From contig CAYNHQ010000004.1 in assembly GCA_964397255.1 (NCBI GenBank), forward strand, positions 118,363 to 182,362: 64,000 nucleotides of DNA, read 5' to 3'. Under the pieces are notes generated by a model. The model saw only the letters and a program-made list of their open reading frames with translations. It ran no database searches and had not been told where the DNA came from. A program made the position numbers and the translations under genes. Shown piece after piece: positions 1 through 64,000 of the stretch. The number at the start of each line of letters is the position of its first letter. Positions within the stretch are counted from its first letter, which is position 1. This stretch comes from an uncultured bacterium. GTDB taxonomy: Bacteria; Bdellovibrionota_G; JALEGL01; DATDPG01.

Positions 1-947
1 CTGACAAAGAAGAGATCGATTATCAATGTGATTGTGGAGACAAAGGAACTGTTACAGCGAAAGGTGGAGGGAAACTCACCTGGCGTGTGGATTGGCCGGC
101 CCGGTGGGAGATGCTCGGCGTAACCATCGAGCCGTTTGGGAAAGATCATGCTTCCGCCGGGGGATCCTATGACACCGGCGTTCGGATCGTTCGCGAAGTT
201 TTTGGCGCCGAACCTCCATTCCCGATCGTTTACGAATGGATCAGCCTCCGCGGGGGGGGGGACATGTCGTCGAGCAAGGGGAATGTTATTTCCATAGCCG
301 ACATGCTTGAAACTGTTCCCCCGGATGTTCTGAAATATTCTGTTCTCAAAACGAAGCCGAACCGAAGCATCGTATTTGATCCGGGTCTTCCCCTTCTTTC
401 TCTGATCGATGAATATGACGACCTGACCTCGGCAAATCGAAATGCCCGCGCGGCGGAATTTGCCACCGTTCATGGTCGGGCGCCGGTCGGGGCTCCGTTT
501 CGACATCTCGTCATGTTGACGCAGACGACACAAGACAAAGTTACTGAGATTGCGGCGATCCTCAAACGCAATGGATATGAGGCTCTAGACATGGAAATGC
601 TGGCGGCGCGTGTGAAATATGCGAGGAAATGGCTCGATCGCTTCGCTCCAGAAGATTTGAAATTTTCTCTTCAACCTAAATTGCCGGAAATGGCTCGATC
701 CCTCACGCCGCAACAGAAAAGTGCGCTGCGAATCATTTCAGAAAAACTTCGCTCCGGCATGAACGCGGACGATATTCATCAACTGATTTATTCCGTGAAA
801 GACGAAGCCGCCCTCACGCCTAATCTTCTCTTTGAAGCGATTTACAAATCGCTTCTGGGCAAAGCGAAGGGGCCCCGCGCCGGATTTTTTCTGGCAAGTC
901 TTGATGCCGGATTTGTAAAACGTCGTTTTGAAGAGGCGGCTGCCTAA
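1..947 (+). CDS. lysK: Class I lysyl-tRNA synthetase, C-terminal portion (5' end lies outside the window)
   Basis: ORF 87..947 is open back to the window edge. A class I aaRS KMSKS-type motif 'GGGDMSSSKGN' is followed by an anticodon-binding-like region. No start codon is found within the window. Confidence 0.6.
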   Translation, partial: DKEEIDYQCDCGDKGTVTAKGGGKLTWRVDWPARWEMLGVTIEPFGKDHASAGGSYDTGVRIVREVFGAEPPFPIVYEWISLRGGGDMSSSKGNVISIADMLETVPPDVLKYSVLKTKPNRSIVFDPGLPLLSLIDEYDDLTSANRNARAAEFATVHGRAPVGAPFRHLVMLTQTTQDKVTEIAAILKRNGYEALDMEMLAARVKYARKWLDRFAPEDLKFSLQPKLPEMARSLTPQQKSALRIISEKLRSGMNADDIHQLIYSVKDEAALTPNLLFEAIYKSLLGKAKGPRAGFFLASLDAGFVKRRFEEAAA

Positions 948-960
948 CTAGGCGTAAGGT

Positions 961-2190
961 ATGTCGTACGAATTCCGGATCGGCGTACGCTATCTACTTT
1001 CTCGAAAGCATAATGCGTTGCTTTCTTTAATTACCGTCATTTCTATGGTTGGCGTGGCGCTCGGTGTAACAGCCCTCTGCGTGGTTCTCTCGGTCGTCTC
1101 CGGGTTTCAAGAAGATTTCCAAAAAAAAATTTTGGGAAACAATGCGCCTCTTATTCTTTTCCGAACTTTGGGGCCGATCAAAGAAGCCCCAGAGCTTATA
1201 TCGAAGATCGAGGTGGTCCCTGGGGTAACGGCCGCGAGTCCCTTTCTCTATAGTGAGGTGCTTCTCCACTCGAGTAGCGGACGATCGGCGGGTGTCGTGG
1301 TCTACGGCGTGGACGGGAAAAAAATTGGAAGTGTTACTTCCCTCGGCCGGGATATGGTGACGGGGCAATTAGAGTCCCTGGCGGCTGCGGAAAAGTTACC
1401 GGGAATCATCGTTGGAAAACAATTGGCGGAGCGAACACTTTATTTATTCCCCGGCGACACGATTGATATTGTTTCACCCAGTGGGGAGCTGACACCGTTT
1501 GGCTTTGGCCCGAAGGTCCGCCGCTTCGAAGTCTCAGGAATGTTTAAGAGCGGTCTCTACGAATATGATTCGAAAAGCGCCTACATATCGTTGGAAGAAG
1601 CGCAGCGTTTCTTCGATCGGCGAGGAGAAGTCAGCGGGATTCAAATCAACGTCGCTGATGTTCCCAATGCCCGAAAGACTGCCGAAAAGATTCAGGCCGC
1701 GGTGGGAGATCGCTACTATATTCGACATTGGATGGAATTAAACGAAGATCTTTTTAACGCGTTCAAGCTGGAAAAAACTACATTCTTCATTGTGTTAACG
1801 ATGATCGTGCTCGTTGCATCCTTTAATATTGTTGGGACGCTCACACTTCTCGTCATGACGAAGGGAAAGGAAATTGCAATCCTCAAGGCGATGGGAGCGA
1901 CTCGGACTTCTGTGGCAAAAATTTTCATGGTTTCGGGAACTTTGATCGGAACCTTCGGTATGGTGGTCGGCCTCGCACTGGGATATCTTTTGTCCATCCT
2001 ATTGCGCGATTACGTTCACTTTCCTCTCAATGCGGATGTGTATCAGTTGGATCAATTGCCCATCCGAATGCATGCCTCGGAATTCGCCTTTGTCGGAATG
2101 TGCGCTCTTGTCATTAGCTTTCTTGCCACTCTTTATCCCTCTCTCCGGGCCGCGGGGGTCGATCCTGCAGAAGGGCTTCGCTATGAGTGA
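961..2190 (+). CDS. lolC: Lipoprotein-release ABC transporter permease, LolC/LolE (FtsX) family
   Basis: 409 aa. An N-terminal TM helix is followed by a large periplasmic loop and a C-terminal FtsX-like 3-TM bundle. It is directly followed by an overlapping LolD-like ATPase. Confidence 0.75.
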   Translation: MSYEFRIGVRYLLSRKHNALLSLITVISMVGVALGVTALCVVLSVVSGFQEDFQKKILGNNAPLILFRTLGPIKEAPELISKIEVVPGVTAASPFLYSEVLLHSSSGRSAGVVVYGVDGKKIGSVTSLGRDMVTGQLESLAAAEKLPGIIVGKQLAERTLYLFPGDTIDIVSPSGELTPFGFGPKVRRFEVSGMFKSGLYEYDSKSAYISLEEAQRFFDRRGEVSGIQINVADVPNARKTAEKIQAAVGDRYYIRHWMELNEDLFNAFKLEKTTFFIVLTMIVLVASFNIVGTLTLLVMTKGKEIAILKAMGATRTSVAKIFMVSGTLIGTFGMVVGLALGYLLSILLRDYVHFPLNADVYQLDQLPIRMHASEFAFVGMCALVISFLATLYPSLRAAGVDPAEGLRYE

Positions 2191-2869
2191 GCTTCTTCGA
2201 GGAGAGAATCTGGAAAAGGTGTACCGACTGGGATCCAACAACGTCGAAGTTTTTCGAAACCTGCAGATATCGATCGAAAAAGGGGAGCGTGTGGCCATTG
2301 TCGGAGCCTCCGGCGTGGGAAAGTCGACTCTACTTCACTTAATGGGGGCTCTCGACCGGCCCACAGCGGGGTGCGTGAAATTTCATAATGAGGTGGTTTC
2401 GAACAGGGACGATTCTGGAATGGCATGGTTTCGAAACCAATCGATCGGATTTATTTTTCAGTTTCATTATCTCCTCCCGGAATTCACAGCTTTAGAGAAT
2501 ACCGCGCTGCCCCTTTGGATGAGAGGCGTGAACAAGGAAACCGCGACTTCGAAGGCGAAAGGACTTTTGGGTGCCGTGGGTCTTGGTCATCGACTTTTAC
2601 ATCGCCCGGCCGAATTGTCGGGTGGAGAACAGCAGCGCGTGGCTATTGCGCGGGCGTTGGTTGGGGAACCGGAACTTCTCTTAGCCGACGAACCTACGGG
2701 TAATCTCGATATTGAAACCTCGCGTTCTGTAGTGGACCTTCTTTTTTCGATTACGCGGGAGGGGAAACGCAGTTTGGTCATTGCCACGCACAATCCTGAA
2801 ATTGCCAATGCGGTGGATCGAATTTTGCACATGCGCGAAGGCGCACTTTTCGAAGAAAGAAAAGGATGA
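2183..2869 (+). CDS. lolD: Lipoprotein-releasing system ATP-binding protein LolD (ABC ATPase)
   Basis: Walker A 'GASGVGKST', ABC signature 'LSGGEQQRVAIARAL' and Walker B 'LLLADEPTGNLD'. The likely start is ATG 2183 (MSELLRGENLEKVY), overlapping the permease stop by 8 nt. The ORF-track start at 2030 is an in-frame upstream extension. Confidence 0.85.
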   Translation: MSELLRGENLEKVYRLGSNNVEVFRNLQISIEKGERVAIVGASGVGKSTLLHLMGALDRPTAGCVKFHNEVVSNRDDSGMAWFRNQSIGFIFQFHYLLPEFTALENTALPLWMRGVNKETATSKAKGLLGAVGLGHRLLHRPAELSGGEQQRVAIARALVGEPELLLADEPTGNLDIETSRSVVDLLFSITREGKRSLVIATHNPEIANAVDRILHMREGALFEERKG

Positions 2870-5169
2870 AAAGAATACTTCTTCTTCCTTTTTTGTTCCT
2901 GTTCTGCTCAGAGGTCATAGCGGCTCCGCGCGAAATCGCTAAGGTGCAGATTTCAGGAAATCGGCGAATCGAGGCGGCGGCGATCCAGGCGATGATTCGA
3001 ACAAAGCCGGGTTCAATTTTGGAGCCCGCAAAATTGCGCGACGACATCCGGCGTATTTTTGGGATGGGATATTTTAAAGATGTTCGATCCTATTACGACG
3101 ACAAAACTTCGACACTCACTTATTGGGTGGCGGAAAAGACGATTATTCGGGAAATCAAATTTGAAGGAAACAAAGAGATCGATACAGAAGACCTTCAAAA
3201 GGAAGTTCAGACCAAGACGTTTTCCTACTACGACGACAATCGGATTCGCGAAGACATCGAGCGACTCAATAAACTCTACGATGGAAAGGGATATTACCTC
3301 GCCGACATATCCACAGAGACGGAGAAGATGGGAGAAGGCGAAATTCGTCTTAAGTATAAAATTCGAGAGGACCGGAGGGTTCGACTTCGACGATTGACGT
3401 TCATCGGTAACAAAGTTTTCTCAGACAAAGAGCTAAAAGCGATAATTCAGACCAAAGAAAAAGGTTTCCTGTCATTTCTCACGGACAGCGGTTCCTATCG
3501 TGAGGAAATGTTTGCGCAGGATCGGCAAATTCTCCGCGACTGGTATGGCCACCACGGCTACATCAAGGCGAAAATCGGGAATCCTCGAGTACAACTATCG
3601 CCGGACAAGCGTTCTCTCTCTCTGACTGTGACCATTGAAGAGGGTGATCCGTATACCGTTTCCGAAGTGGGGCTGGATGGTGAATTTATCAAGGCGAGAA
3701 GCGAATTGATGAAGGAGGTCAGTCTCAAAGAAGGAAAAACCGCCGATACTTTTCTCATTCAGCAAGACATCAGCAAGCTCACCACCATTTATGCCGATGA
3801 AGGCTATGCCTACGTCAACGTGATTCCACGCGATTCTTATGATGAAGAAAAGAAAACCGTTTCCATTGTCTATTTCCTGCAGCCGGGACAAAAAGTATAC
3901 ATCGAAAAAATTCGAATGACGGGAAATAGTCATACCCGTGACAAAGTTCTCCGGCGTGAAATACCGCTGAGGGAAGGTGACCTTTTCAATGCGACCAAAA
4001 TTCGGGAGGCGAGACAGAACCTCGAGAGACTTTCCATTTTCGAGAAAATTAACATATCTACTCCACGCTCATCGGCGGACGATCGTGTCGACCTTCTGGT
4101 GGATGTAACGGAAAAGTCAACCGGTACCTTTTCAATCGGCGCGGGTTTCAACACGCTTGAGTCTTTTCAAATTATTGGTCAGGTCGATAAGCGGAATCTG
4201 TTTGGTTACGGGGTGGACATTTCCCTTCAGGCGCGTGTGGGCACAAAAACACAAGCCTACAACCTTCGATATCGTGATGAATATTTTCTCGACTCAAAAT
4301 TCGGGTTGACGATCAACGCCTTCAATGTGAATCGCCGCTATCCCGATTTTGATCAAAAATCACTCGGCGGAACGCTTGGCTTCGATTATCCGTTTTATCG
4401 AAAGGGACTCGAAAGAATTCGAGGTGGAATCACTTACGGTCTGATAAACGAAAATCTTTCAAATCTTCGGCCTACGGTAGAGCATCTCTTTACCGATGGT
4501 CTTACGAGCAGCATCACCCTTAATTTCTCGCGCGATACGCGAAACCGAGTGTTTGAACCCTCGGCTGGTTCTTATCTGTCGGTTACGGAACAAATTGCTG
4601 GCGGACCGATCGGAGGAGACAATGACTTTTCGAAATCGGATTTTGATGCAAGTTGGTTTTATCCTGTGGCCGACGAAAGTCACGCGCCAGTTATTGGTGG
4701 ATCCGTTTTCGCCCTTCACTTTACCACCGGTTTTGTGGCTCCCATTAAAAACGATGAACGAGTTCCTCTCTTTGAGCGCTATTTCCCAGGGGGCATTACC
4801 TCCATTCGGGGGTTTGAACTTCGCTCTCTCGGACCCAAGATTCAAGTCGCATCAGACAACGATCCCAGTTCGTTCACCACGACCGATTTCAATGTCGGCG
4901 GCAACAAACAGGTGATCATGAATGCGGAATATATTTTCCCCATCATTCGTCCCGCCAACATCAAGGGAGTGTTCTTCTTCGATATGGGAAATGCGTTTAA
5001 TAACGGCGAAAGTATGCTAACGCTGACCGGCCAGCGCCAGAGCACCGGCTTTGGAATCCGCTGGTTTTCGCCGATCGGGCCTCTTCGCTTTGAGTGGGGC
5101 TTCCCGCTCGACAAGAAAGAGGATGAGAGTACGGTGGTGTTCGATTTTACGATTGGATCGTTATTCTAA
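2866..5169 (+). CDS. bamA: Outer membrane protein assembly factor BamA (Omp85, POTRA repeats plus beta-barrel)
   Basis: 767 aa with a signal peptide. Repeated POTRA-like segments are followed by a C-terminal Omp85 barrel ending '...GIRWFSPIGPLRFEWGFPL...F'. The context lolD-bamA-skp fits. Confidence 0.9.
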   Translation: MKRILLLPFLFLFCSEVIAAPREIAKVQISGNRRIEAAAIQAMIRTKPGSILEPAKLRDDIRRIFGMGYFKDVRSYYDDKTSTLTYWVAEKTIIREIKFEGNKEIDTEDLQKEVQTKTFSYYDDNRIREDIERLNKLYDGKGYYLADISTETEKMGEGEIRLKYKIREDRRVRLRRLTFIGNKVFSDKELKAIIQTKEKGFLSFLTDSGSYREEMFAQDRQILRDWYGHHGYIKAKIGNPRVQLSPDKRSLSLTVTIEEGDPYTVSEVGLDGEFIKARSELMKEVSLKEGKTADTFLIQQDISKLTTIYADEGYAYVNVIPRDSYDEEKKTVSIVYFLQPGQKVYIEKIRMTGNSHTRDKVLRREIPLREGDLFNATKIREARQNLERLSIFEKINISTPRSSADDRVDLLVDVTEKSTGTFSIGAGFNTLESFQIIGQVDKRNLFGYGVDISLQARVGTKTQAYNLRYRDEYFLDSKFGLTINAFNVNRRYPDFDQKSLGGTLGFDYPFYRKGLERIRGGITYGLINENLSNLRPTVEHLFTDGLTSSITLNFSRDTRNRVFEPSAGSYLSVTEQIAGGPIGGDNDFSKSDFDASWFYPVADESHAPVIGGSVFALHFTTGFVAPIKNDERVPLFERYFPGGITSIRGFELRSLGPKIQVASDNDPSSFTTTDFNVGGNKQVIMNAEYIFPIIRPANIKGVFFFDMGNAFNNGESMLTLTGQRQSTGFGIRWFSPIGPLRFEWGFPLDKKEDESTVVFDFTIGSLF

Positions 5170-5178
5170 GGAGAAAGC

Positions 5179-5700
5179 ATGAAACGTTTGGTTGGGGTGG
5201 TGGGAATATTGATGTTAATTGGCAGTCCGGTACGCACGGCGCGCGCGGAGAATCGATATGCCATTGTGAATGTTCAGGAAGTTCTTGAAACAGTAGATGA
5301 GGGGAAAAAAGCAAAAGCTCAGCTTGAAAAAGCCATGCTCGATCGAAAGAAGGAACTCGACGACAAACAGAAGGAATATAAAAAAATGGAGGAAAATTTT
5401 GATAAACAGAAACTGATTCTTTCTCCTTCAGCCCTTGCCGACAAGCAAAAGGAAATGGACAACAAGAAGTCCGATCTTCAGAAATATTTCATGTCTGCGC
5501 AGCAAGATATGCAAAAAAAGGAAATGGAGTTGACCGGCGATATCCTCAAAAAGATTCGGGCGGTGGTGGTCAAAATCGGTGCGGATGCGAAATATGATCT
5601 GATTTGGGAAAAGAATGAGGGGGGCGTCATTTATAATAAGGATACTCTCGACATCACCGCTAAAGTCATTGACCAATACAACAAGGCATATAAGAAGTAG
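5179..5700 (+). CDS. skp: Periplasmic chaperone Skp/OmpH
   Basis: 173 aa with a signal peptide. It is Lys/Glu/Gln-rich and coiled-coil, typical of OmpH, and lies immediately downstream of bamA. Confidence 0.8.
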   Translation: MKRLVGVVGILMLIGSPVRTARAENRYAIVNVQEVLETVDEGKKAKAQLEKAMLDRKKELDDKQKEYKKMEENFDKQKLILSPSALADKQKEMDNKKSDLQKYFMSAQQDMQKKEMELTGDILKKIRAVVVKIGADAKYDLIWEKNEGGVIYNKDTLDITAKVIDQYNKAYKK

Positions 5701-5725
5701 CGGCGAGATCGGTGCTTCATTTTAT

Positions 5726-5800
5726 AGGCGCGTAGCTCAGTGGGAGAGCGCTTCCCTGACACGGAAGAGGTCGGAGGTTCAATCCCTCTCGCGCCTACCA
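5726..5800 (+). tRNA. tRNA-Val (anticodon GAC)
   Basis: Manual cloverleaf fold. Acceptor AGGCGCG/CGCGCCT, D-stem GCTC/GAGC, anticodon stem CTTCC/GGAAG with loop CTGACAC, T-arm GGAGG-TTCAATC-CCTCT. Discriminator A plus an encoded CCA. Confidence 0.85.
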
Positions 5801-5957
5801 TGCGTGCCCTTTTGCCGCCATACTTCGTTGCTCGTCGTTCAGGATCCTCACGTACAAACCGATACGCTCCGGTGCCTCGTTCCTCGCTGCAATGGGTCAA
5901 AATTTTTGTTGACTCGTTGCGCTATCTTATCTAGAGGATGGGGGCGGTTGGAAAATC

Positions 5958-7253
5958 ATGTCGTATCGAATTTTCAGTGGGGGCCTGGCCCTCATTTTCC
6001 TTTTGTCCTTTCCCTTAGAGGCTATGTCTGAGCCTCCATGGGCGGAACCTCAAGATCTTCACTGCAGATCGATTGGAATTGTGGCCCAAGACGAAGCGAG
6101 GGAGATTCTTGCGTACATTACAAGGCAGGCGGCTTACGACGTAAAAAGCCCAGAAGCCAAAGGCCTCTTCGGCCATTCATTGCTGCTTAGAACCCTTGGA
6201 ATGAAATTTGGTTATGGATATGCACCTTCGCCGATTCTGCCACTCAAACAGAACCTTTCAGTGGATGAAAGAATTTTAAGATTGTGCCAACTTGAAATTG
6301 ATACTTACGTGACATACTCATTAATCGGGGATTTCGGGAAGGCTACCGGGGAAGCTCTATTTATCATCGTTTCAACGGTGCCCGCCGTGAAAGGACTAAT
6401 GGCGCTGGGCGAACTGGCTCCCCTCGGTTGGCGCAGTTTGACTTTATCGGAGCTTCCCAACCTGACCTGGCTGGCCGTCCGGCGCATGGGCCAGCAAGCA
6501 ATGCGGGACTCGGTCGAAAGTTTTCAAAAGGTAAGGCCCTATTGGCCGATGGCGCTGGCCTCCGTTGTCATATACAAGTATGTCGTTAAGCCTTTTCTGA
6601 CGATAGGTGAACAGCCCCTCGAACAAGAAGCCAATCGAAGGGTGAATAAGTTTTTCAAATCGGTACTCATGGACCATAAAAAATGGGCTGAGGGGCAAAC
6701 AGGAGGCAGCGAAAAGATTCCTTTCGAAGCCAGCCTCGAACGTTGGACGAACCTGAGTCGTACCTTCGATTCCGAGCTTACGCTGAGGGAAAGGGAGGGC
6801 CGTGACGATGAGCTCAATATCATCCGCGCGAAATCGTATATGTACTATCAGCTCTTGTTGATGACTGAGACCACGATCCTTTTAGAAGAGAACGCCGAGC
6901 GCACGATACAATACCAATTGGAGAACACAGGTCGTCAGCCCACAGCCCAAGAGCAGTTCCTTCTTACAGAGATCCCAAAGGAAATTCAGTTAAGACGCGA
7001 AGAGCAATACTGCGTACTGCAGCAATGGGTATATTTTAGGTCGAGATATCCGGAAGTGAAATCAGACATCCTCGAACAGATGAAACTATTTGGATTTCTC
7101 ACATTCGGAAAGCGATACAAAAAGGTCTTGGCCAAGGACATCGCGGCCTTTGCCAACGTAGACGATCAGAACGCGATCCATCTTCTCATGGAATCCGAGC
7201 CGGAAGTGGACAACAAGTTGTGGGACGGTACCAATTCTCCAAATGTAAATTGA
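5958..7253 (+). CDS. Hypothetical secreted protein (431 aa)
   Basis: Long ORF with N-terminal signal-peptide-like hydrophobic stretch. No recognisable motif. Confidence 0.5.
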   Translation: MSYRIFSGGLALIFLLSFPLEAMSEPPWAEPQDLHCRSIGIVAQDEAREILAYITRQAAYDVKSPEAKGLFGHSLLLRTLGMKFGYGYAPSPILPLKQNLSVDERILRLCQLEIDTYVTYSLIGDFGKATGEALFIIVSTVPAVKGLMALGELAPLGWRSLTLSELPNLTWLAVRRMGQQAMRDSVESFQKVRPYWPMALASVVIYKYVVKPFLTIGEQPLEQEANRRVNKFFKSVLMDHKKWAEGQTGGSEKIPFEASLERWTNLSRTFDSELTLREREGRDDELNIIRAKSYMYYQLLLMTETTILLEENAERTIQYQLENTGRQPTAQEQFLLTEIPKEIQLRREEQYCVLQQWVYFRSRYPEVKSDILEQMKLFGFLTFGKRYKKVLAKDIAAFANVDDQNAIHLLMESEPEVDNKLWDGTNSPNVN

Positions 7254-7404
7254 ACCTGGCATCACAATCATCGCCTTATGTATGCAAACCTTTCCATGTC
7301 GACACATTTTGCATACATTCCGTTGCAGGGGATGACTCGAAAGGGTAAAAACTGAAGTATTTTCAAATACCTATGCCGAGTTTCCTGGTCCAAGTTTTGC
7401 GTGC

Positions 7405-7824
7405 TTGAAGAGCATGGCCGGAGATCCCCCGAACAAGAATTCAAAACCCAAGAAAAGTATAGAGAGCGAGTGGGAGTCATTCATTTCAGATTATCCTCCC
7501 GACCCGCCGTCGATCGATCGTTTCACAAAAATTCTCGCCAAGGGATGCGCTGTTTTATTTGTCCTAGTGGTTGCCGCTTACATGTTTGATCATTATCGAG
7601 CGATGGCGCCCGTTCCTGTCGCTGAAACCTCGGCGCTCCAGAATCCGCCAACCACAAAAATGTATGGATTTCCCACGTTCAGCGAACCCGAGATGAACAC
7701 AGAGAAGGCTCCCCGAGTTCCATCAAAAGTAGCCAGTAAGCCAAAGCCAAAAGCGAGAACGAAAATCGCCTTGAAAAAACCGATCAAAAACTCCAAACAC
7801 CGGCCGTTGCTTTCAGTGAGGTAA
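7405..7824 (+). CDS. Hypothetical membrane-anchored Pro/Lys-rich protein (139 aa)
   Basis: ORF with a single TM helix 'CAVLFVLVVAAYMF' and a Lys/Pro-rich C-terminus. Confidence 0.4.
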   Translation: MKSMAGDPPNKNSKPKKSIESEWESFISDYPPDPPSIDRFTKILAKGCAVLFVLVVAAYMFDHYRAMAPVPVAETSALQNPPTTKMYGFPTFSEPEMNTEKAPRVPSKVASKPKPKARTKIALKKPIKNSKHRPLLSVR

Positions 7825-7998
7825 AAATTATAAATCGAGTTACACCGTCAACTCACCTGTCGCAAGGCTGGCGAAGGCCGATTGCAGTGAAGAAGGATGT
7901 TTCAAGAACCTATCATTCGGGATAAATTTCGAGTTGTGAAGGATCATCCAAAATCATCTCAGCTTCGCTACGGTACATTTTTACTTCACCGCTCACCT

Positions 7999-9279
7999 TC
8001 ACTCGCCGCCCGCGGTATCTTTCAGCCAGACGGTTGGGAAAATGCTCGACGTCGTTTTCGTCGTCCGGGCGGATAAACCGATGAAAAGCACGGCTGAAGA
8101 CTTTAATGTGCTCCTTTCGGCCTTCAAGGCGTAGAACGAGAAATACTCCGGTTTTGTACAATTCATAGCGAGAGTCCACGACGCGTCCTTCGAACGAGGT
8201 TGGCGCAAAGACAGTCGCACCTTTGGGTTTGAGTTCACTTTCTTGGTGGAGAGGACACGCACGAGGTCAGACCGAGTGGCGAGTCCGTTTCGTCCGCGGA
8301 GAAGACTGGGACTGACAAGAGCCCGATCGAGAGGGATCCACACAGGATTGTCAAAATAAGATGAGGGAGGACTGCGGCTCGGGTCAGCCACGGGGAAGAG
8401 ATCCACAAGAGGGAGTGAGGAAGGCTCATAATTCGAAGCGATATGTCCTGCAATCGGATTCGGTTGCTGATCCGGCCGAGTATTGAAGTCACCGATGGCG
8501 ACAAAATCCATTCCAAGACCCTCGGCCTTGTTGGCGCGCCTTCGAACGACCTCGGCAACGACCCACCGCTCAATCGCAGGATGAGCAAGTGATGGCCAAT
8601 GGTTCGCGGCGACAGCGAGATGAGCGACCGTCTTCCCGTGTTGGACAAGAAAACGATCTTCGAGAATGTCTCGTGTCGCGCGATCGGTTCCGTATTGCGA
8701 AAGATCGACGGGATATGCCGCCGCGCTTTCAATCGGTATCCTGCTGACGATTGCCGTCAGAGTCTCGTGACCGAACCCTTTCGAACTCATAATCACAGGA
8801 AGCGAAGCCTGGCAGTACCCGTCGTTTCGAAGGCTGTTCAAAACGTCTCCGACTACCCGCCGATTCTCAACTTCTTCAAGGATGAGAATGTCGGGAAGTT
8901 GTCGACTGGCGAAAAGCTCATGTAGCGCAGAGATCAGTCGCTCGAGTTTTCGTTCGTACATATCTGGTGTCCAGTCGAGCTGTTTGCACATTTGTTGATA
9001 ATTTGGTGATTTGATTTGATCGCAACGCTTTCCTCCGTCTTTGAGGGAGAGGGGGAGGTAGGTTGGATCCTGTACAGTAGATAACTTTGAATCGGACGAA
9101 CCGCGCTCATCATCGGTGGCGTCGAAAAGATTCTCCACATTGTATGAGAGGATTTGAAAGGGTTGATTCGGTGCGGAACAGTTTGCGCCGTTCTTGAGAA
9201 TTTCAGCGGGATCGCTCCTGACCGTTCCTGTCAGGAATAAATGAAGGAAAAGTGCTAGAGCGCCACGTCTCATGTCCAT
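7999..9279 (-). CDS. Secreted endonuclease/exonuclease/phosphatase (EEP) family nuclease
   Basis: Signal peptide begins 'MDMRRGALALFLHLFL'. EEP motifs 'ILSYNVENLF', 'ILILEEVEN' and 'AIGDFNTRPD'. The C-terminal ~60 aa look non-protein-like; see the frameshift finding at 7913-8230. Confidence 0.65.
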   Translation of the reverse strand: MDMRRGALALFLHLFLTGTVRSDPAEILKNGANCSAPNQPFQILSYNVENLFDATDDERGSSDSKLSTVQDPTYLPLSLKDGGKRCDQIKSPNYQQMCKQLDWTPDMYERKLERLISALHELFASRQLPDILILEEVENRRVVGDVLNSLRNDGYCQASLPVIMSSKGFGHETLTAIVSRIPIESAAAYPVDLSQYGTDRATRDILEDRFLVQHGKTVAHLAVAANHWPSLAHPAIERWVVAEVVRRRANKAEGLGMDFVAIGDFNTRPDQQPNPIAGHIASNYEPSSLPLVDLFPVADPSRSPPSSYFDNPVWIPLDRALVSPSLLRGRNGLATRSDLVRVLSTKKVNSNPKVRLSLRQPRSKDASWTLAMNCTKPEYFSFYALKAERSTLKSSAVLFIGLSARTTKTTSSIFPTVWLKDTAGGE

Positions 9280-9407
9280 GGTTCTACCCTTTTCGCAAGA
9301 CGCGTGCCTTCGAATATCTAATAATTTCAAGATGTTGTTAGCAAAAATTTTTGGCTAAAAAGTGCCAAATCACGGTTCGACGGTCGCAGATCGTAAGGTC
9401 GAAGTGA

Positions 9408-9995
9408 TTACTTTCGCTTCTTAGCCGATGATGCCCAAAGCCCCTTCTTCGCAGTTTTCGCCTGGTCCTGGAGTTCCTGAGCGACTGGATCCTTCCCTGA
9501 CTTCGGGTCCCAAATCACATCTCCGTCCCGTACTAACTCATGATTGAGGTTGGTTCCCGGGGGGAGAATGACGATCGCGAGAATGTGTCCCGCTCCATCC
9601 TTCCCTTTGACTTCCAAACGCACTGATTTTCCGAGCACCAGTTTCTCCGCAAGTTTTTTCCCTCTCGCAAGAATCGCGGACTTCCCCTTCGGCAAGTGGA
9701 CACCATAAAGTCGAACCAACTCTTTCTTTTTCTGTTCGAGGATCTTGAGCGTGTCGGCTTGAATCACTTGTATCACCTTCCCATGTTGTTCCGGCGAGTG
9801 GGTCGGAGGAGCGGGTGATAGAGTTGCCGGTGGAGTTGCTTGGGCTTGGACTTCCACCGCTGGGGCGGAAGTTGCAACGGGTGGGGAAATTTCCGACTCT
9901 TTCTCCTTTTTCGAACATCCCGCGGGAAAATGTAAAAGAACCACGACAACGAGCGTAACAACCGCCCTGATAAGAATTAAGTTATGACGGGGCAT
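9408..9995 (-). CDS. Thermonuclease (staphylococcal-nuclease-like) lipoprotein
   Basis: Lipobox 'HFPAGC', a Pro/Ala-rich linker, then an SNase fold 'VIQADTLKIL...VRLYGVHLPK' and 'GLWA'. It lies adjacent to the EEP nuclease gene. Confidence 0.7.
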   Translation of the reverse strand: MPRHNLILIRAVVTLVVVVLLHFPAGCSKKEKESEISPPVATSAPAVEVQAQATPPATLSPAPPTHSPEQHGKVIQVIQADTLKILEQKKKELVRLYGVHLPKGKSAILARGKKLAEKLVLGKSVRLEVKGKDGAGHILAIVILPPGTNLNHELVRDGDVIWDPKSGKDPVAQELQDQAKTAKKGLWASSAKKRK

Positions 9996-10142
9996 AGAAC
10001 CTCCTCTTAACAATTTTCGATACTCGCTTACCATACTCCAATCTCGATGTTTGGAAATTGAATAGCTCGATGGCCGCAGTTACCCTCGACGGCTTTACAA
10101 CTGCGTCAGTACGGACTTATCGGACCGGGCTGTTGTTGTGGC

Positions 10143-10297
10143 GCCAATTTGAAGTTCGCCCCAAATGCCGTACATTCGGCAGGTGATGGTGGATGTGAAG
10201 CTTCCGGATGGGAGTATCAAGAAAATAGAGACGGGAAAGACCGTCCTGGATGTGGCGAGGTTGATAGGTGCCGGCCTGGCGAAGACAGCCATTGCGG
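10143..10297 (+). repeat. thrS 5'-leader/start-codon copy A (displaced duplicate, ~155 nt)
   Basis: Near-identical to 18222-18376 (the true thrS 5' end). It starts at the shared boundary ATTTGAAGTTCGC and diverges after ~codon 45. Confidence 0.85.
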
Positions 10298-10640
10298 CTC
10301 TTCCGGAAAGAATTGACGGTGAGGTTTATTGGTGCGGTTTTGCTTCGAAAGATTCGTATGGTGCGCAAAGTTATTTTATCCGACGCAACGACGGCAATGT
10401 CTTGGTGGATTCTCCGCGGTATGCCGCTCCGATTCAAACGGTTCATTAACCGTTATCGAAAGGCAGTTGGAAGGAAAGGGCCCGTGGGATTTTGCACCGG
10501 ATCTTAAGACCATCTCCACACCGGGACATACCCAGGGACATATCGTCCTTCTCTACAAAGAAGATTATCTCTTTACGGGAGATCATCTTTCATTTTCTCC
10601 CCATCGAAAACATCTCAACGCGTTCAGAGATTGTGGATGA
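10165..10640 (+). pseudogene. Chimeric thrS'-metallo-beta-lactamase-fold fragment, frameshifted
   Basis: ORF 10165..10449 begins with thrS codons (MPYIRQVMVDVKLPDGSIKKIETGKTVLDVARLIGAGLAK) and continues into an MBL-fold sequence ('YFIRRNDGNVLVDSP'). A second frame, 10329..10640, carries the 'TPGHTQGHIVLL' MBL motif. Confidence 0.5.
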
Positions 10641-10714
10641 AAAGTCTGAGGAACAAGAATAAACTTCGCAGTGGCGAGTAGCTCCATTAGAAGTTAATAG
10701 GCCGACCCGGTCGC

Positions 10715-12217
10715 CTAGTGTTGGTACCAGCACCCGTCGTGCAAGCTGCCATCGTTTGCATCTTCTCCTCCCAAAATCAGGACATGCGGGTTGCCGCTTT
10801 TGTCCACGAAGTAAGCAGTTGCTTGGTTAAAGAAGCTGTAACCTCCTCCTGTTCCCGAGATCGTGTGAGATCCTGTAGCTCCATTAAAACTGGAGAGTGA
10901 ACCATCGGTTTTGATTTGGGCGTAGCTTTGTTCACTCGAGCCCGGTGAACCGCTATACAACCCTCCGCTTACCAAAATATAACTTCCCGCTACGGTCGCC
11001 GTAAATTTTTCTCGTGATTTGGTCAGGCCACTCGAATTCGCCGTCCAACTCTTTCCGACAAGTGATCCGTCCCGAATATTGATCTGGTTATAATAAACGG
11101 TGCTTTGTTTACTCGTGCTTGCGGATTGTGAAATCGGATCGACCGCAGCACTGTCTCCACCCAAAACGTAGAGATAGCCCGCCGAAACCACTAGCTGATG
11201 GTAAGCACGGGCGGCGGGGAGATTAACCAGCGTCTGCCAACTCCCTAGCGTTCCGTCACTTTTGATGTCTGCCGAATACACTTTTGAAATCGGTTTACCA
11301 CTGGAATTGTTTCCACCAACCACATAAAACCTTCCATGGAAAATCACGGCCCCTTCGGCGAAAAGGGCCTGGGGAAGCGCTGTTGTGGTGTCCCAAGTGC
11401 CGCTTTCACCGCTTGCGGGTAAAGTGCCATTGTCTTTTATAGACGAATAGTAAACCTTCGAGGTGGCCTTGCCTGTCCCATCCAGGCCGCCGAGAACATA
11501 GACATATCCGTTGCCCGTGACGAGCGAATTGAATTCGTTAGCCACTCCGGCCGCCGCAAAACTTCGTTTAGCGGGTAAAGCGGTCGTGGAGCTCCAACTT
11601 GTTTTCGCGAGCGCACCACTGCTCTTGTTCAACGAATTGTAATAAACCGTATCAACATTCGAAGTGTTGTCATCCATCGTTCCCGTTGAAGTGTTCCCTC
11701 CGAGAGCGTAGATGTAGGTGGTTGTTCCGATGGGTGTGGTGACGGACGAGAAACCTTGCTGTGCGGTCGGAAGGCTCGCTGTGGCCGTCCAAACAATCGT
11801 GGAAGGGCTAAAGCTCACGCTCGATACGATCAGAAAACTGAGTTCATTGCTGGTGCCGCCCGGCGTAGTGACCGAAACTTTATAGGTGGTACCCGCAGTC
11901 AAGCCGTTTGGGACGGTTCCTACAATGTAAACATTCGTCCAATTTTTATTTTCAAAATCGATCTTCGCCGAGGCCACGACATCATCCGTAGTGGGATTTC
12001 GAAAATCAACCGAGTACCCATCGGAAGGTGTGGAAGTAAGATCTCCAAAGTTGTTTCCGTCAATGATAAAGAGGCTACCAATCGTACCGCTTCCCGTTAC
12101 TCCTCCGTTGATATCCGTCAACGTAGGTGGCCCATTCCCGTCACTTCCGCAGGAATGGACGAATAAAACCAATCCGAAAAGAATACCAAAAACGTGAAAG
12201 CTTTTTTTAGTATGCAT
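10715..12217 (-). CDS. Cell-surface lipoprotein with IPT/TIG domain and Kelch-type beta-propeller repeats
   Basis: Lipobox 'FVHSCGSDG'. An IPT-like segment is followed by repeated Kelch signatures 'YVYVLGG', 'FYVVGG', 'YLYVLGG', 'YILVSGG'. Confidence 0.65.
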   Translation of the reverse strand: MHTKKSFHVFGILFGLVLFVHSCGSDGNGPPTLTDINGGVTGSGTIGSLFIIDGNNFGDLTSTPSDGYSVDFRNPTTDDVVASAKIDFENKNWTNVYIVGTVPNGLTAGTTYKVSVTTPGGTSNELSFLIVSSVSFSPSTIVWTATASLPTAQQGFSSVTTPIGTTTYIYALGGNTSTGTMDDNTSNVDTVYYNSLNKSSGALAKTSWSSTTALPAKRSFAAAGVANEFNSLVTGNGYVYVLGGLDGTGKATSKVYYSSIKDNGTLPASGESGTWDTTTALPQALFAEGAVIFHGRFYVVGGNNSSGKPISKVYSADIKSDGTLGSWQTLVNLPAARAYHQLVVSAGYLYVLGGDSAAVDPISQSASTSKQSTVYYNQINIRDGSLVGKSWTANSSGLTKSREKFTATVAGSYILVSGGLYSGSPGSSEQSYAQIKTDGSLSSFNGATGSHTISGTGGGYSFFNQATAYFVDKSGNPHVLILGGEDANDGSLHDGCWYQH

Positions 12218-12346
12218 ATTTCGTCTCCAGAAAGAAGATCTGCGAGAACTTTGGAACTAAGTAGTCCTACCACAAGAAACTCTCAAAAACTATACCAGCT
12301 GAATGTTCGACGAATAATGTGGCGTCAAATCGGCGTAAATTGCACC

Positions 12347-12360
12347 GATTTGAAATTCGC
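12347..12360 (+). repeat. Isolated copy of the array boundary/core motif (GATTTGAAATTCGC)
   Basis: Matches the left boundary shared by all thrS-leader copies (GATTTGAAGTTCGC) with no thrS sequence to its right. It is preceded by the inverted repeat AAATCGG-N11-CCGATTT and sits between two cassette genes. Confidence 0.4.
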
Positions 12361-12374
12361 TACAAGATCGTTGA

Positions 12375-12650
12375 TTATTTTTCCGACGTCGTCGGGTCGA
12401 TCACTGTGCGAACTTGGGAAATCTTGTTCGCAGGGAAATCCCCTTTTTGCGCATGCTCGCGAACCATTTTCTCGTTCGGGGCGATGTAAACGCAGTAGAT
12501 CTTGTTATCGGTGACATAGCTTTGGACCCATTGAATTTTGGGTCCCATTTCATTCAAAACATCACACGACTTTTGTGAGATGATTTGAAGTTGGTCTTTC
12601 GACAATTTACCAGCGCCCGGAATCTCTCGTTCAATGACGTACTTCGGCAT
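12375..12650 (-). CDS. DUF4242-family small protein (putative nickel-binding, SCO4226-like)
   Basis: 91 aa 'MPKYVIEREIPGAGKLSKDQLQ...WVQSYVTDNKIYCVYIAPNEKMVREHAQKGDFPANKISQVRTVIDP'. This matches the DUF4242 pattern as recalled from memory. Confidence 0.5.
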   Translation of the reverse strand: MPKYVIEREIPGAGKLSKDQLQIISQKSCDVLNEMGPKIQWVQSYVTDNKIYCVYIAPNEKMVREHAQKGDFPANKISQVRTVIDPTTSEK

Positions 12651-12806
12651 GTCTGACCTCCTGAGGTGTGGTGGTATACGTCGATTTGAGCCGGAATGAA
12701 AAGTTTTTAGTGACTCTTGAGGGGATACTCTTCAAAAATTGGGTAGAGGTCAGCTTCTTATGCCAATTGACACATATATAGGTATAAGTGGTATACTTGA
12801 GTCCCT

Positions 12807-13031
12807 ATGGCGCAAGTAACTCTTTATCTCCCTGAGAAAATGGAAAAATTCCTTCGTAAGGAGGCGGGTCGAAAGAAGAAGAGTATATCGGCATTTCTGG
12901 CGGAGCTCCTGCAGCAAAAAAGAGAACCTCAAGGGTGGTCGAAAAATTTTTTTTCAAAAATTATTGGTGGCTGGCGTGGGGAATTTCCAAATATTGAAGA
13001 ACTGCCACATCAAGATCGCGACGATTGGTGA
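12807..13031 (+). CDS. vapB: VapB-type antitoxin (ribbon-helix-helix/AbrB-like)
   Basis: 74-aa ORF overlapping the start of a PIN-domain gene by 7 nt. Classic TA organisation. Confidence 0.6.
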   Translation: MAQVTLYLPEKMEKFLRKEAGRKKKSISAFLAELLQQKREPQGWSKNFFSKIIGGWRGEFPNIEELPHQDRDDW

Positions 13032-13423
13032 GCTTTCTCCTCGATACGAACGCCTGCATCGCACTGTTGAAAGGGACCGATGCCGATCTTGCCAAACGGC
13101 TTCGTGTTTCGAAACCTGAGCAATTTAAACTCTGCAGCCCTGTCAAAGCTGAACTCTTTTATGGCGCTCGTAAGAGCGAAAGAGTGAATGACAATCTCGC
13201 GCTATTGACGAAATTCTTCGAACCCTTCGAAAGTTTTACGTTCGACGATAGTGCCGCCGAACAATACGGAATCGTACGAGCCATATTATCCCGTTCCGGC
13301 AACCCGATTGGATCCAACGATCTGCTGATTGCCAGCATTGCTCTGGCGCATGATCTTACGCTCCTGACCAAGAATCTCCGTGAGTTTGTAAAAGTACCTG
13401 GCCTAAGGACGGAAAGCTGGTAG
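13025..13423 (+). CDS. vapC: VapC PIN-domain ribonuclease toxin
   Basis: 132 aa 'FLLDTNACIALL...' with PIN acidic residues (D, E, D...D). It follows the small antitoxin ORF. Confidence 0.75.
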   Translation: MVSFLLDTNACIALLKGTDADLAKRLRVSKPEQFKLCSPVKAELFYGARKSERVNDNLALLTKFFEPFESFTFDDSAAEQYGIVRAILSRSGNPIGSNDLLIASIALAHDLTLLTKNLREFVKVPGLRTESW

Positions 13424-13819
13424 GAGTCTCCATGCATGAGCAGAAATGAGCTTTCGGAACAAACTAGTTTACAAAAATGCGAACAAGAGAAAATTTCCTT
13501 CCAACCAATCCCCGTAGCCCTAGAGATCTTCTCTCCTTTATGACCTTACGTTGATATACTCGGAACCGTGCGACTCGCAGCGATAATATGCGGCATCTTA
13601 GTTTGGTTGCTCAGCAACGATTTCAAACGTCATCTTATCTCTCGGAGTTATACTGTATTGTTCTTCGCTGGTCTCTTCACATTATTTTTTGTTCATAGGG
13701 ATATTTCGGCTCAAGGAATAGGTGGGGAGCCGATGAGCGCGGCCACTTTAGGCCTCTGCTACAGTCGAACGGTTACTCTGGAACATTACTAAAATCATGG
13801 AGGAACTCTCTGATTTCTG

Positions 13820-14050
13820 GTGAATGTGAGTGCTCGCATGTGTAATTTATACCTCTGTGAAGAAGAAGGAAATCGAACGGAAGTTGAGGAAGTTCGGGTG
13901 GTGTTTGCTCCGACATGGGAGCAACCACGACGTATGATGAATGGCGAAGACCAAGTTGAAGTACCCCGACACCCTGAAATCCATGAGAAGTTAGCACGTT
14001 ATGCCATTCTCAGAATTGCCGAGCGAAACCCCGGTCCAAGAAGGGGTTGA
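13820..14050 (+). CDS. Possible degenerate HicA-like toxin partner of the downstream HicB
   Basis: 76 aa. The C-terminus 'VEVPRHPEIHEKLARYAILRIAE' loosely resembles the HicA 'VTVPHH..L..GTLKSILKQAG' region. It sits immediately upstream of a HicB-like gene. Confidence 0.25.
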   Translation: MNVSARMCNLYLCEEEGNRTEVEEVRVVFAPTWEQPRRMMNGEDQVEVPRHPEIHEKLARYAILRIAERNPGPRRG

Positions 14051-14094
14051 TCGTTATACAAATATATTTGTATAATAGCCAAAGGATAGATCGC

Positions 14095-14508
14095 ATGCTC
14101 GCATTTGATGGTCATATTTATAAGGACGGAAAATTCTGGTTGGTCGAGATTCCAGGTCTAAATCTGATGAGTCAGGGACGCTCAAGATCGGAGGCATATA
14201 AAATGGCAAAAAGTGTCGTCATCGATGCCTCTGGAAATGGCCGACTGAAATTACATCTAGTAAAGAGCCCTGGTAATGGTTTTCTCATTCTTTCGGAGGA
14301 TTTCGACACCCTCATTCCTTTGCTTCTTAAAAAGCAACGACAGAAGGCGAATCTCACGGTCGCAGAAGCAGCCAAACGTCTCGGCTCCAAATCCCCGAAT
14401 GCCTACGGAGTTTATGAATATGGCCGGGCGAAACCAACGCTTAAAAAACTTGAGCAGCTACTCTCAGCTGTAAATCCAGAACATCAAGTAATGCTAAAAT
14501 GTGCGTAA
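14095..14508 (+). CDS. hicB: HicB-family antitoxin with C-terminal XRE-type HTH
   Basis: 'MLAFDGHIYKDGKFWLVEIPGLNLMSQGRSRSEAYKMAKSVV' matches the HicB/UPF0150 fold pattern. The C-terminal 'LTVAEAAKRLGSKSPNAYGVYEYGRAKPTLKKLEQLL' is an HTH. The preferred start is the internal ATG 14095 of ORF 14047..14508. Confidence 0.6.
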   Translation: MLAFDGHIYKDGKFWLVEIPGLNLMSQGRSRSEAYKMAKSVVIDASGNGRLKLHLVKSPGNGFLILSEDFDTLIPLLLKKQRQKANLTVAEAAKRLGSKSPNAYGVYEYGRAKPTLKKLEQLLSAVNPEHQVMLKCA

Positions 14509-14602
14509 ACCAATTGTAGAAAAACCCCAGAAGAACCCTACTTACCCACTCTGAAAAGAGAAGAACCTAATATGCGTCCGGTATATACCCAAACCAAAGA
14601 AG

Positions 14603-14667
14603 TGGCGGCGCAGGGAATCGAACCCCGGACCTAGGGCTTATGAGACCCTCGCTCTAACCGACTGTTG
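14603..14667 (-). pseudogene. Truncated tRNA-Met(CAU) gene: 3' ~65 nt only (D-loop to acceptor 3' end)
   Basis: Reverse complement reads AGTCGGTTAGAGC-G-AGGGT-CTCATAA-GCCCT-AGGTC-CGGGG-TTCGATT-CCCTG-CGCCGCC-A. The anticodon loop carries CAT, and the T-arm and acceptor 3' strand are intact. The 5' acceptor strand and D-stem 5' half are absent. Confidence 0.6.
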
Positions 14668-14877
14668 AGAACTTTCACAAAATTGCTGGAGCTATTGTGG
14701 ACGGAATGGGGGAACGAAAGAGGCAGGGTCTCGTGTGGAGTGGATTCGAGTGTTTTTGGAGGGGAGGGAGTGGAGGGAAACGGGAAATGGGGATCGGTGG
14801 GAAGGGTCAAAGGCGTTCGCGGCTGTGTTCGGAGAGGGTTTTGGTAGAGGGCGCGTAGGGGAGGGCGTTATCCGTTG

Positions 14878-15045
14878 ACAGTTTGATCAAATCCGGGGAA
14901 GGCGATTTGAAGTTCGCTGGAAATGTCGTACATTCGGCGGGTTATGGTGGAAGTGAAGCTACCGGATGGGAGCATTAAGAAAATAGAGGCGGGAAAGACC
15001 GTTCTGGATGTGGCGAGGTTAATTGGGTCGGGCCTGGCGAAGGCA
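14878..15045 (+). repeat. thrS 5'-leader/start copy B (plus 25-nt upstream extension shared only with copy C)
   Basis: 'ACAGTTTGATCAAATCCGGGGAAGGC' + GATTTGAAGTTCGCTGGAAATGTCGTACATTCGGCGGGTTATGGTGGAAGTGAAGCTACCGGATGGG... ~90% identical to the thrS 5' end for ~140 nt. ORF 14923..15237 is a thrS' fusion. Confidence 0.85.
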
Positions 15046-15927
15046 GTCTACCATCCTGCGCAAGAAGCACTCGCGCATCCCTCCTTTGTGGTAAGAAATG
15101 GAGGACGGGGCAACGGACCCGTCGGAATTCATTTTCAAGAAATCCATAACGGCATCACCATCGGTAGAATTCCATACATATTTCATCCTTCTTACGTCTT
15201 TATGAGGCATTCCATCGTACCAGTCTTCTTCGGCTAGGCTCTTCTCAAAAACAAGGGAAATATCGGGTAAAGCGAATTCGCTTAATAACTCCATAAGATG
15301 TCCCAAGTTGTCTTTGGTTACATATACAACTCTAGGAAGGTCAAAAGAATTACCAGGCACTTCAGTCACAAGAACGGTTCGGTTATCAACGTTCAGTAGT
15401 CGCCCGTGCTCCCGAATATAACTTGTCACATCTCCAAATGTGGGATCAGTCATGAACTCGTGTGCCGGATCCATGTATGATTCGACTTCATCCCACACAG
15501 ACTGAAGAAGGGTTTGACCCCTTTCTATGTCTTGAAAAAAAATATTCTCACCGCTGTCAAAGCGAGTTTGAGTGATACCAAGATTTTGTAATTTAGCCGT
15601 TGCCATCGCGTGGCTCATATTTTTTACGTCCGCGGAGGAGTTAACTTTTCCTTCCCCTCCAATTTTTTTGACGATTAAGGCAGCGATTGAATTCTCCTTT
15701 TCGACAAAGCAGGCTTGTTCAATCTGCTTATATTCATCAAGAAACAAGGGCCGACTTACTTCAAATCCACCTGCGGCCTCAAATTGCCGATGATCGAGCC
15801 GAGGAACATAATTGAGGTAGGTTGGCCCACCTGGTTTCGTAAAGTACAAATGTTCCGGAAAGTACAAATCGCTGGCCTTAACAGCTGCTGCCATTAAACA
15901 AATCGTAATCAATATAAAATTTTTCAT
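15019..15927 (-). CDS. Hypothetical secreted protein (302 aa)
   Basis: Signal peptide 'MKNFILITICLMAAAVKA'. No recognised domain. The 3' end overlaps thrS copy B on the opposite strand. Confidence 0.5.
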   Translation of the reverse strand: MKNFILITICLMAAAVKASDLYFPEHLYFTKPGGPTYLNYVPRLDHRQFEAAGGFEVSRPLFLDEYKQIEQACFVEKENSIAALIVKKIGGEGKVNSSADVKNMSHAMATAKLQNLGITQTRFDSGENIFFQDIERGQTLLQSVWDEVESYMDPAHEFMTDPTFGDVTSYIREHGRLLNVDNRTVLVTEVPGNSFDLPRVVYVTKDNLGHLMELLSEFALPDISLVFEKSLAEEDWYDGMPHKDVRRMKYVWNSTDGDAVMDFLKMNSDGSVAPSSISYHKGGMRECFLRRMVDCLRQARPN

Positions 15928-16039
15928 AACATCCCCTGTTCCAAGTTAATGAGCTGGTTCATTCAAAGTTTAGGCCATACCAGACTCTTGAAATTATGGT
16001 GTTTTTTTTTAGATCGTTTGATCTCCTCTGCGACATTGA

Positions 16040-16127
16040 ACAGTTTGATCAAATCCGGGGAAGGCGATTTGAAGTTCGCTGGAAATGCCGTACATTCGGC
16101 GGGTGATGGTGGAAGTGAAGCTTCCGG
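16040..16127 (+). repeat. thrS 5'-leader/start copy C (short, ~62 nt of thrS similarity plus shared upstream 25 nt)
   Basis: Same upstream extension as copy B, then GATTTGAAGTTCGCTGGAAATGCCGTACATTCGGCGGGTGATGGTGGAAGTGAAGCTTCCGG. Similarity ends abruptly. Confidence 0.8.
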
Positions 16128-16343
16128 TCAAGCCTTTGTTGCATCGATAATTAGAAGTCCTTTTTCTGCGCAGAACTTTCGAAGCGTCAAATTGATAAGG
16201 GTCTGGTAAGGCACGCCCACTTTTCGAGCCAGCCGTTGGTAAAATTTAAGTACGCTAGCGTCAATCCGAATGGTCTTTTGTACCTTGGCCGGTCGAAAAA
16301 ACTTCCCTCGAACTCCTTTTGAAAAATCATATTCCTTCTTCAT
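16128..16343 (-). CDS. brnA: BrnA antitoxin (RHH/CopG-like)
   Basis: 71 aa 'MKKEYDFSKGVRGKF...PYQTLINLTLRKF'. Located downstream of, and overlapping, the BrnT gene. Confidence 0.65.
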   Translation of the reverse strand: MKKEYDFSKGVRGKFFRPAKVQKTIRIDASVLKFYQRLARKVGVPYQTLINLTLRKFCAEKGLLIIDATKA

Positions 16344-16617
16344 AGTCTTTTTTCTCCTTTCTCGTAGCCCTTCGAGCCGAAATAATACGAATCACTTCTT
16401 CGTTCCCCTCAAGCACCCGATAGGTGTGAACCACCAATGTGACCCGGCGATCCATAGAACATCCAATGGTGACCCAGCGCTCCTCTTTTATCGATGACTC
16501 CGGATCGACAATTGAAACGTGAAGTGGGTCGTCAAAAACAGTGACGGCAAGCTCAAAAGAAATTCCATGCTTCCGAACATTTTTCTCCGCTTTGTGCGGA
16601 TCCCATTGAAATTGCAC
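16327..16617 (-). CDS. brnT: BrnT toxin (DUF497 ribonuclease)
   Basis: 96 aa 'FQWDPHKAEKNVRKHGISFELAVTVFDDPL...RIISARRATRKEKKDY'. This is the canonical BrnT pattern. Confidence 0.7.
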   Translation of the reverse strand: MQFQWDPHKAEKNVRKHGISFELAVTVFDDPLHVSIVDPESSIKEERWVTIGCSMDRRVTLVVHTYRVLEGNEEVIRIISARRATRKEKKDYEEGI

Positions 16618-16674
16618 ACACTACATTGTAGTTATTTTGTATGCCCGAGTCTACGCATTTTTGCAAATGGAGCC

Positions 16675-16875
16675 GATTTGAAGTTCGCGCAAAATGCCGT
16701 ACATTCGGTGGGTGATGGTGGAAGTGAAACTTCCGGATGGGAGCACCAAGAAAATAGAGGCGGGGAAGACCGTCCTGGATGTGGCCAAGCTCATTGGAGC
16801 GGGCCTGGCCAAAGCCGCGATTGCGGGAAAGCTCGATGGCAAAATCGTGGATCTCCGTATGCCGATTCGGGAAAA
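16675..16875 (+). repeat. thrS 5'-leader/start copy D (longest, ~200 nt, ~92% identity)
   Basis: GATTTGAAGTTCGCGCAAAATGCCGTACATTCGGTGGGTGATGG... through '...ATCGTGGATCTCCGTATGCCGATTCGGGAAAA' (thrS codons 1-~62), then it diverges and hits a stop. ORF 16694..16909 is a thrS' fragment. Confidence 0.85.
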
Positions 16876-16921
16876 CACCTCTCTACTAATCGCTCCGAAA
16901 AGAGCCTGAAAGGAGTTTTTC

Positions 16922-17578
16922 CTATCGACCTTGATCAAGAGGGCCATAATTATAATCAAACGCCTGTCTCCCCTCGATTTTGAAGTTACGCCAATAGGTG
17001 TCCCCATTAGCTAACTTAATGCCAAGTGCCATTCCTTCCCAAGATGAACAAGTCAGACTTTCATCCAATATGAGAGCTCTCACAGCTTCGCGTTCGGCGT
17101 AATTGTACATGCCCATGACAGATTGCGAACAAATGAAGGCGACCACAGATATTACCACCCATGGTGAGTTACCCATCCACATTGCCCATCCTCCGAGGAT
17201 TACAATAATCGCAGTGATCACGATGCGAATTTTAGGCCGCATCGGCTTCGGAACTGTGGGCTGCGATAGAAGGGAAATAAAAAAGAGAACTGGTAGAGAT
17301 GCCAATAATGACCAGTGTCTAAAGAGAATAATCCAACTTATGAAGAGTAAAATAGAAACATACGGTACTAGCATCAGGAAATTAAAATAAACCCGAACAG
17401 CGCGTCTTAAATGTTTGGACTGCGCCCATTGCAAAGCAGCGCTTGGTTGAACCGTCAAGAATACAGAACTGTTTAAACAAGAAGTCTTAAACTCATCAAA
17501 TGTTCGAAATGGGAAATTCAAAAGTTCACCGACATTATGAGCCCCTTCATGTTTTTGATTCATTTTTTTAATTTCCAA
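16922..17578 (-). CDS. Hypothetical integral membrane protein (218 aa)
   Basis: Several hydrophobic helices (e.g. 'VPYVSILLFISWIILF', 'IVITAIIVILGGWAMWM'). No recognised family. Confidence 0.45.
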   Translation of the reverse strand: MEIKKMNQKHEGAHNVGELLNFPFRTFDEFKTSCLNSSVFLTVQPSAALQWAQSKHLRRAVRVYFNFLMLVPYVSILLFISWIILFRHWSLLASLPVLFFISLLSQPTVPKPMRPKIRIVITAIIVILGGWAMWMGNSPWVVISVVAFICSQSVMGMYNYAEREAVRALILDESLTCSSWEGMALGIKLANGDTYWRNFKIEGRQAFDYNYGPLDQGR

Positions 17579-17701
17579 GGTCCTGTTTCAGTGGAGCAAG
17601 TGATTAGCAGCACACCTGCGAATGAAAGAACGAATGAATATGCTTGTCAATCATGTGTGAAGTTCGCTGGAAAGCCCTACTTTTGGCGGGTTAGGGGGGT
17701 G

Positions 17702-17932
17702 CTATTTAGAAAAGAACTTTTTCGCAGCGCTTTTTTCTATTCTTGCTTGTCGAAGGATAGAAAGAACGGTGCCCAGGGGAATCACTTTGTTTCCGTGTCG
17801 CGGAACAATAGCAGTGTCGCCGGACTTGTTTTGGAATGCGACGTGAGAGCCTTCTTGGCGCACGGGGACGAAGCCGAACTGAGTAAGCAAGTTAACGATG
17901 TTTCGATAGTTAAGATTAGCGAGCTTCGGCAT
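17702..17932 (-). CDS. hicA: HicA mRNA-interferase toxin
   Basis: 76 aa '...NLLTQFGFVPVRQEGSHVAFQNKSGDTAIVPRHGNKVIPLGTVLSILRQA'. This is the HicA/YcfA signature (GSH...VP.H....LGT...IL+QA). Confidence 0.75.
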   Translation of the reverse strand: MPKLANLNYRNIVNLLTQFGFVPVRQEGSHVAFQNKSGDTAIVPRHGNKVIPLGTVLSILRQARIEKSAAKKFFSK

Positions 17933-17941
17933 GCCAGCGAA

Positions 17942-18160
17942 CTACGACGCTAGTCGAAGTTGCGTGACAAAAACAGGATCCTTCACTTTCGAGCGGAGAG
18001 GTTTTTTAGCAGCGCGGAAGTAAAGACGAATAGCTTTGCGAAGACCGTCAATTGCATCTGGAATGGAATCACCCGCACTAGCGATATCAAGCTCGGGGCA
18101 GAGGGATGAGTATCTCTTCCCCTCTTTCCGGATGATAGCTGTGAATGTTTCGTTTCGCAT
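17942..18160 (-). CDS. hicB: HicB antitoxin
   Basis: 'MRNETFTAIIRKEGKRYSSLCPELDIASAGDSIPDAIDGLRKAIRLYF' matches the HicB/UPF0150 fold. The ORF-track TTG start at 18223 would run into the thrS leader, so the internal ATG at 18160 is preferred. Confidence 0.65.
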   Translation of the reverse strand: MRNETFTAIIRKEGKRYSSLCPELDIASAGDSIPDAIDGLRKAIRLYFRAAKKPLRSKVKDPVFVTQLRLAS

Positions 18161-18240
18161 ATTTTCAGTATAGGCCCCCCTCTTTTGGGGCGCAACGTTG
18201 CTAAACTTGAAGACTTGGGCCAATTTGAAGTTCGCCCCAA

Positions 18241-20178
18241 ATGCCGTACATTCGGCGGGTGATGGTGGAAGTGAAGCTACCGGATGGGAGCATCAAGAAA
18301 ATAGAGACGGGAAAGACCGTCCTGGATGTGGCCAAGCTCATCGGGGCGGGCCTGGCCAAAGCCGCGATTGCGGGAAAGCTCGATGGCAAAATCGTGGATC
18401 TCCGGATGCCGATTCGGGAGAATGCTTTGCTTCAAATCATTACGGAAAAAGATCCCTTCGCGAATGAAGTGATTCGCCACTCGGCGGAACATGTCATGGC
18501 CGACGCGGTCAAACAGCTCTGGCCCAAAGTGCAAATCGATGTGGGACGAACCGATCACTCTGAAAAATTTCAATACGATTTTAAAATCGATCATCCGTTT
18601 ACGCCGCAGGATCTCGAAAAAATCGAATTGAAAATGAATGAGATTTTAAAAAAAGAATCCACGTTCACACGCGAAGTGGTTTCACGTGAAGAGGCAAAGA
18701 AACTATTTAAGTCGATGGGAGAAGAACTCAAAATTTCCCGTATCGACGATATTCCCAAAGGAGAAAATATTTCTCTGTTTCGGCATGGAAATTTTGTCGA
18801 TCTCTGTCGCGGGCCGCATGTCCAGACCACATCTCAAATCGGCGCGATTAAGTTGTTGGAAACTTCCGCTTCTTATTGGCGGGGCGATGAAAAAAACGAA
18901 GTTCTTCAGCGCGTGTACGGCACCGCATTTCGGACGAAGAAAGAATTAGAAGAGCATCTTGCCCGAGTCGAAGAAGCGAAACACCGAGATCATCGGCGAA
19001 TCGGAAAAGATCTCGATCTCTTTAGTATCTCGGACGAAATTGGACCCGGCCTGATTTTATGGCATCCCAAAGGGGCACTGGTTCGCTACCTGATCGAAGA
19101 ATTTTGGCGAAAAGAGCATTTCAAAGCGGGATACGATTTGGTGGTTTCACCTCACCTCGCCCGTCTCGATCTCTGGAATACGTCAGGTCACACCAGCTTC
19201 TATAAAGAGAACATGTTTTCACCGATGGAAGTGGAAAAGCAACCGTACATGGTTAAACCCATGAACTGCCCCTTCCATATTCAAATTTACAAATCGAAAC
19301 TGCGTTCGTACCGCGATCTACCCCTGCGGTATGCAGAACTGGGGACAGTATATAGATATGAACGTTCAGGTGTTCTCCATGGTCTACTTCGGGTCCGGGG
19401 ATTCACACAGGACGATGCGCACCTATTTGTAACTCCAGATCGGCTCAATGACGAAATCGAAAAGGTTCTCCAGTTTTGCGTCTATATATTTAAAACCTTT
19501 GGGTTTTCCGAGTATGAGATCTACTTATCCACACGCCCGCCAAAGTCCGTTGGCAGCGACGAAGAATGGGCCAATGCCACGACAGCCCTAAAGAACGCCC
19601 TCGAGAAGAGCAAGCTTCCTTTTTCAATCGATCCGGGGGAAGGAGTGTTTTACGGCCCGAAGATCGATGTGAAGGTCAAAGACTCTTTGGGGAGGGCCTG
19701 GCAATGCGCGACCATACAGGTCGATTTCAACCTACCTGCCCGATTTCAGTTGGAATTTATTGACCGGGATGGTACAAGGCGCACCCCGATTATGATCCAT
19801 CGGGCCCTCTTGGGATCGATGGAACGGTTCTTCGGCTGCCTGGTCGAACATTATGTCGGAGCCTTCCCGCTCTGGCTCAGTCCGGTACAGGTCAAACTTC
19901 TGCCCATCACGGATGGGCAGCATTCTTTTGCCGAGGAAGTTCGCCTTAAGCTCAACGCGGAAGGGTTCCGGGCTGAAGTGGACGGGCGTAACGAAAAGCT
20001 GGGCTTTAAAATACGGGAAGCGCAGCTGGAAAAGGTTCCCTTTATGGCGGTCATAGGGGAACAAGAAGTTGCCAAGCGTGAGCTTTCCCTTCGGAAACGA
20101 AGCGGAGAGCAGGTCTCCGGAGTTTCCGTGGATCAATTTGCGAAGCTTCTTCGAGAGGAGGAACAGGCGAGTAGGTGA
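18241..20178 (+). CDS. thrS: Threonyl-tRNA synthetase
   Basis: N-terminal TGS domain '...VKLPDGSIKKIETGKTVLDVAKLI'. Class II motifs are present and the C-terminus ends '...EQEVAKRELSLRKRSGEQVSGVSVDQFAKLL'. The true start may be the second in-frame ATG at 18262 (M-VEVKLPDGS, compared with E. coli MPVITLPDGS). Confidence 0.9.
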   Translation: MPYIRRVMVEVKLPDGSIKKIETGKTVLDVAKLIGAGLAKAAIAGKLDGKIVDLRMPIRENALLQIITEKDPFANEVIRHSAEHVMADAVKQLWPKVQIDVGRTDHSEKFQYDFKIDHPFTPQDLEKIELKMNEILKKESTFTREVVSREEAKKLFKSMGEELKISRIDDIPKGENISLFRHGNFVDLCRGPHVQTTSQIGAIKLLETSASYWRGDEKNEVLQRVYGTAFRTKKELEEHLARVEEAKHRDHRRIGKDLDLFSISDEIGPGLILWHPKGALVRYLIEEFWRKEHFKAGYDLVVSPHLARLDLWNTSGHTSFYKENMFSPMEVEKQPYMVKPMNCPFHIQIYKSKLRSYRDLPLRYAELGTVYRYERSGVLHGLLRVRGFTQDDAHLFVTPDRLNDEIEKVLQFCVYIFKTFGFSEYEIYLSTRPPKSVGSDEEWANATTALKNALEKSKLPFSIDPGEGVFYGPKIDVKVKDSLGRAWQCATIQVDFNLPARFQLEFIDRDGTRRTPIMIHRALLGSMERFFGCLVEHYVGAFPLWLSPVQVKLLPITDGQHSFAEEVRLKLNAEGFRAEVDGRNEKLGFKIREAQLEKVPFMAVIGEQEVAKRELSLRKRSGEQVSGVSVDQFAKLLREEEQASR

Positions 20179-20699
20179 AAGAAAATATCCCTAGACAGCG
20201 AGTGAACCACATGATTCGGGTTCCACGGGTTCGAGTCATCGGCCCCGAGGGAAATCAATTGGGGATCCTGGATACCTCTGAAGCGCTCCGTACCGCGATT
20301 GAAGTCTACAATCTGGACTTGATCGAAATCTCGCCATCGGCCTCACCGCCGGTGTGCAAGATTATGGATTTCGGGAAGTTTAAGTACCAACAGAAGAAAA
20401 AAACGCAGGAGGCGAAAAAGAATCAAAACATCATCCAGGTCAAAGAGATCAAGCTGCGCCCGGCGACCGACGACCATGATTTGGAAGTGAAAGTGAAGCA
20501 TATTCTTCGGTTCCTCGACGAAGGAAACAAGGCGAAAGTGACGATTCGCTTTAAGGGACGTGAATTGATGCACAGCCAGTTGGGGCGCGTCATGCTGGAC
20601 CGAATTATTCAAGCGGTCGGTGCAAAGGCGGCGGTGGAACAGGAGGCCCGGCTGGAAGGAAAGATGATGTTTATGGTATTGGCGCCTAAACCGCACTAA
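20175..20699 (+). CDS. infC: Translation initiation factor IF-3
   Basis: '...RVPRVRVIGPEGNQLGILDTSEALRTAIEVYNLDLIEISPSASPPVCKIMDFGKFKY' is the canonical IF3 pattern. GTG at 20175 or another non-ATG start, typical for infC. It overlaps the thrS stop. Confidence 0.8.
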   Translation: MKENIPRQRVNHMIRVPRVRVIGPEGNQLGILDTSEALRTAIEVYNLDLIEISPSASPPVCKIMDFGKFKYQQKKKTQEAKKNQNIIQVKEIKLRPATDDHDLEVKVKHILRFLDEGNKAKVTIRFKGRELMHSQLGRVMLDRIIQAVGAKAAVEQEARLEGKMMFMVLAPKPH

Positions 20700-20710
20700 A
20701 GGAAAACGAT

Positions 20711-20914
20711 ATGCCGAAGATGAAAACAAATAGCGCAGCCGCAAAGCGATTTTTAGTGAAGAAGTCGGGCAAGGTGAAACACAAGAAGGCCAACCTTCGC
20801 CACAACCTGACGCTCGGGAAAAGCCCCAAGGGGAAGCGGCATATGACCGGACCCGCCTATGTGAACCAGAGTGATGTTCACAAGGTGTATGCCGTCATGC
20901 CGTATTCGAGATAA
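20711..20914 (+). CDS. rpmI: 50S ribosomal protein L35
   Basis: 67 aa 'MPKMKTNSAAAKRF...KHKKANLRH'. The infC-rpmI-rplT order supports the call. Confidence 0.85.
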   Translation: MPKMKTNSAAAKRFLVKKSGKVKHKKANLRHNLTLGKSPKGKRHMTGPAYVNQSDVHKVYAVMPYSR

Positions 20915-20923
20915 GGAGAGCAT

Positions 20924-21277
20924 ATGGCACGAGTAAAACGAGGACCCAAAGCCCGCCGCCGTCGAAAGCGCACGATGAACCTGGCCGAAGGATATTACGG
21001 CCGAAGAAAGAACTGCTTTACGATCTCGACCGTGGCGGTCGAGCATGCGCTCGCGTATGCCTATGTGGGGCGCAAGCAGAAGAAGCGGGATTTCCGCGCC
21101 CTCTGGATTCAGCGAATCAATGCTGCCGCGCGCAAATGCGGAACGACCTACAGCAAGCTGATCCCCCTGCTCCAAAAGGCCAAGATCGAATTGGATCGAA
21201 AAAACCTCGCCCAGATTGCGGTGAGCGATTTTGATTCATTTTCAAAAATCGTTTCCGCTGCTAAATCAGCAGCGTGA
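20924..21277 (+). CDS. rplT: 50S ribosomal protein L20
   Basis: 117 aa 'MARVKRGPKARRRRKR...GRRKN...RDFRALWIQRINAAAR'. Confidence 0.9.
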   Translation: MARVKRGPKARRRRKRTMNLAEGYYGRRKNCFTISTVAVEHALAYAYVGRKQKKRDFRALWIQRINAAARKCGTTYSKLIPLLQKAKIELDRKNLAQIAVSDFDSFSKIVSAAKSAA

Positions 21278-22326
21278 GCGACCGCCTCGCGCAAATTGAA
21301 CGATCCTTTGAGAAGTCTCTTTCGGGGACGAACGACCTCGATTCATTAGAACAACTCCGTGTAGATGTTTTAGGGAAAAAAGGGACACTCACGACCACTC
21401 TCCGATCGATTGGCAAACTGCCCGCGAAAGAGAGACCTCTTTTTGGCGAAAAAGTAAATGCTCTGCGGATGAAACTTGAAGAAAATCTGCGCCAAAAGAA
21501 AGAGAAGCTCGAAAACTCGGAAGAAGAAAAAAAGATTCGTGACGAAGCCATCGACGTCACCCTTCCGGGCCGGCAGCCGGCCCGCGGGAGCCTTCATCCG
21601 TTAAGCCAGATTGAAAAGAAAATCGTCACGATTTTTCGGTCACTCGGTTTTTCGGTCGCCGAAGGGCCCGACATCGAAACCGACTACTACAATTTTGAAG
21701 CGCTGAATTTCCCTAAAGATCATCCCGCCCGTGACATGCAAGACACGATTTTTGTCGAAGGGGGGCTTCTCCTACGAACGCACACGTCGCCCGTTCAAAT
21801 TCGGACGATGGAGGTCAAACCCCCTCCTGTTCGAATTGTCATTCCAGGGCGTGTCTATCGTCATGACGATGATTCGACGCACTCTCCCGTCTTTCATCAG
21901 GTGGAAGGACTGTGTGTAGGAACCGATGTCACGTTCGCCCATCTCAAGGGAACGATCGAAGCCTTCATTCACATGATGTTCGGGAAAGAGATCAAAGCTC
22001 GTTTTCGCCCCAGCTTCTTTCCGTTTACGGAGCCGAGTGCGGAAGTCGACATGGCCTGCGGAAGTTGCAAAGGGAAGGGATGCCGTGTGTGCAAGCAGAC
22101 TGGCTGGGTTGAAATTTTAGGCTGCGGAATGGTGGATCCAAATGTGTACGATTTTGTCGGCAAAGCGTGGAAAAAAAGAGGAGAGCCAAACCCCTACGAT
22201 CCTGAAAAGATCAGCGGCTTTGCCTGGGGCATGGGCGTGGAGCGTGTAGCGATGGTGCTTCACGGCATCGACGACATCCGTCTCTTCTATGAAAATGACA
22301 TCCGTTTTCTGGAGCAGTTCGAATGA
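21274..22326 (+). CDS. pheS: Phenylalanyl-tRNA synthetase alpha subunit
   Basis: 350 aa. Class II core '...LRTHTSPVQIRTM...FRPSFFPFTEPSAEVD...GCGMVDPNV'. It overlaps rplT and pheT. Confidence 0.9.
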   Translation: MSDRLAQIERSFEKSLSGTNDLDSLEQLRVDVLGKKGTLTTTLRSIGKLPAKERPLFGEKVNALRMKLEENLRQKKEKLENSEEEKKIRDEAIDVTLPGRQPARGSLHPLSQIEKKIVTIFRSLGFSVAEGPDIETDYYNFEALNFPKDHPARDMQDTIFVEGGLLLRTHTSPVQIRTMEVKPPPVRIVIPGRVYRHDDDSTHSPVFHQVEGLCVGTDVTFAHLKGTIEAFIHMMFGKEIKARFRPSFFPFTEPSAEVDMACGSCKGKGCRVCKQTGWVEILGCGMVDPNVYDFVGKAWKKRGEPNPYDPEKISGFAWGMGVERVAMVLHGIDDIRLFYENDIRFLEQFE

Positions 22327-24695
22327 AAATTCTATTGAGTTGGCTCCACGAAATGCTTCCGACAAAACCTTCGGCAGAGGAGGTGGCCAAGGCGTTGACG
22401 TCCGTGGGTGTCGAAGTGACAGACATTCAGCATCTCGCCAAAGGATTTGAAAAAGTTTCTGTCGCTCGGATTGAATCGATGCGACCCCATTCCAACGCGG
22501 ATCGTCTGACTCTCTGCAAAGTGTTCGAAGGCTCGCAAACACTCGACATTGTTTGTGGCGCGAAAAACATGAAAGAGGGAGATTACGTGGCTCTTGCTCA
22601 TGAAGGAGCCCACCTTCCCAACGGCTTGACGATTAAAAAAGGGAAGATTCGGGGAGAAAACTCCGAAGGGATGCTCTGTTCGGAAAGTGAGCTGGGTCTT
22701 TCAGAAGAATCGGAAGGAATTTTAATTCTCTCCAAAGAAAATTTGGTTGGGACTGCGCTTGCAGATGTGTTGGGACGAAATGATTGGCTGTTGGAGCTCG
22801 AAATCGGCCCAAACCGTGGCGATTGTCTAAGTATCATGGGTGTAGCGCGCGAAGCCGCAGCGGCGCTTAAGATTACACCCAAACTTCCCCTGGCGCAGGG
22901 GGAGGGACCGAAAGAGAGCTCGCTTCGCGTGAATGTTCTCGACCGCGACGGGGCCCCTCGATTTACGATTCGTGCGCTCGAGGGAATCAAAGTCAAACCT
23001 TCATCGGATCTGATTCGCCGACGCTTGGAAACCTGCGGAATCCGATCCATTAATAATGTGGTGGATGTCACGAACTACGTCAGTCTTGAATGGGGGCAGC
23101 CAGAGCATGCCTTTGATGCGGCCAAAATCGTCGGAGGACTTCAAGTTCGACGGGCCAAAAAGGGAGAAAAGATTCTCTGTCTGGACGGTGAAGAACGAGT
23201 TCTTGCAGACGAAGATATTGTTATTGCGGATGATGAAGGGCCGATCGGAATCGCGGGCGTGATGGGCGGAGCGCGAACGGCGGTCTCGGAGTCGACCACG
23301 TCGATTTGGTTGGAGACGGCTCATTTTAGTCCATCGGCGATTCGTCAAACATCAAAACGTTTAAATCTTCACACGGAAGCCTCTCATCGATTTGAGAGAT
23401 CGGTAGACCCGGCCGCGACATGGGCGGCCTCTTCGCGCGCAGTAGCTCTGCTCTTACAACAGGCGGGAGGAAAAGAAGAAGGAAGTGTCGATATTCGAGC
23501 CAAGCCGATATCTCCCCGCCATATTGTTCTTCGAAAAGAAACACTTCGTCGAATCACAGGCGTGACGATTGCCGAAGCAGGCGAACCCCTTTCTCAAATC
23601 GGATTGCCCGTGGAAAAATTAGAAGAGGGATGGAAGGTCGAAATCCCCCCCCGCCGTCCCGATCTGGAGCGAGAGGTGGATTTGGTGGAAGAAGTGGCGC
23701 GCATTTACGGTTACGACAAAATTCCCGCTGCCATTCCTTCGCTCATGAGTGAACCGGAAGGGGGCTCTCTATTTGAGCAAGTTGATTCGATCAAGAACGC
23801 ACTTTCTTCGGCGGGTCTCCGTGAGGTTCGAGGCTATAGTTTTGTTGGAGAAGAGGATGGCGGATTTGCTCTCTCGTCTTTAGGCAAAAGAGTCAGGATC
23901 GAAAATCCTTTATCGAGCGAAATGACGTTCATGCGCCAGTCGCTTTTTCCGTCGCTTCTCAAAGCTTGGAATGTGAGCCGGTCACATCAAGCGAAAGGAG
24001 CCAGACTTTACGAAATCGGGCATCTCTATGGCGCGGGCGAGGGCATGAACGATTCTCCGGCGAAGGAGGAGTTGCATCTGGCGGCCTTCGTTGCGGGCGA
24101 AATGGAAGGACAGGAGTGGTACCGAAAAGAACGAACGGCTCAATTTTTTGATCTCCGTGGAGTGATGGAGTTTTTGGCTGATCAGCTTCGTTGGGGAGGA
24201 GTTTCATTTGGCGGTGACGCAAGCTTCCCAGAGCTTCATCCTGCGCAGTCGGCGGCGATTCTCTGGCGGAATCACCCCATCGGACGAATGGGTGTTCTCC
24301 ACCCCCGATTGGCAAGAACGTGGGATGTCGGAAATGTAATTCTCTTGGATCTTCATCTCGATCCTCTATTGGAAGGAGAAATTCCAAAAGTTCGTTACAA
24401 GCCTCTTTCACCGTTCCCACGAGTGGAACGAGATTTGGCTTTCATTCTTCCCAAGTCGACATCGGCCGAAAAAATTCCCGCGGAAATTCAAAAGCTCAAA
24501 GATCCTTTGTTGCGTTCTGTGAAGCTTTTTGACCTCTATGAAGGAAAAGGGATCCCCTCGGGCGAAAAGAGTTTGGCCTACCGATTGACGTTCGGCCTGC
24601 CTGACCGCACCCTCACCGACGCCGAAATCGATGCCTCGGTCAAAAAGATGGTTGACACGATCACCAAATCCACCGGCGCCAAACTCCGAGCATAA
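22323..24695 (+). CDS. pheT: Phenylalanyl-tRNA synthetase beta subunit
   Basis: 790 aa. N-terminal tRNA-binding domain, B3/B4 and B5 domains, and a C-terminal FDX-ACB-like domain. 4-nt overlap with pheS. Confidence 0.9.
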   Translation: MKILLSWLHEMLPTKPSAEEVAKALTSVGVEVTDIQHLAKGFEKVSVARIESMRPHSNADRLTLCKVFEGSQTLDIVCGAKNMKEGDYVALAHEGAHLPNGLTIKKGKIRGENSEGMLCSESELGLSEESEGILILSKENLVGTALADVLGRNDWLLELEIGPNRGDCLSIMGVAREAAAALKITPKLPLAQGEGPKESSLRVNVLDRDGAPRFTIRALEGIKVKPSSDLIRRRLETCGIRSINNVVDVTNYVSLEWGQPEHAFDAAKIVGGLQVRRAKKGEKILCLDGEERVLADEDIVIADDEGPIGIAGVMGGARTAVSESTTSIWLETAHFSPSAIRQTSKRLNLHTEASHRFERSVDPAATWAASSRAVALLLQQAGGKEEGSVDIRAKPISPRHIVLRKETLRRITGVTIAEAGEPLSQIGLPVEKLEEGWKVEIPPRRPDLEREVDLVEEVARIYGYDKIPAAIPSLMSEPEGGSLFEQVDSIKNALSSAGLREVRGYSFVGEEDGGFALSSLGKRVRIENPLSSEMTFMRQSLFPSLLKAWNVSRSHQAKGARLYEIGHLYGAGEGMNDSPAKEELHLAAFVAGEMEGQEWYRKERTAQFFDLRGVMEFLADQLRWGGVSFGGDASFPELHPAQSAAILWRNHPIGRMGVLHPRLARTWDVGNVILLDLHLDPLLEGEIPKVRYKPLSPFPRVERDLAFILPKSTSAEKIPAEIQKLKDPLLRSVKLFDLYEGKGIPSGEKSLAYRLTFGLPDRTLTDAEIDASVKKMVDTITKSTGAKLRA

Positions 24696-24734
24696 GTATA
24701 TTGAACTTTTTAGAGAGTTTGGTTAAATAGCGCT

Positions 24735-25802
24735 ATGCGTCAATTTGGGATAGCTTTATTGTTTCTAGGGATACTCATCTCTCCCTACGCTGCTCGCGCT
24801 GCAAACCCAAAGAAAAATTTACCTATGACAGGGCCGCCTCCTGAGCCTCTTTCATCCGAAGAAATTGCAGCCGTAGACTCCTGGCTTCATGATCCAAGTA
24901 AGGGGATTGCCAACAACAATCGGTTGGTGGTTCCCGGAAGTTGGTCAACAACTTTGCGGCGGAACGTTGTTAAAGTGGGAATGAATCAGGGGATCACAAA
25001 TGCCGAAGATGCAATGGCAGCACTGGAACAGAGGGTAGATTTCGATAGAATACCCGATGTAAGAAAAAGGGTGTTTGAGTTTTTTCAAAAAATGTTTACC
25101 GCAGAGCAACGGCTCATACCGGTGGATCCGATCCTGAATAATTCTTCTCTCATACAATCCAATGGAGATTCAAAGCTTTCGGTATTTATCGAAGGATCGC
25201 GTTCGTTCAAAAGCCCCATTGTGAAAGAAACCGCTCAGGCAAACTACGTTGCAGATCTTTTAAAATGGAATGAATCCCTATCACCGGGAAATATGGCATC
25301 TGTAATCGGCGATCTTGAAGAATTTCATGCGTCTGCATTTCCGAACTACACCAAGGGACTAGAAATCGCAGCTGAAGACAAACAGCGACAAAAATATTTG
25401 AAAGCCGTGACGAAGCTATTCGCATACTTCTATAAGCAGTCACCGGAATATATTGCGGCAGTCAGGACCTTGTTGGACAAGAGATGCGCCACATTTCTCA
25501 GGTGGGGAGGGAAGGTGTCCTTTATTGCCGGACTATTAGTCATGTCGTGGGAACTGGGAGGAGATGTTGTCGAAGCTTCGGAAGGAGACGTGAGGCCACT
25601 TGTCTCTGACAGTGCTGATGCCGCCATTCCGGGGGGGAGTTTTCTTCTGAAAAAAGCGTGGCGGGAGTTTAGAGCCTGGTGTGAGGAGGTGGGACAGCAC
25701 CTGCGCCTGGGTGAATATGGGAATTTAGAAATTGAAGGCTATACGTACGATTCGAGAGATTGTGAAAGAGTCAACGACCCGTCCGCATGGAGAGGACGAT
25801 AG
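24735..25802 (+). CDS. Hypothetical secreted protein (355 aa)
   Basis: Signal peptide 'MRQFGIALLFLGILISPYAARA'. No recognised domain. Confidence 0.45.
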   Translation: MRQFGIALLFLGILISPYAARAANPKKNLPMTGPPPEPLSSEEIAAVDSWLHDPSKGIANNNRLVVPGSWSTTLRRNVVKVGMNQGITNAEDAMAALEQRVDFDRIPDVRKRVFEFFQKMFTAEQRLIPVDPILNNSSLIQSNGDSKLSVFIEGSRSFKSPIVKETAQANYVADLLKWNESLSPGNMASVIGDLEEFHASAFPNYTKGLEIAAEDKQRQKYLKAVTKLFAYFYKQSPEYIAAVRTLLDKRCATFLRWGGKVSFIAGLLVMSWELGGDVVEASEGDVRPLVSDSADAAIPGGSFLLKKAWREFRAWCEEVGQHLRLGEYGNLEIEGYTYDSRDCERVNDPSAWRGR

Positions 25803-26622
25803 CGCCGAGGAAAAGAAGAAAGGCGCCGGCGATTCCTTTCCAAGAGAGAGATTCGGAAAGAAGAAAATAGCCGAAAAGAAGCGACAGGGGTCCCTTCACA
25901 TTTGAAAAAATGGCAGCGGGAAGAACCCCCGCCAAACCGATGCCCCGATTCCAAAACATGAACCCAATTCCCGTCGGAACCGTTCCAAGCCAGAGAAGAA
26001 GCGAGAGATTTTTAAGTGTGAGAGCCTGCGGAAGGTGAAAACTGTCTCCGGTGAAAAGCATGTATGCGCAAATGAGAAGTGCTCCGATGCCTTGACCCCA
26101 AATGGAATTTCCAATCAGGCGTTCGCGATGGCGGGCGACCCAAATATTGCCGATGGAGAACGAAAGATTGCTCAAAAGAATCAGGCCGACACCGATAGAG
26201 AGAAAATGAGCTTCAAGGGTTTGGTGAAACACTTGTGGAGGAATGGCGAGGAGGCCACCCGCAATGGAGAGAAGTATCGCGATTCCGCCGCTCAAACTTG
26301 GAGAAACGACACCAAATGGAATTCCAAGGAGGTAATGACTTAACGGTGTCAGGAGAGTGAGAGTTCCGACAACGCCGCTGGGAAGATAGGCCAGCGAATG
26401 AATATAAAGGAGATAGGTAAGGGCGAACTCGAAGAGGCCGATGAGAAGCGCCGGAATGAATTGGAATCTTCGAATCTCTCGCCGGTAGATGAAGGCGGCG
26501 GTAAGAAAGCCGAGACCCAGTCGATAAAAAGCAAGCTGGCTCGGATGGAAGCCGGCCAGGGCCATCTTCGCCAGGGCAAACGAAAACCCCCAGATGAGGG
26601 CCGTAACAGCCAGAAAATACAT
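25771..26622 (-). CDS. EamA/DMT-superfamily transporter
   Basis: 283 aa with ~10 predicted TM helices. The N-terminus 'ALIWGFSFALAKMAL' is EamA-like. Confidence 0.65.
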   Translation of the reverse strand: MYFLAVTALIWGFSFALAKMALAGFHPSQLAFYRLGLGFLTAAFIYRREIRRFQFIPALLIGLFEFALTYLLYIHSLAYLPSGVVGTLTLLTPLSHYLLGIPFGVVSPSLSGGIAILLSIAGGLLAIPPQVFHQTLEAHFLSIGVGLILLSNLSFSIGNIWVARHRERLIGNSIWGQGIGALLICAYMLFTGDSFHLPQALTLKNLSLLLWLGTVPTGIGFMFWNRGIGLAGVLPAAIFSNVKGPLSLLFGYFLLSESLSWKGIAGAFLLFLGAIVLSMRTGR

Positions 26623-26742
26623 GCCGTCACTATGCCCGTTAGCCCATTTTCATTCCATGGTTGACGAGAGGGGGGACGATTGGTAGCCTGCATCCGGTTG
26701 AACTTCAGTCTTGCAAACATTAACTAAGGGGCTGAACTTGTT

Positions 26743-27126
26743 ATGAAAACATCGATTTCGGAAAAGCTCTTTTATAAAATTGGGGAAGTTGCGACCCTTA
26801 CAGAACTGGAACCCTACGTTCTTCGATATTGGGAAGGGGAGTTTAACTTCAAACTGACGAAGTCGAAAAATAATCAGCGTCTTTATCAACGAAAAGACAT
26901 CGATCAGATTCAACGCATTAAAACGCTTCTTTATGGCGAGAAGTTCACGATCGCCGGAGCAAAAAAGCGCCTTCGTGAAATGAACAAGAAGAAAGGTGAA
27001 AACGGTCAAATGGCATTGGCTCTTCCCCCGTCCATCGAGCGAAAGGTGGTCGAACGAAGAGAGCAGCTTCTCGAAATTCGTCGTGAGGTTCAATCCATAC
27101 TGGAGGCGCTGGAGCCTACGAATTGA
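26743..27126 (+). CDS. MerR-family transcriptional regulator
   Basis: 'YKIGEVATLTELEPYVLRYWEGEF...RLYQRKDIDQIQRIKTLL' is a MerR HTH. The coiled-coil C-terminus also fits. Confidence 0.65.
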   Translation: MKTSISEKLFYKIGEVATLTELEPYVLRYWEGEFNFKLTKSKNNQRLYQRKDIDQIQRIKTLLYGEKFTIAGAKKRLREMNKKKGENGQMALALPPSIERKVVERREQLLEIRREVQSILEALEPTN

Positions 27127-28307
27127 AACTGCCGGTCTACCTCGACCACCATGCCACGACCCCATGCGATCCACGGGTCCTGGAGAGGATGACCCCCTTC
27201 TTCACTGAACAATTTAGCAACCCATCAAGTCCCTACGAATCGGGGAAAAAAGTTCGAACTGCCGTCGAAAATGCGCGCGAAGAAGTCGCTCAATTGATCG
27301 GCGCCGAAGGCCGGGAGATTTGTTTCACGAGCGGTGCCACAGAATCGAACAACCTGGCTCTTATGGGCGCCTTTTCCGCCTATCGCGAAAAGGGAAACGA
27401 GATTATTACCGCCACCACGGAACACAAAGCAGTCCTCGATACACTGAAAGCTCTAGAAGATGCAGGTGCTAAGGTCATGTATCTTCCTGTGGATAAGTAC
27501 GGACAGGTATCTCCCGATGAAGTTCGAAAGGCGATCACCAGGAAAACCATTTTGGTTTCCATCATGTTTGCCAACAATGAAATTGGAACGATTCAACCGA
27601 TTAAAGAAATAGGAAAAGTCACAAAAGAAAAAAACGTCCTTTTCCATTCTGATGCCGCCCAAGCCGTCGGGAAGATTCCTGTGGATGTAAACCAATGTGA
27701 AATTGATCTTCTTTCGATTTCGGCTCACAAAATCTATGGTCCCAAGGGAATCGGTGCACTTTACGTCAGAGGAAAGAACCCTCGGGTGAGACTTTCTCCC
27801 TTTATTCATGGTGGAGGCCACGAGAGGGGACTTCGATCGGGAACACTTAATGCCCCCGGCATTGTCGGCCTGGGTGCCGCCGCGGCCATCGCTATCGAAA
27901 ATATGAAAGAAGAAGGAGAGCGAATCGGAAAACTTCGTGATCACCTACAGGAAACGATTTTTTCCAAAACCAAGAACGCCTATGTCAACGGTCACCCGAC
28001 CAACCGCCTCCCGAACAACCTCAGTATTAGCTTTGATGATGTCGCGCGCGAATCTTTTCTCTCCTGCTTTGAGGGAATCGAAGTGTCTTCGGGCTCGGCC
28101 TGTTCGTCGGCAAATGTGGAGCCATCCCATGTTCTCAAAGCCATCGGTCTTGCCGATGCCAGGGCGCTAGGTACACTTCGATTCGGCCTGGGTCGTTTTA
28201 CCACCCAAGAAGAAATCGACTTTGCGGCAAAACGTGTCATCGAAACGATTGCGACCCTTCGAAGTCATTCCCCATTCTGGAAAAATGGGGAAAGAATTGG
28301 TACATAA
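27123..28307 (+). CDS. iscS: Cysteine desulfurase (IscS/NifS family, PLP-dependent)
   Basis: 'MKLPVYLDHHATTPCDPRVLE...SAHKIYGPKGIGALYVR...' contains the PLP-binding Lys motif SxHK. TTG start at 27123. Confidence 0.85.
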   Translation: MKLPVYLDHHATTPCDPRVLERMTPFFTEQFSNPSSPYESGKKVRTAVENAREEVAQLIGAEGREICFTSGATESNNLALMGAFSAYREKGNEIITATTEHKAVLDTLKALEDAGAKVMYLPVDKYGQVSPDEVRKAITRKTILVSIMFANNEIGTIQPIKEIGKVTKEKNVLFHSDAAQAVGKIPVDVNQCEIDLLSISAHKIYGPKGIGALYVRGKNPRVRLSPFIHGGGHERGLRSGTLNAPGIVGLGAAAAIAIENMKEEGERIGKLRDHLQETIFSKTKNAYVNGHPTNRLPNNLSISFDDVARESFLSCFEGIEVSSGSACSSANVEPSHVLKAIGLADARALGTLRFGLGRFTTQEEIDFAAKRVIETIATLRSHSPFWKNGERIGT

Positions 28308-28312
28308 GCCAT

Positions 28313-28615
28313 ATGGCATTTCAAAAAATTGCAGCTACAAGTGAGCTGGCTCCTGGAAGTTCCAAAATGGTCACGGTGGAAGGGCGCGAAATCGCTCTTT
28401 TTCACGTCGATGGAAAATTTTTCGCCATTGAAAATTCCTGTGCTCATCGCGGAGGGCCATTGGCGGAGGGTGCGATCGAAGGATGTATCGTCACGTGCCC
28501 CTGGCATGGGTACAAATTTGATGTCGCTTCTGGAAAGTCGATATCTCATCCTTTGTCTTCTGTCGGATGTTTTACGGTGAAGGTGGAAGGTCAAGATATC
28601 TGGGTGGAAGTCTAA
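28313..28615 (+). CDS. Rieske [2Fe-2S] ferredoxin-like protein (NirD-like)
   Basis: 'CAHRGGPL...CPWHGYKF' carries both Rieske CxH boxes. Confidence 0.75.
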   Translation: MAFQKIAATSELAPGSSKMVTVEGREIALFHVDGKFFAIENSCAHRGGPLAEGAIEGCIVTCPWHGYKFDVASGKSISHPLSSVGCFTVKVEGQDIWVEV

Positions 28616-29082
28616 TGTCGGCTCTCTCTCCAGGAATGAAAGCACCTTTTTCAGGTATCGTCCCGCCAATTCAGCCGAACGAAGTGGGAGTGATCACATT
28701 TTATAAAGAAACCTGTCCCACTTGCATGCTCGGGCTTCCCTATATCGAAAAGCTTTATCTGCATCATCGGAATGATTCGAACATTAAATTCCTCGCCGTG
28801 GCCCAGGAAGATAGAGCCGGAGCCGATCGATTTTCAAAACAGTTCGGAATCACCATGCCAACCTCCCTCGACTCCAAACCTTATAGCGCTTCCGACCAAT
28901 ATGGCCTCACGAATGTTCCGACGACATTTTTGGTACGTGGAGATGGAACGATCGAACAAACCACTGTTGGGTTTATAAAGAAAGATTACGAAACGCTCGC
29001 TCAAAAATTAGCGGCTTTTACGAAAAAATCGCCCGCTCCGATCTTTCAGGGAGTGACTGTACCGGAGCTCAAGCCTGGTTGA
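28615..29082 (+). CDS. Thioredoxin-fold thiol-disulfide oxidoreductase (redoxin/TlpA-like)
   Basis: CxxC 'CPTC' in 'VITFYKETCPTCM' with a thioredoxin-fold pattern. The start is chosen at ATG 28615, internal to ORF 28567..29082. Confidence 0.55.
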   Translation: MSALSPGMKAPFSGIVPPIQPNEVGVITFYKETCPTCMLGLPYIEKLYLHHRNDSNIKFLAVAQEDRAGADRFSKQFGITMPTSLDSKPYSASDQYGLTNVPTTFLVRGDGTIEQTTVGFIKKDYETLAQKLAAFTKKSPAPIFQGVTVPELKPG

Positions 29083-29112
29083 GGCTCTCGCAACGTGGCC
29101 TAGGTTAGGCCA

Positions 29113-29709
29113 ATGATCATAGGTCTCGTTCTCTTTTTAGCTCAATCTTTTGCTATTCATAACGGGGATCTCCTATTTCTTCATCTCGACTGCGTTCCTC
29201 TCTGCGGCGCTATTGAAGATGTCACCAAGCGACAGTTTCATGTCTCAGGTCCCGATTTGAGCCACGTGGGAGTTGTCGCGAAGGAGAAAGAAGAATGGGT
29301 GGTCTACGAAGCCTGGGATGGTGTTCAGCGGACGCCGCTTTCAACATTTCTCTCGCGTGTGAAATCAAAAAAAGATTGGCATCTTGCACGAGTCAAAGAT
29401 CCTAAGACCATTGGTCCCGCGCTGGCGTTTGTTCGGGGGCAAGTCGGAAAGCCATATGATGACGACTTCATTAAAGACAATGGAAAATTTTACTGCTCGG
29501 AACTGGTGGCCGATGCTTTTCACTTTGAATACCATCCGATGTTTTATGGGGACCCGAGTAACTCAAATGATGCTTCGTGGAAGATTTGGTCGGAATATTT
29601 TTCCAAGAGAAATCGATCCGTCCCCCAAAATCAGCCGGGTGTGAGCCCTCTTGGAATTTGGCTGGATCCGAAATTGATTCAGGTTAAGAAGGAAAGTGTT
29701 CGGAAATGA
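29113..29709 (+). CDS. YiiX/YebB-like permuted papain-fold hydrolase (Peptidase_C92/DUF830-like)
   Basis: 'GDLLFLH...SHVGVV...' and 'YCSELVADAF' resemble the conserved Cys/His blocks of the permuted papain-like family. Moderate recollection only. Confidence 0.4.
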   Translation: MIIGLVLFLAQSFAIHNGDLLFLHLDCVPLCGAIEDVTKRQFHVSGPDLSHVGVVAKEKEEWVVYEAWDGVQRTPLSTFLSRVKSKKDWHLARVKDPKTIGPALAFVRGQVGKPYDDDFIKDNGKFYCSELVADAFHFEYHPMFYGDPSNSNDASWKIWSEYFSKRNRSVPQNQPGVSPLGIWLDPKLIQVKKESVRK

Positions 29710-30625
29710 TGTAAGTGGGACGTTGTTTGACCTCGATGTAAATGCGGCCGAGGTACTCGCCGATGATTCCAAGAATGATGAGAAAAATTCCCCCCAAGAA
29801 AAATACTCCCACCGCGAGGGAGGCCAGACCGGGTGTTTCTGTGGCGTAGTGTCCGAAAATGGGAAATCGAAAAATTCGGTGAATCACGAAGAAGATACCC
29901 ACAAGAAATGAGGGGATGGCGATAGCAAAGCCGAGGAACGAGGCGAGTCGAAGAGGCAAAAGCGAAAACCCAAATATTCCGTCGAATGCCAAGCCAAACA
30001 ATTTGGACCAAGAATATTTTGTTTCTCCTCCGGCGCGTGGTGGGCGGTCGTATGGTATACCGATTTGTTTGAATCCCGCGAAGGCGCGCAATCCTCTGAC
30101 AAATCGAATCCGTTCCGGAAGCTCATGTTTAAGAACGTTGACGACTTTCCGATCCATCAAGCAAAAGTCTCCCGAGTCGACGGGAATTTCCACATCGCTC
30201 ATTCTCGAAAGAATCCGGTAAAATAATTGATAGAGAACTTGTTTTTCCGTCGATTCTGCGCGAGAGGCTCGGACGGCGTACACGACTTCGTACCCTTCCC
30301 TCCACTTTTCAATCAGCCGAGAGAGCTCTTCCGGAGGATCCTGCAGATCGGAATCCATGATTACGACCGCGTCTCCCTTGGAATGCTCAATGCCCGCAGA
30401 AACGGCGGCCTGGTGGCCGAAATTTCGTGAAAACGAAATGATCCGAATACGGGAATCCTTCTCTGCCCTTTCTTTTAATAAGTGGAGGGACTGATCTTGC
30501 GAGCCATCATTTACAAAAATCAGTTCGACGGTCTCATTCCATCCTTTCGCCACCGCCACTAATCGGTCATAGAGGCTCGGTATACAGGCTGCCTCATTAT
30601 AGATAGGGAGGACGATGGAAAGCAT
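29684..30625 (-). CDS. Family-2 glycosyltransferase (polyprenyl-phosphate sugar transferase, DPM1/ArnC-like) with C-terminal TM helices
   Basis: 'MLSIVLPIYNEAACIPSLYDRL...VNDGSQD...VIMDSDLQDPPE' is a GT2 DxD pattern. Two C-terminal TM helices are present. Confidence 0.75.
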   Translation of the reverse strand: MLSIVLPIYNEAACIPSLYDRLVAVAKGWNETVELIFVNDGSQDQSLHLLKERAEKDSRIRIISFSRNFGHQAAVSAGIEHSKGDAVVIMDSDLQDPPEELSRLIEKWREGYEVVYAVRASRAESTEKQVLYQLFYRILSRMSDVEIPVDSGDFCLMDRKVVNVLKHELPERIRFVRGLRAFAGFKQIGIPYDRPPRAGGETKYSWSKLFGLAFDGIFGFSLLPLRLASFLGFAIAIPSFLVGIFFVIHRIFRFPIFGHYATETPGLASLAVGVFFLGGIFLIILGIIGEYLGRIYIEVKQRPTYIISEHFPS

Positions 30626-30630
30626 GGGTG

Positions 30631-31947
30631 CTATCTTAGCCTGTCCATTATGGCTGACACGGTCTTTTTCGCCATGTCGACTCCGTTGGAGACCTGGCGA
30701 TCATGAGGAAAGATCTGCGCCATGGTGCACAGAAAGAAATTGGGGATCGGAGTTTGAATCGATGGGATTTTTTTTCGATAGCCGACCGTCACAATCGGTT
30801 GAGCGTAATTGGCCGTCCAGAACCAGGACTCGAGGACATCTTCCTTAGAAAAGCGCGGGAACATCTTTTCGAGCCAAGGCAGATAGTAAGTAAGAATTTC
30901 CGCGGCGTTCATTTTCAGCCGAGGATCTGTAGCCGGCACATAGGCGGAAATGTACGCGATGTTTTGCCTGTCAACATCACGCGGATCCACCCAATTGGAA
31001 TGCTCGATGATTCCTACAAATGGAGAGGAAGGATCTTTAATGTTCGTCCAATAAAAGGAAGAAAGAGGTTGGCGGAGCGACAGTATGAGGCAAACATTGG
31101 CCAAGAATCGAATGTCTTGAATGGAAGCTCGGTATTCCTTCATGGACTCAGGAAGAATTGAGATAAGGTCGGGAAGTTGTGCGGCGCTAATAACAACATC
31201 GGTCCGAAATCGGCCTTCTTCGGTTTCAATCTCCGAAATTTCTCGACCATCGCTGTGCAGGGCTTTTACGGCCTTCCCCAAATGAATGTGATGGCCTTTT
31301 TGCTCCACCCTTTGGGCCAGCTCGCGAAACATTTTGCCCAGACCTCCTCGCAAATAACCCAGCACTTCATGGCCTGTACGATCACGGGATCCTCCACGAT
31401 CGACAAATTTGGACCAGAGCCACGCGGCGGAGACTTGACCCGCATCCTTTCCGAATTTAGAAACCAACAGTGGTTCCCAAAAAAGACGATAGACATTTTC
31501 TCCGGCACATCGAGTAACATACTCACGCGCTGTTTCGTCATCGAGCGCTTCCCAATTTTTTATCTGTTTCGCCGATACGACCAACTTAGCTAGGCGCAAA
31601 CGATCAAAAAAAGGAAGGGGAGAGTAACGGAGAAGATCCAACGGCGTGCTGAGGCGGTACGATCGCCGGGCGTAATAGGAACCGGTGATGGCAGGCCGCC
31701 ATTCCAGCTGATCTCCCAAGCCTATTTCTCGAAGCAATTCCTGAAGAGCTACATCCGAACGATAGGTGTGGTGGTAAAATTTTTCGACTGAAAATCGCGA
31801 TGTGGAAAAGGTTCCGGCCAATCCGCCCGGTGCGACTTCACGTTCCCAAAGATGTAAATCAATATCGGTGCAATCCCGTGAAAGAAAGTAGGCAGTGGCC
31901 AGCCCACTAATTCCCCCGCCAATAATGTCGATTCGATGTTTAGACAC
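30631..31947 (-). CDS. FAD-dependent oxidoreductase (amine oxidase/protoporphyrinogen-oxidase-like)
   Basis: Rossmann 'IDIIGGGISGLATAYFL' near the N-terminus. GTG start at 31947. The upstream part of ORF-track entry 30631..32001 is translation of the tRNA-Pro gene. Confidence 0.65.
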   Translation of the reverse strand: MSKHRIDIIGGGISGLATAYFLSRDCTDIDLHLWEREVAPGGLAGTFSTSRFSVEKFYHHTYRSDVALQELLREIGLGDQLEWRPAITGSYYARRSYRLSTPLDLLRYSPLPFFDRLRLAKLVVSAKQIKNWEALDDETAREYVTRCAGENVYRLFWEPLLVSKFGKDAGQVSAAWLWSKFVDRGGSRDRTGHEVLGYLRGGLGKMFRELAQRVEQKGHHIHLGKAVKALHSDGREISEIETEEGRFRTDVVISAAQLPDLISILPESMKEYRASIQDIRFLANVCLILSLRQPLSSFYWTNIKDPSSPFVGIIEHSNWVDPRDVDRQNIAYISAYVPATDPRLKMNAAEILTYYLPWLEKMFPRFSKEDVLESWFWTANYAQPIVTVGYRKKIPSIQTPIPNFFLCTMAQIFPHDRQVSNGVDMAKKTVSAIMDRLR

Positions 31948-31956
31948 GAAGAATAT

Positions 31957-32033
31957 TGGTCGGGGCGGCGAGATTCGAACTCGCGACCCCTTGCACCCCA
32001 TGCAAGTGCGCTACCAGGCTGCGCCACGCCCCG
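31957..32033 (-). tRNA. tRNA-Pro (anticodon GGG)
   Basis: Minus-strand fold. Acceptor CGGGGCG/CGCCCCG, D-arm GCGC-AGCCTGGTA-GCGC, anticodon stem CTTGC/GCAAG with loop ATGGGGT, T-arm GCGAG-TTCGAAT-CTCGC. Discriminator A plus CCA. 77 nt. Confidence 0.85.
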
Positions 32034-32039
32034 ACTTGG
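31994..32039 (-). repeat. attL-like 46-nt direct repeat (tRNA-Pro nt 1-40 plus 6 nt upstream)
   Basis: Identical 46-mer CACCCCATGCAAGTGCGCTACCAGGCTGCGCCACGCCCCGACTTGG also at 37797-37842. Confidence 0.85.
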
Positions 32040-32107
32040 ATAATTATTTAATCGTTTTGGTGAGTTGTGTCTACGTTCGTCGATATGATTTTTGGTTCGT
32101 TTCGTCA

Positions 32108-32137
32108 TGGTATCAAATAGGTATCAATTTACGGTCG
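32108..32137 (+). repeat. Island-end arm-type repeat TGGTATCAAATAGGTATCAATTTACGGTCGC
   Basis: GGTATCA-N4-GGTATCA. A near-identical copy, TGGTATCAAATAGGTATCACTTTGGACGACGC, lies at 37624-37655 in the same orientation near the other island end. Confidence 0.5.
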
Positions 32138-33392
32138 CATTTTTCGCCAACAACATCTGCTCGACCGTGTCTTTCATCTCAGGCGGAAGGTTCAACATCT
32201 TGCGCTTCAGTTCCAACAAAATGGGATTCGTATAGTGGGCTTGGTTGACCTCTGGGCTGTTCCGCATGACTCTCGACGCTTCGTCCTGGGTCAACTGGCA
32301 GTAGATCTTGAAGTACGTGTTCGCCGTGGATCGAAGGTCTTTGAACGTATATTTACCAGCCAGGCCAGCGTTTTTGAGTAGCTGTGCCCAAGCTCTACGG
32401 ACGGTATCGATTCTAACGTAACGGTTATCTTCCTTTCTAAAGAATACAAAGTCAGTGGCCATCATTTTGTCCTGGCCATTCAACCGATAGACGCCCACTA
32501 CGTCGTCTCTTTTTTCGATGGATTCGAGAACTAGAAGTGAAACAGGGTTCAAGGGCACCTCACCCTCAACGTCCCATTTCGGACGCCAGCCCATACCATT
32601 GCGTGTAGGGCAGTCGGGCTTGACACGTATTCGTATTTCACCTGTGACGAGATCGATGTCAGACCAACGTAGGTGGAGAATTTCTCCAAGCCTAAAGCCT
32701 GTGGCGGTTGTGAACGTGGCGATCAACTTGATATCAAAGCCGAAGCCTTTTGGGGTCGGGGCAAGCATGATCTGCTTCCATTCATGCAGCTGGATGACCT
32801 TATTGCGTACCCGTTCAGATTTGGCCAACCTCAACGGAGTGACACCAGACAGAGGATTTCGCTCAATATATTTTTTCTTCACGAACCAGTTGAACGCGGT
32901 GTTGAGCCACTTTTGATAACAGTGAACCGTCAATTTTTTCGTGGCTTTTTTGAAGCCAGTGGTCAAAAGAAAGTCACGCAGGGTCAAAAAATCATCTTCT
33001 GTGATCTCGTCCAGAAAGGTTCTGCCACATTGGTCGATGAAATAGGTGAATAACTTCTTTACCGTAGGGGCAACACTCGCTTTACCTTGGTGACTGTACG
33101 TGGCGATGCTTTTGCCCAAGTAAAGGTCAACGGCTTCAACGATGGTAAAACGAGTTGGCGGTAGTATTCCTCTTCGTTTGTTGTCCCAATCGTCAAATAC
33201 ATGGTTCAGTAGCTGGGCTTCCTTGCGTTTGCCCTTGGCCTCGGCATCTCGTCTGTCATTTCCAGCTGGGCGAAAGAAACGTTTTACTGTTTTCCCAACG
33301 GGTAGGTAGTAGCGGTACCAATACTTTGGGTTCTTGTCTTTCCACTCGATGACCTTGAGACGCGGTCTATAGAGGAGTTGGTCGTTCAACAC
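32124..33392 (-). CDS. int: Tyrosine-type site-specific integrase
   Basis: 422 aa. The C-terminal catalytic region 'LHLRWSDID...KDLRSTANTY...HY' has the R..H.R..Y pattern. It lies adjacent to the tRNA-Pro 5' end. Confidence 0.85.
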   Translation of the reverse strand: MLNDQLLYRPRLKVIEWKDKNPKYWYRYYLPVGKTVKRFFRPAGNDRRDAEAKGKRKEAQLLNHVFDDWDNKRRGILPPTRFTIVEAVDLYLGKSIATYSHQGKASVAPTVKKLFTYFIDQCGRTFLDEITEDDFLTLRDFLLTTGFKKATKKLTVHCYQKWLNTAFNWFVKKKYIERNPLSGVTPLRLAKSERVRNKVIQLHEWKQIMLAPTPKGFGFDIKLIATFTTATGFRLGEILHLRWSDIDLVTGEIRIRVKPDCPTRNGMGWRPKWDVEGEVPLNPVSLLVLESIEKRDDVVGVYRLNGQDKMMATDFVFFRKEDNRYVRIDTVRRAWAQLLKNAGLAGKYTFKDLRSTANTYFKIYCQLTQDEASRVMRNSPEVNQAHYTNPILLELKRKMLNLPPEMKDTVEQMLLAKNATVN

Positions 33393-33716
33393 TGGTCACC
33401 CCCATACACTGCCTTTACGTTGATTTTCAACAAATAGGTCGAGATCCGGAAATCAATTTACCCAAGTAAACCGAAAAATATTCCCCTGCCCTGCGTGTTG
33501 ATGATGGGACATTTGCGTTTCGTAATTTTCCACAATGATTTGCCAAAAAAATAGTGCTGGTCTCATAAATTCGAACTTGGTTCCATAGAGTGGACAATGC
33601 AAACGGCACTTAATCTTATTCTTGCGGTATACACCGCCATTGAACGTGGTCTCCAACCAACGGGCCATTCCTGGTAATTGGAAAGAATGGTCCCGTGTTT
33701 CTAAAACGAGGTATCG

Positions 33717-33887
33717 ATGAGTCAAAAACGAACACGACAGAATTTCAGCCAACACGAGCGCGAGCGTATCGTTCAGGAAATTACGGCCTCTGGTCTCACT
33801 CCTACAGCCTACGCCAAGACGCATGGACTCATACCTCGAAGTATCCGCAACACCTTTACGTTGTCGAGCGGCATAGGCGCGGCATAA
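33717..33887 (+). CDS. Short ORF with IS3-family transposase OrfA-like HTH (56 aa; possible remnant or excisionase-like)
   Basis: 'MSQKRTRQNFSQHERERIVQEITASGLTPTAYAKTHGLIPRSIRN' resembles the transposase N-terminal HTH (KR..FS.EFK...V......G.....A...GI....I..W). It is below the 60-aa ORF-track cutoff and was read manually. Confidence 0.3.
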   Translation: MSQKRTRQNFSQHERERIVQEITASGLTPTAYAKTHGLIPRSIRNTFTLSSGIGAA

Positions 33888-34138
33888 GCCAGCAGGCCCG
33901 TATAAAGGACGCTATTGGCGACAGCAAGGCGCATGGGCTGGACGGTGTTCCTCGACAGGTCGAGCGTGAGAATAAGCCAATTCCTCGCCGCCCACCTCCT
34001 TTCACCGAGCAAGATCTCTTCCAATACGTCATCAGAACCATCAACCAGCGTCCAGAGCGACGCATTTCGAACATCCCCTACATCCGTACCATCATCAACT
34101 GTTAGGGCGGCGGCAATCTTGATGAGTAGGAGATCACA

Positions 34139-34396
34139 GTGAAGAAATCTAATCGACTTGATATTGAATTGCCGCCAGCACACACACGTTCATATCAACC
34201 GTGGCCTGGTTCCAAGAGTATCCAGAAATTCAAAGAGGAGAGAGCCGCGCTGATGGAAAATGAGAACGGCATCCAGCCGAGCACGGCGGGTGCAATGCCA
34301 CAGATCAAAATACCTGGACTAACAACCACTGTGGGCGCGGTGCCCAAGATGTCTATCCCGAAGCCCCCAAAAGCAGCTATGAAGGGAAAACCTTAA
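34139..34396 (+). CDS. Hypothetical small protein (85 aa)
   Basis: ORF only. Confidence 0.25.
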   Translation: MKKSNRLDIELPPAHTRSYQPWPGSKSIQKFKEERAALMENENGIQPSTAGAMPQIKIPGLTTTVGAVPKMSIPKPPKAAMKGKP

Positions 34397-34417
34397 AGGA
34401 CGCTCGTAAAACAAGTG

Positions 34418-35084
34418 TTAAACGATCAAGACGTTTTGGTCGGAAAACGTCATTTCCGACCGCCTCATTTCCCTGATTTCGGCGGCGACAGCGCCGTGGG
34501 AGGCACCCGTTAGCTTGGCGATCTCGCGGTAGGTGTGCCCTTCGTTCGCGAGCGTACGGATCAAGTCCCCAGGACGGGTCCTGGGCCGTTCCCACACGTT
34601 TACCCTTGGCCTTTGCGTTCTGTAAGCCATTACGAACCTTTTCGCCGATCAGTTCACGTTCGAGCTGGGCTATCGCCGATATGATCGTGAAGAGCGCCTT
34701 ACCAATCAGGCTAAAAGTGTCTACCTTTTCGGTTAGGCTGACGAACGATACGTTACGCCGCTGGAACTCGTCCAGGGCATCCAGAAGGTGGCGTGTAGAC
34801 CGGGCGAATCGGCTAAACGAATAAACTACGACGGAGTCGAACTCGCCCCGTCTGACTGCTTCCATCAGACCATCGAGAGCGGGCCTGGACGTTTTTGCCC
34901 CGGAGATGTTCTCGTCCTCAAAGACCTGGTAGTCGGTGATGCCGGTGGTCTGGCAATAGGCTTCTAAGGCTCGTCGTTGGGCTTCTAGGCCATTCCCCTG
35001 GCGATCCATCGAGACGCGGCAATACAGCGCGGTTCGTTTTCCCTCCACAAAGACCAATATACCGCATATATGAAGTAGATTCAA
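34418..35084 (-). pseudogene. Serine recombinase (resolvase/invertase family) disrupted by a frameshift
   Basis: The catalytic domain 'ALYCRVSMDRQ...SGAKTSRPALDGL...VVYSFSRFARS...' is in frame 34377..35084. The HTH domain 'RPRVNVWERPRTRPGDLIRTLANEGHTYREIAKLTGASHGAV' is in a different frame, 34418..34630. The frame switch is near 34630. Confidence 0.55.
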
Positions 35085-35114
35085 TTATGTATTATACTGT
35101 GATACAGGGTACTT

Positions 35115-35324
35115 ATGGCCAAACTCATTCTCCAGAAAGTCTTGGATCGCAAAGGGATCACACAGTATCGATTTGCCAAGATGCTGGGCATTAGCCCTGG
35201 CGAGGCGTTTCGATGGTGCCAGGAGGGCTATAATCCGACGCTAAAGACGTTGATCCGTATAGCCGATGTTCTGAATGTAGGGCTGGATGACCTTGTTGAT
35301 CGCGCTAAAATCAGGCGCTCCTGA
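35115..35324 (+). CDS. XRE-family (Cro/CI-type) HTH transcriptional regulator
   Basis: 69 aa '...LDRKGITQYRFAKMLGISPGEAFRWCQEGYNPTLKTLIRIADVLNVGLDDL'. Confidence 0.7.
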   Translation: MAKLILQKVLDRKGITQYRFAKMLGISPGEAFRWCQEGYNPTLKTLIRIADVLNVGLDDLVDRAKIRRS

Positions 35325-35448
35325 CGGGGCATAATTGGAGCAGTTGGGACATTTTGGCCCACGAAGGCGCTATTATATCCTGTTGAATTCACAGAGATTT
35401 GTTTTGGCATCCTCCCTGCTCTATAAGTGCCTCGAAAGGGGTACGACT

Positions 35449-35895
35449 ATGAATTCGAAGTACATACATTTCTCGATTCTGATTGGTTCGCTCATTTTTG
35501 CCACCGCCGCCTTAAGTGAAGACAAGACGGACACTAAAGAGCTTCTCGGGACGAAGGAATGCAGTGTGGTAATCCCCAAAAACGGCCCTGAACCGACGGC
35601 TTTACGTCCCGAGATGGTCGATCAGAAATCAGGCGTAATTTTTGTCGAAGTCAAAAAGACCATCGGTCAAAACATTCAGTCATTCGGGCCATTACAAAAA
35701 TACTACGTCTTCGTGGCACTTAAAAAAGTAGGGCACGACAAAATCGAGTACAGCCTCGGAACTTATGACACGTTTAACGGAGCCAAATCGGCTGATGCGG
35801 CTAGTACGACCGTAGGAATTAACGACGACGCCAACGTTTCCAAGGAACGGGCTGTGGGTGTTTTCCAAGGTAAATCTACTCTATCCTGTCATTGA
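35449..35895 (+). CDS. Hypothetical secreted protein
   Basis: Signal peptide 'MNSKYIHFSILIGSLIFATAALS'. The start is ATG 35449, preceded by AAAGGGG. Confidence 0.45.
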   Translation: MNSKYIHFSILIGSLIFATAALSEDKTDTKELLGTKECSVVIPKNGPEPTALRPEMVDQKSGVIFVEVKKTIGQNIQSFGPLQKYYVFVALKKVGHDKIEYSLGTYDTFNGAKSADAASTTVGINDDANVSKERAVGVFQGKSTLSCH

Positions 35896-35901
35896 TAGTT
35901 T

Positions 35902-36312
35902 ATGTCTTTTAGGAAGTTCACTGCATTGTTAATTTTTTTCGTGGGTGGATCTGCACTCGCGGAGGAATTGGGAGCGCCTCGACTCCGCTGCAAAGCGAGT
36001 TACGGTATTGCAGGTCCATCTGGTCCCGCCGATATTCCCTTGAGGCCGTTCTTCCCTTCGTCAACTATCCGAGGACTCGTGAACGGAAAAGTCACAGACA
36101 CCGAAGTGTTTTTTGACGCTGTTTCGTTAGACAGCATAACGAAGAAAATTAACGACCGATATCCAGGCTATGCAACCATGGGGAAAATTGAGCCACTTCG
36201 CGTCGATTTTGCTAGGGGGATTGGCCAAGACTCCGAAATCGACCTGAGTATGGAGATTGATATCACGTCATCTGGTCACGACTCTTGTTCGCTAGTGAAA
36301 CCAAATTCCTAA
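35902..36312 (+). CDS. Hypothetical secreted protein
   Basis: Signal peptide 'MSFRKFTALLIFFVGGSALA'. Confidence 0.45.
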   Translation: MSFRKFTALLIFFVGGSALAEELGAPRLRCKASYGIAGPSGPADIPLRPFFPSSTIRGLVNGKVTDTEVFFDAVSLDSITKKINDRYPGYATMGKIEPLRVDFARGIGQDSEIDLSMEIDITSSGHDSCSLVKPNS

Positions 36313-36453
36313 AAAGCCCCATCGGTTTTACCTCTACCTATAGCTATTCCGAAGGGTATGAGAAAATTCGTGTTTCTGGCAAATTCTCATCAACTGGGCT
36401 ATTTACCGTAGGTCCTTTGCCGTTGAAACGAACGGCGAAAGGGTGGATAATGA

Positions 36454-36696
36454 ATGACGATGGTTCACGAAAATAAATTTCGATCTTCTTCAGAAGCTGA
36501 TGTTGACCTTTCTCGGCTGCCAGAGGGTCGGCTCGAAGAAATCCAGCAGGTCTTCAAAGTGCTCGGTATTGAAAAAGGGACATATCAGGGTGCCACTGAA
36601 TTGGGTAAACAGCTTCAAAAGGCGAGCAAACTACAATACGAAGGGATCGTCTTTACGACCAGTGGCAGTACGTCGTCGCCTCCCGAAACAAAGTAA
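36454..36696 (+). CDS. Hypothetical small protein (80 aa)
   Basis: ORF immediately upstream of the protease gene. Confidence 0.3.
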   Translation: MTMVHENKFRSSSEADVDLSRLPEGRLEEIQQVFKVLGIEKGTYQGATELGKQLQKASKLQYEGIVFTTSGSTSSPPETK

Positions 36697-36702
36697 ATTG
36701 CA

Positions 36703-37611
36703 ATGCCAAATTGGAGTGAGGTACTCAACGAGATCCAGCAATCGAAGCGTGTTGATGGTCTCGATTATGTTCGGCGCTCCTATCTGAAGAAACTCCACGA
36801 GAAACGGAACCGAAATATCATCTGCTACTATTCTGGCTGGCTACAAAAACCAGGAATCGGTGGCGTTGAAATCGACGACAACGACAAGAATGCCTTTATG
36901 GCGGCAATTCACAAACTTGACCGAGATAAAGGCTTGGATCTTCTGATCCACACCCCTGGTGGGCAGGTGGCGGCGACAGAGTCGATTGTCCACTACCTGC
37001 GAACGATGTTTAAGAACGACATCCAGGCGTTTATCCCACAGATTGCCATGTCGGCGGGGACGATGATCGCTTGTGCCTGTAGAAAAATTCACATGGGCAA
37101 ACAGTCGAACCTTGGGCCGATAGATCCACAATTTAGCGGTATTCCTGCGTATGGTGTCTTGGAGGAATTCAACCGTGCGGCCAAAGAAATCAAGGAAGAG
37201 CCAGCGAAGATCCCTCTCTGGCAGGTCATCATTGGCAAGTATCACCCGACATTCATTGGTGAGTGTGAAAATGCCATTGACTGGTCGCGGGACATCGCCT
37301 CCGAATGGTTGAAGGCAGGTATGTTCGAAGGGAAGAAGAACGCCCAAGAGTCTGCCGATAAAGTAGTCAAGGCCTTGACGGATCGTTCGGTGATGAAGAC
37401 CCATTCGAGGCATCTTGGTGCCGAGAAATGCAAGGAGATCGGCCTCGATATCGAGGATCTAGAGAAGGATAACGACCTACAGGATTTGATTCTGACGGTT
37501 CATCATGCCTATATGCACACGTTCTCGAACTCGTCGGCGATCAAGATAGTGGAAAATCATGAGGGCAGGGCAACTGTGATTCATGCCCAGATCCAAGTTC
37601 AAGCTCGGTAG
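36703..37611 (+). CDS. ClpP/crotonase-fold serine protease of the S49/SDH (serine dehydrogenase proteinase) family
   Basis: 'LDLLIHTPGGQVAATESI...IPQIAMSAGTMIACAC' is the ClpP-like catalytic Ser (A-M-S-A-G) context. 302 aa and cytoplasmic. Confidence 0.5.
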   Translation: MPNWSEVLNEIQQSKRVDGLDYVRRSYLKKLHEKRNRNIICYYSGWLQKPGIGGVEIDDNDKNAFMAAIHKLDRDKGLDLLIHTPGGQVAATESIVHYLRTMFKNDIQAFIPQIAMSAGTMIACACRKIHMGKQSNLGPIDPQFSGIPAYGVLEEFNRAAKEIKEEPAKIPLWQVIIGKYHPTFIGECENAIDWSRDIASEWLKAGMFEGKKNAQESADKVVKALTDRSVMKTHSRHLGAEKCKEIGLDIEDLEKDNDLQDLILTVHHAYMHTFSNSSAIKIVENHEGRATVIHAQIQVQAR

Positions 37612-37623
37612 TTTGCGAGTTTT

Positions 37624-37655
37624 TGGTATCAAATAGGTATCACTTTGGACGACGC
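37624..37655 (+). repeat. Second copy of the island-end arm-type repeat
   Basis: See 32108-32137. Confidence 0.5.
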
Positions 37656-37796
37656 ATCAACGACTTTTGTGCGTAGGGGAACGTATGTGGAACGAAGAGA
37701 GGAATTCCTTTTTGTTTTAACTGATTGTCTGCAAGCCCTTGTCGTGAAAGGGTTTTAGAGAAGCTGTGACTTTAGGCTGACTGAAAATTTCAATGC

Positions 37797-37842
37797 CACC
37801 CCATGCAAGTGCGCTACCAGGCTGCGCCACGCCCCGACTTGG
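37797..37842 (-). repeat. attR-like displaced tRNA-Pro 5'-half fragment (46 nt)
   Basis: Exact copy of 31994-32039. No tRNA 3' half follows, so this is a fragment rather than a gene. Confidence 0.85.
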
Positions 37843-37928
37843 GAAATCTTGTAATGGTTTTAACAAATTATGTCCAACAGAGCGCCCGCTTGCGAAAAGT
37901 AACGCCATGCACCATAATGCGACCGAGC

Positions 37929-40724
37929 ATGAAGCCTAAGGCGCTAATATTACTACTATTTTTATTTGCCACCCCAGGTGGTTTTGCGGCGGGGACACTT
38001 GTGGAGCTTACTCCTCCGCTTGAGCCATCTATCGAGGAAAAAATCGATCGTTTTTTTTATGATTACGCTGATGAAGATCCCTATGCCCCCGAAAAGTATG
38101 TTCCTTCCCCCCGATATGCCCCCTGGGCGATTGATCCAAGTCGATATCATTTTCGTCCCCACAGTCCGAAGTCGATTGAATTAGAAAATTTTAAGCTTCT
38201 GCTTCTCAAAGAAGGACTTCGTTACGAACAAGATCTGCGATCTTATGCGAAACAGGAATTTGTCGATTACTCAGCCCTTGTTTTCCACTCCAACCTTCTT
38301 TATTTGGTTTGGCTAGAGCGAAAATGGAGAAACACCTGCCTTTGGGGGTATCGTGCGCCAAGATTTCAAAATCCAGGTTCTTCCTGCGGGGATATTCAAT
38401 CTTCGTTAAATCAAAAGCTTCGTAGCCTGGATCGGACAGAGGCATTTCTTTCGTCGTTACAAAGTACCGCGTTCGATGATTTTTACGCAGTTCGGTTTAA
38501 TCATCAAAGCAAACCGGACACTCCGCTTCAAAAGGGCTTTGCCCGCGGGATCAATGAACTAAATGATGATCCCATTTCAGAAGCTATTTGGAAGTGGGTG
38601 AACGGTGGCAAAAAAGAAATCACCCTCACTCCTTTCGAAGCCAAATATGAATTCCGAAATGCTTCAGATGATTCCAAATCCTCCTCGAGAAACTTTTCCG
38701 CTTCCAGAAATCGGGGGGGAGGCGGGCCTCCCTTGGAAGATGTGCGCACCTGGTTTCGGAACCTTCAAAGTGTACCTTCCCCAAAAGCCATCGAGAGATT
38801 TTTGGAAGGTGGTTCTTTTAAAGTGGAAATTCAAGAGGGCTCCGCCTTTTCACGATTGAGCATGAATATACGTCGTGTACGCTATGAGGGGGTTGACTTA
38901 ACCAGAAGCGTCCCCATCAGCCTCGGTTATCAAGAGATTCAATTTGGGGGAAAAAGGATATTACAAAGCTGGCTCATTACAGATGATTGCCCAGCATTGA
39001 TTGAAACAGCGAATTTCAAGACCACCCGCACTCTGTTTCCAAGCGGATTCGACGGAACTCAGAAATTGTTCCGGCAATTGATACCCTTCAATCATCTGAT
39101 TGTTCGAGCGGCGCTTTCCGATCTTGAAAAGGTCAGCGCAGCGCAAAAAGGGATTCCAAGGGCATTCGCTGAGGTCGTGGTGTCAGTATTGAAAGATCCG
39201 AAAGTCGATTTGCAAGACGTGGTCAAAAATATTGACGTGGCCTCCAAAGAGACCGGAAACGAGGCAGTCGTCCAAGAGGGAAGATTTTTAAGTGAATGGG
39301 TGATGAATGTTCGTGAAATTGACCATCCGGAGAAGCAATTGGCCATTTTCCCCTTGAGACCATCCGGAGAACTCTTGACTCGATCTATTTATTTGCATGC
39401 TTATAAGACTCACGCCGATATTTTCGGCCCCGATCATGAAAACCTGCTTCCTCGATTGGAGTTGGGGGAGTTCAATTTGCTTTCCGCCTTAAGGAAACAG
39501 GCAAGGCATCAATTCGATGACCTGATTGCGGCCCTCACAAACGAAGGGTTCAAGCAGGCCGATCTCGGGCATTCCGTCCCCGGAATGATTCAGTTTATGG
39601 ATAGAGCGGAAATCGCTTATCCCTCTCGAGCGGTAGAGTCGATGGCCCTGCCCGAGCATGCTCATTTGAATGAGCTTATTACCAGGACGCAACATTTGAG
39701 TTCAGAGGAGCGCTCACGGGTTCGACTCTATTGTTGGAAGAAAGGAAAGGACGAGCGCCCCTACGAATACGTAGTTATTCTTTCACAGCCGCTGCGGATT
39801 GTTACCGGATTCTTTAATGAAGCCACACACACCGCCGAGCTCGCCACATTCAGCCGTGTAACAGGAACACAGTATAGCCGATTTCGTGTGGATGAGACCA
39901 AGGCGCTCGGACGATATCTTCGTAAGCAAAAAGTGCCCTCATTCTCTGATCTGCCTAAGGAGCGAGCGGATCAATATATTCAACAAGCGTCAATCTATGC
40001 GTTGGATAAATTAGTTGAGAATTTTATTGAGCGGATTCCTCTTGTCTCCATTGACTGGGATGACGATCCGGAGGATTTTGATGACGCTCTTATTCATGTT
40101 TTTATTCCCGGAGAGGTAAATATCTATCGGGATCCTAAGATGAACAGTCTCTATTGGCGGCGAATGCGATTCGATCTCACTACAATCGAAAAAATTCCGG
40201 GCCTTAAATCATTGGCGGAGTACCATACTCGAGAAGAAATTGAGAAATCTCCGGAGCTCATTGCTCTCGATGCGGATCGTCTCCTCCAGATAGGTGCGGA
40301 TCGGTACGGAGCGACCGAGATCGCGAAGTTTGTGGTTCGCACGCTAGGTGCGGAAGAGGTGCACTATATGGAGACCATGCTTGAATCACTGACGGAAGAT
40401 CATTTCAGCGAAGTGAAGGGGATAGGAAAAGTTCCTCCATTCGGTCCCTTTATTTACTCCCATTTTTACATTCCATCGGCGGGGAAGGATTCGGAGGGGA
40501 ACGTGAGAATTGTGGGAATATTTGATTATGATGCGAGAGGCGCGAACCTTCAAAAAGGAGACGCTCTTTTTCGTGTACACATTGTGGAGTGGGTGGCGGT
40601 CCGGGAGGGCGATAAGTTAATCATTGAGCGGCAGCGACTTGTGTATAGCGAGCCGAACCGCCCCCCGTCCGAACCTCACGATAATGTGGTCATCCAAATG
40701 CCCCTCGACAACATTCTCCATTAA
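37929..40724 (+). CDS. Large hypothetical secreted protein (931 aa)
   Basis: Signal peptide 'MKPKALILLLFLFATPGGFAAG'. ORF-track start 37803 is translation of the tRNA fragment. No recognised domain. Confidence 0.5.
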   Translation: MKPKALILLLFLFATPGGFAAGTLVELTPPLEPSIEEKIDRFFYDYADEDPYAPEKYVPSPRYAPWAIDPSRYHFRPHSPKSIELENFKLLLLKEGLRYEQDLRSYAKQEFVDYSALVFHSNLLYLVWLERKWRNTCLWGYRAPRFQNPGSSCGDIQSSLNQKLRSLDRTEAFLSSLQSTAFDDFYAVRFNHQSKPDTPLQKGFARGINELNDDPISEAIWKWVNGGKKEITLTPFEAKYEFRNASDDSKSSSRNFSASRNRGGGGPPLEDVRTWFRNLQSVPSPKAIERFLEGGSFKVEIQEGSAFSRLSMNIRRVRYEGVDLTRSVPISLGYQEIQFGGKRILQSWLITDDCPALIETANFKTTRTLFPSGFDGTQKLFRQLIPFNHLIVRAALSDLEKVSAAQKGIPRAFAEVVVSVLKDPKVDLQDVVKNIDVASKETGNEAVVQEGRFLSEWVMNVREIDHPEKQLAIFPLRPSGELLTRSIYLHAYKTHADIFGPDHENLLPRLELGEFNLLSALRKQARHQFDDLIAALTNEGFKQADLGHSVPGMIQFMDRAEIAYPSRAVESMALPEHAHLNELITRTQHLSSEERSRVRLYCWKKGKDERPYEYVVILSQPLRIVTGFFNEATHTAELATFSRVTGTQYSRFRVDETKALGRYLRKQKVPSFSDLPKERADQYIQQASIYALDKLVENFIERIPLVSIDWDDDPEDFDDALIHVFIPGEVNIYRDPKMNSLYWRRMRFDLTTIEKIPGLKSLAEYHTREEIEKSPELIALDADRLLQIGADRYGATEIAKFVVRTLGAEEVHYMETMLESLTEDHFSEVKGIGKVPPFGPFIYSHFYIPSAGKDSEGNVRIVGIFDYDARGANLQKGDALFRVHIVEWVAVREGDKLIIERQRLVYSEPNRPPSEPHDNVVIQMPLDNILH

Positions 40725-40738
40725 CCGCCGCCAAATCC

Positions 40739-41299
40739 CTACCGACAGTTGTTGACTGGGGGCATGACTCTCGTGGGATGATATTTTCCATTCGCGTCCT
40801 TCCAATTCCCAGTCCAAACCCAACCGACAATATCACCGTCTCCCACTATTTGTTTGTCAATTCCCCAGTCCGCGTACGTCCACTCACTCGAGCCTGGCTT
40901 TAGCAAATAAAATGACCAGTAATATGCCATCTTGTCCTTCGTATGACAGAAATCAAAAGGTACTTCAGGGGGCATGCCGGACTTTGACGGTGGCGGGAGT
41001 GGCGGCACTCCAAGCATCCGACAAACGGCCGTTCCCAATGATTTCTTGGTTAAGACGAGCTGAAGTTTCTGCGAAATGGAATTCATTACATCGAGGATGG
41101 CTGGACCGGATCCATCGGCTTGAGCGACAAAGGTAGAGAATTTATTGTCGTCCGTGAATACAACGAATCCCACTTGCACTCCCGGCTCACGCTGAGATTG
41201 ATCTGCGAATGAATGAATGAATGGACAAACGTCCGCGCAAAATGCAGTTGGGACAACCACGATGGTTCCCAAAAAGAATGCGAATTGAAACATTTTCAT
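40739..41299 (-). CDS. Hypothetical secreted protein (186 aa)
   Basis: Signal peptide. Cys- and Trp-rich. Confidence 0.4.
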   Translation of the reverse strand: MKMFQFAFFLGTIVVVPTAFCADVCPFIHSFADQSQREPGVQVGFVVFTDDNKFSTFVAQADGSGPAILDVMNSISQKLQLVLTKKSLGTAVCRMLGVPPLPPPSKSGMPPEVPFDFCHTKDKMAYYWSFYLLKPGSSEWTYADWGIDKQIVGDGDIVGWVWTGNWKDANGKYHPTRVMPPVNNCR

Positions 41300-42462
41300 T
41301 TGGATACGACCTCCTCCGGGTATTCATGTAGAAACGCCACACTGTCGAGTGCTGCAGGCGGCATGTTTGTGGCTTTTTCTGGATCCGACGGAACCCCAAG
41401 TAGGTCGCTTATCCGGACATACTTCACCTTATCCATTCGTACATCTGCTAAGTCGAACTTGTCACCACCCGCCACGCCCTCAGGTGACTGACGAGCTGGA
41501 CGCGCGGGAATGTTTCCTGCACATTTGTTTTTATCTGTGAGGCAGGGAAACGACACGTAATGCCGATTGTCAGTGGAAACTTCAACGAGGAGAGGTCGAC
41601 CTCCTTTATGTTCTTTATCAATTACGGCAAAGATCACAAAATCGTTTTTGTCCATATTTCGCAATTCGCCCTGCATTCGAAATGTCACATATCCATGGCT
41701 TCCAAGATCCACGAGGTGGGGCTCTTCGTTTTTCTTGCCATCTTCATCTTTGGCATCCTCAAAATATGAAGGGCGCTTTTTCAGATATTGAAGAATGGTT
41801 TCCCGTGAGAGCTTTTCGGGGGCGCCCGGTCCAATCTTGAAGTCCTCAATCTCAAATGACCACTTATCGAGAGGCTTTGGCTCGACATTTTCTGTTTGCG
41901 ACTCCGCTTTCTTTGGTGCGACGACTGAACGCCGGGTGTAATTACCGGCATCCATTGGTCCTCGCCATGCCAATACTTGATCTAATTGTGTTGCAGGCTT
42001 TTGAATTTCTTTGCGTTTAGGGATCACTCCTAAATTGCCCCAAATCGGCGGGATTCGAAAATCAGGTTCCATCGATCCGTAGAGTGCCGCCTCATTTACT
42101 GGCGTATTTGAACGGCCCTGAATGATCGAACGCGAAGGCGAATGACTGACTCCAGAAATGGGCTCGTATCTTTCGTAGACAGAGGAATCAGGTGAGTTAG
42201 GTAAAGAAGCCCTCTTTGTACTCGGAGAAGTTTGGGCAAAGGAACGTGAAGTGGGATTCGCTGGCACATCATCCAAAATACTTTTCTGAATTAGTTTTCG
42301 GGGAGGAGAGAAGACTCGGCTGAACGGGTCATCAGTGGCCAATGAATCGGCGGCGAATTTGCCCCAAAGGGAAACCAAAGAAATAGGGAGGAGAATCCAG
42401 GCCCATTTCCAATTCGATTTCTTTTTGTGCGCGACGCGCACGTGAAACGTTTTTCGAGACAC
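41296..42462 (-). CDS. Hypothetical membrane-anchored protein (388 aa)
   Basis: N-terminal TM 'WAWILLPISLVSLWG' followed by a Pro-rich region. Confidence 0.4.
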   Translation of the reverse strand: MSRKTFHVRVAHKKKSNWKWAWILLPISLVSLWGKFAADSLATDDPFSRVFSPPRKLIQKSILDDVPANPTSRSFAQTSPSTKRASLPNSPDSSVYERYEPISGVSHSPSRSIIQGRSNTPVNEAALYGSMEPDFRIPPIWGNLGVIPKRKEIQKPATQLDQVLAWRGPMDAGNYTRRSVVAPKKAESQTENVEPKPLDKWSFEIEDFKIGPGAPEKLSRETILQYLKKRPSYFEDAKDEDGKKNEEPHLVDLGSHGYVTFRMQGELRNMDKNDFVIFAVIDKEHKGGRPLLVEVSTDNRHYVSFPCLTDKNKCAGNIPARPARQSPEGVAGGDKFDLADVRMDKVKYVRISDLLGVPSDPEKATNMPPAALDSVAFLHEYPEEVVSK

Positions 42463-42852
42463 TCGCGCCTCTCCTCGAAGGTGAGTTTTTTTGCATTGGG
42501 CAGGTCTCCTGGCTTGCGCTTTATTCCGACCCTTCCCACATTCCTGGCGAACGCAGTGGGTATCGAAATCTTCATTAGCGCTGACAGTGGCGGGACCGCT
42601 TCGGTATCACACCGAATTCCCTTTTAAGCCACCTTGGCACCCAAACGCCGTTGTGCATTCGATAACATGAGTGGCCTTGGAAGTCCCGATTTCTCACAAG
42701 AATGTGAGAAAAGTTGCACAGAGATGAAAACTTTTCTTCCTCTGCCGAAATTCTCCGATCGTAAGTGCCCAATATAATGAGAGAAAATTTCTGGCATCTC
42801 TGTTGCTACATTATAGAAGGGCCCCGCCAAATTTGGCTTAACTTTCGGAGGT

Positions 42853-43842
42853 TTGGGTTTCATGAGCTCTTCAGCTTCATCCGTCGTCACGGAAATGTTC
42901 TCCCGAACGGGATCATTTCGTACGATTCGCGTCGGGCCATCTTCTGCGACCGTGGCCGTAGTTTGTGTCATTGCTCTGGCATTTTTCTCCGTCGTGGATT
43001 TCCGTGAAATTGGTCTCATCCGAAAGCAGCAAGATATTTCCGAACAAAACGCTGTTCTCAAGAAGCAACAGGAGGAATTTTCCGCATGGCTTGGCCAAAA
43101 GGAAGAAGACCTCAATCGATTTCTTTTAGTCACGGGCGAAGAGTCCGTTGACAACGCTGTTCCCGCACCAAAGGAAACCGTGGGCACCATCAATGAGTTG
43201 CAAGAAAAGTTGGAACGAATCGAATCCAAATTTCAGCAGCTCGCGGAATTCCAAGCCGGCGAGGAAGACACATTCTGGTACGTCCCGACCATTTCTCCCG
43301 TGGCATTAAGTGAAAAATTTATGATTGCCTCCGCACCGTTGGTCGCTGAAGGAGCGAAGGTGGGGCTTTCCGGCCTTTCTTCCACCTATGGAATGCGGAT
43401 TCATCCGATCAAGAAAGTGGAACAAATGCATTATGGCGTCGATATCTTCTGTCCGCAGGGAACCGAAGTCAAAGCGACGGCAAATGGCCAAGTTCTCTTT
43501 TCAGAAAGTTATAAGGCGGACGAAGACAATCTTCGACATTCGTTCGGCCAATTTGTCCTCATTCGTCATGGCGACAGTGGAATCGAAACTCTCTACGCCC
43601 ATCTCTCACGCGTCTTGGTGGTCAAAGGGCAACTTGTGAAAAGAGGAGATCCGATCGGTTATACCGGGCAGACGGGGATCAGCACTGCGCCGCATCTCCA
43701 TTATGAGGTGGTACGTAATGGCATCAAAGTAGATCCCCTCAATTACATTCATGATGTGCCTCTCGTGGAACGAGGAAAGAAAGTTTTTTATGCTCGCACC
43801 GACAAGGTTACAAAGCGCGCACGAGCCAGGAGTCGATCATGA
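42853..43842 (+). CDS. M23-family (LytM/EnvC-like) peptidoglycan endopeptidase
   Basis: N-terminal TM helix and coiled coil. The C-terminal M23 motifs 'HYGVDI' and 'GYTGQTGISTAPHLHYEV' are present. Confidence 0.8.
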   Translation: MGFMSSSASSVVTEMFSRTGSFRTIRVGPSSATVAVVCVIALAFFSVVDFREIGLIRKQQDISEQNAVLKKQQEEFSAWLGQKEEDLNRFLLVTGEESVDNAVPAPKETVGTINELQEKLERIESKFQQLAEFQAGEEDTFWYVPTISPVALSEKFMIASAPLVAEGAKVGLSGLSSTYGMRIHPIKKVEQMHYGVDIFCPQGTEVKATANGQVLFSESYKADEDNLRHSFGQFVLIRHGDSGIETLYAHLSRVLVVKGQLVKRGDPIGYTGQTGISTAPHLHYEVVRNGIKVDPLNYIHDVPLVERGKKVFYARTDKVTKRARARSRS

Positions 43843-44435
43843 TTCCTGTAGCGTTCAGCATCAATTATCCGGCGGCAGCCTGCCTGTTTATTTTGGCATG
43901 CATGGGGATCTACCATTTGATCATGGCTCGCAAAGAGGAATTTGATACGACCATCCTGCCTTCATCCTTAAATATTCAGGATGGAGGTCAGCCGATGTCA
44001 ATTTGGACGGATAAAGACATTGCCGTGAACTGTCCGTTAACGCTGGATCAACTTCATTGCCGAACACTCACGATAGGGTCGAAGGGAATCCTTCAGGTCC
44101 GGGAAGTCGTCGCAGAAAAAATCCTGAATCATGGAATCTTGCATGTGGCGGGCAGGATTGAAGCGAAGGATGAAATTACGATTACACAGAAAGTTCAGGC
44201 GCTTCAGCTGGACAGCCCTCGATTGATCCTCAAGAAACGGGCGGAAGCTTATATTCAGGTGGTTTCGCGCGGAACACATGTGATACGCAGCCGAAAGGCC
44301 CACACACGCGGTTTCTATCATTCGTTCGAGGAGTTCGAGAAGGCCCAGCGGGCTACGCCGCCGACGGATGCCGCCTCGCTTGAGCGTCGTCAACGTGTAC
44401 TGGCCGCTACCAAAGTCCGCATGGTGCGGAGTTAA
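43839..44435 (+). CDS. Hypothetical protein, possibly bactofilin-like
   Basis: N-terminal TM helix. The central 'IGSKGILQVREVVAEKILNHGILHVAGRIEAKDEITI' resembles bactofilin beta-helix repeats. Weak. Confidence 0.3.
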   Translation: MIPVAFSINYPAAACLFILACMGIYHLIMARKEEFDTTILPSSLNIQDGGQPMSIWTDKDIAVNCPLTLDQLHCRTLTIGSKGILQVREVVAEKILNHGILHVAGRIEAKDEITITQKVQALQLDSPRLILKKRAEAYIQVVSRGTHVIRSRKAHTRGFYHSFEEFEKAQRATPPTDAASLERRQRVLAATKVRMVRS

Positions 44436-44450
44436 AATTGAAAACAAAAA

Positions 44451-44480
44451 AGCCCGAGGGATTTCTCCCACGGGCTTTTT
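44451..44480. terminator. Bidirectional rho-independent terminator
   Basis: GCCCGAGGG-ATTTCT-CCCACGGGC hairpin flanked by an A-run upstream and a T-run downstream. It lies between convergent genes. Confidence 0.6.
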
Positions 44481-44500
44481 GAAGAAAATTCCTAAAAAAA

Positions 44501-44779
44501 TTAGAGGCTCTTCTTCACTTCCGGCGAAGGACGGAAACCGATCGTCTTCGACGCGGCGATATTGATCACTGCGCCAGTCTGCGGATTACGTCCCTTGCGG
44601 GCCTTCCGTGTACGAACGGTCCAAGTGCCGAAGCCAGGATAGGTGAAGCGTTTGTCCTTCTTAATGCCCTTCGTGAGGTTGTCGAACATCGCGTCGCATA
44701 CCTCATTGATCGCTGCCTTTGAAAGGTCGCGATGCTTGCAGGTGCTATATACTTTTTCTACCAGTTCTGCCTTTGTCAT
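44501..44779 (-). CDS. HU/IHF-family DNA-binding protein
   Basis: 92 aa 'MTKAELVEKV...FGTWTVRTRKARKGRNPQTGAVINIAASKTIGFRPS'. Confidence 0.85.
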   Translation of the reverse strand: MTKAELVEKVYSTCKHRDLSKAAINEVCDAMFDNLTKGIKKDKRFTYPGFGTWTVRTRKARKGRNPQTGAVINIAASKTIGFRPSPEVKKSL

Positions 44780-45000
44780 GTGTCTTCTCTCCTAACCCGT
44801 TACGGATTGTTGATGATTATTTAAAAAACATTTACTGACTGCCGCTCCGATAACAAGTGCGCGGAGCAATGTCAACACAAAAGAATGTCGCTGATCCACA
44901 TGCGATGCGAATTTCCGAGTCGTGCCTCGCAAAGGTCGACTATATAAACGTTGCGAAGCGCGTCTCTGCAATCCTGATGCCAAGCGGATTTTCGGAATAT

Positions 45001-47268
45001 TTATGTCTTCGGCGCGGGGACCAAATCGGAAAGGTGAAGCGTTCGATTCTCCAACATCTTCGCATAGAACGAAAAGTTCCTCGAAATCGCTTTCACATAA
45101 TTCCGTGTTTCTTCAAATGGAATGAACTCGATAAATGCTTCAGGAGGCAACTCTTTCCACCGAGCGATCCAGGCATCGACATGATTGGTTCCGGCATTGT
45201 AGGCCGCGAGAGCTAGGATGATGTTTCCTGAATAATGCTTCACGAGACTTCCAAGGTAGTGCGCGCCAAATTTAATGTTACGGGGGCCCACCGCAAGTAC
45301 ACTTCGATCGTACGATGGTTCATTTAGTTCTCTAGCCGCCAATTTCGCCGTATCTGGCATGAGCTGCATCAGTCCTACGGCTCCCGTGCGGCTCTCGGCA
45401 TCTTCACGAAACGCGCTTTCCTGCTTTATTAACGCGTAGATAAGAAGGGGATCGATTCCGTTGGCGGCGGCCTCCGCGCGAACGATGGGTTCCATTGGCC
45501 GGGGAAATAAAATTTCGAGGATGCGCCTCGAAACCGCGCCATTCGGATCGGGCGTAGCCAGTATGGCTCCAAGCGGAAAGGCCGACGAATAACTTCCGGA
45601 ATAGGCAAACAGCGTCGCGACATATTCCTGAGCCCCCGGATCAGGATCGAGATCGATTTCCTTCACCACCGCAGCGGCTGCAAAGGGAACTCCCGCGCTC
45701 AAAAAGGCCCTCGCACGATCAAACCGAAAGACATTCCACGGGTTACGGGGGGAATAATCCTTAATTGGGCCTGGGTCATAAAGAGAAGGAAGCCGGTCTG
45801 CCAAAAAAGAATAGAAAGAGAGGGGGGCCACTTTTGGAATCGAATCGAGATAACGTTTCGCCTCGGCCGAATTCCCCATTCGCTCATGAACCTTGGCTAG
45901 CCAGTAGAGATCCTGGGTGATGAGCGTGGTGTCTTGCACCTTGGCCCGGTCTGCTTCAAGCCACTCTTTTGCTTTCTTATCGTCATTGAGAACATAGGAG
46001 AGCCAGCCCACTTTGAAATGACATCGATCATAGAAATTGCTTCCCGAATGTTCATTCACCACTTTTTCAAAGTAAGCCCGGGCATCTTTCCAGGCCCCAC
46101 GATTTTCTGCGATGCGGCCAAGAAAATAATAAACATTCCCCGCTTGCGGATAAGTGGGGGAAGTTTCAATAATGTGTTCAAAAAGCTCTTGCGCCGGTTT
46201 GTCATGTTCATCCTCCCAAATGCTTCGCGCGAGAGAATAAAGGAAGTCAGGGGGGAGGCGCTTGGCATTCTTAACAAAATAAGCAGGGGGCCGGGGCTGA
46301 GCGAAATAAGATGTGGCCACTGTGCGAAGACGTGCGGCAGCTTTTCGAGCGGCAATGGAACCCGAATAATCCCGTTGAATTTTGACCAATAGCTCGATCG
46401 CCTCTTTGCTTTCTTTTCGATTCAATAGACGAACGGCGGTGGAAAATAGGGCGTCCTCTTCCGGCTCACGGGGTTTTAGCTCCGGAACCTCGGGTTTATA
46501 TGAAGGGCGACGGCTGGGGGGCGGCAGCGGGGGAAGGCCGCTCTCAAGAGAGGAAAGCTCTCGATTTCGAGGAAAGGAGTCTCTCGTTTTCTCCCAAAGT
46601 GCACGAGCTTCTTCCAGTTGGTTATCCCGTTTTAAGATTCCAATGAGTGTCGTCTGAAGAAACTCACGGTCGGCCGACTCGAGGTCATTTCCATCTTTCA
46701 GGAGCATGAATATGAGGTTTCTTGTTTCGGAGGGCCGCTTCAATGCCGTCAAACCCCGGATGTAACAGAGGGTGGCCTTTCGATATTCGCCGGTTTGCAG
46801 GTCACGAAAGACGGAAGAAGGAAAATCCAGCAGCTCATGAAGATGATCGCGAGCCTCGCGGCAAGGGATCGTCGCTCCCGCCGATTGATTTGCTTTTATG
46901 GCTCCCTCGCCCGTTAATCGGAGAGCCTGTGACCGATAGAAGAGCGCAGCGTCGGAGAGAAGGCTGGTGGCAGGTAGACCGGCAAGAATCGCCGCGGCGG
47001 TTCCAAAATGTTGGCGCTCTAATTCGATCAGGCCCTGCGCCAACAAAATCTCATCTTTTCGCGGCGGGGTGATGTTGGAAGCCTTCATTTCCGATTCAAG
47101 CCAGGCCGAAATCGGCGCGATCGTCGCCTCGGGTTGAGGTTTTGTGAGGTCGACCGTCAGAAATTTTGAAGTTCCCACTTCGGAAAAAAATGTGGGTATA
47201 GGAGGGGCTTGATCCGGTACCGACGATGCCGCTACGAGTAATGATAAAGAGACAATTCTTGAGATCAT
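45001..47268 (-). CDS. Soluble lytic murein transglycosylase (Slt family)
   Basis: Signal peptide. The long superhelical N-terminus precedes a C-terminal SLT catalytic motif '...ESAFREDAESRTGAVGLMQLMPDTA...AYNAG'. Confidence 0.8.
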   Translation of the reverse strand: MISRIVSLSLLVAASSVPDQAPPIPTFFSEVGTSKFLTVDLTKPQPEATIAPISAWLESEMKASNITPPRKDEILLAQGLIELERQHFGTAAAILAGLPATSLLSDAALFYRSQALRLTGEGAIKANQSAGATIPCREARDHLHELLDFPSSVFRDLQTGEYRKATLCYIRGLTALKRPSETRNLIFMLLKDGNDLESADREFLQTTLIGILKRDNQLEEARALWEKTRDSFPRNRELSSLESGLPPLPPPSRRPSYKPEVPELKPREPEEDALFSTAVRLLNRKESKEAIELLVKIQRDYSGSIAARKAAARLRTVATSYFAQPRPPAYFVKNAKRLPPDFLYSLARSIWEDEHDKPAQELFEHIIETSPTYPQAGNVYYFLGRIAENRGAWKDARAYFEKVVNEHSGSNFYDRCHFKVGWLSYVLNDDKKAKEWLEADRAKVQDTTLITQDLYWLAKVHERMGNSAEAKRYLDSIPKVAPLSFYSFLADRLPSLYDPGPIKDYSPRNPWNVFRFDRARAFLSAGVPFAAAAVVKEIDLDPDPGAQEYVATLFAYSGSYSSAFPLGAILATPDPNGAVSRRILEILFPRPMEPIVRAEAAANGIDPLLIYALIKQESAFREDAESRTGAVGLMQLMPDTAKLAARELNEPSYDRSVLAVGPRNIKFGAHYLGSLVKHYSGNIILALAAYNAGTNHVDAWIARWKELPPEAFIEFIPFEETRNYVKAISRNFSFYAKMLENRTLHLSDLVPAPKT

Positions 47269-47296
47269 TAGAGAGACAGGTTACACAATTAAGAAA

Positions 47297-48571
47297 ATGC
47301 TCAAAACAATCCTTCGAACTGTCCTAATCATATTGGTATTAGCCGGCGTCTTTTTCTTCGCTTTACGCATGTGGGAGGGAAAACGGGGCGCGCTTCCCAC
47401 GGCCACAGTGCCTGGGACACCTGAAGCGGCCATCACCGTTCGCCAGGTGAGTGTCGTGCCGACGGCGGAAGGCGCGCTAATCCAGATCGATGAAGTTTCC
47501 GGGCCCGGGTATACGATTACGCCGCTCGACACCGGTATTGGATTCGTTGTGGATATTCCCGGGGCAAAGGTGGGTATGCTCCAGAGTTCCATCCCGAATC
47601 CTCATCCGATGATCCGCAACATCGACGCTTCTCAAGTATTTGCCCAGGGCGCCGTGCATGCGAGGATTCGAGTCGAGCTCGCGCAGGAAGCAACGCATCG
47701 TGATCGGTTGCAGGCCTCCATCCTCTATATTGATGTTTTGTCCAAGGTCACGCCGACCGCAGCGCCTACGCCTGAATTAACTCCCATACCCAAACCAAAG
47801 CCAGTGGCGAAGAGTTCGAAGGCAAAAACGCATAAGCCCGTAGCCAAGAAGAAAGCGCCTTCGCGAAGAGCTTCACACACGGTAGCGACTTCGTCTCCCA
47901 AACGGTCAGCCCCGCCAAAACCTCGAGCTACACCCGCACCGATGGCGAAAGAAGGAGACTCCGATGCCTTGTTACGAGATTTAGGAATTGGCTCTGCCCC
48001 TCCGGCGGCTGCACCCGCACCTGAGCCGGTGGCTCCAGTGAAGGAACCTCCCCCTCCTGCTTTGGCTGCCGAGGCTGCGCCCCCTGCTGAGGCCACGCCC
48101 GCTGCGCCCGTGACGGATCTCGAATCCCTTTTTGTGGAGTCGCAGGGGGGAAAACCTGCCGAGGCCGCTCCGCCGCCTGCGGAGGAAGCCCCACCTAAAG
48201 TGGCCGCTATTCCACCCCCAGAAGCTGGAAAATTTGATTCGTCTCAAATCGCCCGGGATCTACCGGCGCTGACGGCACTCGCCGTGACCAGCGAAGGAGA
48301 GGCTACAGTTATCCGTTTCTCGCGTGAGCAATCCATACCTTTCAAAGTATTTAAAATGGTCAACCCGAATCGAATCACTGTCGATTTCAAAAATTCCGCG
48401 AATCATTTAAAGGCGAATTATCCCGCATTCCCTGGAACCAGGGTAAAGAAAGTGACGACGCAGAATTTTCCCGGCCAAGATGGGCTAACTCGCGTCACAT
48501 TTTTTATTGATGGTCTTCCGAAATATGAGTCGGCTACCGAAGGTAACGATCTCATACTGAAGTTGCCGTAG
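47297..48571 (+). CDS. AMIN-domain protein with Pro/Ala-rich linker
   Basis: N-terminal TM helix. One AMIN-like domain lies at ~aa 50-140 and another at the C-terminus ('ITVDFKNSANHLKANYPAFPGTRVKKVTTQNF...LTRVTFFIDGL'). Confidence 0.6.
   Translation: MLKTILRTVLIILVLAGVFFFALRMWEGKRGALPTATVPGTPEAAITVRQVSVVPTAEGALIQIDEVSGPGYTITPLDTGIGFVVDIPGAKVGMLQSSIPNPHPMIRNIDASQVFAQGAVHARIRVELAQEATHRDRLQASILYIDVLSKVTPTAAPTPELTPIPKPKPVAKSSKAKTHKPVAKKKAPSRRASHTVATSSPKRSAPPKPRATPAPMAKEGDSDALLRDLGIGSAPPAAAPAPEPVAPVKEPPPPALAAEAAPPAEATPAAPVTDLESLFVESQGGKPAEAAPPPAEEAPPKVAAIPPPEAGKFDSSQIARDLPALTALAVTSEGEATVIRFSREQSIPFKVFKMVNPNRITVDFKNSANHLKANYPAFPGTRVKKVTTQNFPGQDGLTRVTFFIDGLPKYESATEGNDLILKLP
48390..48571 (+). repeat. 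182-bp direct repeat, copy 1 (3' end of the AMIN-domain gene including its stop)
   Basis: 100% identical to 50015-50196. Confidence 0.9.
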
Positions 48572-48573
48572 AG

Positions 48574-48613
48574 GTATTCTGTATTTCGAATACTGAATTC
48601 CGTATTCCGAAAG
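48574..48613. repeat. GTATTC/GAATAC hexamer-rich palindromic element
   Basis: GTATTCTGTATTTCGAATACTGAATTCCGTATTCCGAAAG. A related element abuts the tRNA-Leu 3' end at 61901-61948. Confidence 0.5.
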
Positions 48614-48678
48614 TTCACCTGATTTCATCAACGATGTTACTACGGATATGGTCGGCCGGGCGATCTCGGCTTTAACCT

Positions 48679-48915
48679 TCACGCGGCTCGTTTTAATCGT
48701 TCCACACCTTCGACGACCAACATCCGCATGAGAGTCTGGTATGGCATGCCTTTTTGGGCCGCCAATTGTTTGAGTTCCGCTACGGTTTCCTCGGAAAGAT
48801 TGATGCTGGTGGGGTGTTTCTTTTGACTTTTTAGCTTTTTATAAGCGGAAACGATCTTCTTCGTTTCGAACGTTACCTTTTGATATCCCTTTTCACTCTT
48901 TACATAGTTCGGCAT
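48679..48915 (-). CDS. brnA: BrnA antitoxin
   Basis: 'MPNYVKSEKGYQKVTFETKKIVSAYKKLKSQ...INLSEETVAELKQLAAQKGMPYQTLMRMLV' (RHH). The start is the internal ATG of ORF 48679..49098. Confidence 0.6.
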   Translation of the reverse strand: MPNYVKSEKGYQKVTFETKKIVSAYKKLKSQKKHPTSINLSEETVAELKQLAAQKGMPYQTLMRMLVVEGVERLKRAA

Positions 48916-49237
48916 ATAGCTTTCTCTCCTTTCGGCTCGTATTGCGAATCGAAACGATCCGGATTCCAGTCCCTCGAATCGCAAAAACAACGAATACATG
49001 GCGCCCCGATTTGGTAACTCCCAGCAGCCCAAATCTTGGTTCATCCACTGAAGGTGAAACCTGCTCGCCCAAGATTCGAATGGCTTCGTTTTGCTCAAAA
49101 ACTTCTTCAGCTTCTATGCATGTAATCCCATGCTTTTTCAGGCTTTTGGTTTCATTTCCCTCATCCCACTCGTAGCGAAACTCATTCTGAGCGAGAATCC
49201 ACTCAGCGAGCCACGCTACAAATCGGAAATGCGCCAT
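48893..49237 (-). CDS. brnT: BrnT toxin (DUF497)
   Basis: 'FRYEWDEGNETKSLKKHGITCIEAEEVF...IRIVSIRNTSRKERKLY'. Confidence 0.7.
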   Translation of the reverse strand: MAHFRFVAWLAEWILAQNEFRYEWDEGNETKSLKKHGITCIEAEEVFEQNEAIRILGEQVSPSVDEPRFGLLGVTKSGRHVFVVFAIRGTGIRIVSIRNTSRKERKLYAELCKE

Positions 49238-49418
49238 CTGAGTCTAAGTATAGTGAAATTCACTATAGTAGTCAAAATGACTTAAGACTGATCTCTATCC
49301 AAGTTTGACGACAAGCTGGCGCAAGTCATTGCAAGCTTTAATTATTCTTCGCTTTTTTGTGTTGCGCGTTGCGCTAATTCGACCACTGTGGTACTAGCCG
49401 GTGCTTCCGGTGAGGATC

Positions 49419-50009
49419 ATGAAAACAGGCATTCTATTCATTCTAGGTTGTACCCTACTGTCATCGACTTCCATGGCCGAAAGACAGGTTTCAAAAGCCG
49501 GCCCCATCGGCAGGAACGTGACGCATTTTTACCATCCGACCTGCAATCTTTATCTGCGCGCGGAAAACGATCCAGAAGACGAGATCACCAAACGCCTCGA
49601 TCTTGGAGGCTCGACCACAACATTCCACCGTTCACCTCAGACGATTCAGAGATTGGCCGCTTCAAAGGGGTTCAGGCTAGACCTTCGTCGACCGTTGGCT
49701 GAAACGGAATCAACTGATCGAGACCTTGGGAAGTTGGTTCTCTCTCTTCAGAGTGGCCGCGAATCACGCGATCCTTTTAGTGGAAAAGATTACTCTGGCT
49801 ATCGAGCAAATGTTCAGATTCTCGAAATTGTCCAAAATGGAGAAGGGGGTTTTTCGTTCCACGTCCATTACAGCGAATACCAGAACGATTACATCCATCG
49901 GCTGGATCGGACGAGGCCGGAAACACCTTATGGCAAGCTGTTAGAACAAGCGTTTGAACGTATTCCCGACTGTGTAGTCACGGGCCTTCAAACGAATTCA
50001 AGAAAGTAA
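49419..50009 (+). CDS. Hypothetical secreted protein
   Basis: Signal peptide 'MKTGILFILGCTLLSSTSMA'. Confidence 0.45.
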   Translation: MKTGILFILGCTLLSSTSMAERQVSKAGPIGRNVTHFYHPTCNLYLRAENDPEDEITKRLDLGGSTTTFHRSPQTIQRLAASKGFRLDLRRPLAETESTDRDLGKLVLSLQSGRESRDPFSGKDYSGYRANVQILEIVQNGEGGFSFHVHYSEYQNDYIHRLDRTRPETPYGKLLEQAFERIPDCVVTGLQTNSRK

Positions 50010-50014
50010 TTTTT

Positions 50015-50196
50015 AAAATTCCGCGAATCATTTAAAGGCGAATTATCCCGCATTCCCTGGAACCAGGGTAAAGAAAGTGACGACGCAGAATTTTCCCGGC
50101 CAAGATGGGCTAACTCGCGTCACATTTTTTATTGATGGTCTTCCGAAATATGAGTCGGCTACCGAAGGTAACGATCTCATACTGAAGTTGCCGTAG
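50015..50196 (+). repeat. 182-bp direct repeat, copy 2 (displaced gene-3'-end duplicate)
   Basis: 100% identical to 48390-48571. Confidence 0.9.
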
Positions 50197-50481
50197 TTAA
50201 AAGAGAAACGTCGCAGAGAGAGAAGTGTAGCAATCGGAACTGTAGGTATGTGGGGTATTGCTACAACTCCTCTCCTCCGCGAATTCGTTTCACGCTTTGA
50301 GTAACGCATACTCTAGGCCACATACGAACAGAATTAATTGATTAATATTAATGACTTGTAAAATATGGCTCTTTACTACTCGAAAGTAGAGTTTCCTATA
50401 GGTGCCACCATCTTCGAAAAATAATTATTGATATTAAATACTTAAATCAGTTTATGAACTTTATTTGGCTTATGCTAAGAA

Positions 50482-53400
50482 TTGCATCATTTAGTGTGCT
50501 ATTCTCAGGGTTCATTGAACTTCAAACAGATCCATTTTGCCCAACATTATAAGTTGATCGCCCCACTAGGTCAGGGTGGGATGGGGAAAGTATTTGAAGC
50601 AGAAGACCTTCGTTTCCCCGGCCGACGGATTGCGCTGAAGCAATTGAATGAAAGTGATCCCATCTGGGTCGCCACATTTCGCCAAGAATTTTCCCTATTG
50701 GCCGCTTCGCAACATCCCAACATTCTCGATGTATACGAATTTGGCAGGGACGAGGAAACGGGGATCTCTTTTTATACGGCGGAATTGATTCGAGGAGAGT
50801 CTCTCGCCCATCGTCGATTGTCTTGGAGCGAGAGGGAGCTGATCGAAGTTTTACTTCACATCGGTCGTGCCCTTCGATTCCTCGGCAGTCGAAGCATTAT
50901 CCATGGGGACATCAAACCGGGAAATATTTTATGGGATGCGAGGAATGAGGAATATCGATTGGTTGATTTCGGTCTTGCGCGCACGCGGACGGGCCGAGAT
51001 GTGCATGGCCAATCGGGAACCCCTCTCTATATGGCGCCCGAAATTTGGGAAGGCAATAGGGCCGACAGTCGTTCAGACCTCTTTTCCCTCGGTGTCACGA
51101 TCGAGCGACTCGCTTCTCATACGGACCCGCCGACCGCTCTTCGCTCGTCCCTTCGAACCGTCATCACTCGCATGACCGAGAAAAATCCAGATGCGCGATT
51201 TCGCGATGCGGATGCGCTGCTGGAAAATCTTTGTCGTACGGTCGACCCATCATTGGCAAAGGAAACTGAGGCCACTCTTAATGCCTATTCGGTTTCCCCT
51301 CGGCTGAGTGGTCGGCAAGAAGTGCTGACAGAAATTGCACAAGAGTTACGGGAGGGGAGGTCGCCGGTGGTGGTAACGGGGGCTCCCGGAATGGGCAAAT
51401 CGAGGCTCCTCGTCGAAATATGTCGGCGATTCCAATTGGAGGGAATTTCCACCACACTCATTCACTGTCAGCTTCATCAGGCGTTTGCGGATCAGATTGG
51501 GCATGCGATATCCGAACAAGAGCATTTATTGGTACTGGACGATGTTGAGTTTCTTCCCGAGAAAGATCAGGAACTTCTTCTCGAGGTGGTAAGGCGAATC
51601 GGACGAGAGAAAAAAGAAAAATTCTCCATCCTCTTCAGCACTGAACAAATTGAGCACGCGCAAGAATTTCCCGGGTTGAAACATCATCTCCTCAAGCCGT
51701 TCTCCTCTGAAGAAGTACACGACTACATGGAATCGCTTGGGGTGGAAGTCCATCCGGAAGTTCTCCGTGTATTGGTCCGGCTTTCGGGAGGGGTTCCCCT
51801 CTTGCTCGAGTCGATGGTTCGCGATGGGCTGCCGAATGTGGAAATGTTTTCAAAAGTCGAAGCCGCAGAAGAATTGAATAAACTGCACCCCCCGAAAGAT
51901 TATGAACGAATTTGGTCCGAACGAATTTTCACACTTTCATCCGATGAACGGCGTCTCTTGGAGTTTCTCGCGATCGCTGACGCCCCATTGCCGATAAATT
52001 ATGGGGTCGACGACAGTCGCCAAAGCGCCCGCCTGATGTCTCTTCACCTCGCTCGCGGAGCGATTTTGGGTAATCGTTCCGCCTGCGTGATCGAGAGCCC
52101 TGCGGTAGCTGAATTGGCATTGAAGAATTTGTCTTCCGCCGACCTCCGGAATCGGCATCGGGAGGTAGCGGATCTCTTCGAAGGCGTCCTCTCCTCCGAA
52201 GCCGGACGCCCTTTGGAATTAATTACCCAGGTGGCGGTACATAGGTCTCTTTCAGGAGACCTGACCCAAGCCTCGCCTTTTCTTGCGGAAGCTCTAGGAC
52301 AATTTCTCAAATCGCATGCGAATGATGAAGGAATACTGATGTTGCGACGTATTCCGATCGAGGGGCATTGGAGCGGATCCGCTCGCTCCACGGCCGCAGA
52401 ACTTTGGGCTCGTGTAGGGGAATACGACCGCGCATTTGAACAATTGATCCAGCTCCAAAAAGAAAAGGGAGAATCGAAAGCCATCATTCTTCGTCGAATG
52501 GCTGATTTGCAACTCAAAAGGAGAAAGTTCAAAGAGGCTTTGGAACAAGTCACTGAAGCGGAAAATGAGATCTCTGCCCTCGAGGAGAACCAGAGAAAAG
52601 AAGAACGGGTTCACCTTCTCTTGGTTCGACAAACCATCGCGCTTTTACAAGGGGGCTACCCCCTGGTGGAAGCTACCGGCCGCGAAATCGAAAAGAAAGC
52701 TCCGGAAGGTATGGTGCGCGAGCGCGCTTCATCGCTCTGCATGCGTGGCCATGCAGCGCAGATGGAAGGGCGTCTACAAGAAGCAGGAAAAAAATTTCGC
52801 GCGGCACTTCAATTAGGAGAAGAAAGTAAAAACCTCTCGGCACAGTCAATGGCCTGGGGAAATCTCGGAAAGTTGGCACAGCATGAAAGCCGATTCGCGG
52901 ATGCGGAAAAGGATTTTAGAAAGGCCATGGAATTTGCGGAAAAAGCGCGAGATTATCTGGCCCTTGCCACGCTTCAGATGAACGTTTCGGCGCTTTGCCA
53001 AAAAATAGGAAAGTATCGTGAAGCCTGTGACTCGATTGAACGGAGCGTCGAAATTTATCGGCGACTTGGAAATCATGAAGAGTTTGCGCTGGCGCTTTAT
53101 ACGCGAGCCTCGCTTCGATTTTCTCTCTTTGGTTCCGATACAGCAGTGACCGACGATGTCCAAAACGCTTTGGAGTTGGCCGAAGCGGCTGGCAATGAGG
53201 ATGCTGCCGCATATGCGCATCTTTTATTGGCAAGAGTTTCAAAAAACTCCGCGAGCCGATCCCATTGGGATACCGCTCGCCGATCTTTTCGAAAACGAAT
53301 GGACTCCTCGGGTCTTCGCGAGGCTGCGTTGGTTGCACTGGAAGAGCACTTCGCTCCAGAAACGAAAGAACTCGAGATCGATGAAATGGATCTTGAGCAA

Positions 53401-55416
53401 CGCCTACGTTTTGCGGCGTGGAAGTTCGTCGAAGGAAAAGGGAGTCAAGAGGGAGAACTATTGAGCCCCGTGTTGCGGAAAATGGCCGATAAAAATCCCA
53501 ATCCGGAGCTGCTGGCTCAGTTTCTTTCTCTTCAGGTTCAATTCAAGAAGGGGCAACCAAGGGACCCAATGGCGGCTTCACAAGCCATTTTGATATTTGA
53601 AGGCTTGAGTGCTTCGCTGGGAGAAGAAGATCAAGAGGCCTATCTCTCGGTACGCCGAGTCGATGACTTGAAAAAATTAGTGACCGAAGATGATGAATTG
53701 CCAGGATCCCCTTCCGTGATTCACGCCGAGGTTGATGAGAAAGCGACGATTCAGGACTATAGAAAAAACTCGCTTTCAGAGGAAGACCTTATTACGACCC
53801 GCGCGGGGCGTGAGCTCCCTGCGAATTCACTCGGCAGACTTCTTGGAATGATCAAATTGCTAAATGATGAAATTGAATTTCAAAAAACGGTTGATCTTCT
53901 TCTCGATTTTGCCGTCGCGGAAACAAAGGCGGAGCGTGGGTTTTTTGTAACCGAAGAGGGCGACGATTTCCGCGTCGTTTCGGCCCGGAACATGAAGCAG
54001 CTGTGGATTCGTGAGCCCAACTCTCGGTTTAGCCGAACGGCCGTAAAAAAGGCGCTCCGGTCAGGCGCGACGATTACCGAAGGAGATGTAGCCGAGTCAA
54101 AATCTTGGAAAAATTCGCCCAGCCTTGTGAACCAAGAGGTTCGATCATTCCTGGCCGTTCCGTTGCGATCTCAAGAAAAAATTATGGGAGTTATTTATTT
54201 GGATCGCCGCAAGTCCCCGAAGGCGTTTAGCAGCACGGAAGTCCTCATTGTGGAAGCGCTGGCGGAACAAGGGAGCACGGCCCTTCGAAAGAATGAGTTG
54301 ATGAGCGAACTCAAAATTCAAGCGGAACGAATTGCGCAGTTCAATGGAAAATTGGAGGACGAACTTGAATCCAAAGAAACGCAAATTCAGCAGACGGAGA
54401 CCCTGTTACAAAAAACCGGTTCGGAAGATTCCATATTTCACCGCCACGCACAAATCATCGCGAAGAGTGATCGCATGCGAAACATTCTTCGTACGGTAGA
54501 GACCATTGCCGCCTCAAGATCCTATTGTTACATCTCTGGAGAGTCTGGAACTGGCAAGGAGTTGATTGCGCAAGCGTTGCACGAACGATCTCCTCAGGCT
54601 CGGGGCCCTTGGGTTCCGGTGCAATGCGGGAGCATTCCCGAAGATCTTTTTGACGCGCTCTTCTTTGGGCATGAAAAAGGGGCTTTCACTGGTGCGGATA
54701 AGGCGCGGGTCGGTTTTTTCGTGGCCGCGAATGGGGGAACTCTTTTTCTGGATGAGATAGACCAACTCAAGCCGGATCAACAAGCGAAACTGCTCCGGGC
54801 TCTTCAGGAATCGAAGGTCTTGCCGGTCGGCAAAACTGCAGAAGTTTCTTTCTCGATACGTGTCGTAACGGCATCCAACCGGGATCTCGAGAAGCTGAGA
54901 GCGGCGGGGGATTTTCGAGAGGATCTTTTTTATCGCCTCCATGTGATTCGGATCGACCTTCCTCCCTTACGCGAAAGAATCGAAGATATTCCGCTTCTCA
55001 TCCATCATTTTCTAAAGATGTCAGCGCTGACCCAAAAATACCCTCTGACAGTGGCGGATAATGCGCTTGAGGCTCTGATGAGATACCGCTGGCCGGGAAA
55101 TATACGCGAACTGAAAAATGAGATGGACCGAATTGTGGCACTCCTTCCGCTCTCTTCCGGAGGCAAACGTAGAATTAAGCTGGAGGACCTTTCGCCTGTG
55201 ATCCGTGGGGGATCCATGGGAGAGGCGATAAGCGATGATGAACCGTTTCATGAAGCAATTGATCGGTTTACGGCACAGCGAATTTTGCTTGTTCTCAAGA
55301 AGACCAAAGGGAACCGAACCAAGGCCGCGCAGCTCGTCGGAATGCACCGAAACGGGTTCAATCGAATGCTTCAGCGACTCAAAATTAAAGTCCTACCTCG
55401 TTCAGCTTATGATTAA
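50482..55416 (+). CDS. Multidomain regulator: Ser/Thr protein kinase + STAND/AAA ATPase + TPR repeats + GAF + sigma-54 interaction (AAA+) domain + Fis-type HTH
   Basis: Kinase: 'LGQGGMGKVFEA', 'HGDIKPGNILW', 'GTPLYMAPE'. P-loop 'VVTGAPGMGKSRLL'. TPR-like helical repeats span ~aa 600-1000. GAF domain lies at ~aa 1180-1290. EBP core 'ISGESGTGKELIA...EKGAFTGA...GGTLFLDEI'. C-terminal HTH 'KGNRTKAAQLVGMHRNGFNRMLQRL'. TTG or GTG start. Confidence 0.8.
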   Translation: MHHLVCYSQGSLNFKQIHFAQHYKLIAPLGQGGMGKVFEAEDLRFPGRRIALKQLNESDPIWVATFRQEFSLLAASQHPNILDVYEFGRDEETGISFYTAELIRGESLAHRRLSWSERELIEVLLHIGRALRFLGSRSIIHGDIKPGNILWDARNEEYRLVDFGLARTRTGRDVHGQSGTPLYMAPEIWEGNRADSRSDLFSLGVTIERLASHTDPPTALRSSLRTVITRMTEKNPDARFRDADALLENLCRTVDPSLAKETEATLNAYSVSPRLSGRQEVLTEIAQELREGRSPVVVTGAPGMGKSRLLVEICRRFQLEGISTTLIHCQLHQAFADQIGHAISEQEHLLVLDDVEFLPEKDQELLLEVVRRIGREKKEKFSILFSTEQIEHAQEFPGLKHHLLKPFSSEEVHDYMESLGVEVHPEVLRVLVRLSGGVPLLLESMVRDGLPNVEMFSKVEAAEELNKLHPPKDYERIWSERIFTLSSDERRLLEFLAIADAPLPINYGVDDSRQSARLMSLHLARGAILGNRSACVIESPAVAELALKNLSSADLRNRHREVADLFEGVLSSEAGRPLELITQVAVHRSLSGDLTQASPFLAEALGQFLKSHANDEGILMLRRIPIEGHWSGSARSTAAELWARVGEYDRAFEQLIQLQKEKGESKAIILRRMADLQLKRRKFKEALEQVTEAENEISALEENQRKEERVHLLLVRQTIALLQGGYPLVEATGREIEKKAPEGMVRERASSLCMRGHAAQMEGRLQEAGKKFRAALQLGEESKNLSAQSMAWGNLGKLAQHESRFADAEKDFRKAMEFAEKARDYLALATLQMNVSALCQKIGKYREACDSIERSVEIYRRLGNHEEFALALYTRASLRFSLFGSDTAVTDDVQNALELAEAAGNEDAAAYAHLLLARVSKNSASRSHWDTARRSFRKRMDSSGLREAALVALEEHFAPETKELEIDEMDLEQRLRFAAWKFVEGKGSQEGELLSPVLRKMADKNPNPELLAQFLSLQVQFKKGQPRDPMAASQAILIFEGLSASLGEEDQEAYLSVRRVDDLKKLVTEDDELPGSPSVIHAEVDEKATIQDYRKNSLSEEDLITTRAGRELPANSLGRLLGMIKLLNDEIEFQKTVDLLLDFAVAETKAERGFFVTEEGDDFRVVSARNMKQLWIREPNSRFSRTAVKKALRSGATITEGDVAESKSWKNSPSLVNQEVRSFLAVPLRSQEKIMGVIYLDRRKSPKAFSSTEVLIVEALAEQGSTALRKNELMSELKIQAERIAQFNGKLEDELESKETQIQQTETLLQKTGSEDSIFHRHAQIIAKSDRMRNILRTVETIAASRSYCYISGESGTGKELIAQALHERSPQARGPWVPVQCGSIPEDLFDALFFGHEKGAFTGADKARVGFFVAANGGTLFLDEIDQLKPDQQAKLLRALQESKVLPVGKTAEVSFSIRVVTASNRDLEKLRAAGDFREDLFYRLHVIRIDLPPLRERIEDIPLLIHHFLKMSALTQKYPLTVADNALEALMRYRWPGNIRELKNEMDRIVALLPLSSGGKRRIKLEDLSPVIRGGSMGEAISDDEPFHEAIDRFTAQRILLVLKKTKGNRTKAAQLVGMHRNGFNRMLQRLKIKVLPRSAYD

Positions 55417-55570
55417 AGCGCGGTTAGGATTCTTTTCTTAAAGGTGAGAGAGGGAACTATAGTCTACTTTAGTATGAAAAATTTGTTTACGATATTTTCA
55501 ATTTCTCGAAATATACATTTATAACATATTGTTATTATTATGTTTATTTAATATAAATAAGAGTAATTTT

Positions 55571-55586
55571 TGGTACAGTTATGGCA
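55571..55586 (+). promoter_or_regulatory. Sigma-54 (-24/-12) promoter TGGTAC-AGTTA-TGGCA
   Basis: GG (55572-73) and GC (55584-85) are separated by exactly 10 nt, matching TGGCAC-N5-TTGCA at most positions. The site lies ~35 nt upstream of ATG 55621 in an AT-rich intergenic region, directly downstream of the sigma-54 activator gene. Confidence 0.55.
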
Positions 55587-55620
55587 AGAAAACGAAATGA
55601 TGTGGCATGGGGTATCTAGA

Positions 55621-58332
55621 ATGAGAGTTGTCATAACTCTCATTTTTGCGTTTAGCCTCTTAGGGGATATTTTCGGGTGCAAGTTCCCGGGAAGTTCTTC
55701 CAACGTTTCCGAAGCCACTTCACAGGATCGACTCGGAAAATCAAACGACCCGAACGCGCTTCCCGATTCAGGGCCCGCACTTCCACCACCGATTGCCTAC
55801 CTCGTCCCTCTGGATGGAAACTTGGTCGTCGCAAAAGCTATCGGCGCCAATAAAGTTTTGGTGACCGGTCTTCGTGGATCAGCCGACCCCAGGGCGGTCC
55901 AAGTTTGTAGTGTCAACCAGACCCTGGGACAAATCTCTCCGGACTGTTCGACGATTACGAACGGATCGTTCAATTACCTCACCACCGGTTCCGTAGGCGA
56001 CAAGATTTCAATTTGGGAGAAAGCCCCCCAATATCCCGACAGCAGCCCCATCATCGAAGAAGTTTTATTAATTCAGCCACAATTTTCTCCCAAACAAATA
56101 TTGGGATTCGCACGAAGTGAGAATGGATTGTTCATTCAGTATGCAGGAGGCAAACTCATTTTCTTCCCAAAAGGTGAATGGCTTAAATCGTTGGATCAAA
56201 TTCAAACGATAGATCTTTCCAAAGAACTACCCTCGAACAATGTGATGTTTATGGCGGAAGATGATCAGGGGGGTGTATGGGTTTCAGACCAACAACAAAT
56301 CGCTCACTTTGTGAAAAAAGGAAGCTCGGTCGCGTTGTCCAAAATCTATACCCTATTCGATCATCCTGAGATTATTGCTCTCAAGGTACATCCCGTCGGT
56401 AATATTTTGTGGTTGGTTACCTCTAGCGAACTAATCCGAGCCGATTTTCCCAACGGGCCCGACAACGACCCGGTTCTTACACATTTCTCTCAAGGACCCA
56501 TGACTCTCCAATTTATTTCCGCACTTCTTCCAAACCCGTTAGAAGCGCAGGGATTTTGGGTGGCATGTTCCACCAACGGCCTCTTTTATTTTAAGGGAGC
56601 GATCAATGGATCGGAGATTGAGGAATATCCTGGAAGAGGCACCAAAATTACGAGTCTTGCCCGAAGTAACGACGGTGGAAGTATTTATTTTGGCGCGAAA
56701 GAAAACATGTCACGACAAACCATAAATTCTACGAGTTCAGGAGGGAACACTGGGTCCGGTTCTATAAGCGCTGGAGGGGGCGGCGACGCCACTTACTATG
56801 GAGGGCTTCATCAAGTTACGCTACCCAACGGCCACCCGGTCGCCGACCGATCACAGGGCGAAGATTATACGGTGACTCATCTTCTCCTCAATATCTCAGG
56901 ACAAAACACCGTAGATGTGACGAGCCTTTATAATCCTGGAACGGGCGGGATGTTCGTGGGTACGACGCACGGACTCGTTGTGATCGATAATCTCAATGAT
57001 CCGGATGGATCTTCGTATCATCCCGACCCCACATTTGTGGGAACCCAAAATCCGATTTATGCCATTTCGTATGAGCCGAGTGAACGTTCGATATGGCTCG
57101 GTGAAGAATACGAAGGCGTAGAGTTTGATGAACAGGGAAATCCGATCGCGAGGTTTCGGAAATACGACATCGCGAACGACGTCTGGACCTATTTTGCAAG
57201 TTGGAGAATGGTCGACTGGCATGCGAATGCGATTGCAGGAAATGGAAATGAAATCGTGGTTGGAACGGAATCAGGGGGCGCGAATCAATTTCTGCCTCCC
57301 AGTCCGAGCATGCCGAATGGAACGATGACATCACTTTATCCGCTCGGTTCCGAAATCAGCAGCAAAGTATCTGCTCTCGGGTACGACCACTTAAGAAGAC
57401 TTTGGATTGGACTCAAGGGGAGCTTAAGCGAGCACAACGGCCACGCCATTCGCGAGCTGGATGGAACATTGCGACTCCTCCCGCCGCCGGTCGTTTCTAC
57501 CTCTTGGGATTCTTATTTACTAGATGCAAATCCAAATGCTTTTGTCGCTGCCGGGACCGATTCCATGTGGGAATTGGCCGGAGGAATGGGGGGCAATTCC
57601 ATTCGTTATGTGCACAACGATGGGTCGTTTGAACTTCTCGCTCCCGGGCATCCTGAACCAGAGAATGACTTTTATGTTTCGCAATATGCCGTGATGACCA
57701 CCGACGGAGCGGGCGGTGTTTTTCTGGCGAATGGGAGTGGATTTTACCCGATCGGATCGGGGGAATCTCCTGAAGGGGTTCCAATCACTGAGCTATTTCA
57801 CATTACATTTCATACGGGAACACGAAAATTTGAAATCCATTCTCTTGGAATGATCGAAGCTGGGGTCGAGAATGTTTATGGCGCACTTGGACGCATGATG
57901 TTTGATGGAGCATCCTTGTGGATTGGCACGATGAAAATGCAAATTTATCGAATTGATATGGTTGATGGGCTTTCTGTGTCCAGTCTAGATCACGTGGCCC
58001 CCGGGGGATTGGTCCGTTTTGTGTTCCCTACCGGAGACCTGAATCAGCTTCCCATCAAAGTCGAGACATTGACCGACCAGGAATCGGTCGCTCTAACTTC
58101 CGATGGTCGCGGTGGTGTGTTCATCAATGAATCGGCGGACAATGTCGCCTACCATGGCACCGGAATTCTTCACGTTCAGAAAAATTCAGACGGCACCTTT
58201 TCCACTCAGCACCTTTCCACCCCGATGCGCGTGGATGAAAATTATTCCCTGATGACCTGGGTTCCTTCGCTCTCAAGTCTCGCGATCGGCTATTTGGACA
58301 ATGGTTTCGCTCTTCTTCCCTATCGATTTTAG
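55621..58332 (+). CDS. Large secreted lipoprotein with beta-propeller-like repeats (~900 aa)
   Basis: Signal/lipobox 'MRVVITLIFAFSLLGDIFGC'. Gly/Asn/Thr-rich repeated blocks suggest a propeller or beta-rich fold. No specific family assigned. Confidence 0.6.
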   Translation: MRVVITLIFAFSLLGDIFGCKFPGSSSNVSEATSQDRLGKSNDPNALPDSGPALPPPIAYLVPLDGNLVVAKAIGANKVLVTGLRGSADPRAVQVCSVNQTLGQISPDCSTITNGSFNYLTTGSVGDKISIWEKAPQYPDSSPIIEEVLLIQPQFSPKQILGFARSENGLFIQYAGGKLIFFPKGEWLKSLDQIQTIDLSKELPSNNVMFMAEDDQGGVWVSDQQQIAHFVKKGSSVALSKIYTLFDHPEIIALKVHPVGNILWLVTSSELIRADFPNGPDNDPVLTHFSQGPMTLQFISALLPNPLEAQGFWVACSTNGLFYFKGAINGSEIEEYPGRGTKITSLARSNDGGSIYFGAKENMSRQTINSTSSGGNTGSGSISAGGGGDATYYGGLHQVTLPNGHPVADRSQGEDYTVTHLLLNISGQNTVDVTSLYNPGTGGMFVGTTHGLVVIDNLNDPDGSSYHPDPTFVGTQNPIYAISYEPSERSIWLGEEYEGVEFDEQGNPIARFRKYDIANDVWTYFASWRMVDWHANAIAGNGNEIVVGTESGGANQFLPPSPSMPNGTMTSLYPLGSEISSKVSALGYDHLRRLWIGLKGSLSEHNGHAIRELDGTLRLLPPPVVSTSWDSYLLDANPNAFVAAGTDSMWELAGGMGGNSIRYVHNDGSFELLAPGHPEPENDFYVSQYAVMTTDGAGGVFLANGSGFYPIGSGESPEGVPITELFHITFHTGTRKFEIHSLGMIEAGVENVYGALGRMMFDGASLWIGTMKMQIYRIDMVDGLSVSSLDHVAPGGLVRFVFPTGDLNQLPIKVETLTDQESVALTSDGRGGVFINESADNVAYHGTGILHVQKNSDGTFSTQHLSTPMRVDENYSLMTWVPSLSSLAIGYLDNGFALLPYRF

Positions 58333-58384
58333 GGGACATAGCCACCTCCGGGACCACCGACCCATACTCCGATTTAAGATTTTC

Positions 58385-60466
58385 TTAGGGTAAGGTCACA
58401 ACCGTAATTGCGCTACCACTATATTGTTTCTGCCAGACCAAATTTAGTTTTGTTTGATTCGTCTGGGGGAATAAGGGGGGCGGGGATATGCTCAGTGCAG
58501 GGTCGTGACGGAAAACAATCCGGTTAAATCCGCCTTGGGTTCGATCGTTATCTGGGTGTGTATACGCGTTGAGCTGGCTGAATCCTTTTGTCCCTAAAGA
58601 GCCATAGAGCCAAATTTTTGCCTGACCCGCGCGAGCTACATCCACAAGAGAGTTGCTAAAATCGCAGCTTGATCCCCACCAGGTGGTATCAGCATCATGA
58701 GCTCTGCAATAAAGGGGCCTCGCTTTTGCCGAAACCGGTTTCCCCTGGCCATCCACATTATAATAGTAGGGAATATGACCTGGATTGCTGGTGTTTACGG
58801 GTGAGTGGGCCCAAAGCGCGCCTGTGACATCGGGAACGACGATTCCATCGTCTGAGAGATCGTAATCATTAATATTTTCGACGTAGAGAATTCCGGTCGG
58901 CAGCCCATGCTGAGTTTTATCGTCGCCAAGGGCAATGAAGGCACCCGAAAGATCGAGAATTCCGGGGATGTTGTGAGCGTAGGGAACGTCGTTTTCACGA
59001 TATTCATTGTCTTCTGCATCCCGATCAACTTCTGTGTTCGGCACGCTAAAATTACTCTTTCCATCGAAATAGACTTGATTGCTGGACGGCGTGTCTGTCG
59101 GTGAATCCCAGTGACGAAAGACGCTGACATAATGAGGAACGTCGATATTTCGAAGTGCAACCATGCCGAATGAATCGCCGCTATTTTTCCCTTGATGAGC
59201 GTAGTCAATATCTCCTTCAATTTTGCAATTTCCGGGCGACGGATTGGGAAGGTTTCCCGTTCGCTGAATCGGATCGTGAGAAGAATCGGCGTCACAGGCC
59301 ACCGTCACACGACCATTTACGATACCCCGCACACCGATCTCGACATTGTTCCCATAAATGACCATGTTGGGTGTAATCGGATAAGTTGCGATCGGGGTAG
59401 AGCCGTATCTGTCCCTTGGAGGCAAACCATCGGGAGCTGGTGAAACAGAGGCCGGCAGAGGATCGTAGTAGAAATCGGCGGCGCTGGAGTTGCAATCATA
59501 ACGTTTCACATATCCATCGGCTGTAAATTCCAGGCAGACCTCACCGGTCGGCGCGCTGCTGGGATCGAGGTTGAATTCCAGCCTTGTAGGTTCTACGGCG
59601 AGTTTGTCTAAGAGATCGCGTGAGATGTAATTCGAAACGTGGAAATTTCCCTTCCAGCCGTATTGAAAATCGACATATGTGGCGGGGTCGTAGTCAAACG
59701 GCAGAGATCCGTCCGGAACATTTAATTCAAACGTGACGGGGCCTTTAAAGATATGCTTCGAGACTCCAAAAAGTGGGGTATCGAGGAAATAGGGCTGAAT
59801 GGGTCCGAAGTGAACATGCCCATCGTATGTGGCCGTGCGAAGGGGAAAAAGCTTGTTCGGATCGGCGTGGGGAAGGGGCTGAGGATTAAAGAGGGCATAG
59901 TCGAGCTCGGCGAAACCGATTCTTTGGAGTGAAATTTCAGCTTCATACGTATATTTACTACCGCTTTGGGGATTCTCGGCCGTGGAAACAATTCGATAGA
60001 ATCTGGGTGAATCCATACTGTTGTTTTCAGGATCGGTTGGATCGGCAATGAGGGGCTTATTTTCCGAACTGGGATAATACCAAACCGAAAGCTTTAACGA
60101 ATCTCGAGTGAACTGAATCCGCGGCAGAGAAGATTCACCGATGGTGCTTCGAACGAGGCCGACATACTCCGGATTATGGATTGGGTAGAAGGCGGGTCCC
60201 TCCGCTGGAACCCGCCAATCTGGCGGAGTGTTGAAATCGGGAAGAACCGGTGCCGCGCGTGCGAAGAGGTCAGCCTTGGCCATTTCAAATCCGCTTTGTG
60301 CCAATTCTTCCAATGTGCTCTTGGATCGAAAGAGTTGGCTGATATGAATTCCGTTATGAGTCGCAGCGATCCATCCGGCGCCTGCCACCGTAGCGACGAG
60401 AAGGAGAATGAGTACAGCAATTAGCGCCGAACCTTTGTCTGTGCGAATTTCGTTTCTTTCGGTCAT
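58385..60466 (-). CDS. PilX-N-domain protein (type IV pilus minor pilin / tip-associated, 693 aa)
   Basis: The N-terminus 'RTDKGSALIAVLILLLVATVAGAGWIA' matches the PilX_N pattern. It lies immediately downstream of a prepilin-type gene. Confidence 0.45.
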   Translation of the reverse strand: MTERNEIRTDKGSALIAVLILLLVATVAGAGWIAATHNGIHISQLFRSKSTLEELAQSGFEMAKADLFARAAPVLPDFNTPPDWRVPAEGPAFYPIHNPEYVGLVRSTIGESSLPRIQFTRDSLKLSVWYYPSSENKPLIADPTDPENNSMDSPRFYRIVSTAENPQSGSKYTYEAEISLQRIGFAELDYALFNPQPLPHADPNKLFPLRTATYDGHVHFGPIQPYFLDTPLFGVSKHIFKGPVTFELNVPDGSLPFDYDPATYVDFQYGWKGNFHVSNYISRDLLDKLAVEPTRLEFNLDPSSAPTGEVCLEFTADGYVKRYDCNSSAADFYYDPLPASVSPAPDGLPPRDRYGSTPIATYPITPNMVIYGNNVEIGVRGIVNGRVTVACDADSSHDPIQRTGNLPNPSPGNCKIEGDIDYAHQGKNSGDSFGMVALRNIDVPHYVSVFRHWDSPTDTPSSNQVYFDGKSNFSVPNTEVDRDAEDNEYRENDVPYAHNIPGILDLSGAFIALGDDKTQHGLPTGILYVENINDYDLSDDGIVVPDVTGALWAHSPVNTSNPGHIPYYYNVDGQGKPVSAKARPLYCRAHDADTTWWGSSCDFSNSLVDVARAGQAKIWLYGSLGTKGFSQLNAYTHPDNDRTQGGFNRIVFRHDPALSISPPPLFPQTNQTKLNLVWQKQYSGSAITVVTLP

Positions 60467-61668
60467 TAATGGGGCCCCGTATAATGTTGCGGATTTTGAG
60501 GAAACATTCCTTCATCTGATTGCAATGTCATAGCGATAAGGTTCTCCGGACGGCTGCTCCGATCGAAGTGAAAGGGGTTCACAGTCGAATGGCCTTCACT
60601 GTGGAGCGACGCGCCTGAATGAGAATCAGGGAGCATCGTCAGCGCGACGCGCACGCGCTTGATAGCCGGATAACCGAGTTGATTAAAACCGCAGGATGAC
60701 TTGTCGCTGATCTCTCCCGCTCGCGGAGTCCGCGTAGAGCCTACCATTTTAGTCGTTAAATCACTGATCACTTCATAGATCAGTTGAAAACTTTGTACAC
60801 CGGGAAGTGCGACACTCCAGTGAGGAGACCGCCCCGGAGAGCCGAAGGATCCCGAAGTGGGATTAAAGCCGTCATCCACGAGGTGGTCATCAAATACAAG
60901 AGATTGGTCACCGGGCCGATAGGCGTAGTCAAAGAATTCAACTTTCCGAACGTAGGATTTCAAGCCATCCTGGCCATAGTCGTGCTGAAAAGGGAGATTC
61001 CAGATCGAGGAAGAACTGTGCTCGATCTGTGTCGGCTGGCCGGGGTTGTTCGACAACGTGATTCGAGTGATTCGAATGAAATCACTTTGCGTGCGATCAC
61101 TAATCATAAGATAGTCTCCCACGCGCAAATCCTCTCCACCGACCACATCGATGGTTGGGTGAGGATGAGAAGGTTTATCACTCGTGGAGTGCGGCTTATG
61201 GGAGGTTGAATCGATGTAGAGAGGAATTTGAATGGAATCTTTTGCCATCACTACAAATCGAATTGCATCGCTATCGGCGGCATTATTTGGGAGGACGGAC
61301 GGATCTCGTAGATCGTCAATCGTTGTCGGCACCGTTAAAGTAGTTAAGCCCGGGTAGGCGACCAGACTGTTAGGAAGAGCGGTGCCCCGCGGTGTGAATT
61401 CGTTGCATCCAGAAGGAGCCGGAGCCGATGGGGAAAGATTTCCCAGCACCGTGGAATCGGCCACTGGGATCGCAGCAATGTTGGTTAGACGTGAGGCAAG
61501 TCGATCCAGCGCATCGTTTGAAACGTTTTTGGTGCGTGCTTGGACCAAACTATTTGTTCCCGATCTCACTTGTGTGGAAGTGATTCGAAATGCTCCCGCA
61601 GAGAGCATAGCGGCGAGAACCAGGGAGACGCTTAGCTCCGTAAGTGTGAACCCATTCGGTGAAAACAT
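60466..61668 (-). CDS. Type IV pilus minor pilin, PilW-like (prepilin N-terminal methylation motif)
   Basis: 'MFSPNGFTLTELSVSLVLAAMLSAG' carries the G/FTLxE prepilin peptidase site with Glu at +5. The start is ATG 61668; the ORF-track start at 61728 is an upstream extension. Confidence 0.6.
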   Translation of the reverse strand: MFSPNGFTLTELSVSLVLAAMLSAGAFRITSTQVRSGTNSLVQARTKNVSNDALDRLASRLTNIAAIPVADSTVLGNLSPSAPAPSGCNEFTPRGTALPNSLVAYPGLTTLTVPTTIDDLRDPSVLPNNAADSDAIRFVVMAKDSIQIPLYIDSTSHKPHSTSDKPSHPHPTIDVVGGEDLRVGDYLMISDRTQSDFIRITRITLSNNPGQPTQIEHSSSSIWNLPFQHDYGQDGLKSYVRKVEFFDYAYRPGDQSLVFDDHLVDDGFNPTSGSFGSPGRSPHWSVALPGVQSFQLIYEVISDLTTKMVGSTRTPRAGEISDKSSCGFNQLGYPAIKRVRVALTMLPDSHSGASLHSEGHSTVNPFHFDRSSRPENLIAMTLQSDEGMFPQNPQHYTGPH

Positions 61669-61701
61669 TTTATTTTCCACTCGCTCCACAGGCTCCAATG
61701 T

Positions 61702-61717
61702 CTCAATCCCTGTGCCA
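61702..61717 (-). promoter_or_regulatory. Sigma-54-like promoter candidate TGGCAC-AGGGA-TTGAG upstream of the pilW-like gene
   Basis: Perfect -24 TGGCAC with 5-nt spacing to TTGAG. The conserved -12 GC is replaced by GA. It lies ~33 nt upstream of ATG 61668. Confidence 0.3.
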
Positions 61718-61900
61718 AACAAATACAAAATAATTTCAATATGATACGTTGTTTTCCTCCATCATTTAGGTGTATTTGTTACGGAGCACTACACAGAAAA
61801 GTGTGCAATTTGGGCTACAAAAAAATAGGCGGCGGCACTATATTGCAATCAGCTATCCCGCCAGCGGCTTTTCCATTCTTCCGTACCGGTTTTAAAAGAC

Positions 61901-61948
61901 ATTCCGAATTCTGAATTCTGTATTCCATATTCCGAATACTGAATTTGG
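61901..61948. repeat. GTATTC/GAATAC/GAATTC hexamer-rich element abutting the tRNA-Leu 3' end
   Basis: ATTCCGAATTCTGAATTCTGTATTCCATATTCCGAATACTGAATTTGG. It shares the blocks ATTCTGTATT and CGAATACTGAATT with 48574-48613. Confidence 0.5.
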
Positions 61949-62037
61949 TGGTGCCGAGGGGGGGAATTGAACCCCCACATCTCTTCCGAGACTGTGGATT
62001 TTGAGTCCACCGCGTCTGCCAGTTCCGCCACCTCGGC
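61949..62037 (-). tRNA. tRNA-Leu (anticodon CAA), class II with long variable arm
   Basis: Acceptor GCCGAGG/CCTCGGC, anticodon stem GTGGA/TCCAC with loop CTCAAAA, variable arm AGTCTCGGAAGAGATGT, T-arm GGGGG-TTCAATT-CCCCC. Discriminator A plus CCA. Confidence 0.8.
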
Positions 62038-62137
62038 TAGGTTGGGGATGTGTTTGTATACACGAAATGAATTCCTGTTTCCAAATCGAATTTAATGAGG
62101 CACCATGGCTGAATCGTTTTTTTGGAAGGAGTAACAA

Positions 62138-62707
62138 ATGAAGAAAACAATTTATACAGGAATGGCAATTCTAGGAGCCATCGGTCTTTTAGCCTGTGGC
62201 GATGATACGACTGGGGGAACTACGAAATTGACAACCGCACAGACCCAAACCGTTCTCAGTCAAGCTAACCTTGCAGTTGTTCAAGCGATGCAGACTTTGG
62301 GTCGAACTTCGATAAGGGCCGCTACTAGCACTGCTAGCGCAACAGTCAGCTGCACCGGGGGAGGAACGGTCGGTGCATCGGGAACAGGAAGCGGAGACGC
62401 CAACAGCTTTTCTTATGACATCACTGCAACGTTTAACGACTGTGGGGTTACCGGAACCGATGGGAAGAGCTACACACTTGGTGGTTCGCTGGGGCTTACG
62501 GGCTCAGGTACCTTCGATGGAAACTCAACGTACGCGTTTGGAACCGCGTACAAGGGAACCGTTTCAATTACGGGAGACGGTCTAAATGCGAGCTGCGATT
62601 GGAATTTGACGAGCGATTTCTCCTTTAGTGGATCGAGCGCCTCGGGCAACTTCTCGGGATCTGTCTGCGGGCATGATGTCAGCGGGAATTATTCCGCCTC
62701 AATATAG
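62138..62707 (+). CDS. Hypothetical Gly/Thr/Ser-rich lipoprotein
   Basis: Lipobox 'LLACGDD'. Low-complexity G/T/S-rich secreted protein. Confidence 0.5.
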   Translation: MKKTIYTGMAILGAIGLLACGDDTTGGTTKLTTAQTQTVLSQANLAVVQAMQTLGRTSIRAATSTASATVSCTGGGTVGASGTGSGDANSFSYDITATFNDCGVTGTDGKSYTLGGSLGLTGSGTFDGNSTYAFGTAYKGTVSITGDGLNASCDWNLTSDFSFSGSSASGNFSGSVCGHDVSGNYSASI

Positions 62708-62734
62708 TTATTCTAAATCAGAGAAATCAAAAAA

Positions 62735-62766
62735 AGGGGTGCTTAACGGCGCCCCTTTTTTTCAGG
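62735..62766. terminator. Bidirectional rho-independent terminator
   Basis: AAAAAAA-GGGGTGC-TTAAC-GGCGCCCC-TTTTTTT between convergent genes. It overlaps the last codons of the cyclase gene. Confidence 0.6.
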
Positions 62767-63699
62767 CTTTAACGAAATTTCGACGACGCGAGATTCCTTC
62801 GGAGCCAACTTCACTATCTGTGTGGAATCTTCGAATCCTTCTTTCTGAACACGGATCTTAAGATTTCGATTGGGTGGGACCTGATTAATTTTCACCGGTG
62901 TTTGCTTGGCCACTTCTTTATTTTCTATGAACACTTCCACCGACTCCGGTTTCGACCGAATCGTAAGCGTGGCGTAAGTTCCTCCCTCGGAAGAAGAGCC
63001 TTTTCGAAAAAGAAGGAATGACGTGCTTCCCAAAATCACCGCCAAGGCAATGCCGATCGCAAGCGTGCCATGTCCTACACCGATCCCTTTCGCGATGGGT
63101 TCCACCGTGGGTGGGACTACCGAGAGTTTGGGAGCGGGCGCGGGTTGGTCTACTTTTTCCTGTGAGATGCCGCGGGCCACGGGTGACGGGGAGGGGACGG
63201 GAGGAGACTCTTTTTTTGGAGGTGGGGGTGGCGGGGCTTCCTCTTTTTCAGTCAATGCAAAGAGACGAACAGGCTGTGCCATTCCCTTAAATGTCCGAGG
63301 CCCGAGGTCCGTCAAATGAACGCCACGACCATCGGAAGCGAGACGATAAGATTCCGCGGTCAAAATTTCCCCGTTTCCGGCCACACCTTCCAGGCGGGCC
63401 GCCATGTTCACGGCCTCACCAAAAACATCGTTTTGGGCAACGGTCACTTCGCCAAACGCAATACCCGCTCTCCACTCGGTTTCTGCGGGAAGTGAACCGC
63501 GGAAGGAGAGTGCGGCGTCACAGGCTTCCCTGGGATCCGTAAATCCAAAGACGTATGCCTCTCCGAACGTTTTTAAGACAATTCCATGGAATTTTTCCAC
63601 ACACTCCAAGAGCTTCTTCCGGAGTTCGAGCGGAGGAATGGAAAACAGGATCGTAAGCTGCTCTTCCCGCACGGAGTAAGAATAGCAGATTCTATTCAT
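62743..63699 (-). CDS. Class III adenylate/guanylate cyclase with Pro-rich linker, TM helix and C-terminal PEGA domain
   Basis: The cyclase core 'VFGEAVNMAARLEGVAGNGEILTAESYRLA' precedes the TM 'LAIGIALAVILGSTSFLLF'. The PEGA-like C-terminus reads 'ATLTIRSKPESVEVFIENKEVAKQTPVKI'. Confidence 0.7.
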   Translation of the reverse strand: MNRICYSYSVREEQLTILFSIPPLELRKKLLECVEKFHGIVLKTFGEAYVFGFTDPREACDAALSFRGSLPAETEWRAGIAFGEVTVAQNDVFGEAVNMAARLEGVAGNGEILTAESYRLASDGRGVHLTDLGPRTFKGMAQPVRLFALTEKEEAPPPPPPKKESPPVPSPSPVARGISQEKVDQPAPAPKLSVVPPTVEPIAKGIGVGHGTLAIGIALAVILGSTSFLLFRKGSSSEGGTYATLTIRSKPESVEVFIENKEVAKQTPVKINQVPPNRNLKIRVQKEGFEDSTQIVKLAPKESRVVEISLKPEKKGRR

Positions 63700-63750
63700 T
63701 TGAGGATTGATTGCTCGCGACCGACGGCTCTGCTACCTTCCCCGCGAATT

Positions 63751-64000
63751 ATGGACTCGAAACCCCTACGTCAGAACTTGAAAAAGCCGGATGAATTTAC
63801 GACAGTCGTGGGAAATCTGTTTCAGTCGATGGTTGACCGTTCGCGGGAAGTTCTGATAGGGGTGGCTGCTCTTTTGGTATTCGCGTTGGCGCTGTTAGGG
63901 TGGCAGGCCTGGCGCGAGGTCAAGGATGAGCGAGCCGCGGACGCCTTGGAGAAAATCCTTGAAAAATCTCCCAGCGACGCCACGGCATGGAAGGCGACCT
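63751..64000 (+). CDS. Membrane-anchored protein, N-terminal part (possibly YfgM/TPR-like); 3' end beyond window
   Basis: ATG 63751 'MDSKPLRQNLKKPDEFTTVVGNLFQSMVDRSREVLIGVAALLVFALALLGWQAW...' has a short cytoplasmic N-terminus and a single TM helix. It is open to the window end. Confidence 0.35.
   Translation, partial: MDSKPLRQNLKKPDEFTTVVGNLFQSMVDRSREVLIGVAALLVFALALLGWQAWREVKDERAADALEKILEKSPSDATAWKAT

Follow-up and report, generated by a model that had tools for sequence, protein, structure and literature searches.

A tandem array of small foreign cassettes, mostly toxin-antitoxin pairs, separated by leftover copies of the thrS start in an uncultured bacterium

Islands are known to stack at gene ends. 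The CIME/ICESt1 accretion and SCC composite islands are tandem accretion arrays, and SXT/R391, which integrates in prfC, is grouped with the dusA-type islands that enter a gene at its 5' end. The dusA islands integrate into a housekeeping gene at its 5' end and supply a new 5' end and promoter, while the old end is displaced to the island's far side (PMC4482086). In Dehalococcoides the islands at ssrA form a tandem stack, with 15 of 31 lacking an integration module (PMC3146451). The V. cholerae T6SS element Aux3, of which a short form is retained, has its attachment site directly ahead of thrS, between genes (PMC7721734). The closest precedent for the locus described here is the wzy (rfc) cassette of Salmonella Typhimurium, which lies between nucA and thrS, is flanked by 113-bp direct repeats and has no integrase (PMC12074656). 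Of the two repeats, the one nearer to thrS overlaps the thrS promoter region. This cassette leaves the chromosome in circular form and can be acquired anew, and RecA-type recombination was considered by its authors (PMC12074656). The thrS start had been thought undescribed as an attachment locus, but Aux3 and the wzy cassette are both thrS-upstream precedents.

We analysed one stretch of 64,000 nucleotides (the window) from an uncultured bacterium. Upstream of the essential thrS gene, which encodes threonyl-tRNA synthetase, it carries a stack of at least six small foreign cassettes, mostly toxin-antitoxin pairs, with leftover copies of the thrS start between them. The array is an unusual form of the known stacking of islands at a gene end and is known so far from this single metagenome-assembled genome. 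Seven copies of the thrS 5' end were found, all on one strand and all direct, five of them clear (A to E) and two decayed (F and G). Repeat search, MAFFT, regex and nhmmer bore out the five same-strand copies of the original prediction and, apart from the two decayed ones, found no further copy in the 64-kb window. The seven repeats bound six cassettes with unrelated cargo (repeat search, Pfam, nhmmer). Unrelated elements are thus arranged in tandem at thrS with direct repeats made of the target's 5' segment between them; a stub stands to the left of each cassette and the intact promoter-thrS unit at the right end. The cassettes measure 0.5-2.5 kb, two of them are single operons (BrnTA, 547 nt; HicAB, ~510 nt), and each non-coding stretch of the array is shorter than 400 nt. 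Six of the eight transcription units are directed away from thrS and the stub promoters.

Every clear copy opens with (C)(G/A)ATTTGAAGTTCGC, starting at 10147 (A), 14905 (B), 16067 (C), 16676 (D) and 18223 (E, the intact thrS), which confirmed the predicted shared left boundary. The 13-mer ATTTGAAGTTCGC is without variation in the five clear copies, which gave nhmmer E-values of 1e-22 to 1e-23 across their 64-nt common part. The right ends were found to vary, also as predicted, from +61 to about +230 (A ~10296, B ~15045, C 16127, D ~16873 with weak similarity on to ~16905), running into or abutting cargo genes. Divergence among the copies, put earlier at about 8-10%, was measured over a wider range, 3-14% in the first 63 nt and 6-18% in the following 79 nt.

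Stub A (10145-10296, plus strand) holds the thrS promoter and 37 codons with a TGS domain (Pfam, alignment). It has a divergent haplotype, H2, at +110 to +150 and is joined in frame to a frameshifted MBL-like pseudogene remnant (10297-10640, plus strand, in two frames). Remnant F (12346-12365, plus strand) is a decayed stub start, CCGATTTGAAATTCGC, that covers an earlier match at 12347-12360; its nhmmer score is marginal (E=0.34), yet it has the expected place and strand, and a 9-bp inverted repeat precedes it (P=0.003). Stub B with its upstream block (14878-15045, plus strand; repeats, MAFFT) has a promoter with a TGG triplet, 34 codons and an H2 tail from +110, and its last 28 nt are antisense to the 3' end of a 302-aa ORF (its last 9 codons). 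Stub C with the same block (16040-16127, plus strand; repeats, MAFFT) has the promoter and 7 codons and ends flush with the BrnA stop codon. The extra upstream block common to B and C had been noted before and was measured at 27 nt. The right-hand junctions of A, B and C therefore truncate or abut cargo. Stub D (16674-16905, plus strand; MAFFT) has the promoter and 53 codons, with 95% identity to thrS through +197 and then ~60% over ~30 nt. Stub G (17654-17710, plus strand) is a decayed B-type copy (TGG triplet, GGGTTA; nhmmer E=2.6e-5, repeat family D3) located between a 218-aa ORF and hicA. Copy E is the intact unit of promoter and thrS (18223-20178, plus strand), with four ThrRS domains on P0073. 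The likely start codon of thrS is at 18262, the longest ORF runs from 18241, and after its end at 20178 infC-rpmI-rplT follow.

The interval is anchored on the left by tRNA-Val(GAC) (5726-5800, plus strand; ARAGORN). The DNA from there to stub A (5801-10142) is lineage-specific, without a counterpart there in relatives, and encodes 431-aa and 139-aa orphans (plus strand; ORFs) and two nucleases identified with Pfam, one of the EEP family (7999-9330, minus strand) and one SNase-like (9408-10034, minus strand). Between A and F lies, beyond the MBL-like remnant, a 500-aa Kelch-repeat lipoprotein (10715-12217, minus strand; Pfam). Next come an SCO4226-like/DUF4242 protein (12375-12650, minus strand; Pfam E=4.6e-28), a VapB-like protein (12807-13031, plus strand), a PIN/VapC protein (13025-13423, plus strand; PIN E=7.6e-13) and a small orphan ORF with a 153-aa protein (13838-14508, plus strand; gene calls in L163), the small ORF without a Pfam match. 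The 153-aa protein (14047-14508) has a C-terminal XRE-type HTH (HTH_3, Pfam) and may be a HicB-like antitoxin with a putative toxin partner. A 3' fragment of tRNA-Met(CAT) (14611-14670, minus strand; Rfam 24.9 bits, E=0.16, under the gathering score) is likely a relic of another element's attachment site. The 302-aa ORF (15019-15927, minus strand) is a secreted orphan for which neither a Pfam match nor a homologue was found; the exact protein is present in two Logan runs. BrnA (16128-16343, minus strand; Pfam 2e-8) and BrnT (16327-16617, minus strand; Pfam 1.2e-28) form a single-operon cassette of 547 nt between stubs (genes at 16128-16617), with a promoter-like site of its own. The 218-aa ORF (16922-17578, minus strand) is a membrane orphan without a Pfam match. 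The last cassette encodes HicA (17702-17932, minus strand; Pfam E=1.5e-16) and, by position only, a putative HicB-like antitoxin (17942-18160, minus strand).

Type II toxin-antitoxin components were matched for BrnT, BrnA, HicA and PIN, with the VapB and HicB partners weak or unconfirmed. Much of the cargo predicted originally was found again by Pfam (Kelch, SCO4226-like/DUF4242, PIN, BrnT, BrnA, HicA, and TGS in the chimera). The matches for VapB (RHH at E=0.2 only) and for MBL (Lactamase_B, E=0.057) were weak, HicB at 17942-18160 and a 'HicA-like' ORF at 13820-14050 had no Pfam match, and the IPT domain was not seen.

In relatives the gene order is bamA-skp-tRNA-Val-thrS, with tRNA-Val 20-160 nt upstream of thrS (tblastn, ARAGORN). 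Compared with them the whole interval from tRNA-Val to thrS (5801-18222) is lineage-specific, which the original prediction had missed. Toxin-antitoxin cassettes also fill the tRNA-Val/thrS gap in relatives with 74% and 76% identical ThrS. With such cassettes in three lineages, this interval is a family-wide insertion hotspot. No close relative, empty site, circular junction or second array was found, the nearest ThrS being 76% identical, and the core pattern was absent from the metagenome and viral collections searched.

The stubs differ from thrS mostly at synonymous sites. In the coding parts pS and pN were 0.39 and 0.05 for A-E, 0.31 and 0.05 for B-E, and 0.18 and 0.02 for D-E; the two stubs A and B, compared with each other, gave 0.31 and 0.05. 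Among stubs and thrS overall pS ranged from 0.18 to 0.43 and pN from 0.02 to 0.07, a pN/pS of ~0.1-0.17, and the synonymous bias was significant (binomial P 1e-4 to 3e-3). The stubs therefore descend from thrS alleles that were functional in other lineages, and at least four functional alleles are represented in the array. The same bias supports the earlier view of serial foreign insertion, each with its own thrS-like segment.

The stubs are also mosaics. Stub A differs from E at 4 of 89 positions from +16 to +104 and at 12 of 45 from +110 (Fisher P 4e-4), and stub B at 5 of 89 and 9 of 36, respectively (Fisher P 4e-3). A and B have eight derived states in common. The breakpoints of the hybrid stubs fall at differing positions, before +62 in C, at about +105 in A and B and at about +190 in D, which argues against one fixed crossover, although gene conversion may have followed the event. 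Furthermore, wherever the TGG triplet follows the 13-mer on the right (junctions B, C and G), the 27-nt block precedes the 13-mer on the left. This linkage across the 13-mer (chance ~1/35) places the exchange to the right of +16, so that a crossover at GATTTGAAGTTCGC, once proposed as the fixed core, is unlikely.

Pfam scans of the ORFs from 5.8 to 21 kb showed no recombinase between tRNA-Val and thrS, in line with the array without integrase described originally, and the ORF map leaves no space for an integrase pseudogene. The only integrases in the window belong to a distinct island at tRNA-Pro that is bounded by repeats of its own. The sole tyrosine integrase (32124-33392), named before as a candidate cognate recombinase, lies 14 kb off within this island and shows no link to the thrS site.

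We tentatively favour, while giving it somewhat less than an even chance, serial single-crossover insertion of circular, recombinase-less cassettes guided by homology, each carrying a thrS promoter-5' segment. Homology guidance is proposed because the cassettes encode no recombinase and because the hybrid breakpoints differ among stubs. At least six small circular cassettes would have entered successively, each through a single (Campbell-type) crossover, and each would have brought the thrS core promoter and first codons acquired at the thrS locus of a previous host. The crossover would take place between the cassette's thrS segment and the resident thrS 5' end, by RecA-type recombination between 60-230-nt near-identical segments, the route put forward for the Salmonella wzy cassette, rather than at one fixed core. 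A hybrid stub would remain on the left of the cassette; as far as the crossover its promoter and 5' codons would be those of the resident gene, and beyond it would come the cassette's thrS-like tail. An intact promoter-thrS would be rebuilt on the right, keeping the essential gene expressed throughout. The right edges, being unconstrained, would vary and erode into cargo. The repeats, their origin in foreign functional genes, their mosaicism, the lack of a recombinase and the conserved hotspot are shown by the data, while we infer the circular intermediates, the order of events, the promoter assignment and the dependence on RecA.

The sharp left edge could follow from the promoter. The thrS promoter predicted in copy E consists of TTGAAG (18225-18230) and TACATT (18247-18252) with 16-nt spacing, and its putative -35 box begins 2 nt downstream of the shared left edge. 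In the relatives L002, L169 and L165 the -10 box and the promoter geometry are conserved, as TAnATT ~10 nt ahead of the ATG and TTGnnn another 16-17 nt upstream. We propose that the edge is sharp because selection retains sequence only from the -35 box onward; such a functional limit explains it without a cleavage site. Some observations count against homology guidance, among them the absence of a close relative, empty site, circular junction or second array from the searches. Five unrelated left flanks that diverge within 3 nt of the same position fit a dedicated site more easily than chance. An inverted copy of the stub start, 5-9 bp long and of no evident cause, stands to the left of F, B/C and D (P=0.003 for F, 0.02 for B/C). 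A homologous stretch of 62-89 nt comes close to the minimum for an efficient RecA crossover, and target-gene repeat stacks in the literature are usually made by site-specific recombinases, even when many members lack one, as among the Dehalococcoides ssrA islands.

The main rival of homology-guided crossover keeps the same serial Campbell topology and assigns the reaction to a site-specific recombinase acting in trans, encoded by the chromosome or by a thrS-targeting helper element. The ~62-nt common segment would then serve as a simple site of recombination, with the cassettes as hitch-hikers, as with integron cassettes, CIMEs, pseudo-SCC and Xer-dependent modules. The left edge common to five unrelated flanks, the invariant 13-mer and the inverted stub-start copies in the F and B/C flanks all agree with this, as does an imperfect inverted repeat, CGCCCCAAAT-GCCGTAC-ATTCGGCGGG, at +11 to +37, which was noted by eye and without statistics. 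Single-operon cassettes of 0.5-1 kb are below autonomous size, the tRNA-Pro island in the window, which supplies a 5' half and promoter and carries a tyrosine integrase, follows a like logic, and roughly half of the ssrA islands stacked in Dehalococcoides have no integration module (PMC3146451). However, no such recombinase is encoded in or next to the array, and none from a helper or array member that would recognise the repeats was found within the 64-kb window. The hybrid breakpoints fall at three different positions, homology reaches 60-170 nt past any plausible core, nhmmer showed no thrS-core-like site near either of the window's two recombinase genes, and the site is absent from the searched collections. 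Another cassette without a recombinase, which sits at the end of an unrelated gene, would in addition require a second specificity. We consider a recombinase in trans a serious possibility, though a rather doubtful one. The mosaic pattern could in that case be gene conversion laid over site-specific events afterwards. A specific form of this rival, in which the ~62-nt thrS promoter-start serves as the recombination site of a cassette system with a host- or helper-encoded recombinase, seems unlikely to us. If true, the system would follow an integron-like logic, but an essential gene's promoter and initial codons would replace attC as the docking site, with the 5' allele swapped at each capture.

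Another origin would be full-size islands or prophages that once had their own thrS-specific integrases and were eroded by deletions sparing addictive toxin-antitoxin modules and a few genes. The abundance of toxin-antitoxin genes, the relics (MBL remnant, tRNA-Met fragment, decayed stubs F and G) and the right-hand junctions that cut genes suit such a history. It is nevertheless improbable, as it requires at least six independent clean losses of the integrase with both flanking stubs retained, while BrnTA and HicAB are exactly one operon each, without spare DNA or an integrase fragment, and all non-coding stretches are short. The cassette order depends on a short-read metagenome assembly, and co-existing strains with one cassette each might have been chained by the assembler via the shared repeat. 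The repeats (62-230 nt) exceed typical k-mers, and Logan unitigs stop inside them. Yet unitigs from two runs (SRR12313479, SRR12313480) match the window at 100% over 10227-14659 and 14946-16112, so that independent assemblies span the passage from stub to cargo at A and at B and from cargo to stub at C. Such truncated junctions need an intact thrS elsewhere in that genome. Every stub has private SNPs and unique flanks on both sides, a single read is long enough to cross stub C, stub G or the 27-nt block, and each junction would stay real even if the order were chimeric; we find an artefact very improbable. Local duplication of the thrS leader, with unrelated DNA inserted between the copies later, draws on the facts that tandem duplications are common and that all copies have one strand and one left edge. 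Neutral decay predicts pN similar to pS, whereas pN/pS was ~0.1-0.17 at pS up to 0.43, and it was low even between stubs A and B. With two deep haplotypes from +110 as well, this is scarcely credible, and a purely in-situ duplication, already doubted before, was rejected because the divergence is strongly synonymous.

Like the Salmonella wzy cassette, the array consists of recombinase-less DNA directly upstream of thrS with long direct repeats overlapping the thrS promoter region, and a nuclease gene is on the far side in both loci. The Salmonella locus has one cassette and identical, intergenic repeats, whereas here at least six cassettes are separated by diverged mosaic repeats that include 7-53 thrS codons, and the phyla are unrelated. 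Aux3 is similar in its attachment just upstream of thrS, but it is prophage-like with its own integrase and does not duplicate thrS coding sequence. With dusA/prfC-type islands the array shares a 5' gene segment as the repeat and a 5' end supplied by the element. Those islands always have a cognate tyrosine integrase, repeats of 21-28 bp at one fixed position and sizes from kb to tens of kb, in contrast to the 62-230-nt repeats, varying breakpoints and integrase-free 0.5-2.5-kb cassettes found here. Tandem accretion arrays likewise stack unrelated elements at one target with direct repeats of the target end between them. They differ in that insertion occurs at a fixed point and the repeat is only 20 bp long, situated where an RNA or protein gene has its 3' end. 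At least some members encode the recombinase, and element sizes are much greater.

Sedentary chromosomal integrons also hold small, toxin-antitoxin-rich cassettes, often of one gene or operon and without a recombinase of their own, and their toxin-antitoxin cassettes have their own promoters and are often inverted, as here. The integron-like array suggested earlier nevertheless fails on intI, attC and cassette orientation. Neither intI nor attI is present, and the repeats are homologues of a host gene start, not attC hairpins. The attC R' motif GTTRRRY is absent, the edge sequence being GTTCGCC, exchange does not take place at the edge of the repeat, left-flank inverted repeats are present in only 2-3 of 6 flanks, and promoterless co-oriented cassettes were not seen among the eight transcription units. 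The pdif modules of Xer/dif systems alternate in orientation. No 28-bp XerC-6-XerD arrangement was recognised among the repeats, which are all direct and show no dif-like AT-rich centre by eye; the sole palindrome-like stretch in the stubs is GC-rich with 10-7-10 spacing.

Another BrnTA cassette in the window, likewise without a recombinase, is flanked by a 188-nt repeat of which 182 nt are perfect. This repeat is the 3' end of an AMIN-domain gene and ends exactly at the stop codon. One sequence-independent mechanism would serve both this cassette and the thrS array. If instead a trans-acting recombinase uses the thrS start as a docking site, this BrnTA cassette next to the AMIN-domain gene could mark a second such site.

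Repeat search, MAFFT alignment and pattern matching across the 64 kb located five copies of the thrS promoter and first codons on the + strand, each opening with (C)(G/A)ATTTGAAGTTCGC. The partial copies, or stubs, start at 10147 (A), 14905 (B), 16067 (C) and 16676 (D), and copy E starts at 18223 and continues into the intact thrS gene (18241/18262-20178), followed by infC, rpmI and rplT. Counted from the common left edge, the stubs end at about +150 (A), about +141 (B), +61 (C) and about +197 (D, beyond which a weak resemblance runs to about +230). The same 27-nt block precedes the common start in B and C. With a profile built from the shared 64 nt, the five copies scored E=1e-22 to 1e-23, and no other position in the 64 kb had a comparable score. 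The profile also revealed a decayed copy G (17654-17710, E=2.6e-5), absent from the original prediction. The originally noted match at 12347-12360 (remnant F, 12346-12365) scored marginally (E=0.34), although it lies on the + strand, as the stubs do, between two cargo units. The prediction of five same-strand copies with one left boundary, varying right ends and an extra upstream block in B and C was thus confirmed and extended.

The window was drawn from a 280,738-bp NCBI contig. Two sequencing runs (SRR12313479 and SRR12313480) had been assembled independently by Logan, and these assemblies contained window positions 10227-14659 and 14946-16112 at 100% identity, and spanned the junctions of stub A with an MBL-like remnant, of stub B with the gene for a 302-aa protein, and of the 302-aa cassette with stub C. 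Since these junctions were crossed in independent assemblies, truncated thrS stubs joined to cargo are real molecules. Every stub also has private SNPs and unique flanks, and an artefact in which the assembler chained the cassettes of several strains together is, against both observations, very unlikely.

The stubs differed from each other and from the intact gene mostly at synonymous sites. Counted from ATG 18262, pS and pN were 0.39 and 0.05 for A-E, 0.31 and 0.05 for B-E, 0.18 and 0.02 for D-E, and 0.31 and 0.05 for A-B (binomial P for the synonymous excess between 1e-4 and 3e-3). These codon patterns mark the stubs as fragments of four or more distinct thrS alleles, each of them functional in some lineage. 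The bias argues for import, as originally predicted, and against local duplication of the thrS leader, which we find barely credible: a decaying copy would be expected to have pN close to pS, and its non-synonymous divergence could not fall to a seventh of the divergence that the functional copy shows at silent sites. A long target-site duplication was ruled out by the same synonymous-biased differences. A retro-copy with its edge at the transcription start was rejected, as the -35 box lies downstream of the edge and the cargo is in antisense orientation. The stub start or left flank did not qualify as a relic of a tRNA T-arm (the stems are unpaired), and a search with Rfam revealed no thrS leader RNA family or T-box. 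The core pattern TTGAARTTCGCNNNAAATGNCGTACATTCGG had 0 matches in metagenome and viral contigs, and an exact-protein look-up of stub D returned no record.

The common segment has the layout AT-TTGAAG, 16 nt, TACATT, 9 nt, ATG. Among the thrS loci of relatives, L002 has CCGTACATT 10 nt upstream of ATG and TTGCCC 17 nt further upstream, L169 has CCGTAGATT with TTGCCC 17 nt upstream, and L165 has ACGTAGATT with TTGCTA 16 nt upstream. All four lineages, including that of the window, carry TAnATT 9-10 nt before the thrS start and TTGnnn 16-17 nt further upstream. We infer that the common segment is a sigma-70-type core promoter, that the thrS mRNA is leaderless or nearly so in this bacterial family, and that the left edge of the stubs, 2 nt upstream of the inferred -35 hexamer, is the promoter edge. 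A hypervariable triplet (CCC, TGG, GCA or TAC) falls in the putative promoter spacer. Elements that target tRNA genes have a shared block that reaches the gene's functional end, a rule that the thrS repeat would mirror with its edge at the promoter limit. Alike, the repeat around a second cassette in the window stops exactly at the stop codon of its target gene. The thrS start codon is likely ATG 18262 (MVEVK-LPDGS), because five residues precede LPDG in nearly all relatives; the 645-aa NCBI gene call, which begins at ATG 18241, is probably 7 codons too long at its start. Inverted 5-9 bp copies (TCAAATCGG-like) of the stub start CCGATTTGA were seen at varying spacing in the left flanks of F (12325-12353), B (14885-14912), C (16047-16074) and D (16663-16681, not significant), and were absent from those of A and E. 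The left flank of F could fold into a hairpin of -12.7 kcal/mol.

The position of the exchange was examined from the linkage of variants and from steps in divergence. The triplet TGG is found in three junctions (B, C and G), and the 27-nt left block in the same three, decayed in G. Exchange inside ATTTGAAGTTCGC would separate the triplet, belonging to the right cassette, from the block, belonging to the left one, with a chance of coincidence of about 1 in 35. This linkage places the exchange right of +16, and the fixed core at ATTTGAAGTTCGC that had been proposed was not supported. Between A and E, 4/89 positions differed at +16 to +104 and 12/45 at +105 to +149 (Fisher P=4e-4), and between B and E 5/89 and then 9/36 over the corresponding ranges (P=4e-3). 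The divergent zone begins at +110 in both A and B, which have eight derived states in common (haplotype H2). D showed no such step from E over the same ranges (6/89 and 2/45), so the step in A and B is a recombination breakpoint rather than a difference in constraint. D matched E to +197 and then at about 60% identity over 30 nt (P=0.001); it alone has a divergent thrS-like tail, those beyond the ends of A, B and C not being significant (P=0.34, 0.96 and 0.47). Together with the end of C at +61, the breakpoints appear to vary between events: before +62, at about +105 and at about +190. A hybrid junction with a resident left and a cassette-borne right part is what Campbell-type insertion predicts.

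On the right the stubs end at accidental points. A is joined in frame to the frameshifted MBL-like remnant, the right end of C touches the stop codon of BrnA, and that of D lies about 16 nt from the stop of a 218-aa ORF. Read on the opposite strand, the last 28 nt of B (15019-15046) encode the end of the 302-aa ORF, namely its final nine codons and stop, so the present C-terminus of this orphan protein was made by the junction. The right sides leave no room for arm-type recombinase sites, and no motif common to the sequences after the four stub ends was seen by eye.

The mechanism that we propose is serial single-crossover insertion of circular cassettes, each of which would bear a thrS promoter-5' segment. 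A crossover guided by homology is our tentative preference, held at somewhat short of even confidence. It is favoured by the lack of a recombinase in the cassettes or their neighbours, by the varying breakpoints, by homology of 60-230 nt, and by a BrnTA cassette, also devoid of a recombinase, that sits elsewhere in the window between 182-nt perfect repeats of the end of an unrelated gene. It is also favoured by the wzy cassette upstream of thrS in Salmonella, which has 113-bp repeats and no integrase and forms a circle, and for which the authors consider RecA (PMC12074656). Catalysis by a recombinase acting in trans is less likely but a serious rival. For it speak a point of divergence that is the same to within 3 nt in five unrelated left flanks, an invariant 13-mer, what reads as an imperfect 10-7-10 palindrome at +11 to +37, and the inverted stub-start copies in the left flanks, which are significant in F (P=0.003) and B/C (P=0.02). 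Tandem arrays are normally built by recombinases, though many members lack one, as in the Dehalococcoides ssrA islands (PMC3146451). However, the breakpoints lie at differing positions. A Xer/dif-type site was considered and dropped for lack of resemblance. That the cassettes are eroded full-size islands is unlikely. Of the original interpretation, serial import at the thrS 5' end was retained, and the fixed core and integron-like site were not. The array is not an integron, as it has no intI and no attC and its cassettes have the wrong orientation.

Replacement of a 5' end is also known from elements of the dusA/prfC type, and tandem accretion from ssrA arrays; the thrS array works likewise, but these systems have a cognate integrase and a short fixed attachment site, whereas no integrase was seen in the array and its varying breakpoints argue against a single fixed crossover. 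The Salmonella wzy locus is the closest match. One cassette is present there and at least six here, the repeat here also includes thrS coding sequence, and the allele fossils indicate transfer between lineages. Vibrio cholerae Aux3 likewise uses the region upstream of thrS, but with its own integrase (PMC7721734). If our reading is true, the promoter and first codons of an essential aminoacyl-tRNA synthetase gene were replaced several times by incoming DNA, and the genome retains a dated series of displaced thrS alleles. It would be a natural record of very small cassettes, single operons and mostly toxin-antitoxin pairs, spreading between lineages and stacking without their own recombinase. 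Three separately treated cases of thrS-upstream insertion, in Salmonella (wzy), Vibrio (Aux3) and this Bdellovibrionota family, would be joined, and the question of RecA versus recombinase raised by wzy becomes testable with seven junctions rather than two. A specialist would not expect an allele-fossil series with recombinase-less single-operon cassettes at an essential gene promoter; all evidence for the array comes from one metagenome-assembled genome.

Among 5.8 billion proteins the nearest ThrS was 76% identical, and the named relatives were Bdellovibrionota or Oligoflexia bins. ThrS-guided retrieval gave 160 loci from genomes and metagenomes, with an identity peak at 72-77%. Among the 60 with a detectable thrS 5' end only one extra repeat was found, an unrelated 63-nt repeat in L029. 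Family synteny is bamA-skp-tRNA-Val(GAC)-thrS-infC, with a gap between tRNA-Val and thrS of 20-160 nt in L003-L006, L081 and L155. The window has tRNA-Val at 5726-5800 and the thrS start at 18262; given the short gap in relatives, this 12.4-kb interval is specific to the lineage. Left of stub A it includes 431-aa and 139-aa orphans and two nuclease genes. Other relatives have the interval filled as well: 4.9 kb with two AbiEii genes, Phd/PIN and two orphans in L166-L168 (74% relative; 5.2-10.0 kb of L166), a VapBC pair (RHH/PIN) at 2195-3156 in L169 (76% relative), three accessory orphan genes at 7300-10000 in L165, and a 1.75-kb insert of orphans at 8257-10006 in L002. The footprints in L002, L165 and L169 are partial repeats of the tRNA-Val 3' end, downstream of tRNA-Val; this site is not repeated in the window, where it was therefore discarded as the repeated site, and thrS 5' repeats were absent from the relatives examined. 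By this comparison the interval is a hotspot throughout the family, with many toxin-antitoxin genes, and the stub array is specific to the lineage of the window. Short TGS-domain proteins on long contigs (P0054/L164) were dismissed as frameshifted thrS genes of error-rich assemblies, and the N-terminal extension of the long P0075 is unrelated.

Pfam scans of the ORFs from 5.8 to 21 kb detected no recombinase, in agreement with the original prediction. Of the predicted cargo, Kelch, DUF4242/SCO4226-like, PIN, BrnT, BrnA, HicA and the TGS domain of the chimera were recovered, and VapB, HicB, the 'HicA-like' ORF and MBL were weak or unconfirmed. No homologue of the 302-aa protein was found, and exact-protein look-ups for rpmI, BrnT and HicA gave no record. 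A blastn comparison of the array with plasmids and phages matched the DUF4242 gene only, at 71% identity. The cassette between F and B contains a sub-threshold Rfam hit on the - strand (14611-14670) that reads as a tRNA-Met(CAT) 3' fragment without the 5' acceptor strand. It is probably left over from the attachment site of a different element, a sign that the cassette may itself be a mosaic.

Two other repeat-flanked insertions were present in the window. A 5.8-kb island (31957-37874) is inserted at the 5' side of tRNA-Pro(GGG), whose first 40 nt and 6 upstream nt (31994-32039) have a perfect second copy at 37797-37842; a weaker similarity continues over about 32 nt more on the promoter side. 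It encodes a tyrosine integrase (32124-33392), a serine recombinase (34377-35084) and an SDH/ClpP-like protease (36703-37611). The integrase had been named as a candidate for the thrS array, a role that its own tRNA-Pro repeats speak against. In both elements the promoter and 5' part are supplied by the element, but the tRNA-Pro island has its own integrase. The last 61 codons and stop of an AMIN-domain gene (47297-48571) lie in a 188-nt direct repeat (182 nt perfect; 48384-50196), both copies of which stop exactly at TAG. Between the two copies lies a cassette of 1437 nt, which encodes BrnT (48893-49237), a BrnA/CopG-like protein and a secreted orphan of 202 aa, and no recombinase. This cassette is the second in the window bounded by gene-end repeats.

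Follow-up and report, generated by a model that had tools for sequence, protein, structure and literature searches.

A tRNA-Pro(GGG) gene in the 64-kb stretch of DNA analysed here (the window) has its 5' half repeated at a distance, and the two copies bracket a segment of 5.76 kb that holds an intact tyrosine integrase gene. This locus raises the question of whether an integrative element has supplied the 5' part of its target gene and, if so, how such an arrangement arose. We consider it highly probable that the segment is an integrative element inserted by tyrosine-integrase recombination in the anticodon loop of tRNA-Pro(GGG) with reversed polarity, and that it survives probably as a decaying, poorly mobile remnant.

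The tRNA-Pro(GGG) gene and its displaced 5' half

ARAGORN identified a tRNA-Pro(GGG) gene of 77 nt with an encoded CCA on the minus strand at 31957-32033, and Rfam RF00005 found a single tRNA in the window, at 31960-32033 with a score of 60.5 bits. The repeat search returned an extended direct repeat of 78 nt with 85% identity (31994-32071 and 37797-37874), the first 46 nt of which were exact (31994-32039 and 37797-37842), with mismatching bases on either side. Positions 32033-31994 correspond to tRNA nt 1-40 and positions 32034-32039 to 6 nt of the 5' flank; coordinates and sequence therefore agree with an earlier sequence-only reading of this DNA, which had described the repeat in these terms. 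The 40-nt tRNA part was found exactly twice in 64 kb and in none of 100 shuffles, which rules out a chance origin of the repeat. The right-hand copy had been regarded as a 5'-half fragment; indeed, neither ARAGORN nor Rfam, even at E<=1, called a tRNA at 37.8 kb, and the intact second tRNA-Pro gene raised as an alternative by the same reading is thereby ruled out. Hence, the block at 31994-32039 is the int-proximal att identity block, and that at 37797-37842 is the displaced native 5' half of the tRNA gene with its 6-nt flank.

In raw numbering, the anticodon stem of this tRNA comprises nt 28-32 and 40-44 and the loop comprises nt 33-39; accordingly, the repeat, which ends at nt 40, stops 1 nt beyond the anticodon loop. 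This boundary points to an anticodon-loop site in mirror image. We place the crossover in the anticodon loop, nt 33-39, within which the exact nucleotides are a presumption. The tRNA-Pro(GGG) gene at 31957-32033 would then be a recombinant, to which the element gave everything from the 5' end to the crossover and the host gave the remainder to nt 77. Within the 40-nt identity block, element and host origins are indistinguishable.

Upstream of each copy, a putative tRNA promoter was read on the minus strand. The element-borne one (32045-32073) consists of a -35 hexamer TAGACA (32073-32068), a 17-nt spacer, and a -10 hexamer TAAATA (32050-32045), with 11 nt to tRNA nt 1. The native host tRNA-Pro promoter, now orphaned (37848-37876), is expected to consist of TGGACA (37876-37871), a 17-nt spacer, and TACAAG (37853-37848), also with 11 nt to nt 1. 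These assignments are direct consensus readings, and a generic promoter scan chose other hexamers. The pattern T[AG]GACA-17-TA....-10/11 was observed in one register in all five upstream regions (the element and native copies of the window, those of the related locus L001, and that of L003). The same register at both tRNA copies suggests that the element brings its own tRNA promoter, and the element-borne hexamers may act as the promoter of the restored tRNA-Pro gene.

Paired arm-type sites were found inside both ends of the segment. The pair TGGTATCAAATAGGTATCA was present in the 64-kb window only at 32108 and 37624, both within the element, and its 19-mer thus occurred exactly twice versus 0.01 expected. 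The int-proximal pair (32108-32130) reads TGATACC-TATT-TGATACC in the tRNA sense and overlaps the int stop codon; the distal pair (37624-37646), of the same sequence and orientation, is separated by 155-177 nt from the centre of the anticodon loop in the displaced fragment. The single 8-mer AGGTATCA showed no enrichment and was rejected as an informative site, the paired 19-mer alone being informative.

Integration would have proceeded as follows. The presumed circular form would carry an attP of ~310 bp in the order int stop, arm-site pair, tRNA-type promoter, tRNA-Pro nt 1-40, ~150 nt, and second arm-site pair. The N-terminal domain of Int is expected to bind the arm sites, and the two arms of the anticodon stem would be the core sites bound by Int, with strand exchange inside the 7-nt anticodon loop. 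The native promoter and 5' half would be left as a dead fragment 5.8 kb farther upstream, and the host 3' half would be joined to the promoter and 5' half of the element; by this fusion, a complete tRNA would be kept, driven by element DNA. The sequence-only reading had likewise proposed that the element supplies the 5' half and, necessarily, the tRNA promoter, with the crossover in or near the anticodon stem, and the arm pairs, the hexamers in the same register, and the homologue in L001 agree with this proposal.

Gene content and state of the element

The integrase gene (32124-33392, minus strand) lies upstream of the tRNA gene in the same direction and encodes a full-length protein of 422 aa (PF00589, E 8.7e-13, 48.8 bits versus a cut-off of 27.1; phrog_1, E 1e-31). 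The protein aligned end to end with P0002-P0004 of its family, in which R234, K258, R354, and Y387 were invariant. An identity as a Xer or integron integrase was rejected, as the NCBIfam models for XerA, XerC, and integron integrases scored far under their cut-offs. When the HTH_17 proteins of L003 and L001 were used as tblastn queries, the last 17 codons and the stop of an Xis-like HTH_17 gene were found at 33396-33446 (minus strand; E 1e-5 with 65-71% identity across 17 aa), with an in-frame stop ahead of them. The next ~0.9 kb (33447-34376) has no convincing gene and is probably decayed DNA; it holds a 56-aa ORF (33717-33887, plus strand) with a sub-threshold match to HTH_Tnp_1 (18.9 bits versus a cut-off of 24.1). 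A small serine recombinase (resolvase) pseudogene follows (34418-35084, minus strand), the N-domain of which is in the ORF at 34377-35084 (PF00239, E 1.4e-44) and the C-terminal HTH of which is in another frame because of a 1-nt insertion near 34590. Over 149 aa, this resolvase shares 42-43% identity with its counterparts in L001 and L003, the match ending at GKRVG. A sequencing error could account for the frameshift.

The other genes are on the plus strand. They are an XRE-family HTH regulator of 69 aa (35115-35324; PF01381, E 5.5e-12); two cargo ORFs (35335-35895 and 35902-36312, together 35335-36312) with N-terminal hydrophobic, signal-peptide-like segments judged by eye and no family match in Pfam, NCBIfam, PHROGs, or PADLOC; an 80-aa ORF (36454-36696) directly before the protease ORF; and an SDH-type ClpP-fold serine protease (36703-37611; PF01972, E 3.5e-25; NF047768, E 8.5e-28; phrog_11747, E 1.4e-96) with no match in PADLOC. 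Profile matches thus confirmed the integrase, XRE HTH, SDH-type protease, and frameshifted resolvase listed in the sequence-only reading, whereas its IS3-like HTH corresponds to the sub-threshold match only. A prophage was rejected because no virion structural, packaging, or lysis genes were found and the PHROGs matches were an integrase, a recombinase, a repressor-type HTH, and a protease family of unknown function. An anti-phage defence island was also rejected, PADLOC matching the generic XRE HTH only and none of the cargo.

The copy in the window looks decayed, with the Xis-like gene cut to 17 codons and the resolvase frameshifted, and we infer that the element is now unable to excise. While the structure had been recognised as an element in the earlier reading, this decay (the truncated Xis-like gene and ~0.9 kb without a credible gene) had been missed. 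That the same element is still fully functional and mobile, with the frameshift being a sequencing error and HTH_17 being dispensable or encoded in trans on a helper element, seems unlikely but deserves consideration: int is full length with its catalytic R, K, R, and Y conserved, the 46-nt repeats are exact, and both arm pairs are identical across 19 nt. However, in L001, L003, and six other loci of the family (L053, L056-L061), HTH_17 immediately precedes int, whereas only its last 17 codons are kept in the window, and the geneless ~0.9 kb also speaks against mobility. Furthermore, no replication or transfer gene was found in the element, unlike in L001, which carries a D5_N/PriCT_1 primase. 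A decaying remnant is therefore the preferred reading. An intact repeat together with an intact int is slightly at odds with the description 'old and decayed'.

Relatives of the integrase and the polarity of integration

The integrase family is sparsely sampled: 4 close sequences were found among 5.8 billion, 38 representatives were recovered at E<=1e-30, and every member derives from an uncultured organism. An exact-sequence search with the integrase of the window matched no recorded contig. The wider family was exposed solely by exhaustive HMMER search; a word-indexed profile search gave nothing closer than 24-28% identity beyond the known relatives. Scanning of genome contigs with the integrase profile returned L001 and relatives of mostly 21-39% identity, chiefly in Gemmatimonadota, a metagenome scan with the integrase returned L004 alone, and a viral-contig scan gave one match at 24% identity. 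When genome contigs were scanned with the flanking oxidase for an empty site, none was found, and the best oxidase homologue was 57% identical, the collections searched containing no close relative of the host.

The two closest relatives, with integrases of 54-55% identity, were, like the window, reversed in layout at tRNA-Pro(GGG), with different cargo and flanks. In L001, an Oligoflexia MAG (55% identity), a co-directional tRNA-Pro(GGG) gene is present 88 nt after int, and a second copy of its 5' half is found 11.1 kb upstream, the repeat ending at tRNA nt 40 as in the window. Arm pairs are present at both ends of this element, the second at 159-179 nt, and its cargo and flanking genes are unlike those of the window. 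The two tRNA copies in L001 differ by one mismatch at nt 9, which shows that the int-proximal and displaced copies originated separately; this mismatch limits the crossover only to 3' of nt 9. In L003 (54% identity), int is followed by the same tRNA 5' half, within which the contig breaks. In L001, L003, and L004, the int stop is followed by analogous arm pairs that co-vary in sequence.

Such contig breaks bear on whether the locus is an assembly artefact, in which an episome (the attP form) was threaded into the chromosome by the assembler at the shared 46 nt. The window contig is probably metagenome-assembled, Logan contigs of relatives (L002, L003, L055-L058) break in the tRNA portion beside int, at or near the repeat, 92-152 nt past the int stop, and L053 resembles a free attP. 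We nevertheless regard an artefact as very improbable, because the L001 contig, whose 'k99_' name suggests assembly at k=99, spans its own repeat of only 31 exact nt, and the window contig runs on for tens of kb on either side. Moreover, even an episomal attP would bring both promoter and 5' half, so that the conclusion on polarity stands. Least credible, to the point of being negligible, is that no integration occurred and that the 5' half at 37.8 kb is a local duplication or the relic of a truncated second tRNA-Pro gene with an integrase nearby by coincidence: tRNA 5' halves are highly conserved and tRNA fragments occur in genomes, but the repeat takes in 6 non-tRNA nt of the flank and has its limit at the anticodon loop, at the same place as in the independent L001 element, the arm-type pairs are placed symmetrically within both element ends, and int adjoins the tRNA at equal spacing in three genomes with unrelated flanks. 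Integration in the anticodon loop thus remains the preferred reading.

The next relative, at 42% identity, is conventional and adjoins the 3' end of its tRNA gene, as do six more distant members; these seven conventional members (P0004, P0133, P0135, P0136, P0137, P0139, and P0143) are each located next to the 3' end, or a 3' fragment, of a tRNA gene. In a neighbour-joining tree without support values, the reversed clade was sister to the conventional P0004. The conventional sister locus, L004, is a contig of 2.4 kb, and the island ends lie outside it. The Pro-GGG reversed clade accordingly has a conventional Pro-UGG member as its sister, and a Leu-UAG member that is co-directional with its tRNA has a conventional Leu-CAG member as its sister. 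At L054, a tRNA-Leu 5' fragment upstream of int was not found within 10 kb of sequence, and the case is ambiguous. The distance from the int stop to the anticodon-loop centre was 126 nt in the window, 124 in L001, 125 in L004, 123 in L053, and 128 in L059, and is thus 123-128 nt in five loci, whichever their orientation. In the window and L001, the identity block reaches 1 nt beyond the loop; in L053, a conventional relative, it begins 1 nt ahead of the loop.

In a family that is otherwise conventional with the same attP spacing, the reversed layout appears to have been derived within a small subclade, and it likely originated when the core was flipped about the dyad of the anticodon stem-loop. 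It is conceivable, although we would not yet favour it, that the family switched target polarity at least once and possibly twice by such a flip about the anticodon-loop dyad, with the arm-to-core distance of ~125 nt kept and the tRNA 3' half of the P arm exchanged for a promoter and 5' half. If this is true, the family would offer matched natural pairs for studying why integrases favour the tRNA 3' side and what sets the directionality of att sites. The coexistence of reversed and conventional polarity with equal attP geometry in one integrase family bears on the old question of why integrative elements replace tRNA 3' ends almost universally. The window itself adds a well-delimited example of the minority class, with arm sites, core, a co-carried putative promoter, and homologues, in which a host tRNA gene is placed under an element-borne putative promoter.

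Comparison with known elements

Islander lists 159 islands with a 5' tDNA fragment versus 3760 with a 3' fragment (159/3919, ~4%; PMC4383910), and recombination on the 5' side was described as 'considerably less frequent' than on the 3' side (PMC6563490). The latter credits the naming of the reversed class to Zhao & Williams 2002 (J Bacteriol 184:859). The polarity, which the sequence-only reading had called rarely documented, is instead that of a recognised minority class; because the arrangement was already documented, the window provides a clean new example and no new phenomenon, and its element represents no new mechanism.

Islander defines an island by a tDNA and a cognate end-fragment in the same orientation, 2-200 kb apart, with a tyrosine integrase that is not of the Xer or integron type, with 5' fragments located on the upstream side of the tDNA and 3' fragments on its downstream side (PMC4383910). 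The window contains a non-Xer, non-integron tyrosine integrase, an intact tDNA at one end (31957-32033, minus strand), and a fragment of nt 1-40 (37797-37836) in direct orientation 5.8 kb from the tDNA; this fragment has higher coordinates than the minus-strand tRNA and lies on its 5' side. The element-borne att segment consists of flank and tRNA nt 1-40, as in the reversed class, and the anticodon stem-loop delimits the identity block, as in the anticodon-loop (A) sublocation.

Islands with dusA-specific integrases resemble the window in that they integrate in the 5' end of a host gene, the site lying within the 5' end of dusA (Farrugia et al. 2015, PMC4482086); they would presumably also replace the 5' end of the gene and its expression signals. 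They differ in having a protein-coding target and another integrase family. Closer to the window are the reverse-orientation tRNA elements, which are likewise tyrosine-integrase islands with an intact tDNA and a displaced upstream 5' fragment and must likewise restore the 5' part of the gene, whereas the integrase of the window comes from a very sparsely sampled family. With conventional A-sublocation islands and prophages having a lambda-type attP, the window shares an identity block bounded by the anticodon loop, dyad-symmetric stem arms that could be core sites, arm-type repeats flanking the core, an int adjoining attP, and, in its relatives, an Xis-like HTH_17 gene upstream of int. It is, however, a mirror image of them, with a block that extends from the loop to the 5' rather than the 3' end, a promoter that must also be carried, and an int that is co-directional with the tRNA gene rather than facing its 3' end.

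The tRNA-Pro(GGG) gene and its duplicated 5' half

ARAGORN placed a tRNA-Pro(GGG) gene at 31957-32033 on the minus strand of the window, and Rfam gave a single tRNA at the same locus (60.5 bits), with no further match within 31.5-38.5 kb even at E<=1. The repeat search returned a direct repeat of 78 nt with 85% identity (31994-32071 and 37797-37874), whose initial 46 nt were exact and were bordered by mismatched bases on both sides. In the tRNA-strand sense, these 46 nt consisted of 6 nt of 5' flank (CCAAGT) and tRNA nt 1-40; exact copies of the 40-nt tRNA portion numbered two in the window versus none in 100 shuffles. In raw numbering, the acceptor stem corresponds to 1-7/67-73, the anticodon stem to 28-32/40-44, and the anticodon loop to 33-39 (AUGGGGU); hence, the identity block spans from the 5' flank to 1 nt into the 3' strand of the anticodon stem, including the whole loop. 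The 37.8-kb copy diverged past nt 40 and contained no tRNA. Thus, the sequence-only reading that the tRNA 5' half and its 6-nt flank are exactly repeated, with the far copy being only a fragment, was confirmed, and a second intact tRNA-Pro at 37.8 kb is absent.

The neighboring amine-oxidase/protoporphyrinogen-oxidase-like gene (30631-32001) has its likeliest start at GTG 31947, 9 nt past the tRNA 3' end. As publicly deposited, the oxidase protein (P0005, 456 aa) begins at an ATG within the tRNA gene; accordingly, its N-terminus is probably over-extended.

For each tRNA copy, the preceding 90 nt were placed in a positional alignment. The putative element-borne promoter of the window (32073-32045) reads TAGACA-17 nt-TAAATA-11 nt-C1, and the putative native promoter of the displaced copy (37876-37848) reads TGGACA-17-TACAAG-11-C1. 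The same hexamer register was observed at two loci of integrase relatives, in the element (TGGACA-17-TAAACA-10) and native (TGGACA-17-TAAGAA-10) copies of L001 and in the element copy of L003 (TAGACA-17-TACATA-11). At a third, L004, whose tRNA-Pro(UGG) is unrelated, the register was absent from the upstream region. This common register suggests that the element bears its own, diverged version of the tRNA promoter besides the 5' half, which accounts for the weak similarity over 32 nt past the exact repeat. Judging from the sequence, both putative promoters would be active.

Integrase relatives and the predicted attP

The integrase is rare: when 5.8 billion proteins were searched through a word index, only three homologues emerged, with 55, 54, and 42% identity. 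In L001, from the MAG Oligoflexia bacterium PL23a_bin.77, a co-directional tRNA-Pro(GGG) lies 88 nt after the integrase gene, and a second 5'-half copy, 11.1 kb upstream, terminates at the same nt 40. These two copies have one mismatch, at nt 9, which argues that the integrase-proximal and displaced copies are of separate origin. TGAGACC-N4-TGAGACC pairs were found inside either end. The cargo of L001 (D5_N/PriCT_1 primase, HTH_17, resolvase, TPR, and DUF885) is unlike that of the window, as are its chromosomal flanks; therefore, the association of the integrase with the 5' half is a property of the element and not of host synteny. In L003, the order was the integrase, TGCGACC-N4-TGCGACC, the putative promoter, the same 5' half, and the contig end. 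L004 (42% identity), like several other family contexts a short contig, showed the inverted layout, in which the integrase and TGACACA-N4-TGACACA are followed by an opposite-strand tRNA-Pro(UGG) with its 3' end toward the integrase.

In the window, the paired motif TGGTATCAAATAGGTATCA occurred twice (32108 and 37624; 0.01 expected by chance), both copies being within the element in identical orientation. In the tRNA sense, it consists of two TGATACC units spaced 11 nt. The first arm pair overlaps the integrase stop codon and lies 110-132 nt from the anticodon-loop centre, and the second is 155-177 nt away from the corresponding centre in the displaced fragment. Joining of the element ends would form an attP measuring about 310 bp, in which the core at the anticodon stem-loop has arm sites on either side, as is standard for lambda-type attP; the crossover is presumed to be located at the anticodon loop.

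Gene content and state of the window copy

The tyrosine integrase (32124-33392, minus strand, 422 aa) shares its strand with the tRNA and lies directly upstream of it. The other genes are a serine recombinase (34377-35084, minus strand), in which a 1-nt insertion near 34590 splits the catalytic domain from the HTH; an XRE regulator (35115-35324, plus strand; PF01381); two ORFs with signal-peptide-like N-termini (35335-36312, plus strand) and an 80-aa ORF (36454-36696, plus strand), all without a family match; and an SDH-type ClpP-fold protease (36703-37611, plus strand). The integrase, the frameshifted recombinase, the regulator, and the protease were thus all found as first read. The HTH mini-ORF described there as IS3-like was also present, but its family match was only sub-threshold. 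The protease matched phrog_11747, a phage family of unknown function, very strongly (E 1.4e-96). No phage structural genes were found in the element, and PADLOC gave no match among the cargo proteins, including the protease and the 80-aa ORF before it.

Box II of the window integrase reads K-D-L-R-S-T, with Lys in the place that the first His takes in most tyrosine recombinases (assigned by eye). Where the second His would be, all three reversed-polarity integrases, in which the element supplies the tRNA 5' half, have Asn, and P0004, the conventional integrase of L004, has His. The two positions concerned are residues 351 and 378 of the window integrase.

An excisionase-type HTH_17 gene adjoins the integrase start in L001, L003, and six other family loci (L053 and L056-L061). 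In the window, only its final 17 codons are left (33446-33396), preceded by a stop, and about 0.9 kb upstream of this remnant contains no credible gene. The resolvase, frameshifted here, is conserved in L001 and L003. The integrase is intact, as are the repeats and the two arm pairs. With moderate confidence, we regard the window copy as a recently immobilised or helper-dependent remnant. Database searches found neither an empty attB nor a close host relative.

Both polarities within one integrase family

An exhaustive HMMER search gave 38 family representatives at E<=1e-30, and the genomic context was examined for eight of them. The tRNA 3' end faced the integrase for P0135, P0136, and P0137, where the contig stops; the arrangement was likewise conventional for P0139 and P0143, with intact tRNA-Gly(CCC), and for P0142, with tRNA-Leu(CAG). 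P0133 (locus L053) was accompanied only by a tRNA-Gly(CCC) 3' fragment beginning 1 nt ahead of the loop, in exact mirror image of the identity block of the window. This 2.6-kb contig carries HTH_17, the integrase, an arm pair, and the fragment (1835-2000), with no intact tRNA, and resembles a conventional member in its unintegrated attP form.

For P0134 (L054, contig JBBCAW010000021.1), a co-directional tRNA-Leu(UAG) was found 70 nt past the integrase (11388-11472), which may represent a second reversed lineage; no 5' fragment of it was found within 10 kb upstream. Downstream, at a distance of 7.5 kb (19006-19066), there is a 61-nt 3' fragment with 90% identity to this tRNA, covering nt 31 through the 3' end and a further 6 nt; no integrase lies in between. 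In L062 (11452-11605), a 39-nt copy of the tRNA-Leu(CAG) 5' half lies 31 nt upstream of the conventional tRNA. This copy has the proper G1 (GCCCAGG, pairing with 3' CCTGGGC), and that fused to the 3' half begins CCCCAGG; the extra half may be what a reversed-polarity insertion left behind on its deletion, or may have arisen by micro-duplication.

The distance from the integrase stop to the loop centre fell into two classes separated by about two helical turns: 123-128 nt, comprising reversed (window 126, L001 124) and conventional loci (L004 125, L053 123 as attP, L059 128), and 99-106 nt (L060 102, L054 106, L062 99). In a rough NJ tree, which carried no support values, the reversed clade was sister to conventional P0004 and nested among conventional members. 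The simplest reading is that the family targets anticodon loops and that one subclade flipped the core: the core would have been turned over about the stem-loop dyad, and the tRNA 3' half of the P arm swapped for the promoter and 5' half.

Logan short-read contigs of family members (L002, L003, L055, L056, L057, and L058) repeatedly stop 92-152 nt past the integrase stop, within the tRNA portion, as expected if the samples concerned contain the att core in multiple contexts. Such ends are a useful signature for further family members.

The polarity had been called rarely documented; it is uncommon but established. In Islander, the tDNA fragment is a 5' one in 159 islands and a 3' one in 3760, and the configuration filter of this database expressly allows upstream-lying 5' fragments (PMC4383910). 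Krupovic et al. describe 5'-distal recombination as "considerably less frequent", with reference to several archaeal cases and to Zhao & Williams 2002 (PMC6563490). Hence, the window island adds one more case and not a new phenomenon. Its added value is the occurrence of both polarities inside one integrase family with the attP geometry conserved.

Follow-up and report, generated by a model that had tools for sequence, protein, structure and literature searches.

How did the 3′ end of a gene come to be repeated, without a single mismatch, on both sides of a small toxin-antitoxin (TA) cassette? The locus lies within the 64,000-nucleotide stretch of DNA analysed here (hereafter the window), and its features are listed below.

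47297-48571, plus strand: gene with an AMIN domain (424 aa), uninterrupted in the filled allele, its final 182 bp forming the left repeat copy
48390-48571, plus strand: left copy of the 182-bp repeat (attL-like), ending exactly at the TAG stop codon and identical to 50015-50196
48574-48609, no strand: heptad array (7-nt period), consensus GTATTCC/WATTCYG, at the left end of the cargo
48679-48915, minus strand: gene for a BrnA-type RHH antitoxin (78 aa), overlapping brnT by 23 nt
48893-49237, minus strand: brnT toxin gene (114 aa), matching PF04365 (E = 1e-19, 71 bits against a cut-off of 34.5)
49247-49275, minus strand: promoter-like site TTGACT-17-TATACT from a consensus scan, overlapping the palindromic operator
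49419-50009, plus strand: orphan lipoprotein-like ORF of the cargo (196 aa from the ATG at 49419)
50015-50196, plus strand: right copy of the 182-bp repeat (attR-like), an orphan AMIN 3′ fragment analogous to icdC
50197-50300, plus strand: native downstream hairpin of the AMIN gene (RNA fold of -36.3 kcal/mol, z = -2.85)

The perfect duplication described in the initial annotation is confirmed: the 182-bp direct repeat is 100% identical between its copies and cannot be extended at either edge (0 nt). A repeat finder reports 188 nt at 99%, four of the six bases preceding the repeat also agreeing (ATTTCA versus ATTTTT). The copies are 1,625 bp apart from start to start and enclose 1,443 bp (48572-50014). 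The left one consists of the final 179 coding nucleotides plus the TAG stop of ORF 47297-48571, which matches Pfam AMIN (E = 9.8e-13); in the frame of the right one, base 50014 and bases 50015-50016 read TAA. No dispersed direct repeat of at least 150 nt at 98% identity or more was found in 1.18 Mb from 80 unrelated bacterial loci, and the perfect 182-bp repeat cannot be attributed to chance. The AMIN protein had no detectable relative among GTDB species genomes, and a single distant one in JGI metagenomes (contig L007, 51% identical), where the end of the AMIN gene is without insert. Neither a megablast of positions 47000-51000 against plasmids nor an exact-pattern scan of viral contigs with part of the AMIN repeat gave a match. 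Composition is uninformative about a foreign origin, since the GC content of the cassette is close to the genome average (45-49% versus 49%) and the fall in GC begins at the AMIN domain (~48300), not at the repeat edge.

The enclosed DNA is the 1.44-kb BrnTA cassette with palindrome and secreted ORF recognized in the initial annotation; its cargo comprises the heptad array, brnA, brnT, their promoter with a palindromic operator, and the lipoprotein-like ORF. With its BrnT domain (PF04365), overlapping downstream RHH antitoxin and palindromic operator at the promoter, the gene pair appears to be a type II TA system of the BrnT/BrnA type, although the antitoxin scores as CopG_antitoxin (29.5 bits, cut-off 28) and not as BrnA_antitoxin (19.2 bits, cut-off 26.1). 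BrnT homologues are 61-75% identical and every one is 114 aa long. The predicted operator, TATAGTGAAATTCACTATA (49249-49267), and the promoter are kept in a 75%-identical BrnTA module on a contig from another metagenome (L088). The lipoprotein-like ORF (alternative starts at GTG 49401 and ATG 49473) has a signal peptide and a lipobox-like ILGC motif; it has no match in Pfam or PHROGs and no homologue except itself among 5.8 billion proteins, and its AlphaFold2 model is uninformative (pLDDT 33). The GTATTC-N8-GAATAC palindrome (48574-48593) proved to be real and to belong to the heptad array (TRF period 7, 5.1 copies; custom scan 27/28 against a null maximum of 22), and its fold stability as RNA is ordinary (z = -0.41). 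Only one other such array occurs in the window.

61901-61945, no strand: second heptad array, with the same consensus

This second array lies 3 nt from the 3′ end of tRNA-Leu(CAA) (61949-62037, minus strand). No integrase was found near either of them; a 420-aa ORF beside the tRNA, considered as a candidate, is pilin-like and was rejected.

Further evidence comes from sibling samples. An AMIN gene without the insert, which the initial annotation had proposed to look for in related genomes, is present as an exact empty site on a Logan contig of run SRR12313479 (L001), and relative to the window this contig lacks exactly one repeat copy together with the cassette. Its positions 1-2486 match window 46086-48571 at 100%, and its positions 2299-6839 match window 50009-54549 with two mismatches, both in the six bases preceding the repeat. 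The filled left junction is found in an independent assembly (L002, run SRR12313478), which matches window 47962-49676 at 100%, leads without branching from unique AMIN sequence across the repeat and on into the cassette, and also yields the 78-aa antitoxin product. Altogether, six contigs from four runs (SRR12313477-80) match the window at 100% over ~17.9 kb with no SNP, the unit being the sole difference. Given the exact empty site, the filled junction and the absence of SNPs, the unit is a fresh presence/absence polymorphism in a clonal population. These observations support an insertion/deletion unit rather than an oddity that arose in place. The empty and filled alleles encode the same 424-aa AMIN protein, so that the gene end is indeed regenerated, as the initial annotation had it. 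In the empty-site contig the downstream hairpin directly follows the AMIN stop codon, and in the filled allele the cassette comes between the functional gene and this hairpin.

Both Logan contigs were built with k = 31 and cross the 182-bp repeat; each can therefore display no more than the one path seen in its run, a point against the integrative reading given below. It also bears on the possibility of an assembly artefact, in which the chromosome would be empty and a separate circle sharing the 182 bp would have been threaded in by the assembler. An integrated element and an empty site plus circle have the same graph topology if the repeat is longer than k, the empty path exists, and the path from the cassette through the right copy into the downstream sequence is seen only in the NCBI MAG contig, which also counts against an integrative cassette; a Logan look-up for this right junction with the lipoprotein-like ORF returned no record. 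However, a 1.6-kb circle would carry only a TA pair and a lipoprotein ORF, with no replication gene, the L002 path is unbranched, both junction sequences must occur in real reads, and gene-end duplications recur as a real feature in this genome and in related contigs. We therefore regard an artefact as very improbable.

The reading that we prefer, with about even confidence, is that of a small, non-autonomous integrative cassette resembling a cis-mobilizable type of element (CIME), which integrates through a single crossover within the gene-end copy that it carries and is kept by BrnTA addiction. The mobile unit would be 1,625 bp long, i.e., one 182-bp copy of the AMIN 3′ end plus the 1,443-bp cargo. 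Integration would proceed by a single reciprocal, Campbell-type crossover between the gene-end copy of a circular intermediate and the chromosomal copy, after which the left copy would complete the AMIN gene and the right copy would remain as an orphan fragment joined to the native terminator hairpin. As the cassette encodes no recombinase, we infer that a site-specific enzyme, probably of the tyrosine type, may have acted in trans, encoded either at another genomic site or by a helper element. RecA could, in addition, excise the unit through the identical copies. BrnTA, whose promoter is predicted to be autoregulated, may serve as an addiction module that disfavours loss.

The mismatch-free repeat copies and the SNP-free population contigs indicate that the event is recent, as had been proposed, the cassette having been gained or lost very recently. 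Gain is only tentatively preferred here as the direction. Under the opposite direction, the filled allele would be ancestral, possibly a TA-protected remnant of a decayed integrase-bearing island, its copies homogenised by gene conversion, and the empty allele of SRR12313479 would be a fresh RecA deletion. Deletion between 182-bp direct repeats does yield the exact structure of L001 with identical flanks, TA-containing remnants appear to have persisted for long in the thrS array of this genome (see below), and tycheposon islands contain degenerate remnants between partial target copies (10.1101/2020.12.28.424599). Yet the 182 bp contain 0 mismatches and the edges are undecayed, whereas every other gene-end repeat in the window has diverged to 85-97% identity; the non-coding gaps of the cassette (107 and 180 nt) are too small for the remnant of an integrase pseudogene; and selection by BrnTA would be expected to oppose loss. 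The relative on L007 (51% identical), which has no insert at the site, points the same way, but is too distant to decide. An old insertion followed by recent loss is thus decidedly unlikely.

Two other gene-end repeats lie in the window.

10143-18451, plus strand: thrS 5′-fragment array, with fragments at about 10143-10297, 14901-15044, 16062-16127 and 16671-16904
31957-37874, minus strand: tRNA-Pro(GGG) island region, with tRNA-Pro at 31957-32033

The four thrS 5′ fragments precede thrS (18241), whose own 5′ end is included from 18219, and the cargo between them encodes VapC/PIN, HTH_3, BrnTA and HicA. Judged by sequence, these copies are old. They have their outer boundary in common and contain an invariant core (the shortest of them measures 61 nt), and two units (E1 and E2) have a common 27-nt right end; boundary, core and end look like att sites of one element family. 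In relatives, a tRNA-Val lies 90-150 bp upstream of thrS and the duplicates are absent, and none were found in 39 related or unrelated thrS loci. An exact-pattern scan of viral contigs with the thrS core gave no match, and Logan look-ups for population variation with the BrnT and HicA of the array returned no record. A 431-aa ORF (5958-7253) beside tRNA-Val, considered as a hidden integrase, has no Pfam or PHROG match and looks like a secreted hypothetical protein.

The AMIN locus had been described as mirroring this array. The geometry does recur, with a plus-strand gene fragment followed by a convergent TA pair, but the thrS copies are only 85-97% identical and their 5′ fragments are unnecessary for rebuilding the gene. 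The further proposal of one recurring insertion mechanism finds no support: the two sites have no common motif, their BrnTA pairs are only 31% identical, and no recombinase gene was found in either the array or the AMIN cassette. Comparison of the AMIN repeat edge with the thrS core and the tRNA-Pro att site, which had been suggested as a search for a shared recombination motif, gave Smith-Waterman scores of 15-16 against a shuffle mean of 16.

The tRNA-Pro island is a third gene-end duplication in the window, overlooked in the initial annotation. The first 40 nt of the tRNA gene and 6 upstream nucleotides are repeated at 37797-37842, and the 5.7 kb between the repeats encode a tyrosine integrase (32124-33392), the only one in the window, and a resolvase (34377-35084). 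Integrase-less counterparts occur elsewhere: on L007, the 42-nt 5′ half of a tRNA-Leu is repeated around a 1.2-kb one-gene cassette, and on L088 the BrnTA module is flanked by a 28-nt direct repeat at 89% identity (an Rfam search for the identity of the repeated segment gave no match). No cargo relatedness was detected among the cassettes of the window, L007 and L009. A search of the literature for TA loci bounded by repeated gene ends found none; work by Pandey and Gerdes from 2005 is said to bear on the subject.

For an integrative cassette, we count the sharp bounds of the repeat with its right edge at the stop codon, the integrase-bearing gene-end island in the same genome, the integrase-less cassettes of L007 and L088, and the common boundary and core of the thrS copies. 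Against it, we count the absence of an integrase in or beside the AMIN cassette (within the 64 kb searched of the 280-kb contig), the lack of similarity between its repeat and the tRNA-Pro att site, and the absence of flanking repeats at four other loci of BrnT homologues. In the cassette ORFs (BrnT, RHH antitoxin and the ORFan), Pfam and PHROGs revealed no integrase, replication gene or transposase, and no transfer genes were found. A transposon or insertion sequence was rejected, as there is no transposase, the cargo ends (AGGTATTC... and ...GTAATTTTT) are not inverted repeats, and the duplication is 182 bp long, compared with the short ones (2-15 bp) of such elements.

The lack of terminal inverted repeats, recombinase and transposase, together with the abrupt edges of the duplication, would also suit a single event in which foreign DNA was captured at a double-strand break with staggered ends, the nicks 182 bp apart having been filled in with no mobile-element mechanism. 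This explanation is scarcely credible: a right edge coinciding with a stop codon is expected by chance in about one of several hundred cases, the architecture recurs at thrS (four times), at tRNA-Pro and on L007 and L088, and we know of no bacterial transposition system that yields a 182-bp target duplication.

A more serious competitor, which we hold possible though rather doubtful, is that a cassette with a homology arm was moved by RecA alone, as a 1,625-bp circle or a permuted fragment carrying 182 bp of AMIN homology, with no site-specific recombinase involved; the circle could come from excision in a filled genome, followed by transformation or transfer in vesicles. The copies are identical and 182 bp is ample for RecA, the cassette has no recombinase gene, the AMIN, thrS and tRNA-Pro sites have no common motif, the cargo includes a lineage ORFan and is host-like in composition, and its presence varies within a clonal population. 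Moreover, the thrS piece borne by the elements is mostly dispensable for rebuilding the gene, as befits a homology arm rather than a repair fragment. The 100% identity over 182 bp, the abrupt edges, the host-like GC content and the lineage-restricted orphan cargo also count against the integrative reading, being no less compatible with an event of local origin driven by homology than with an old att site. However, RecA alone leaves unexplained why the repeat ends exactly at a stop codon, as in e14/icdC, and where the first circle with a gene fragment came from. RecA would have little homology to act on in the repeats of 28-46 nt (L088, L007 and tRNA-Pro) or in the thrS copy of 61 nt, and the single outer boundary of the thrS copies and the common end of E1 and E2 also speak against it.

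More speculatively, and with low confidence, this lineage may harbour integrase-free addiction mini-cassettes for which a copy of a host-gene end is the only targeting device. They would integrate and excise via that homology, the crossover being made by RecA or by a new recombinase that perhaps recognises the heptad arrays, and would accumulate, as at thrS, into integron-like TA arrays; the AMIN cassette would be the first caught while polymorphic.

If the AMIN unit is an integrative cassette, it would be a minimal element of 1.4 kb caught in the act, lacking a recombinase and bounded by a perfect att-like duplication of 182 bp, both alleles being present in one clonal natural population. TA pairs could then travel as very small passengers flanked by att sites, each restoring the gene that it interrupts, a possible explanation for TA-rich arrays beside housekeeping genes in integron-less genomes. 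Because both alleles and four read sets exist, an integrase in trans and RecA can be directly tested against each other. For annotation, orphan gene-end fragments would be a warning sign of small mobile cassettes, which will escape island finders such as TIGER, whose criteria include an integrase and a minimum size of 2 kb (PMC7192596).

Among known systems, chromosomal integron arrays are somewhat similar, being composed of compact units (0.6-1.6 kb), often TA pairs, arranged head to tail with a repeated separator resembling a recombination site. Here, in contrast, IntI, attI and attC are all absent, a host-gene fragment serves as the repeated element and the cassettes have promoters of their own. 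An integron cassette was accordingly rejected: no integrase lies beside the AMIN locus or the thrS array, the boundary is a coding fragment, and both junction folds are ordinary (z = -0.41 and +1.14).

Tandem arrays at one att site, as in tRNA and tycheposon islands, resemble the thrS array in that nothing but partial target-gene copies stands between successive units and that degenerate remnants are present (10.1101/2020.12.28.424599; PMC7192596). Tycheposons, however, have recombinases of the tyrosine or serine type and, in many cases, genes for replication, whereas nothing but TA pairs and small cargo is found in the thrS units and in the AMIN cassette.

CIMEs have lost their integration and transfer genes and kept attL and attR (PMC6323972). 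The AMIN cassette likewise has neither integrase nor transfer genes and its direct repeats include the end of the target gene, and tandem accretions occur at sites of the same genome (thrS array). Its repeats are att-like by sequence and should be taken as putative sites. Known CIMEs, by contrast, are recognised by a cognate integrase-bearing ICE or IME at the same att site, and none was found here. Described CIMEs are also far larger than this cassette.

The closest anatomical match appears to be prophage e14 (and phage 21) at icd of Escherichia coli (PMC13626634), a likeness that the initial annotation had missed. The strategy of carrying a gene fragment in attP has been described, along with tandem arrays and, for coding targets such as icd, repeat blocks of up to ~250 bp (PMC7192596). 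A direct check in MG1655 showed that the icd/icdC block (165 bp) reaches from within icd to the stop codon; the AMIN repeat (182 bp) does the same in its own gene. In both cases one copy completes the gene, the second is left as an orphan C-terminal piece on the far side of the insert, and excision restores, or would restore, a single gene. e14 differs in its size (15.2 kb, about ten times that of the 1.44-kb cassette), in its intE and xisE genes, neither of which has a counterpart here, and in the identity of its copies (~92% versus 100%). Except for an integrase gene inside the element near one end, the AMIN cassette thus displays the traits of the e14/icd design: an end-of-gene repeat at both ends, an exact empty site and a preserved target protein.

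The 3′ end of the AMIN-domain gene is duplicated exactly as the initial annotation had described it: positions 48390-48571 and 50015-50196 of the window are identical over 182 bp, with 0 mismatches, and the identity ends sharply at either side. Because four of the six bases preceding each copy also match (ATTTCA vs. ATTTTT), the repeat search lists 188 nt at 99% identity. The left copy comprises the final 179 coding bases and the TAG stop codon of a 424-aa ORF, in which Pfam places the AMIN domain at the C-terminus. The cassette between the copies spans 1,443 bp. Its sequence predicts a promoter of the sigma-70 type and an operator, TATAGTGAAATTCACTATA, that forms a perfect palindrome, and it holds the following features:

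48574-48609, 7-nt-period array, starting 2 nt past the AMIN stop codon at the left end of the cassette
48679-48915, minus strand, RHH antitoxin gene (brnA), overlapping brnT
48893-49237, minus strand, BrnT toxin gene
49419-50009, divergent, ORF with a lipoprotein-type signal

The GTATTC/GAATAC palindrome reported earlier is present and lies inside the 7-nt-period array. The ORF at 49419-50009 has no family match, and its sole homologue among 5.8 billion proteins is itself. After the right repeat copy comes a strong hairpin (−36.3 kcal/mol, z = −2.85 by RNA folding), apparently the AMIN gene's own 3′ structure.

Exact-protein look-ups located the organism in four sibling runs (SRR12313477-80). 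A 6.8-kb public contig from SRR12313479 is colinear with the window minus exactly one repeat copy and the cassette: the AMIN stop codon leads directly into the hairpin and then into the downstream kinase/sigma-54 activator gene. The search for an empty site was positive, and the reading of the structure as an insertion is supported. A contig from SRR12313478 instead leads out of sequence unique to the AMIN gene, across the repeat, brnA and brnT, and into the start of the lipoprotein ORF; a k=31 contig crossing the 182-bp repeat displays only the path visible in that run, and only the NCBI MAG contig shows the junction that joins the cassette, via the right copy, to downstream DNA. As six sibling-run contigs, summing to ~17.9 kb, are 100% identical to the window, the empty and filled alleles coexist in an otherwise clonal population. 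The assembly graph would look no different for a free circle beside an empty chromosome, but a circle of 1.6 kb that lacks a replication gene makes no credible replicon. The AMIN protein is the same in both alleles. Directly downstream of the insertion site lies an unusually long signalling fusion:

50482-55416, single ORF of 1,644 aa with Ser/Thr kinase, STAND-type AAA ATPase, TPR repeats, GAF, sigma-54 activator AAA+ and Fis-type HTH domains

Only two 7-nt-period arrays were found in the window, at 48574-48609 and at 61901-61945, the second located 3 nt off the 3′ end of a tRNA-Leu(CAA) gene. They share one consensus (WATTCYG / GTATTCC), and the motif GTATTC-N8-GAATAC is confined to these two sites in the window (0.04 expected). 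The arrays are absent at the loci of relatives and may be protein-binding iterons.

Besides the AMIN structure, the window contains two gene-end duplications, one at a tRNA-Pro gene and one at thrS. The repeats of the first enclose a 5.7-kb island (31957-37874) with a tyrosine integrase beside the intact tRNA and a resolvase:

31957-32033, tRNA-Pro(GGG), its first 40 nt and 6 upstream nt repeated at 37797
32124-33392, tyrosine integrase
34377-35084, resolvase

This is an ordinary integrase-bearing island, apart from the duplication of the 5′ half of the tRNA. The duplicated block comprises that half through the anticodon loop and a diverged upstream region, the usual block being the 3′ part.

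In the second duplication (10143-18451), the 5′ region of thrS recurs upstream of the gene as four diverged copies of 61 to ~230 nt. The copies are 85-97% identical to one another and to thrS and separate units carrying a PIN/VapC pair, a HTH_3 antitoxin-like gene, a second BrnTA pair and a HicA pair. They share one start, ATTTGAAGTTCGC, and an invariant CGTACATTCGG, and units 1 and 2 have a common 27-nt right end, ACAGTTTGATCAAATCCGGGGAAGGCG, that contains a TTTGATCAAA palindrome. The single outer start, invariant core and common right end suggest a family whose elements share a single att site. No integrase was found in the array. The fragments are abutted by cargo stop codons. In the nearest relatives (ThrRS identity 62-72%; MAGs labelled Bdellovibrionales, Deltaproteobacteria or Pseudomonadota), a tRNA-Val gene is located 90-150 bp upstream of thrS, and none of the 39 thrS loci examined has duplicates of the thrS 5′ region; the 12.4 kb that separate tRNA-Val from thrS in the window therefore correspond to inserted material.

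Further features lie within this interval. The oldest thrS fragment continues, at 10165-10640, into frameshifted pieces (…SYFIRRNDGNVLVDSPRY…, …GHTQGHIVLLYKEDYLFTGDH…) that by eye resemble a metallo-beta-lactamase-fold protein, possibly a fusion or a pseudogene at the far end of the array. An ORF of 431 aa adjoins tRNA-Val and so occupies the expected place of an integrase; its product is a secreted hypothetical protein that matches neither Pfam nor PHROG families, and it was rejected as an integrase candidate. In L009, from the nearest relative for which flanking DNA is available, the same tRNA-Val-thrS intergenic hotspot is used via the tRNA 3′ end: the last ~17 nt of tRNA-Val (CCCAGTCGCGCCTACCA; 8239-8256) are repeated ~180 bp downstream (8439-8455), before a 357-aa secreted ORF inserted ahead of thrS. 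The genes between tRNA-Val and the array in the window are:

5958-7253, 431-aa ORF, secreted hypothetical protein
7999-9330, EEP-family nuclease
9408-10034, SNase-like nuclease

Short repeats also bracket small cassettes in two metagenome contigs. In a JGI contig from a relative (L007), the AMIN homologue (51% identical) ends without an insert, and directly downstream of it the 42-nt 5′ half of a tRNA-Leu(CAA) is duplicated with 1 mismatch (459-500 and 1664-1749) around an integrase-free 1.2-kb cassette whose one ORF encodes a secreted protein of 303 aa. The closest BrnT homologue (75% identity) is encoded by another contig (L088), whose DNA homology with the window is limited to the promoter/operator, brnT and brnA. 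A direct repeat of 28 nt encloses the BrnTA module of this contig (19-46 and 879-906, 89% identity; by our own estimate, a chance expectation of ~1e-5 in the 3.3-kb contig), and similarity persists beyond it, more weakly, as far as the end of the contig. Rfam gives no match for the repeated segment, which could be either the 3′ end of an RNA or an RBS together with the initial codons of a gene on the minus strand. Flanking repeats are absent from four further BrnT homologue loci (63-68% identity), of which one adjoins an IS21 element and one lies inside an element that encodes a large serine recombinase. Small cassettes that lack an integrase and sit between gene-end repeats therefore recur, and are not a fixed property of the TA family.

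The AMIN cassette and the thrS array, for which one recurring mechanism has been proposed, agree in geometry: in both, a convergent TA pair comes after a plus-strand gene fragment, and the fragment's resident copy lies downstream of the unit. They do not agree in sequence. The initial annotation had suggested comparing the repeat edge with the thrS core; local alignments of the AMIN repeat and its flanks with that core and with the tRNA-Pro att score at the level of shuffled sequences, and the two BrnTA pairs of the window are only 31% identical. There is no sequence-level link among the three sites, and a single mechanism for the AMIN cassette and the thrS array is a plausible hypothesis.

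In the scenario that we propose, a circular 1,625-bp unit would integrate in Campbell fashion, by one crossover inside its own copy of the AMIN 3′ end, and BrnTA, once integrated, would disfavour loss of the cassette. The crossover would be catalysed by a recombinase supplied in trans, which we favour since the stop-codon boundary matches that of the E. coli prophage e14, a real integrase-bearing island exists in the same genome, short repeats flank related cassettes and the thrS copies resemble att sites in their behaviour. A homology-armed cassette moved by RecA alone is a serious rival, supported by the perfect identity of the repeat copies, by a cargo that is home-grown and by the lack of a recombinase and of any motif in common. 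The polymorphism could also have arisen if RecA recently deleted the cassette from an older filled allele whose copies gene conversion had kept uniform. Recent gain of the cassette appears preferable to such an old allele with recent loss, because the AMIN copies show no divergence at all, unlike all the remaining repeats of the window.

In integrative elements that target coding sequences, attP usually holds a fragment of the target, so that the gene is rebuilt on integration; the repeat blocks are <100 bp at tRNA targets and up to ~250 bp at CDS targets such as icd, and successive integrations build up tandem arrays (PMC7192596). The AMIN cassette is not an integron cassette (no IntI, attI or attC, and its own promoter) nor a transposon (no transposase or inverted ends, and a duplication of 182 bp). 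The closest category is that of cis-mobilizable elements (CIMEs), which keep attL and attR and have lost integration and transfer genes (PMC6323972); membership requires a cognate integrase, and none was found in the 64 kb covered. The AMIN structure has the same anatomy as e14, whose insertion in icd leaves icdC (PMC13626634), stop-codon edge included: in MG1655, we checked directly that the icd/icdC block around e14 spans 165 bp at ~92% identity, begins within icd and ends at the stop codon. The AMIN cassette is, however, ~10 times smaller, its copies are identical, and it lacks the internal integrase gene that defines e14-type elements. It has the e14/icd architecture, cut down to a TA and one-gene cassette without an integrase, caught while polymorphic.
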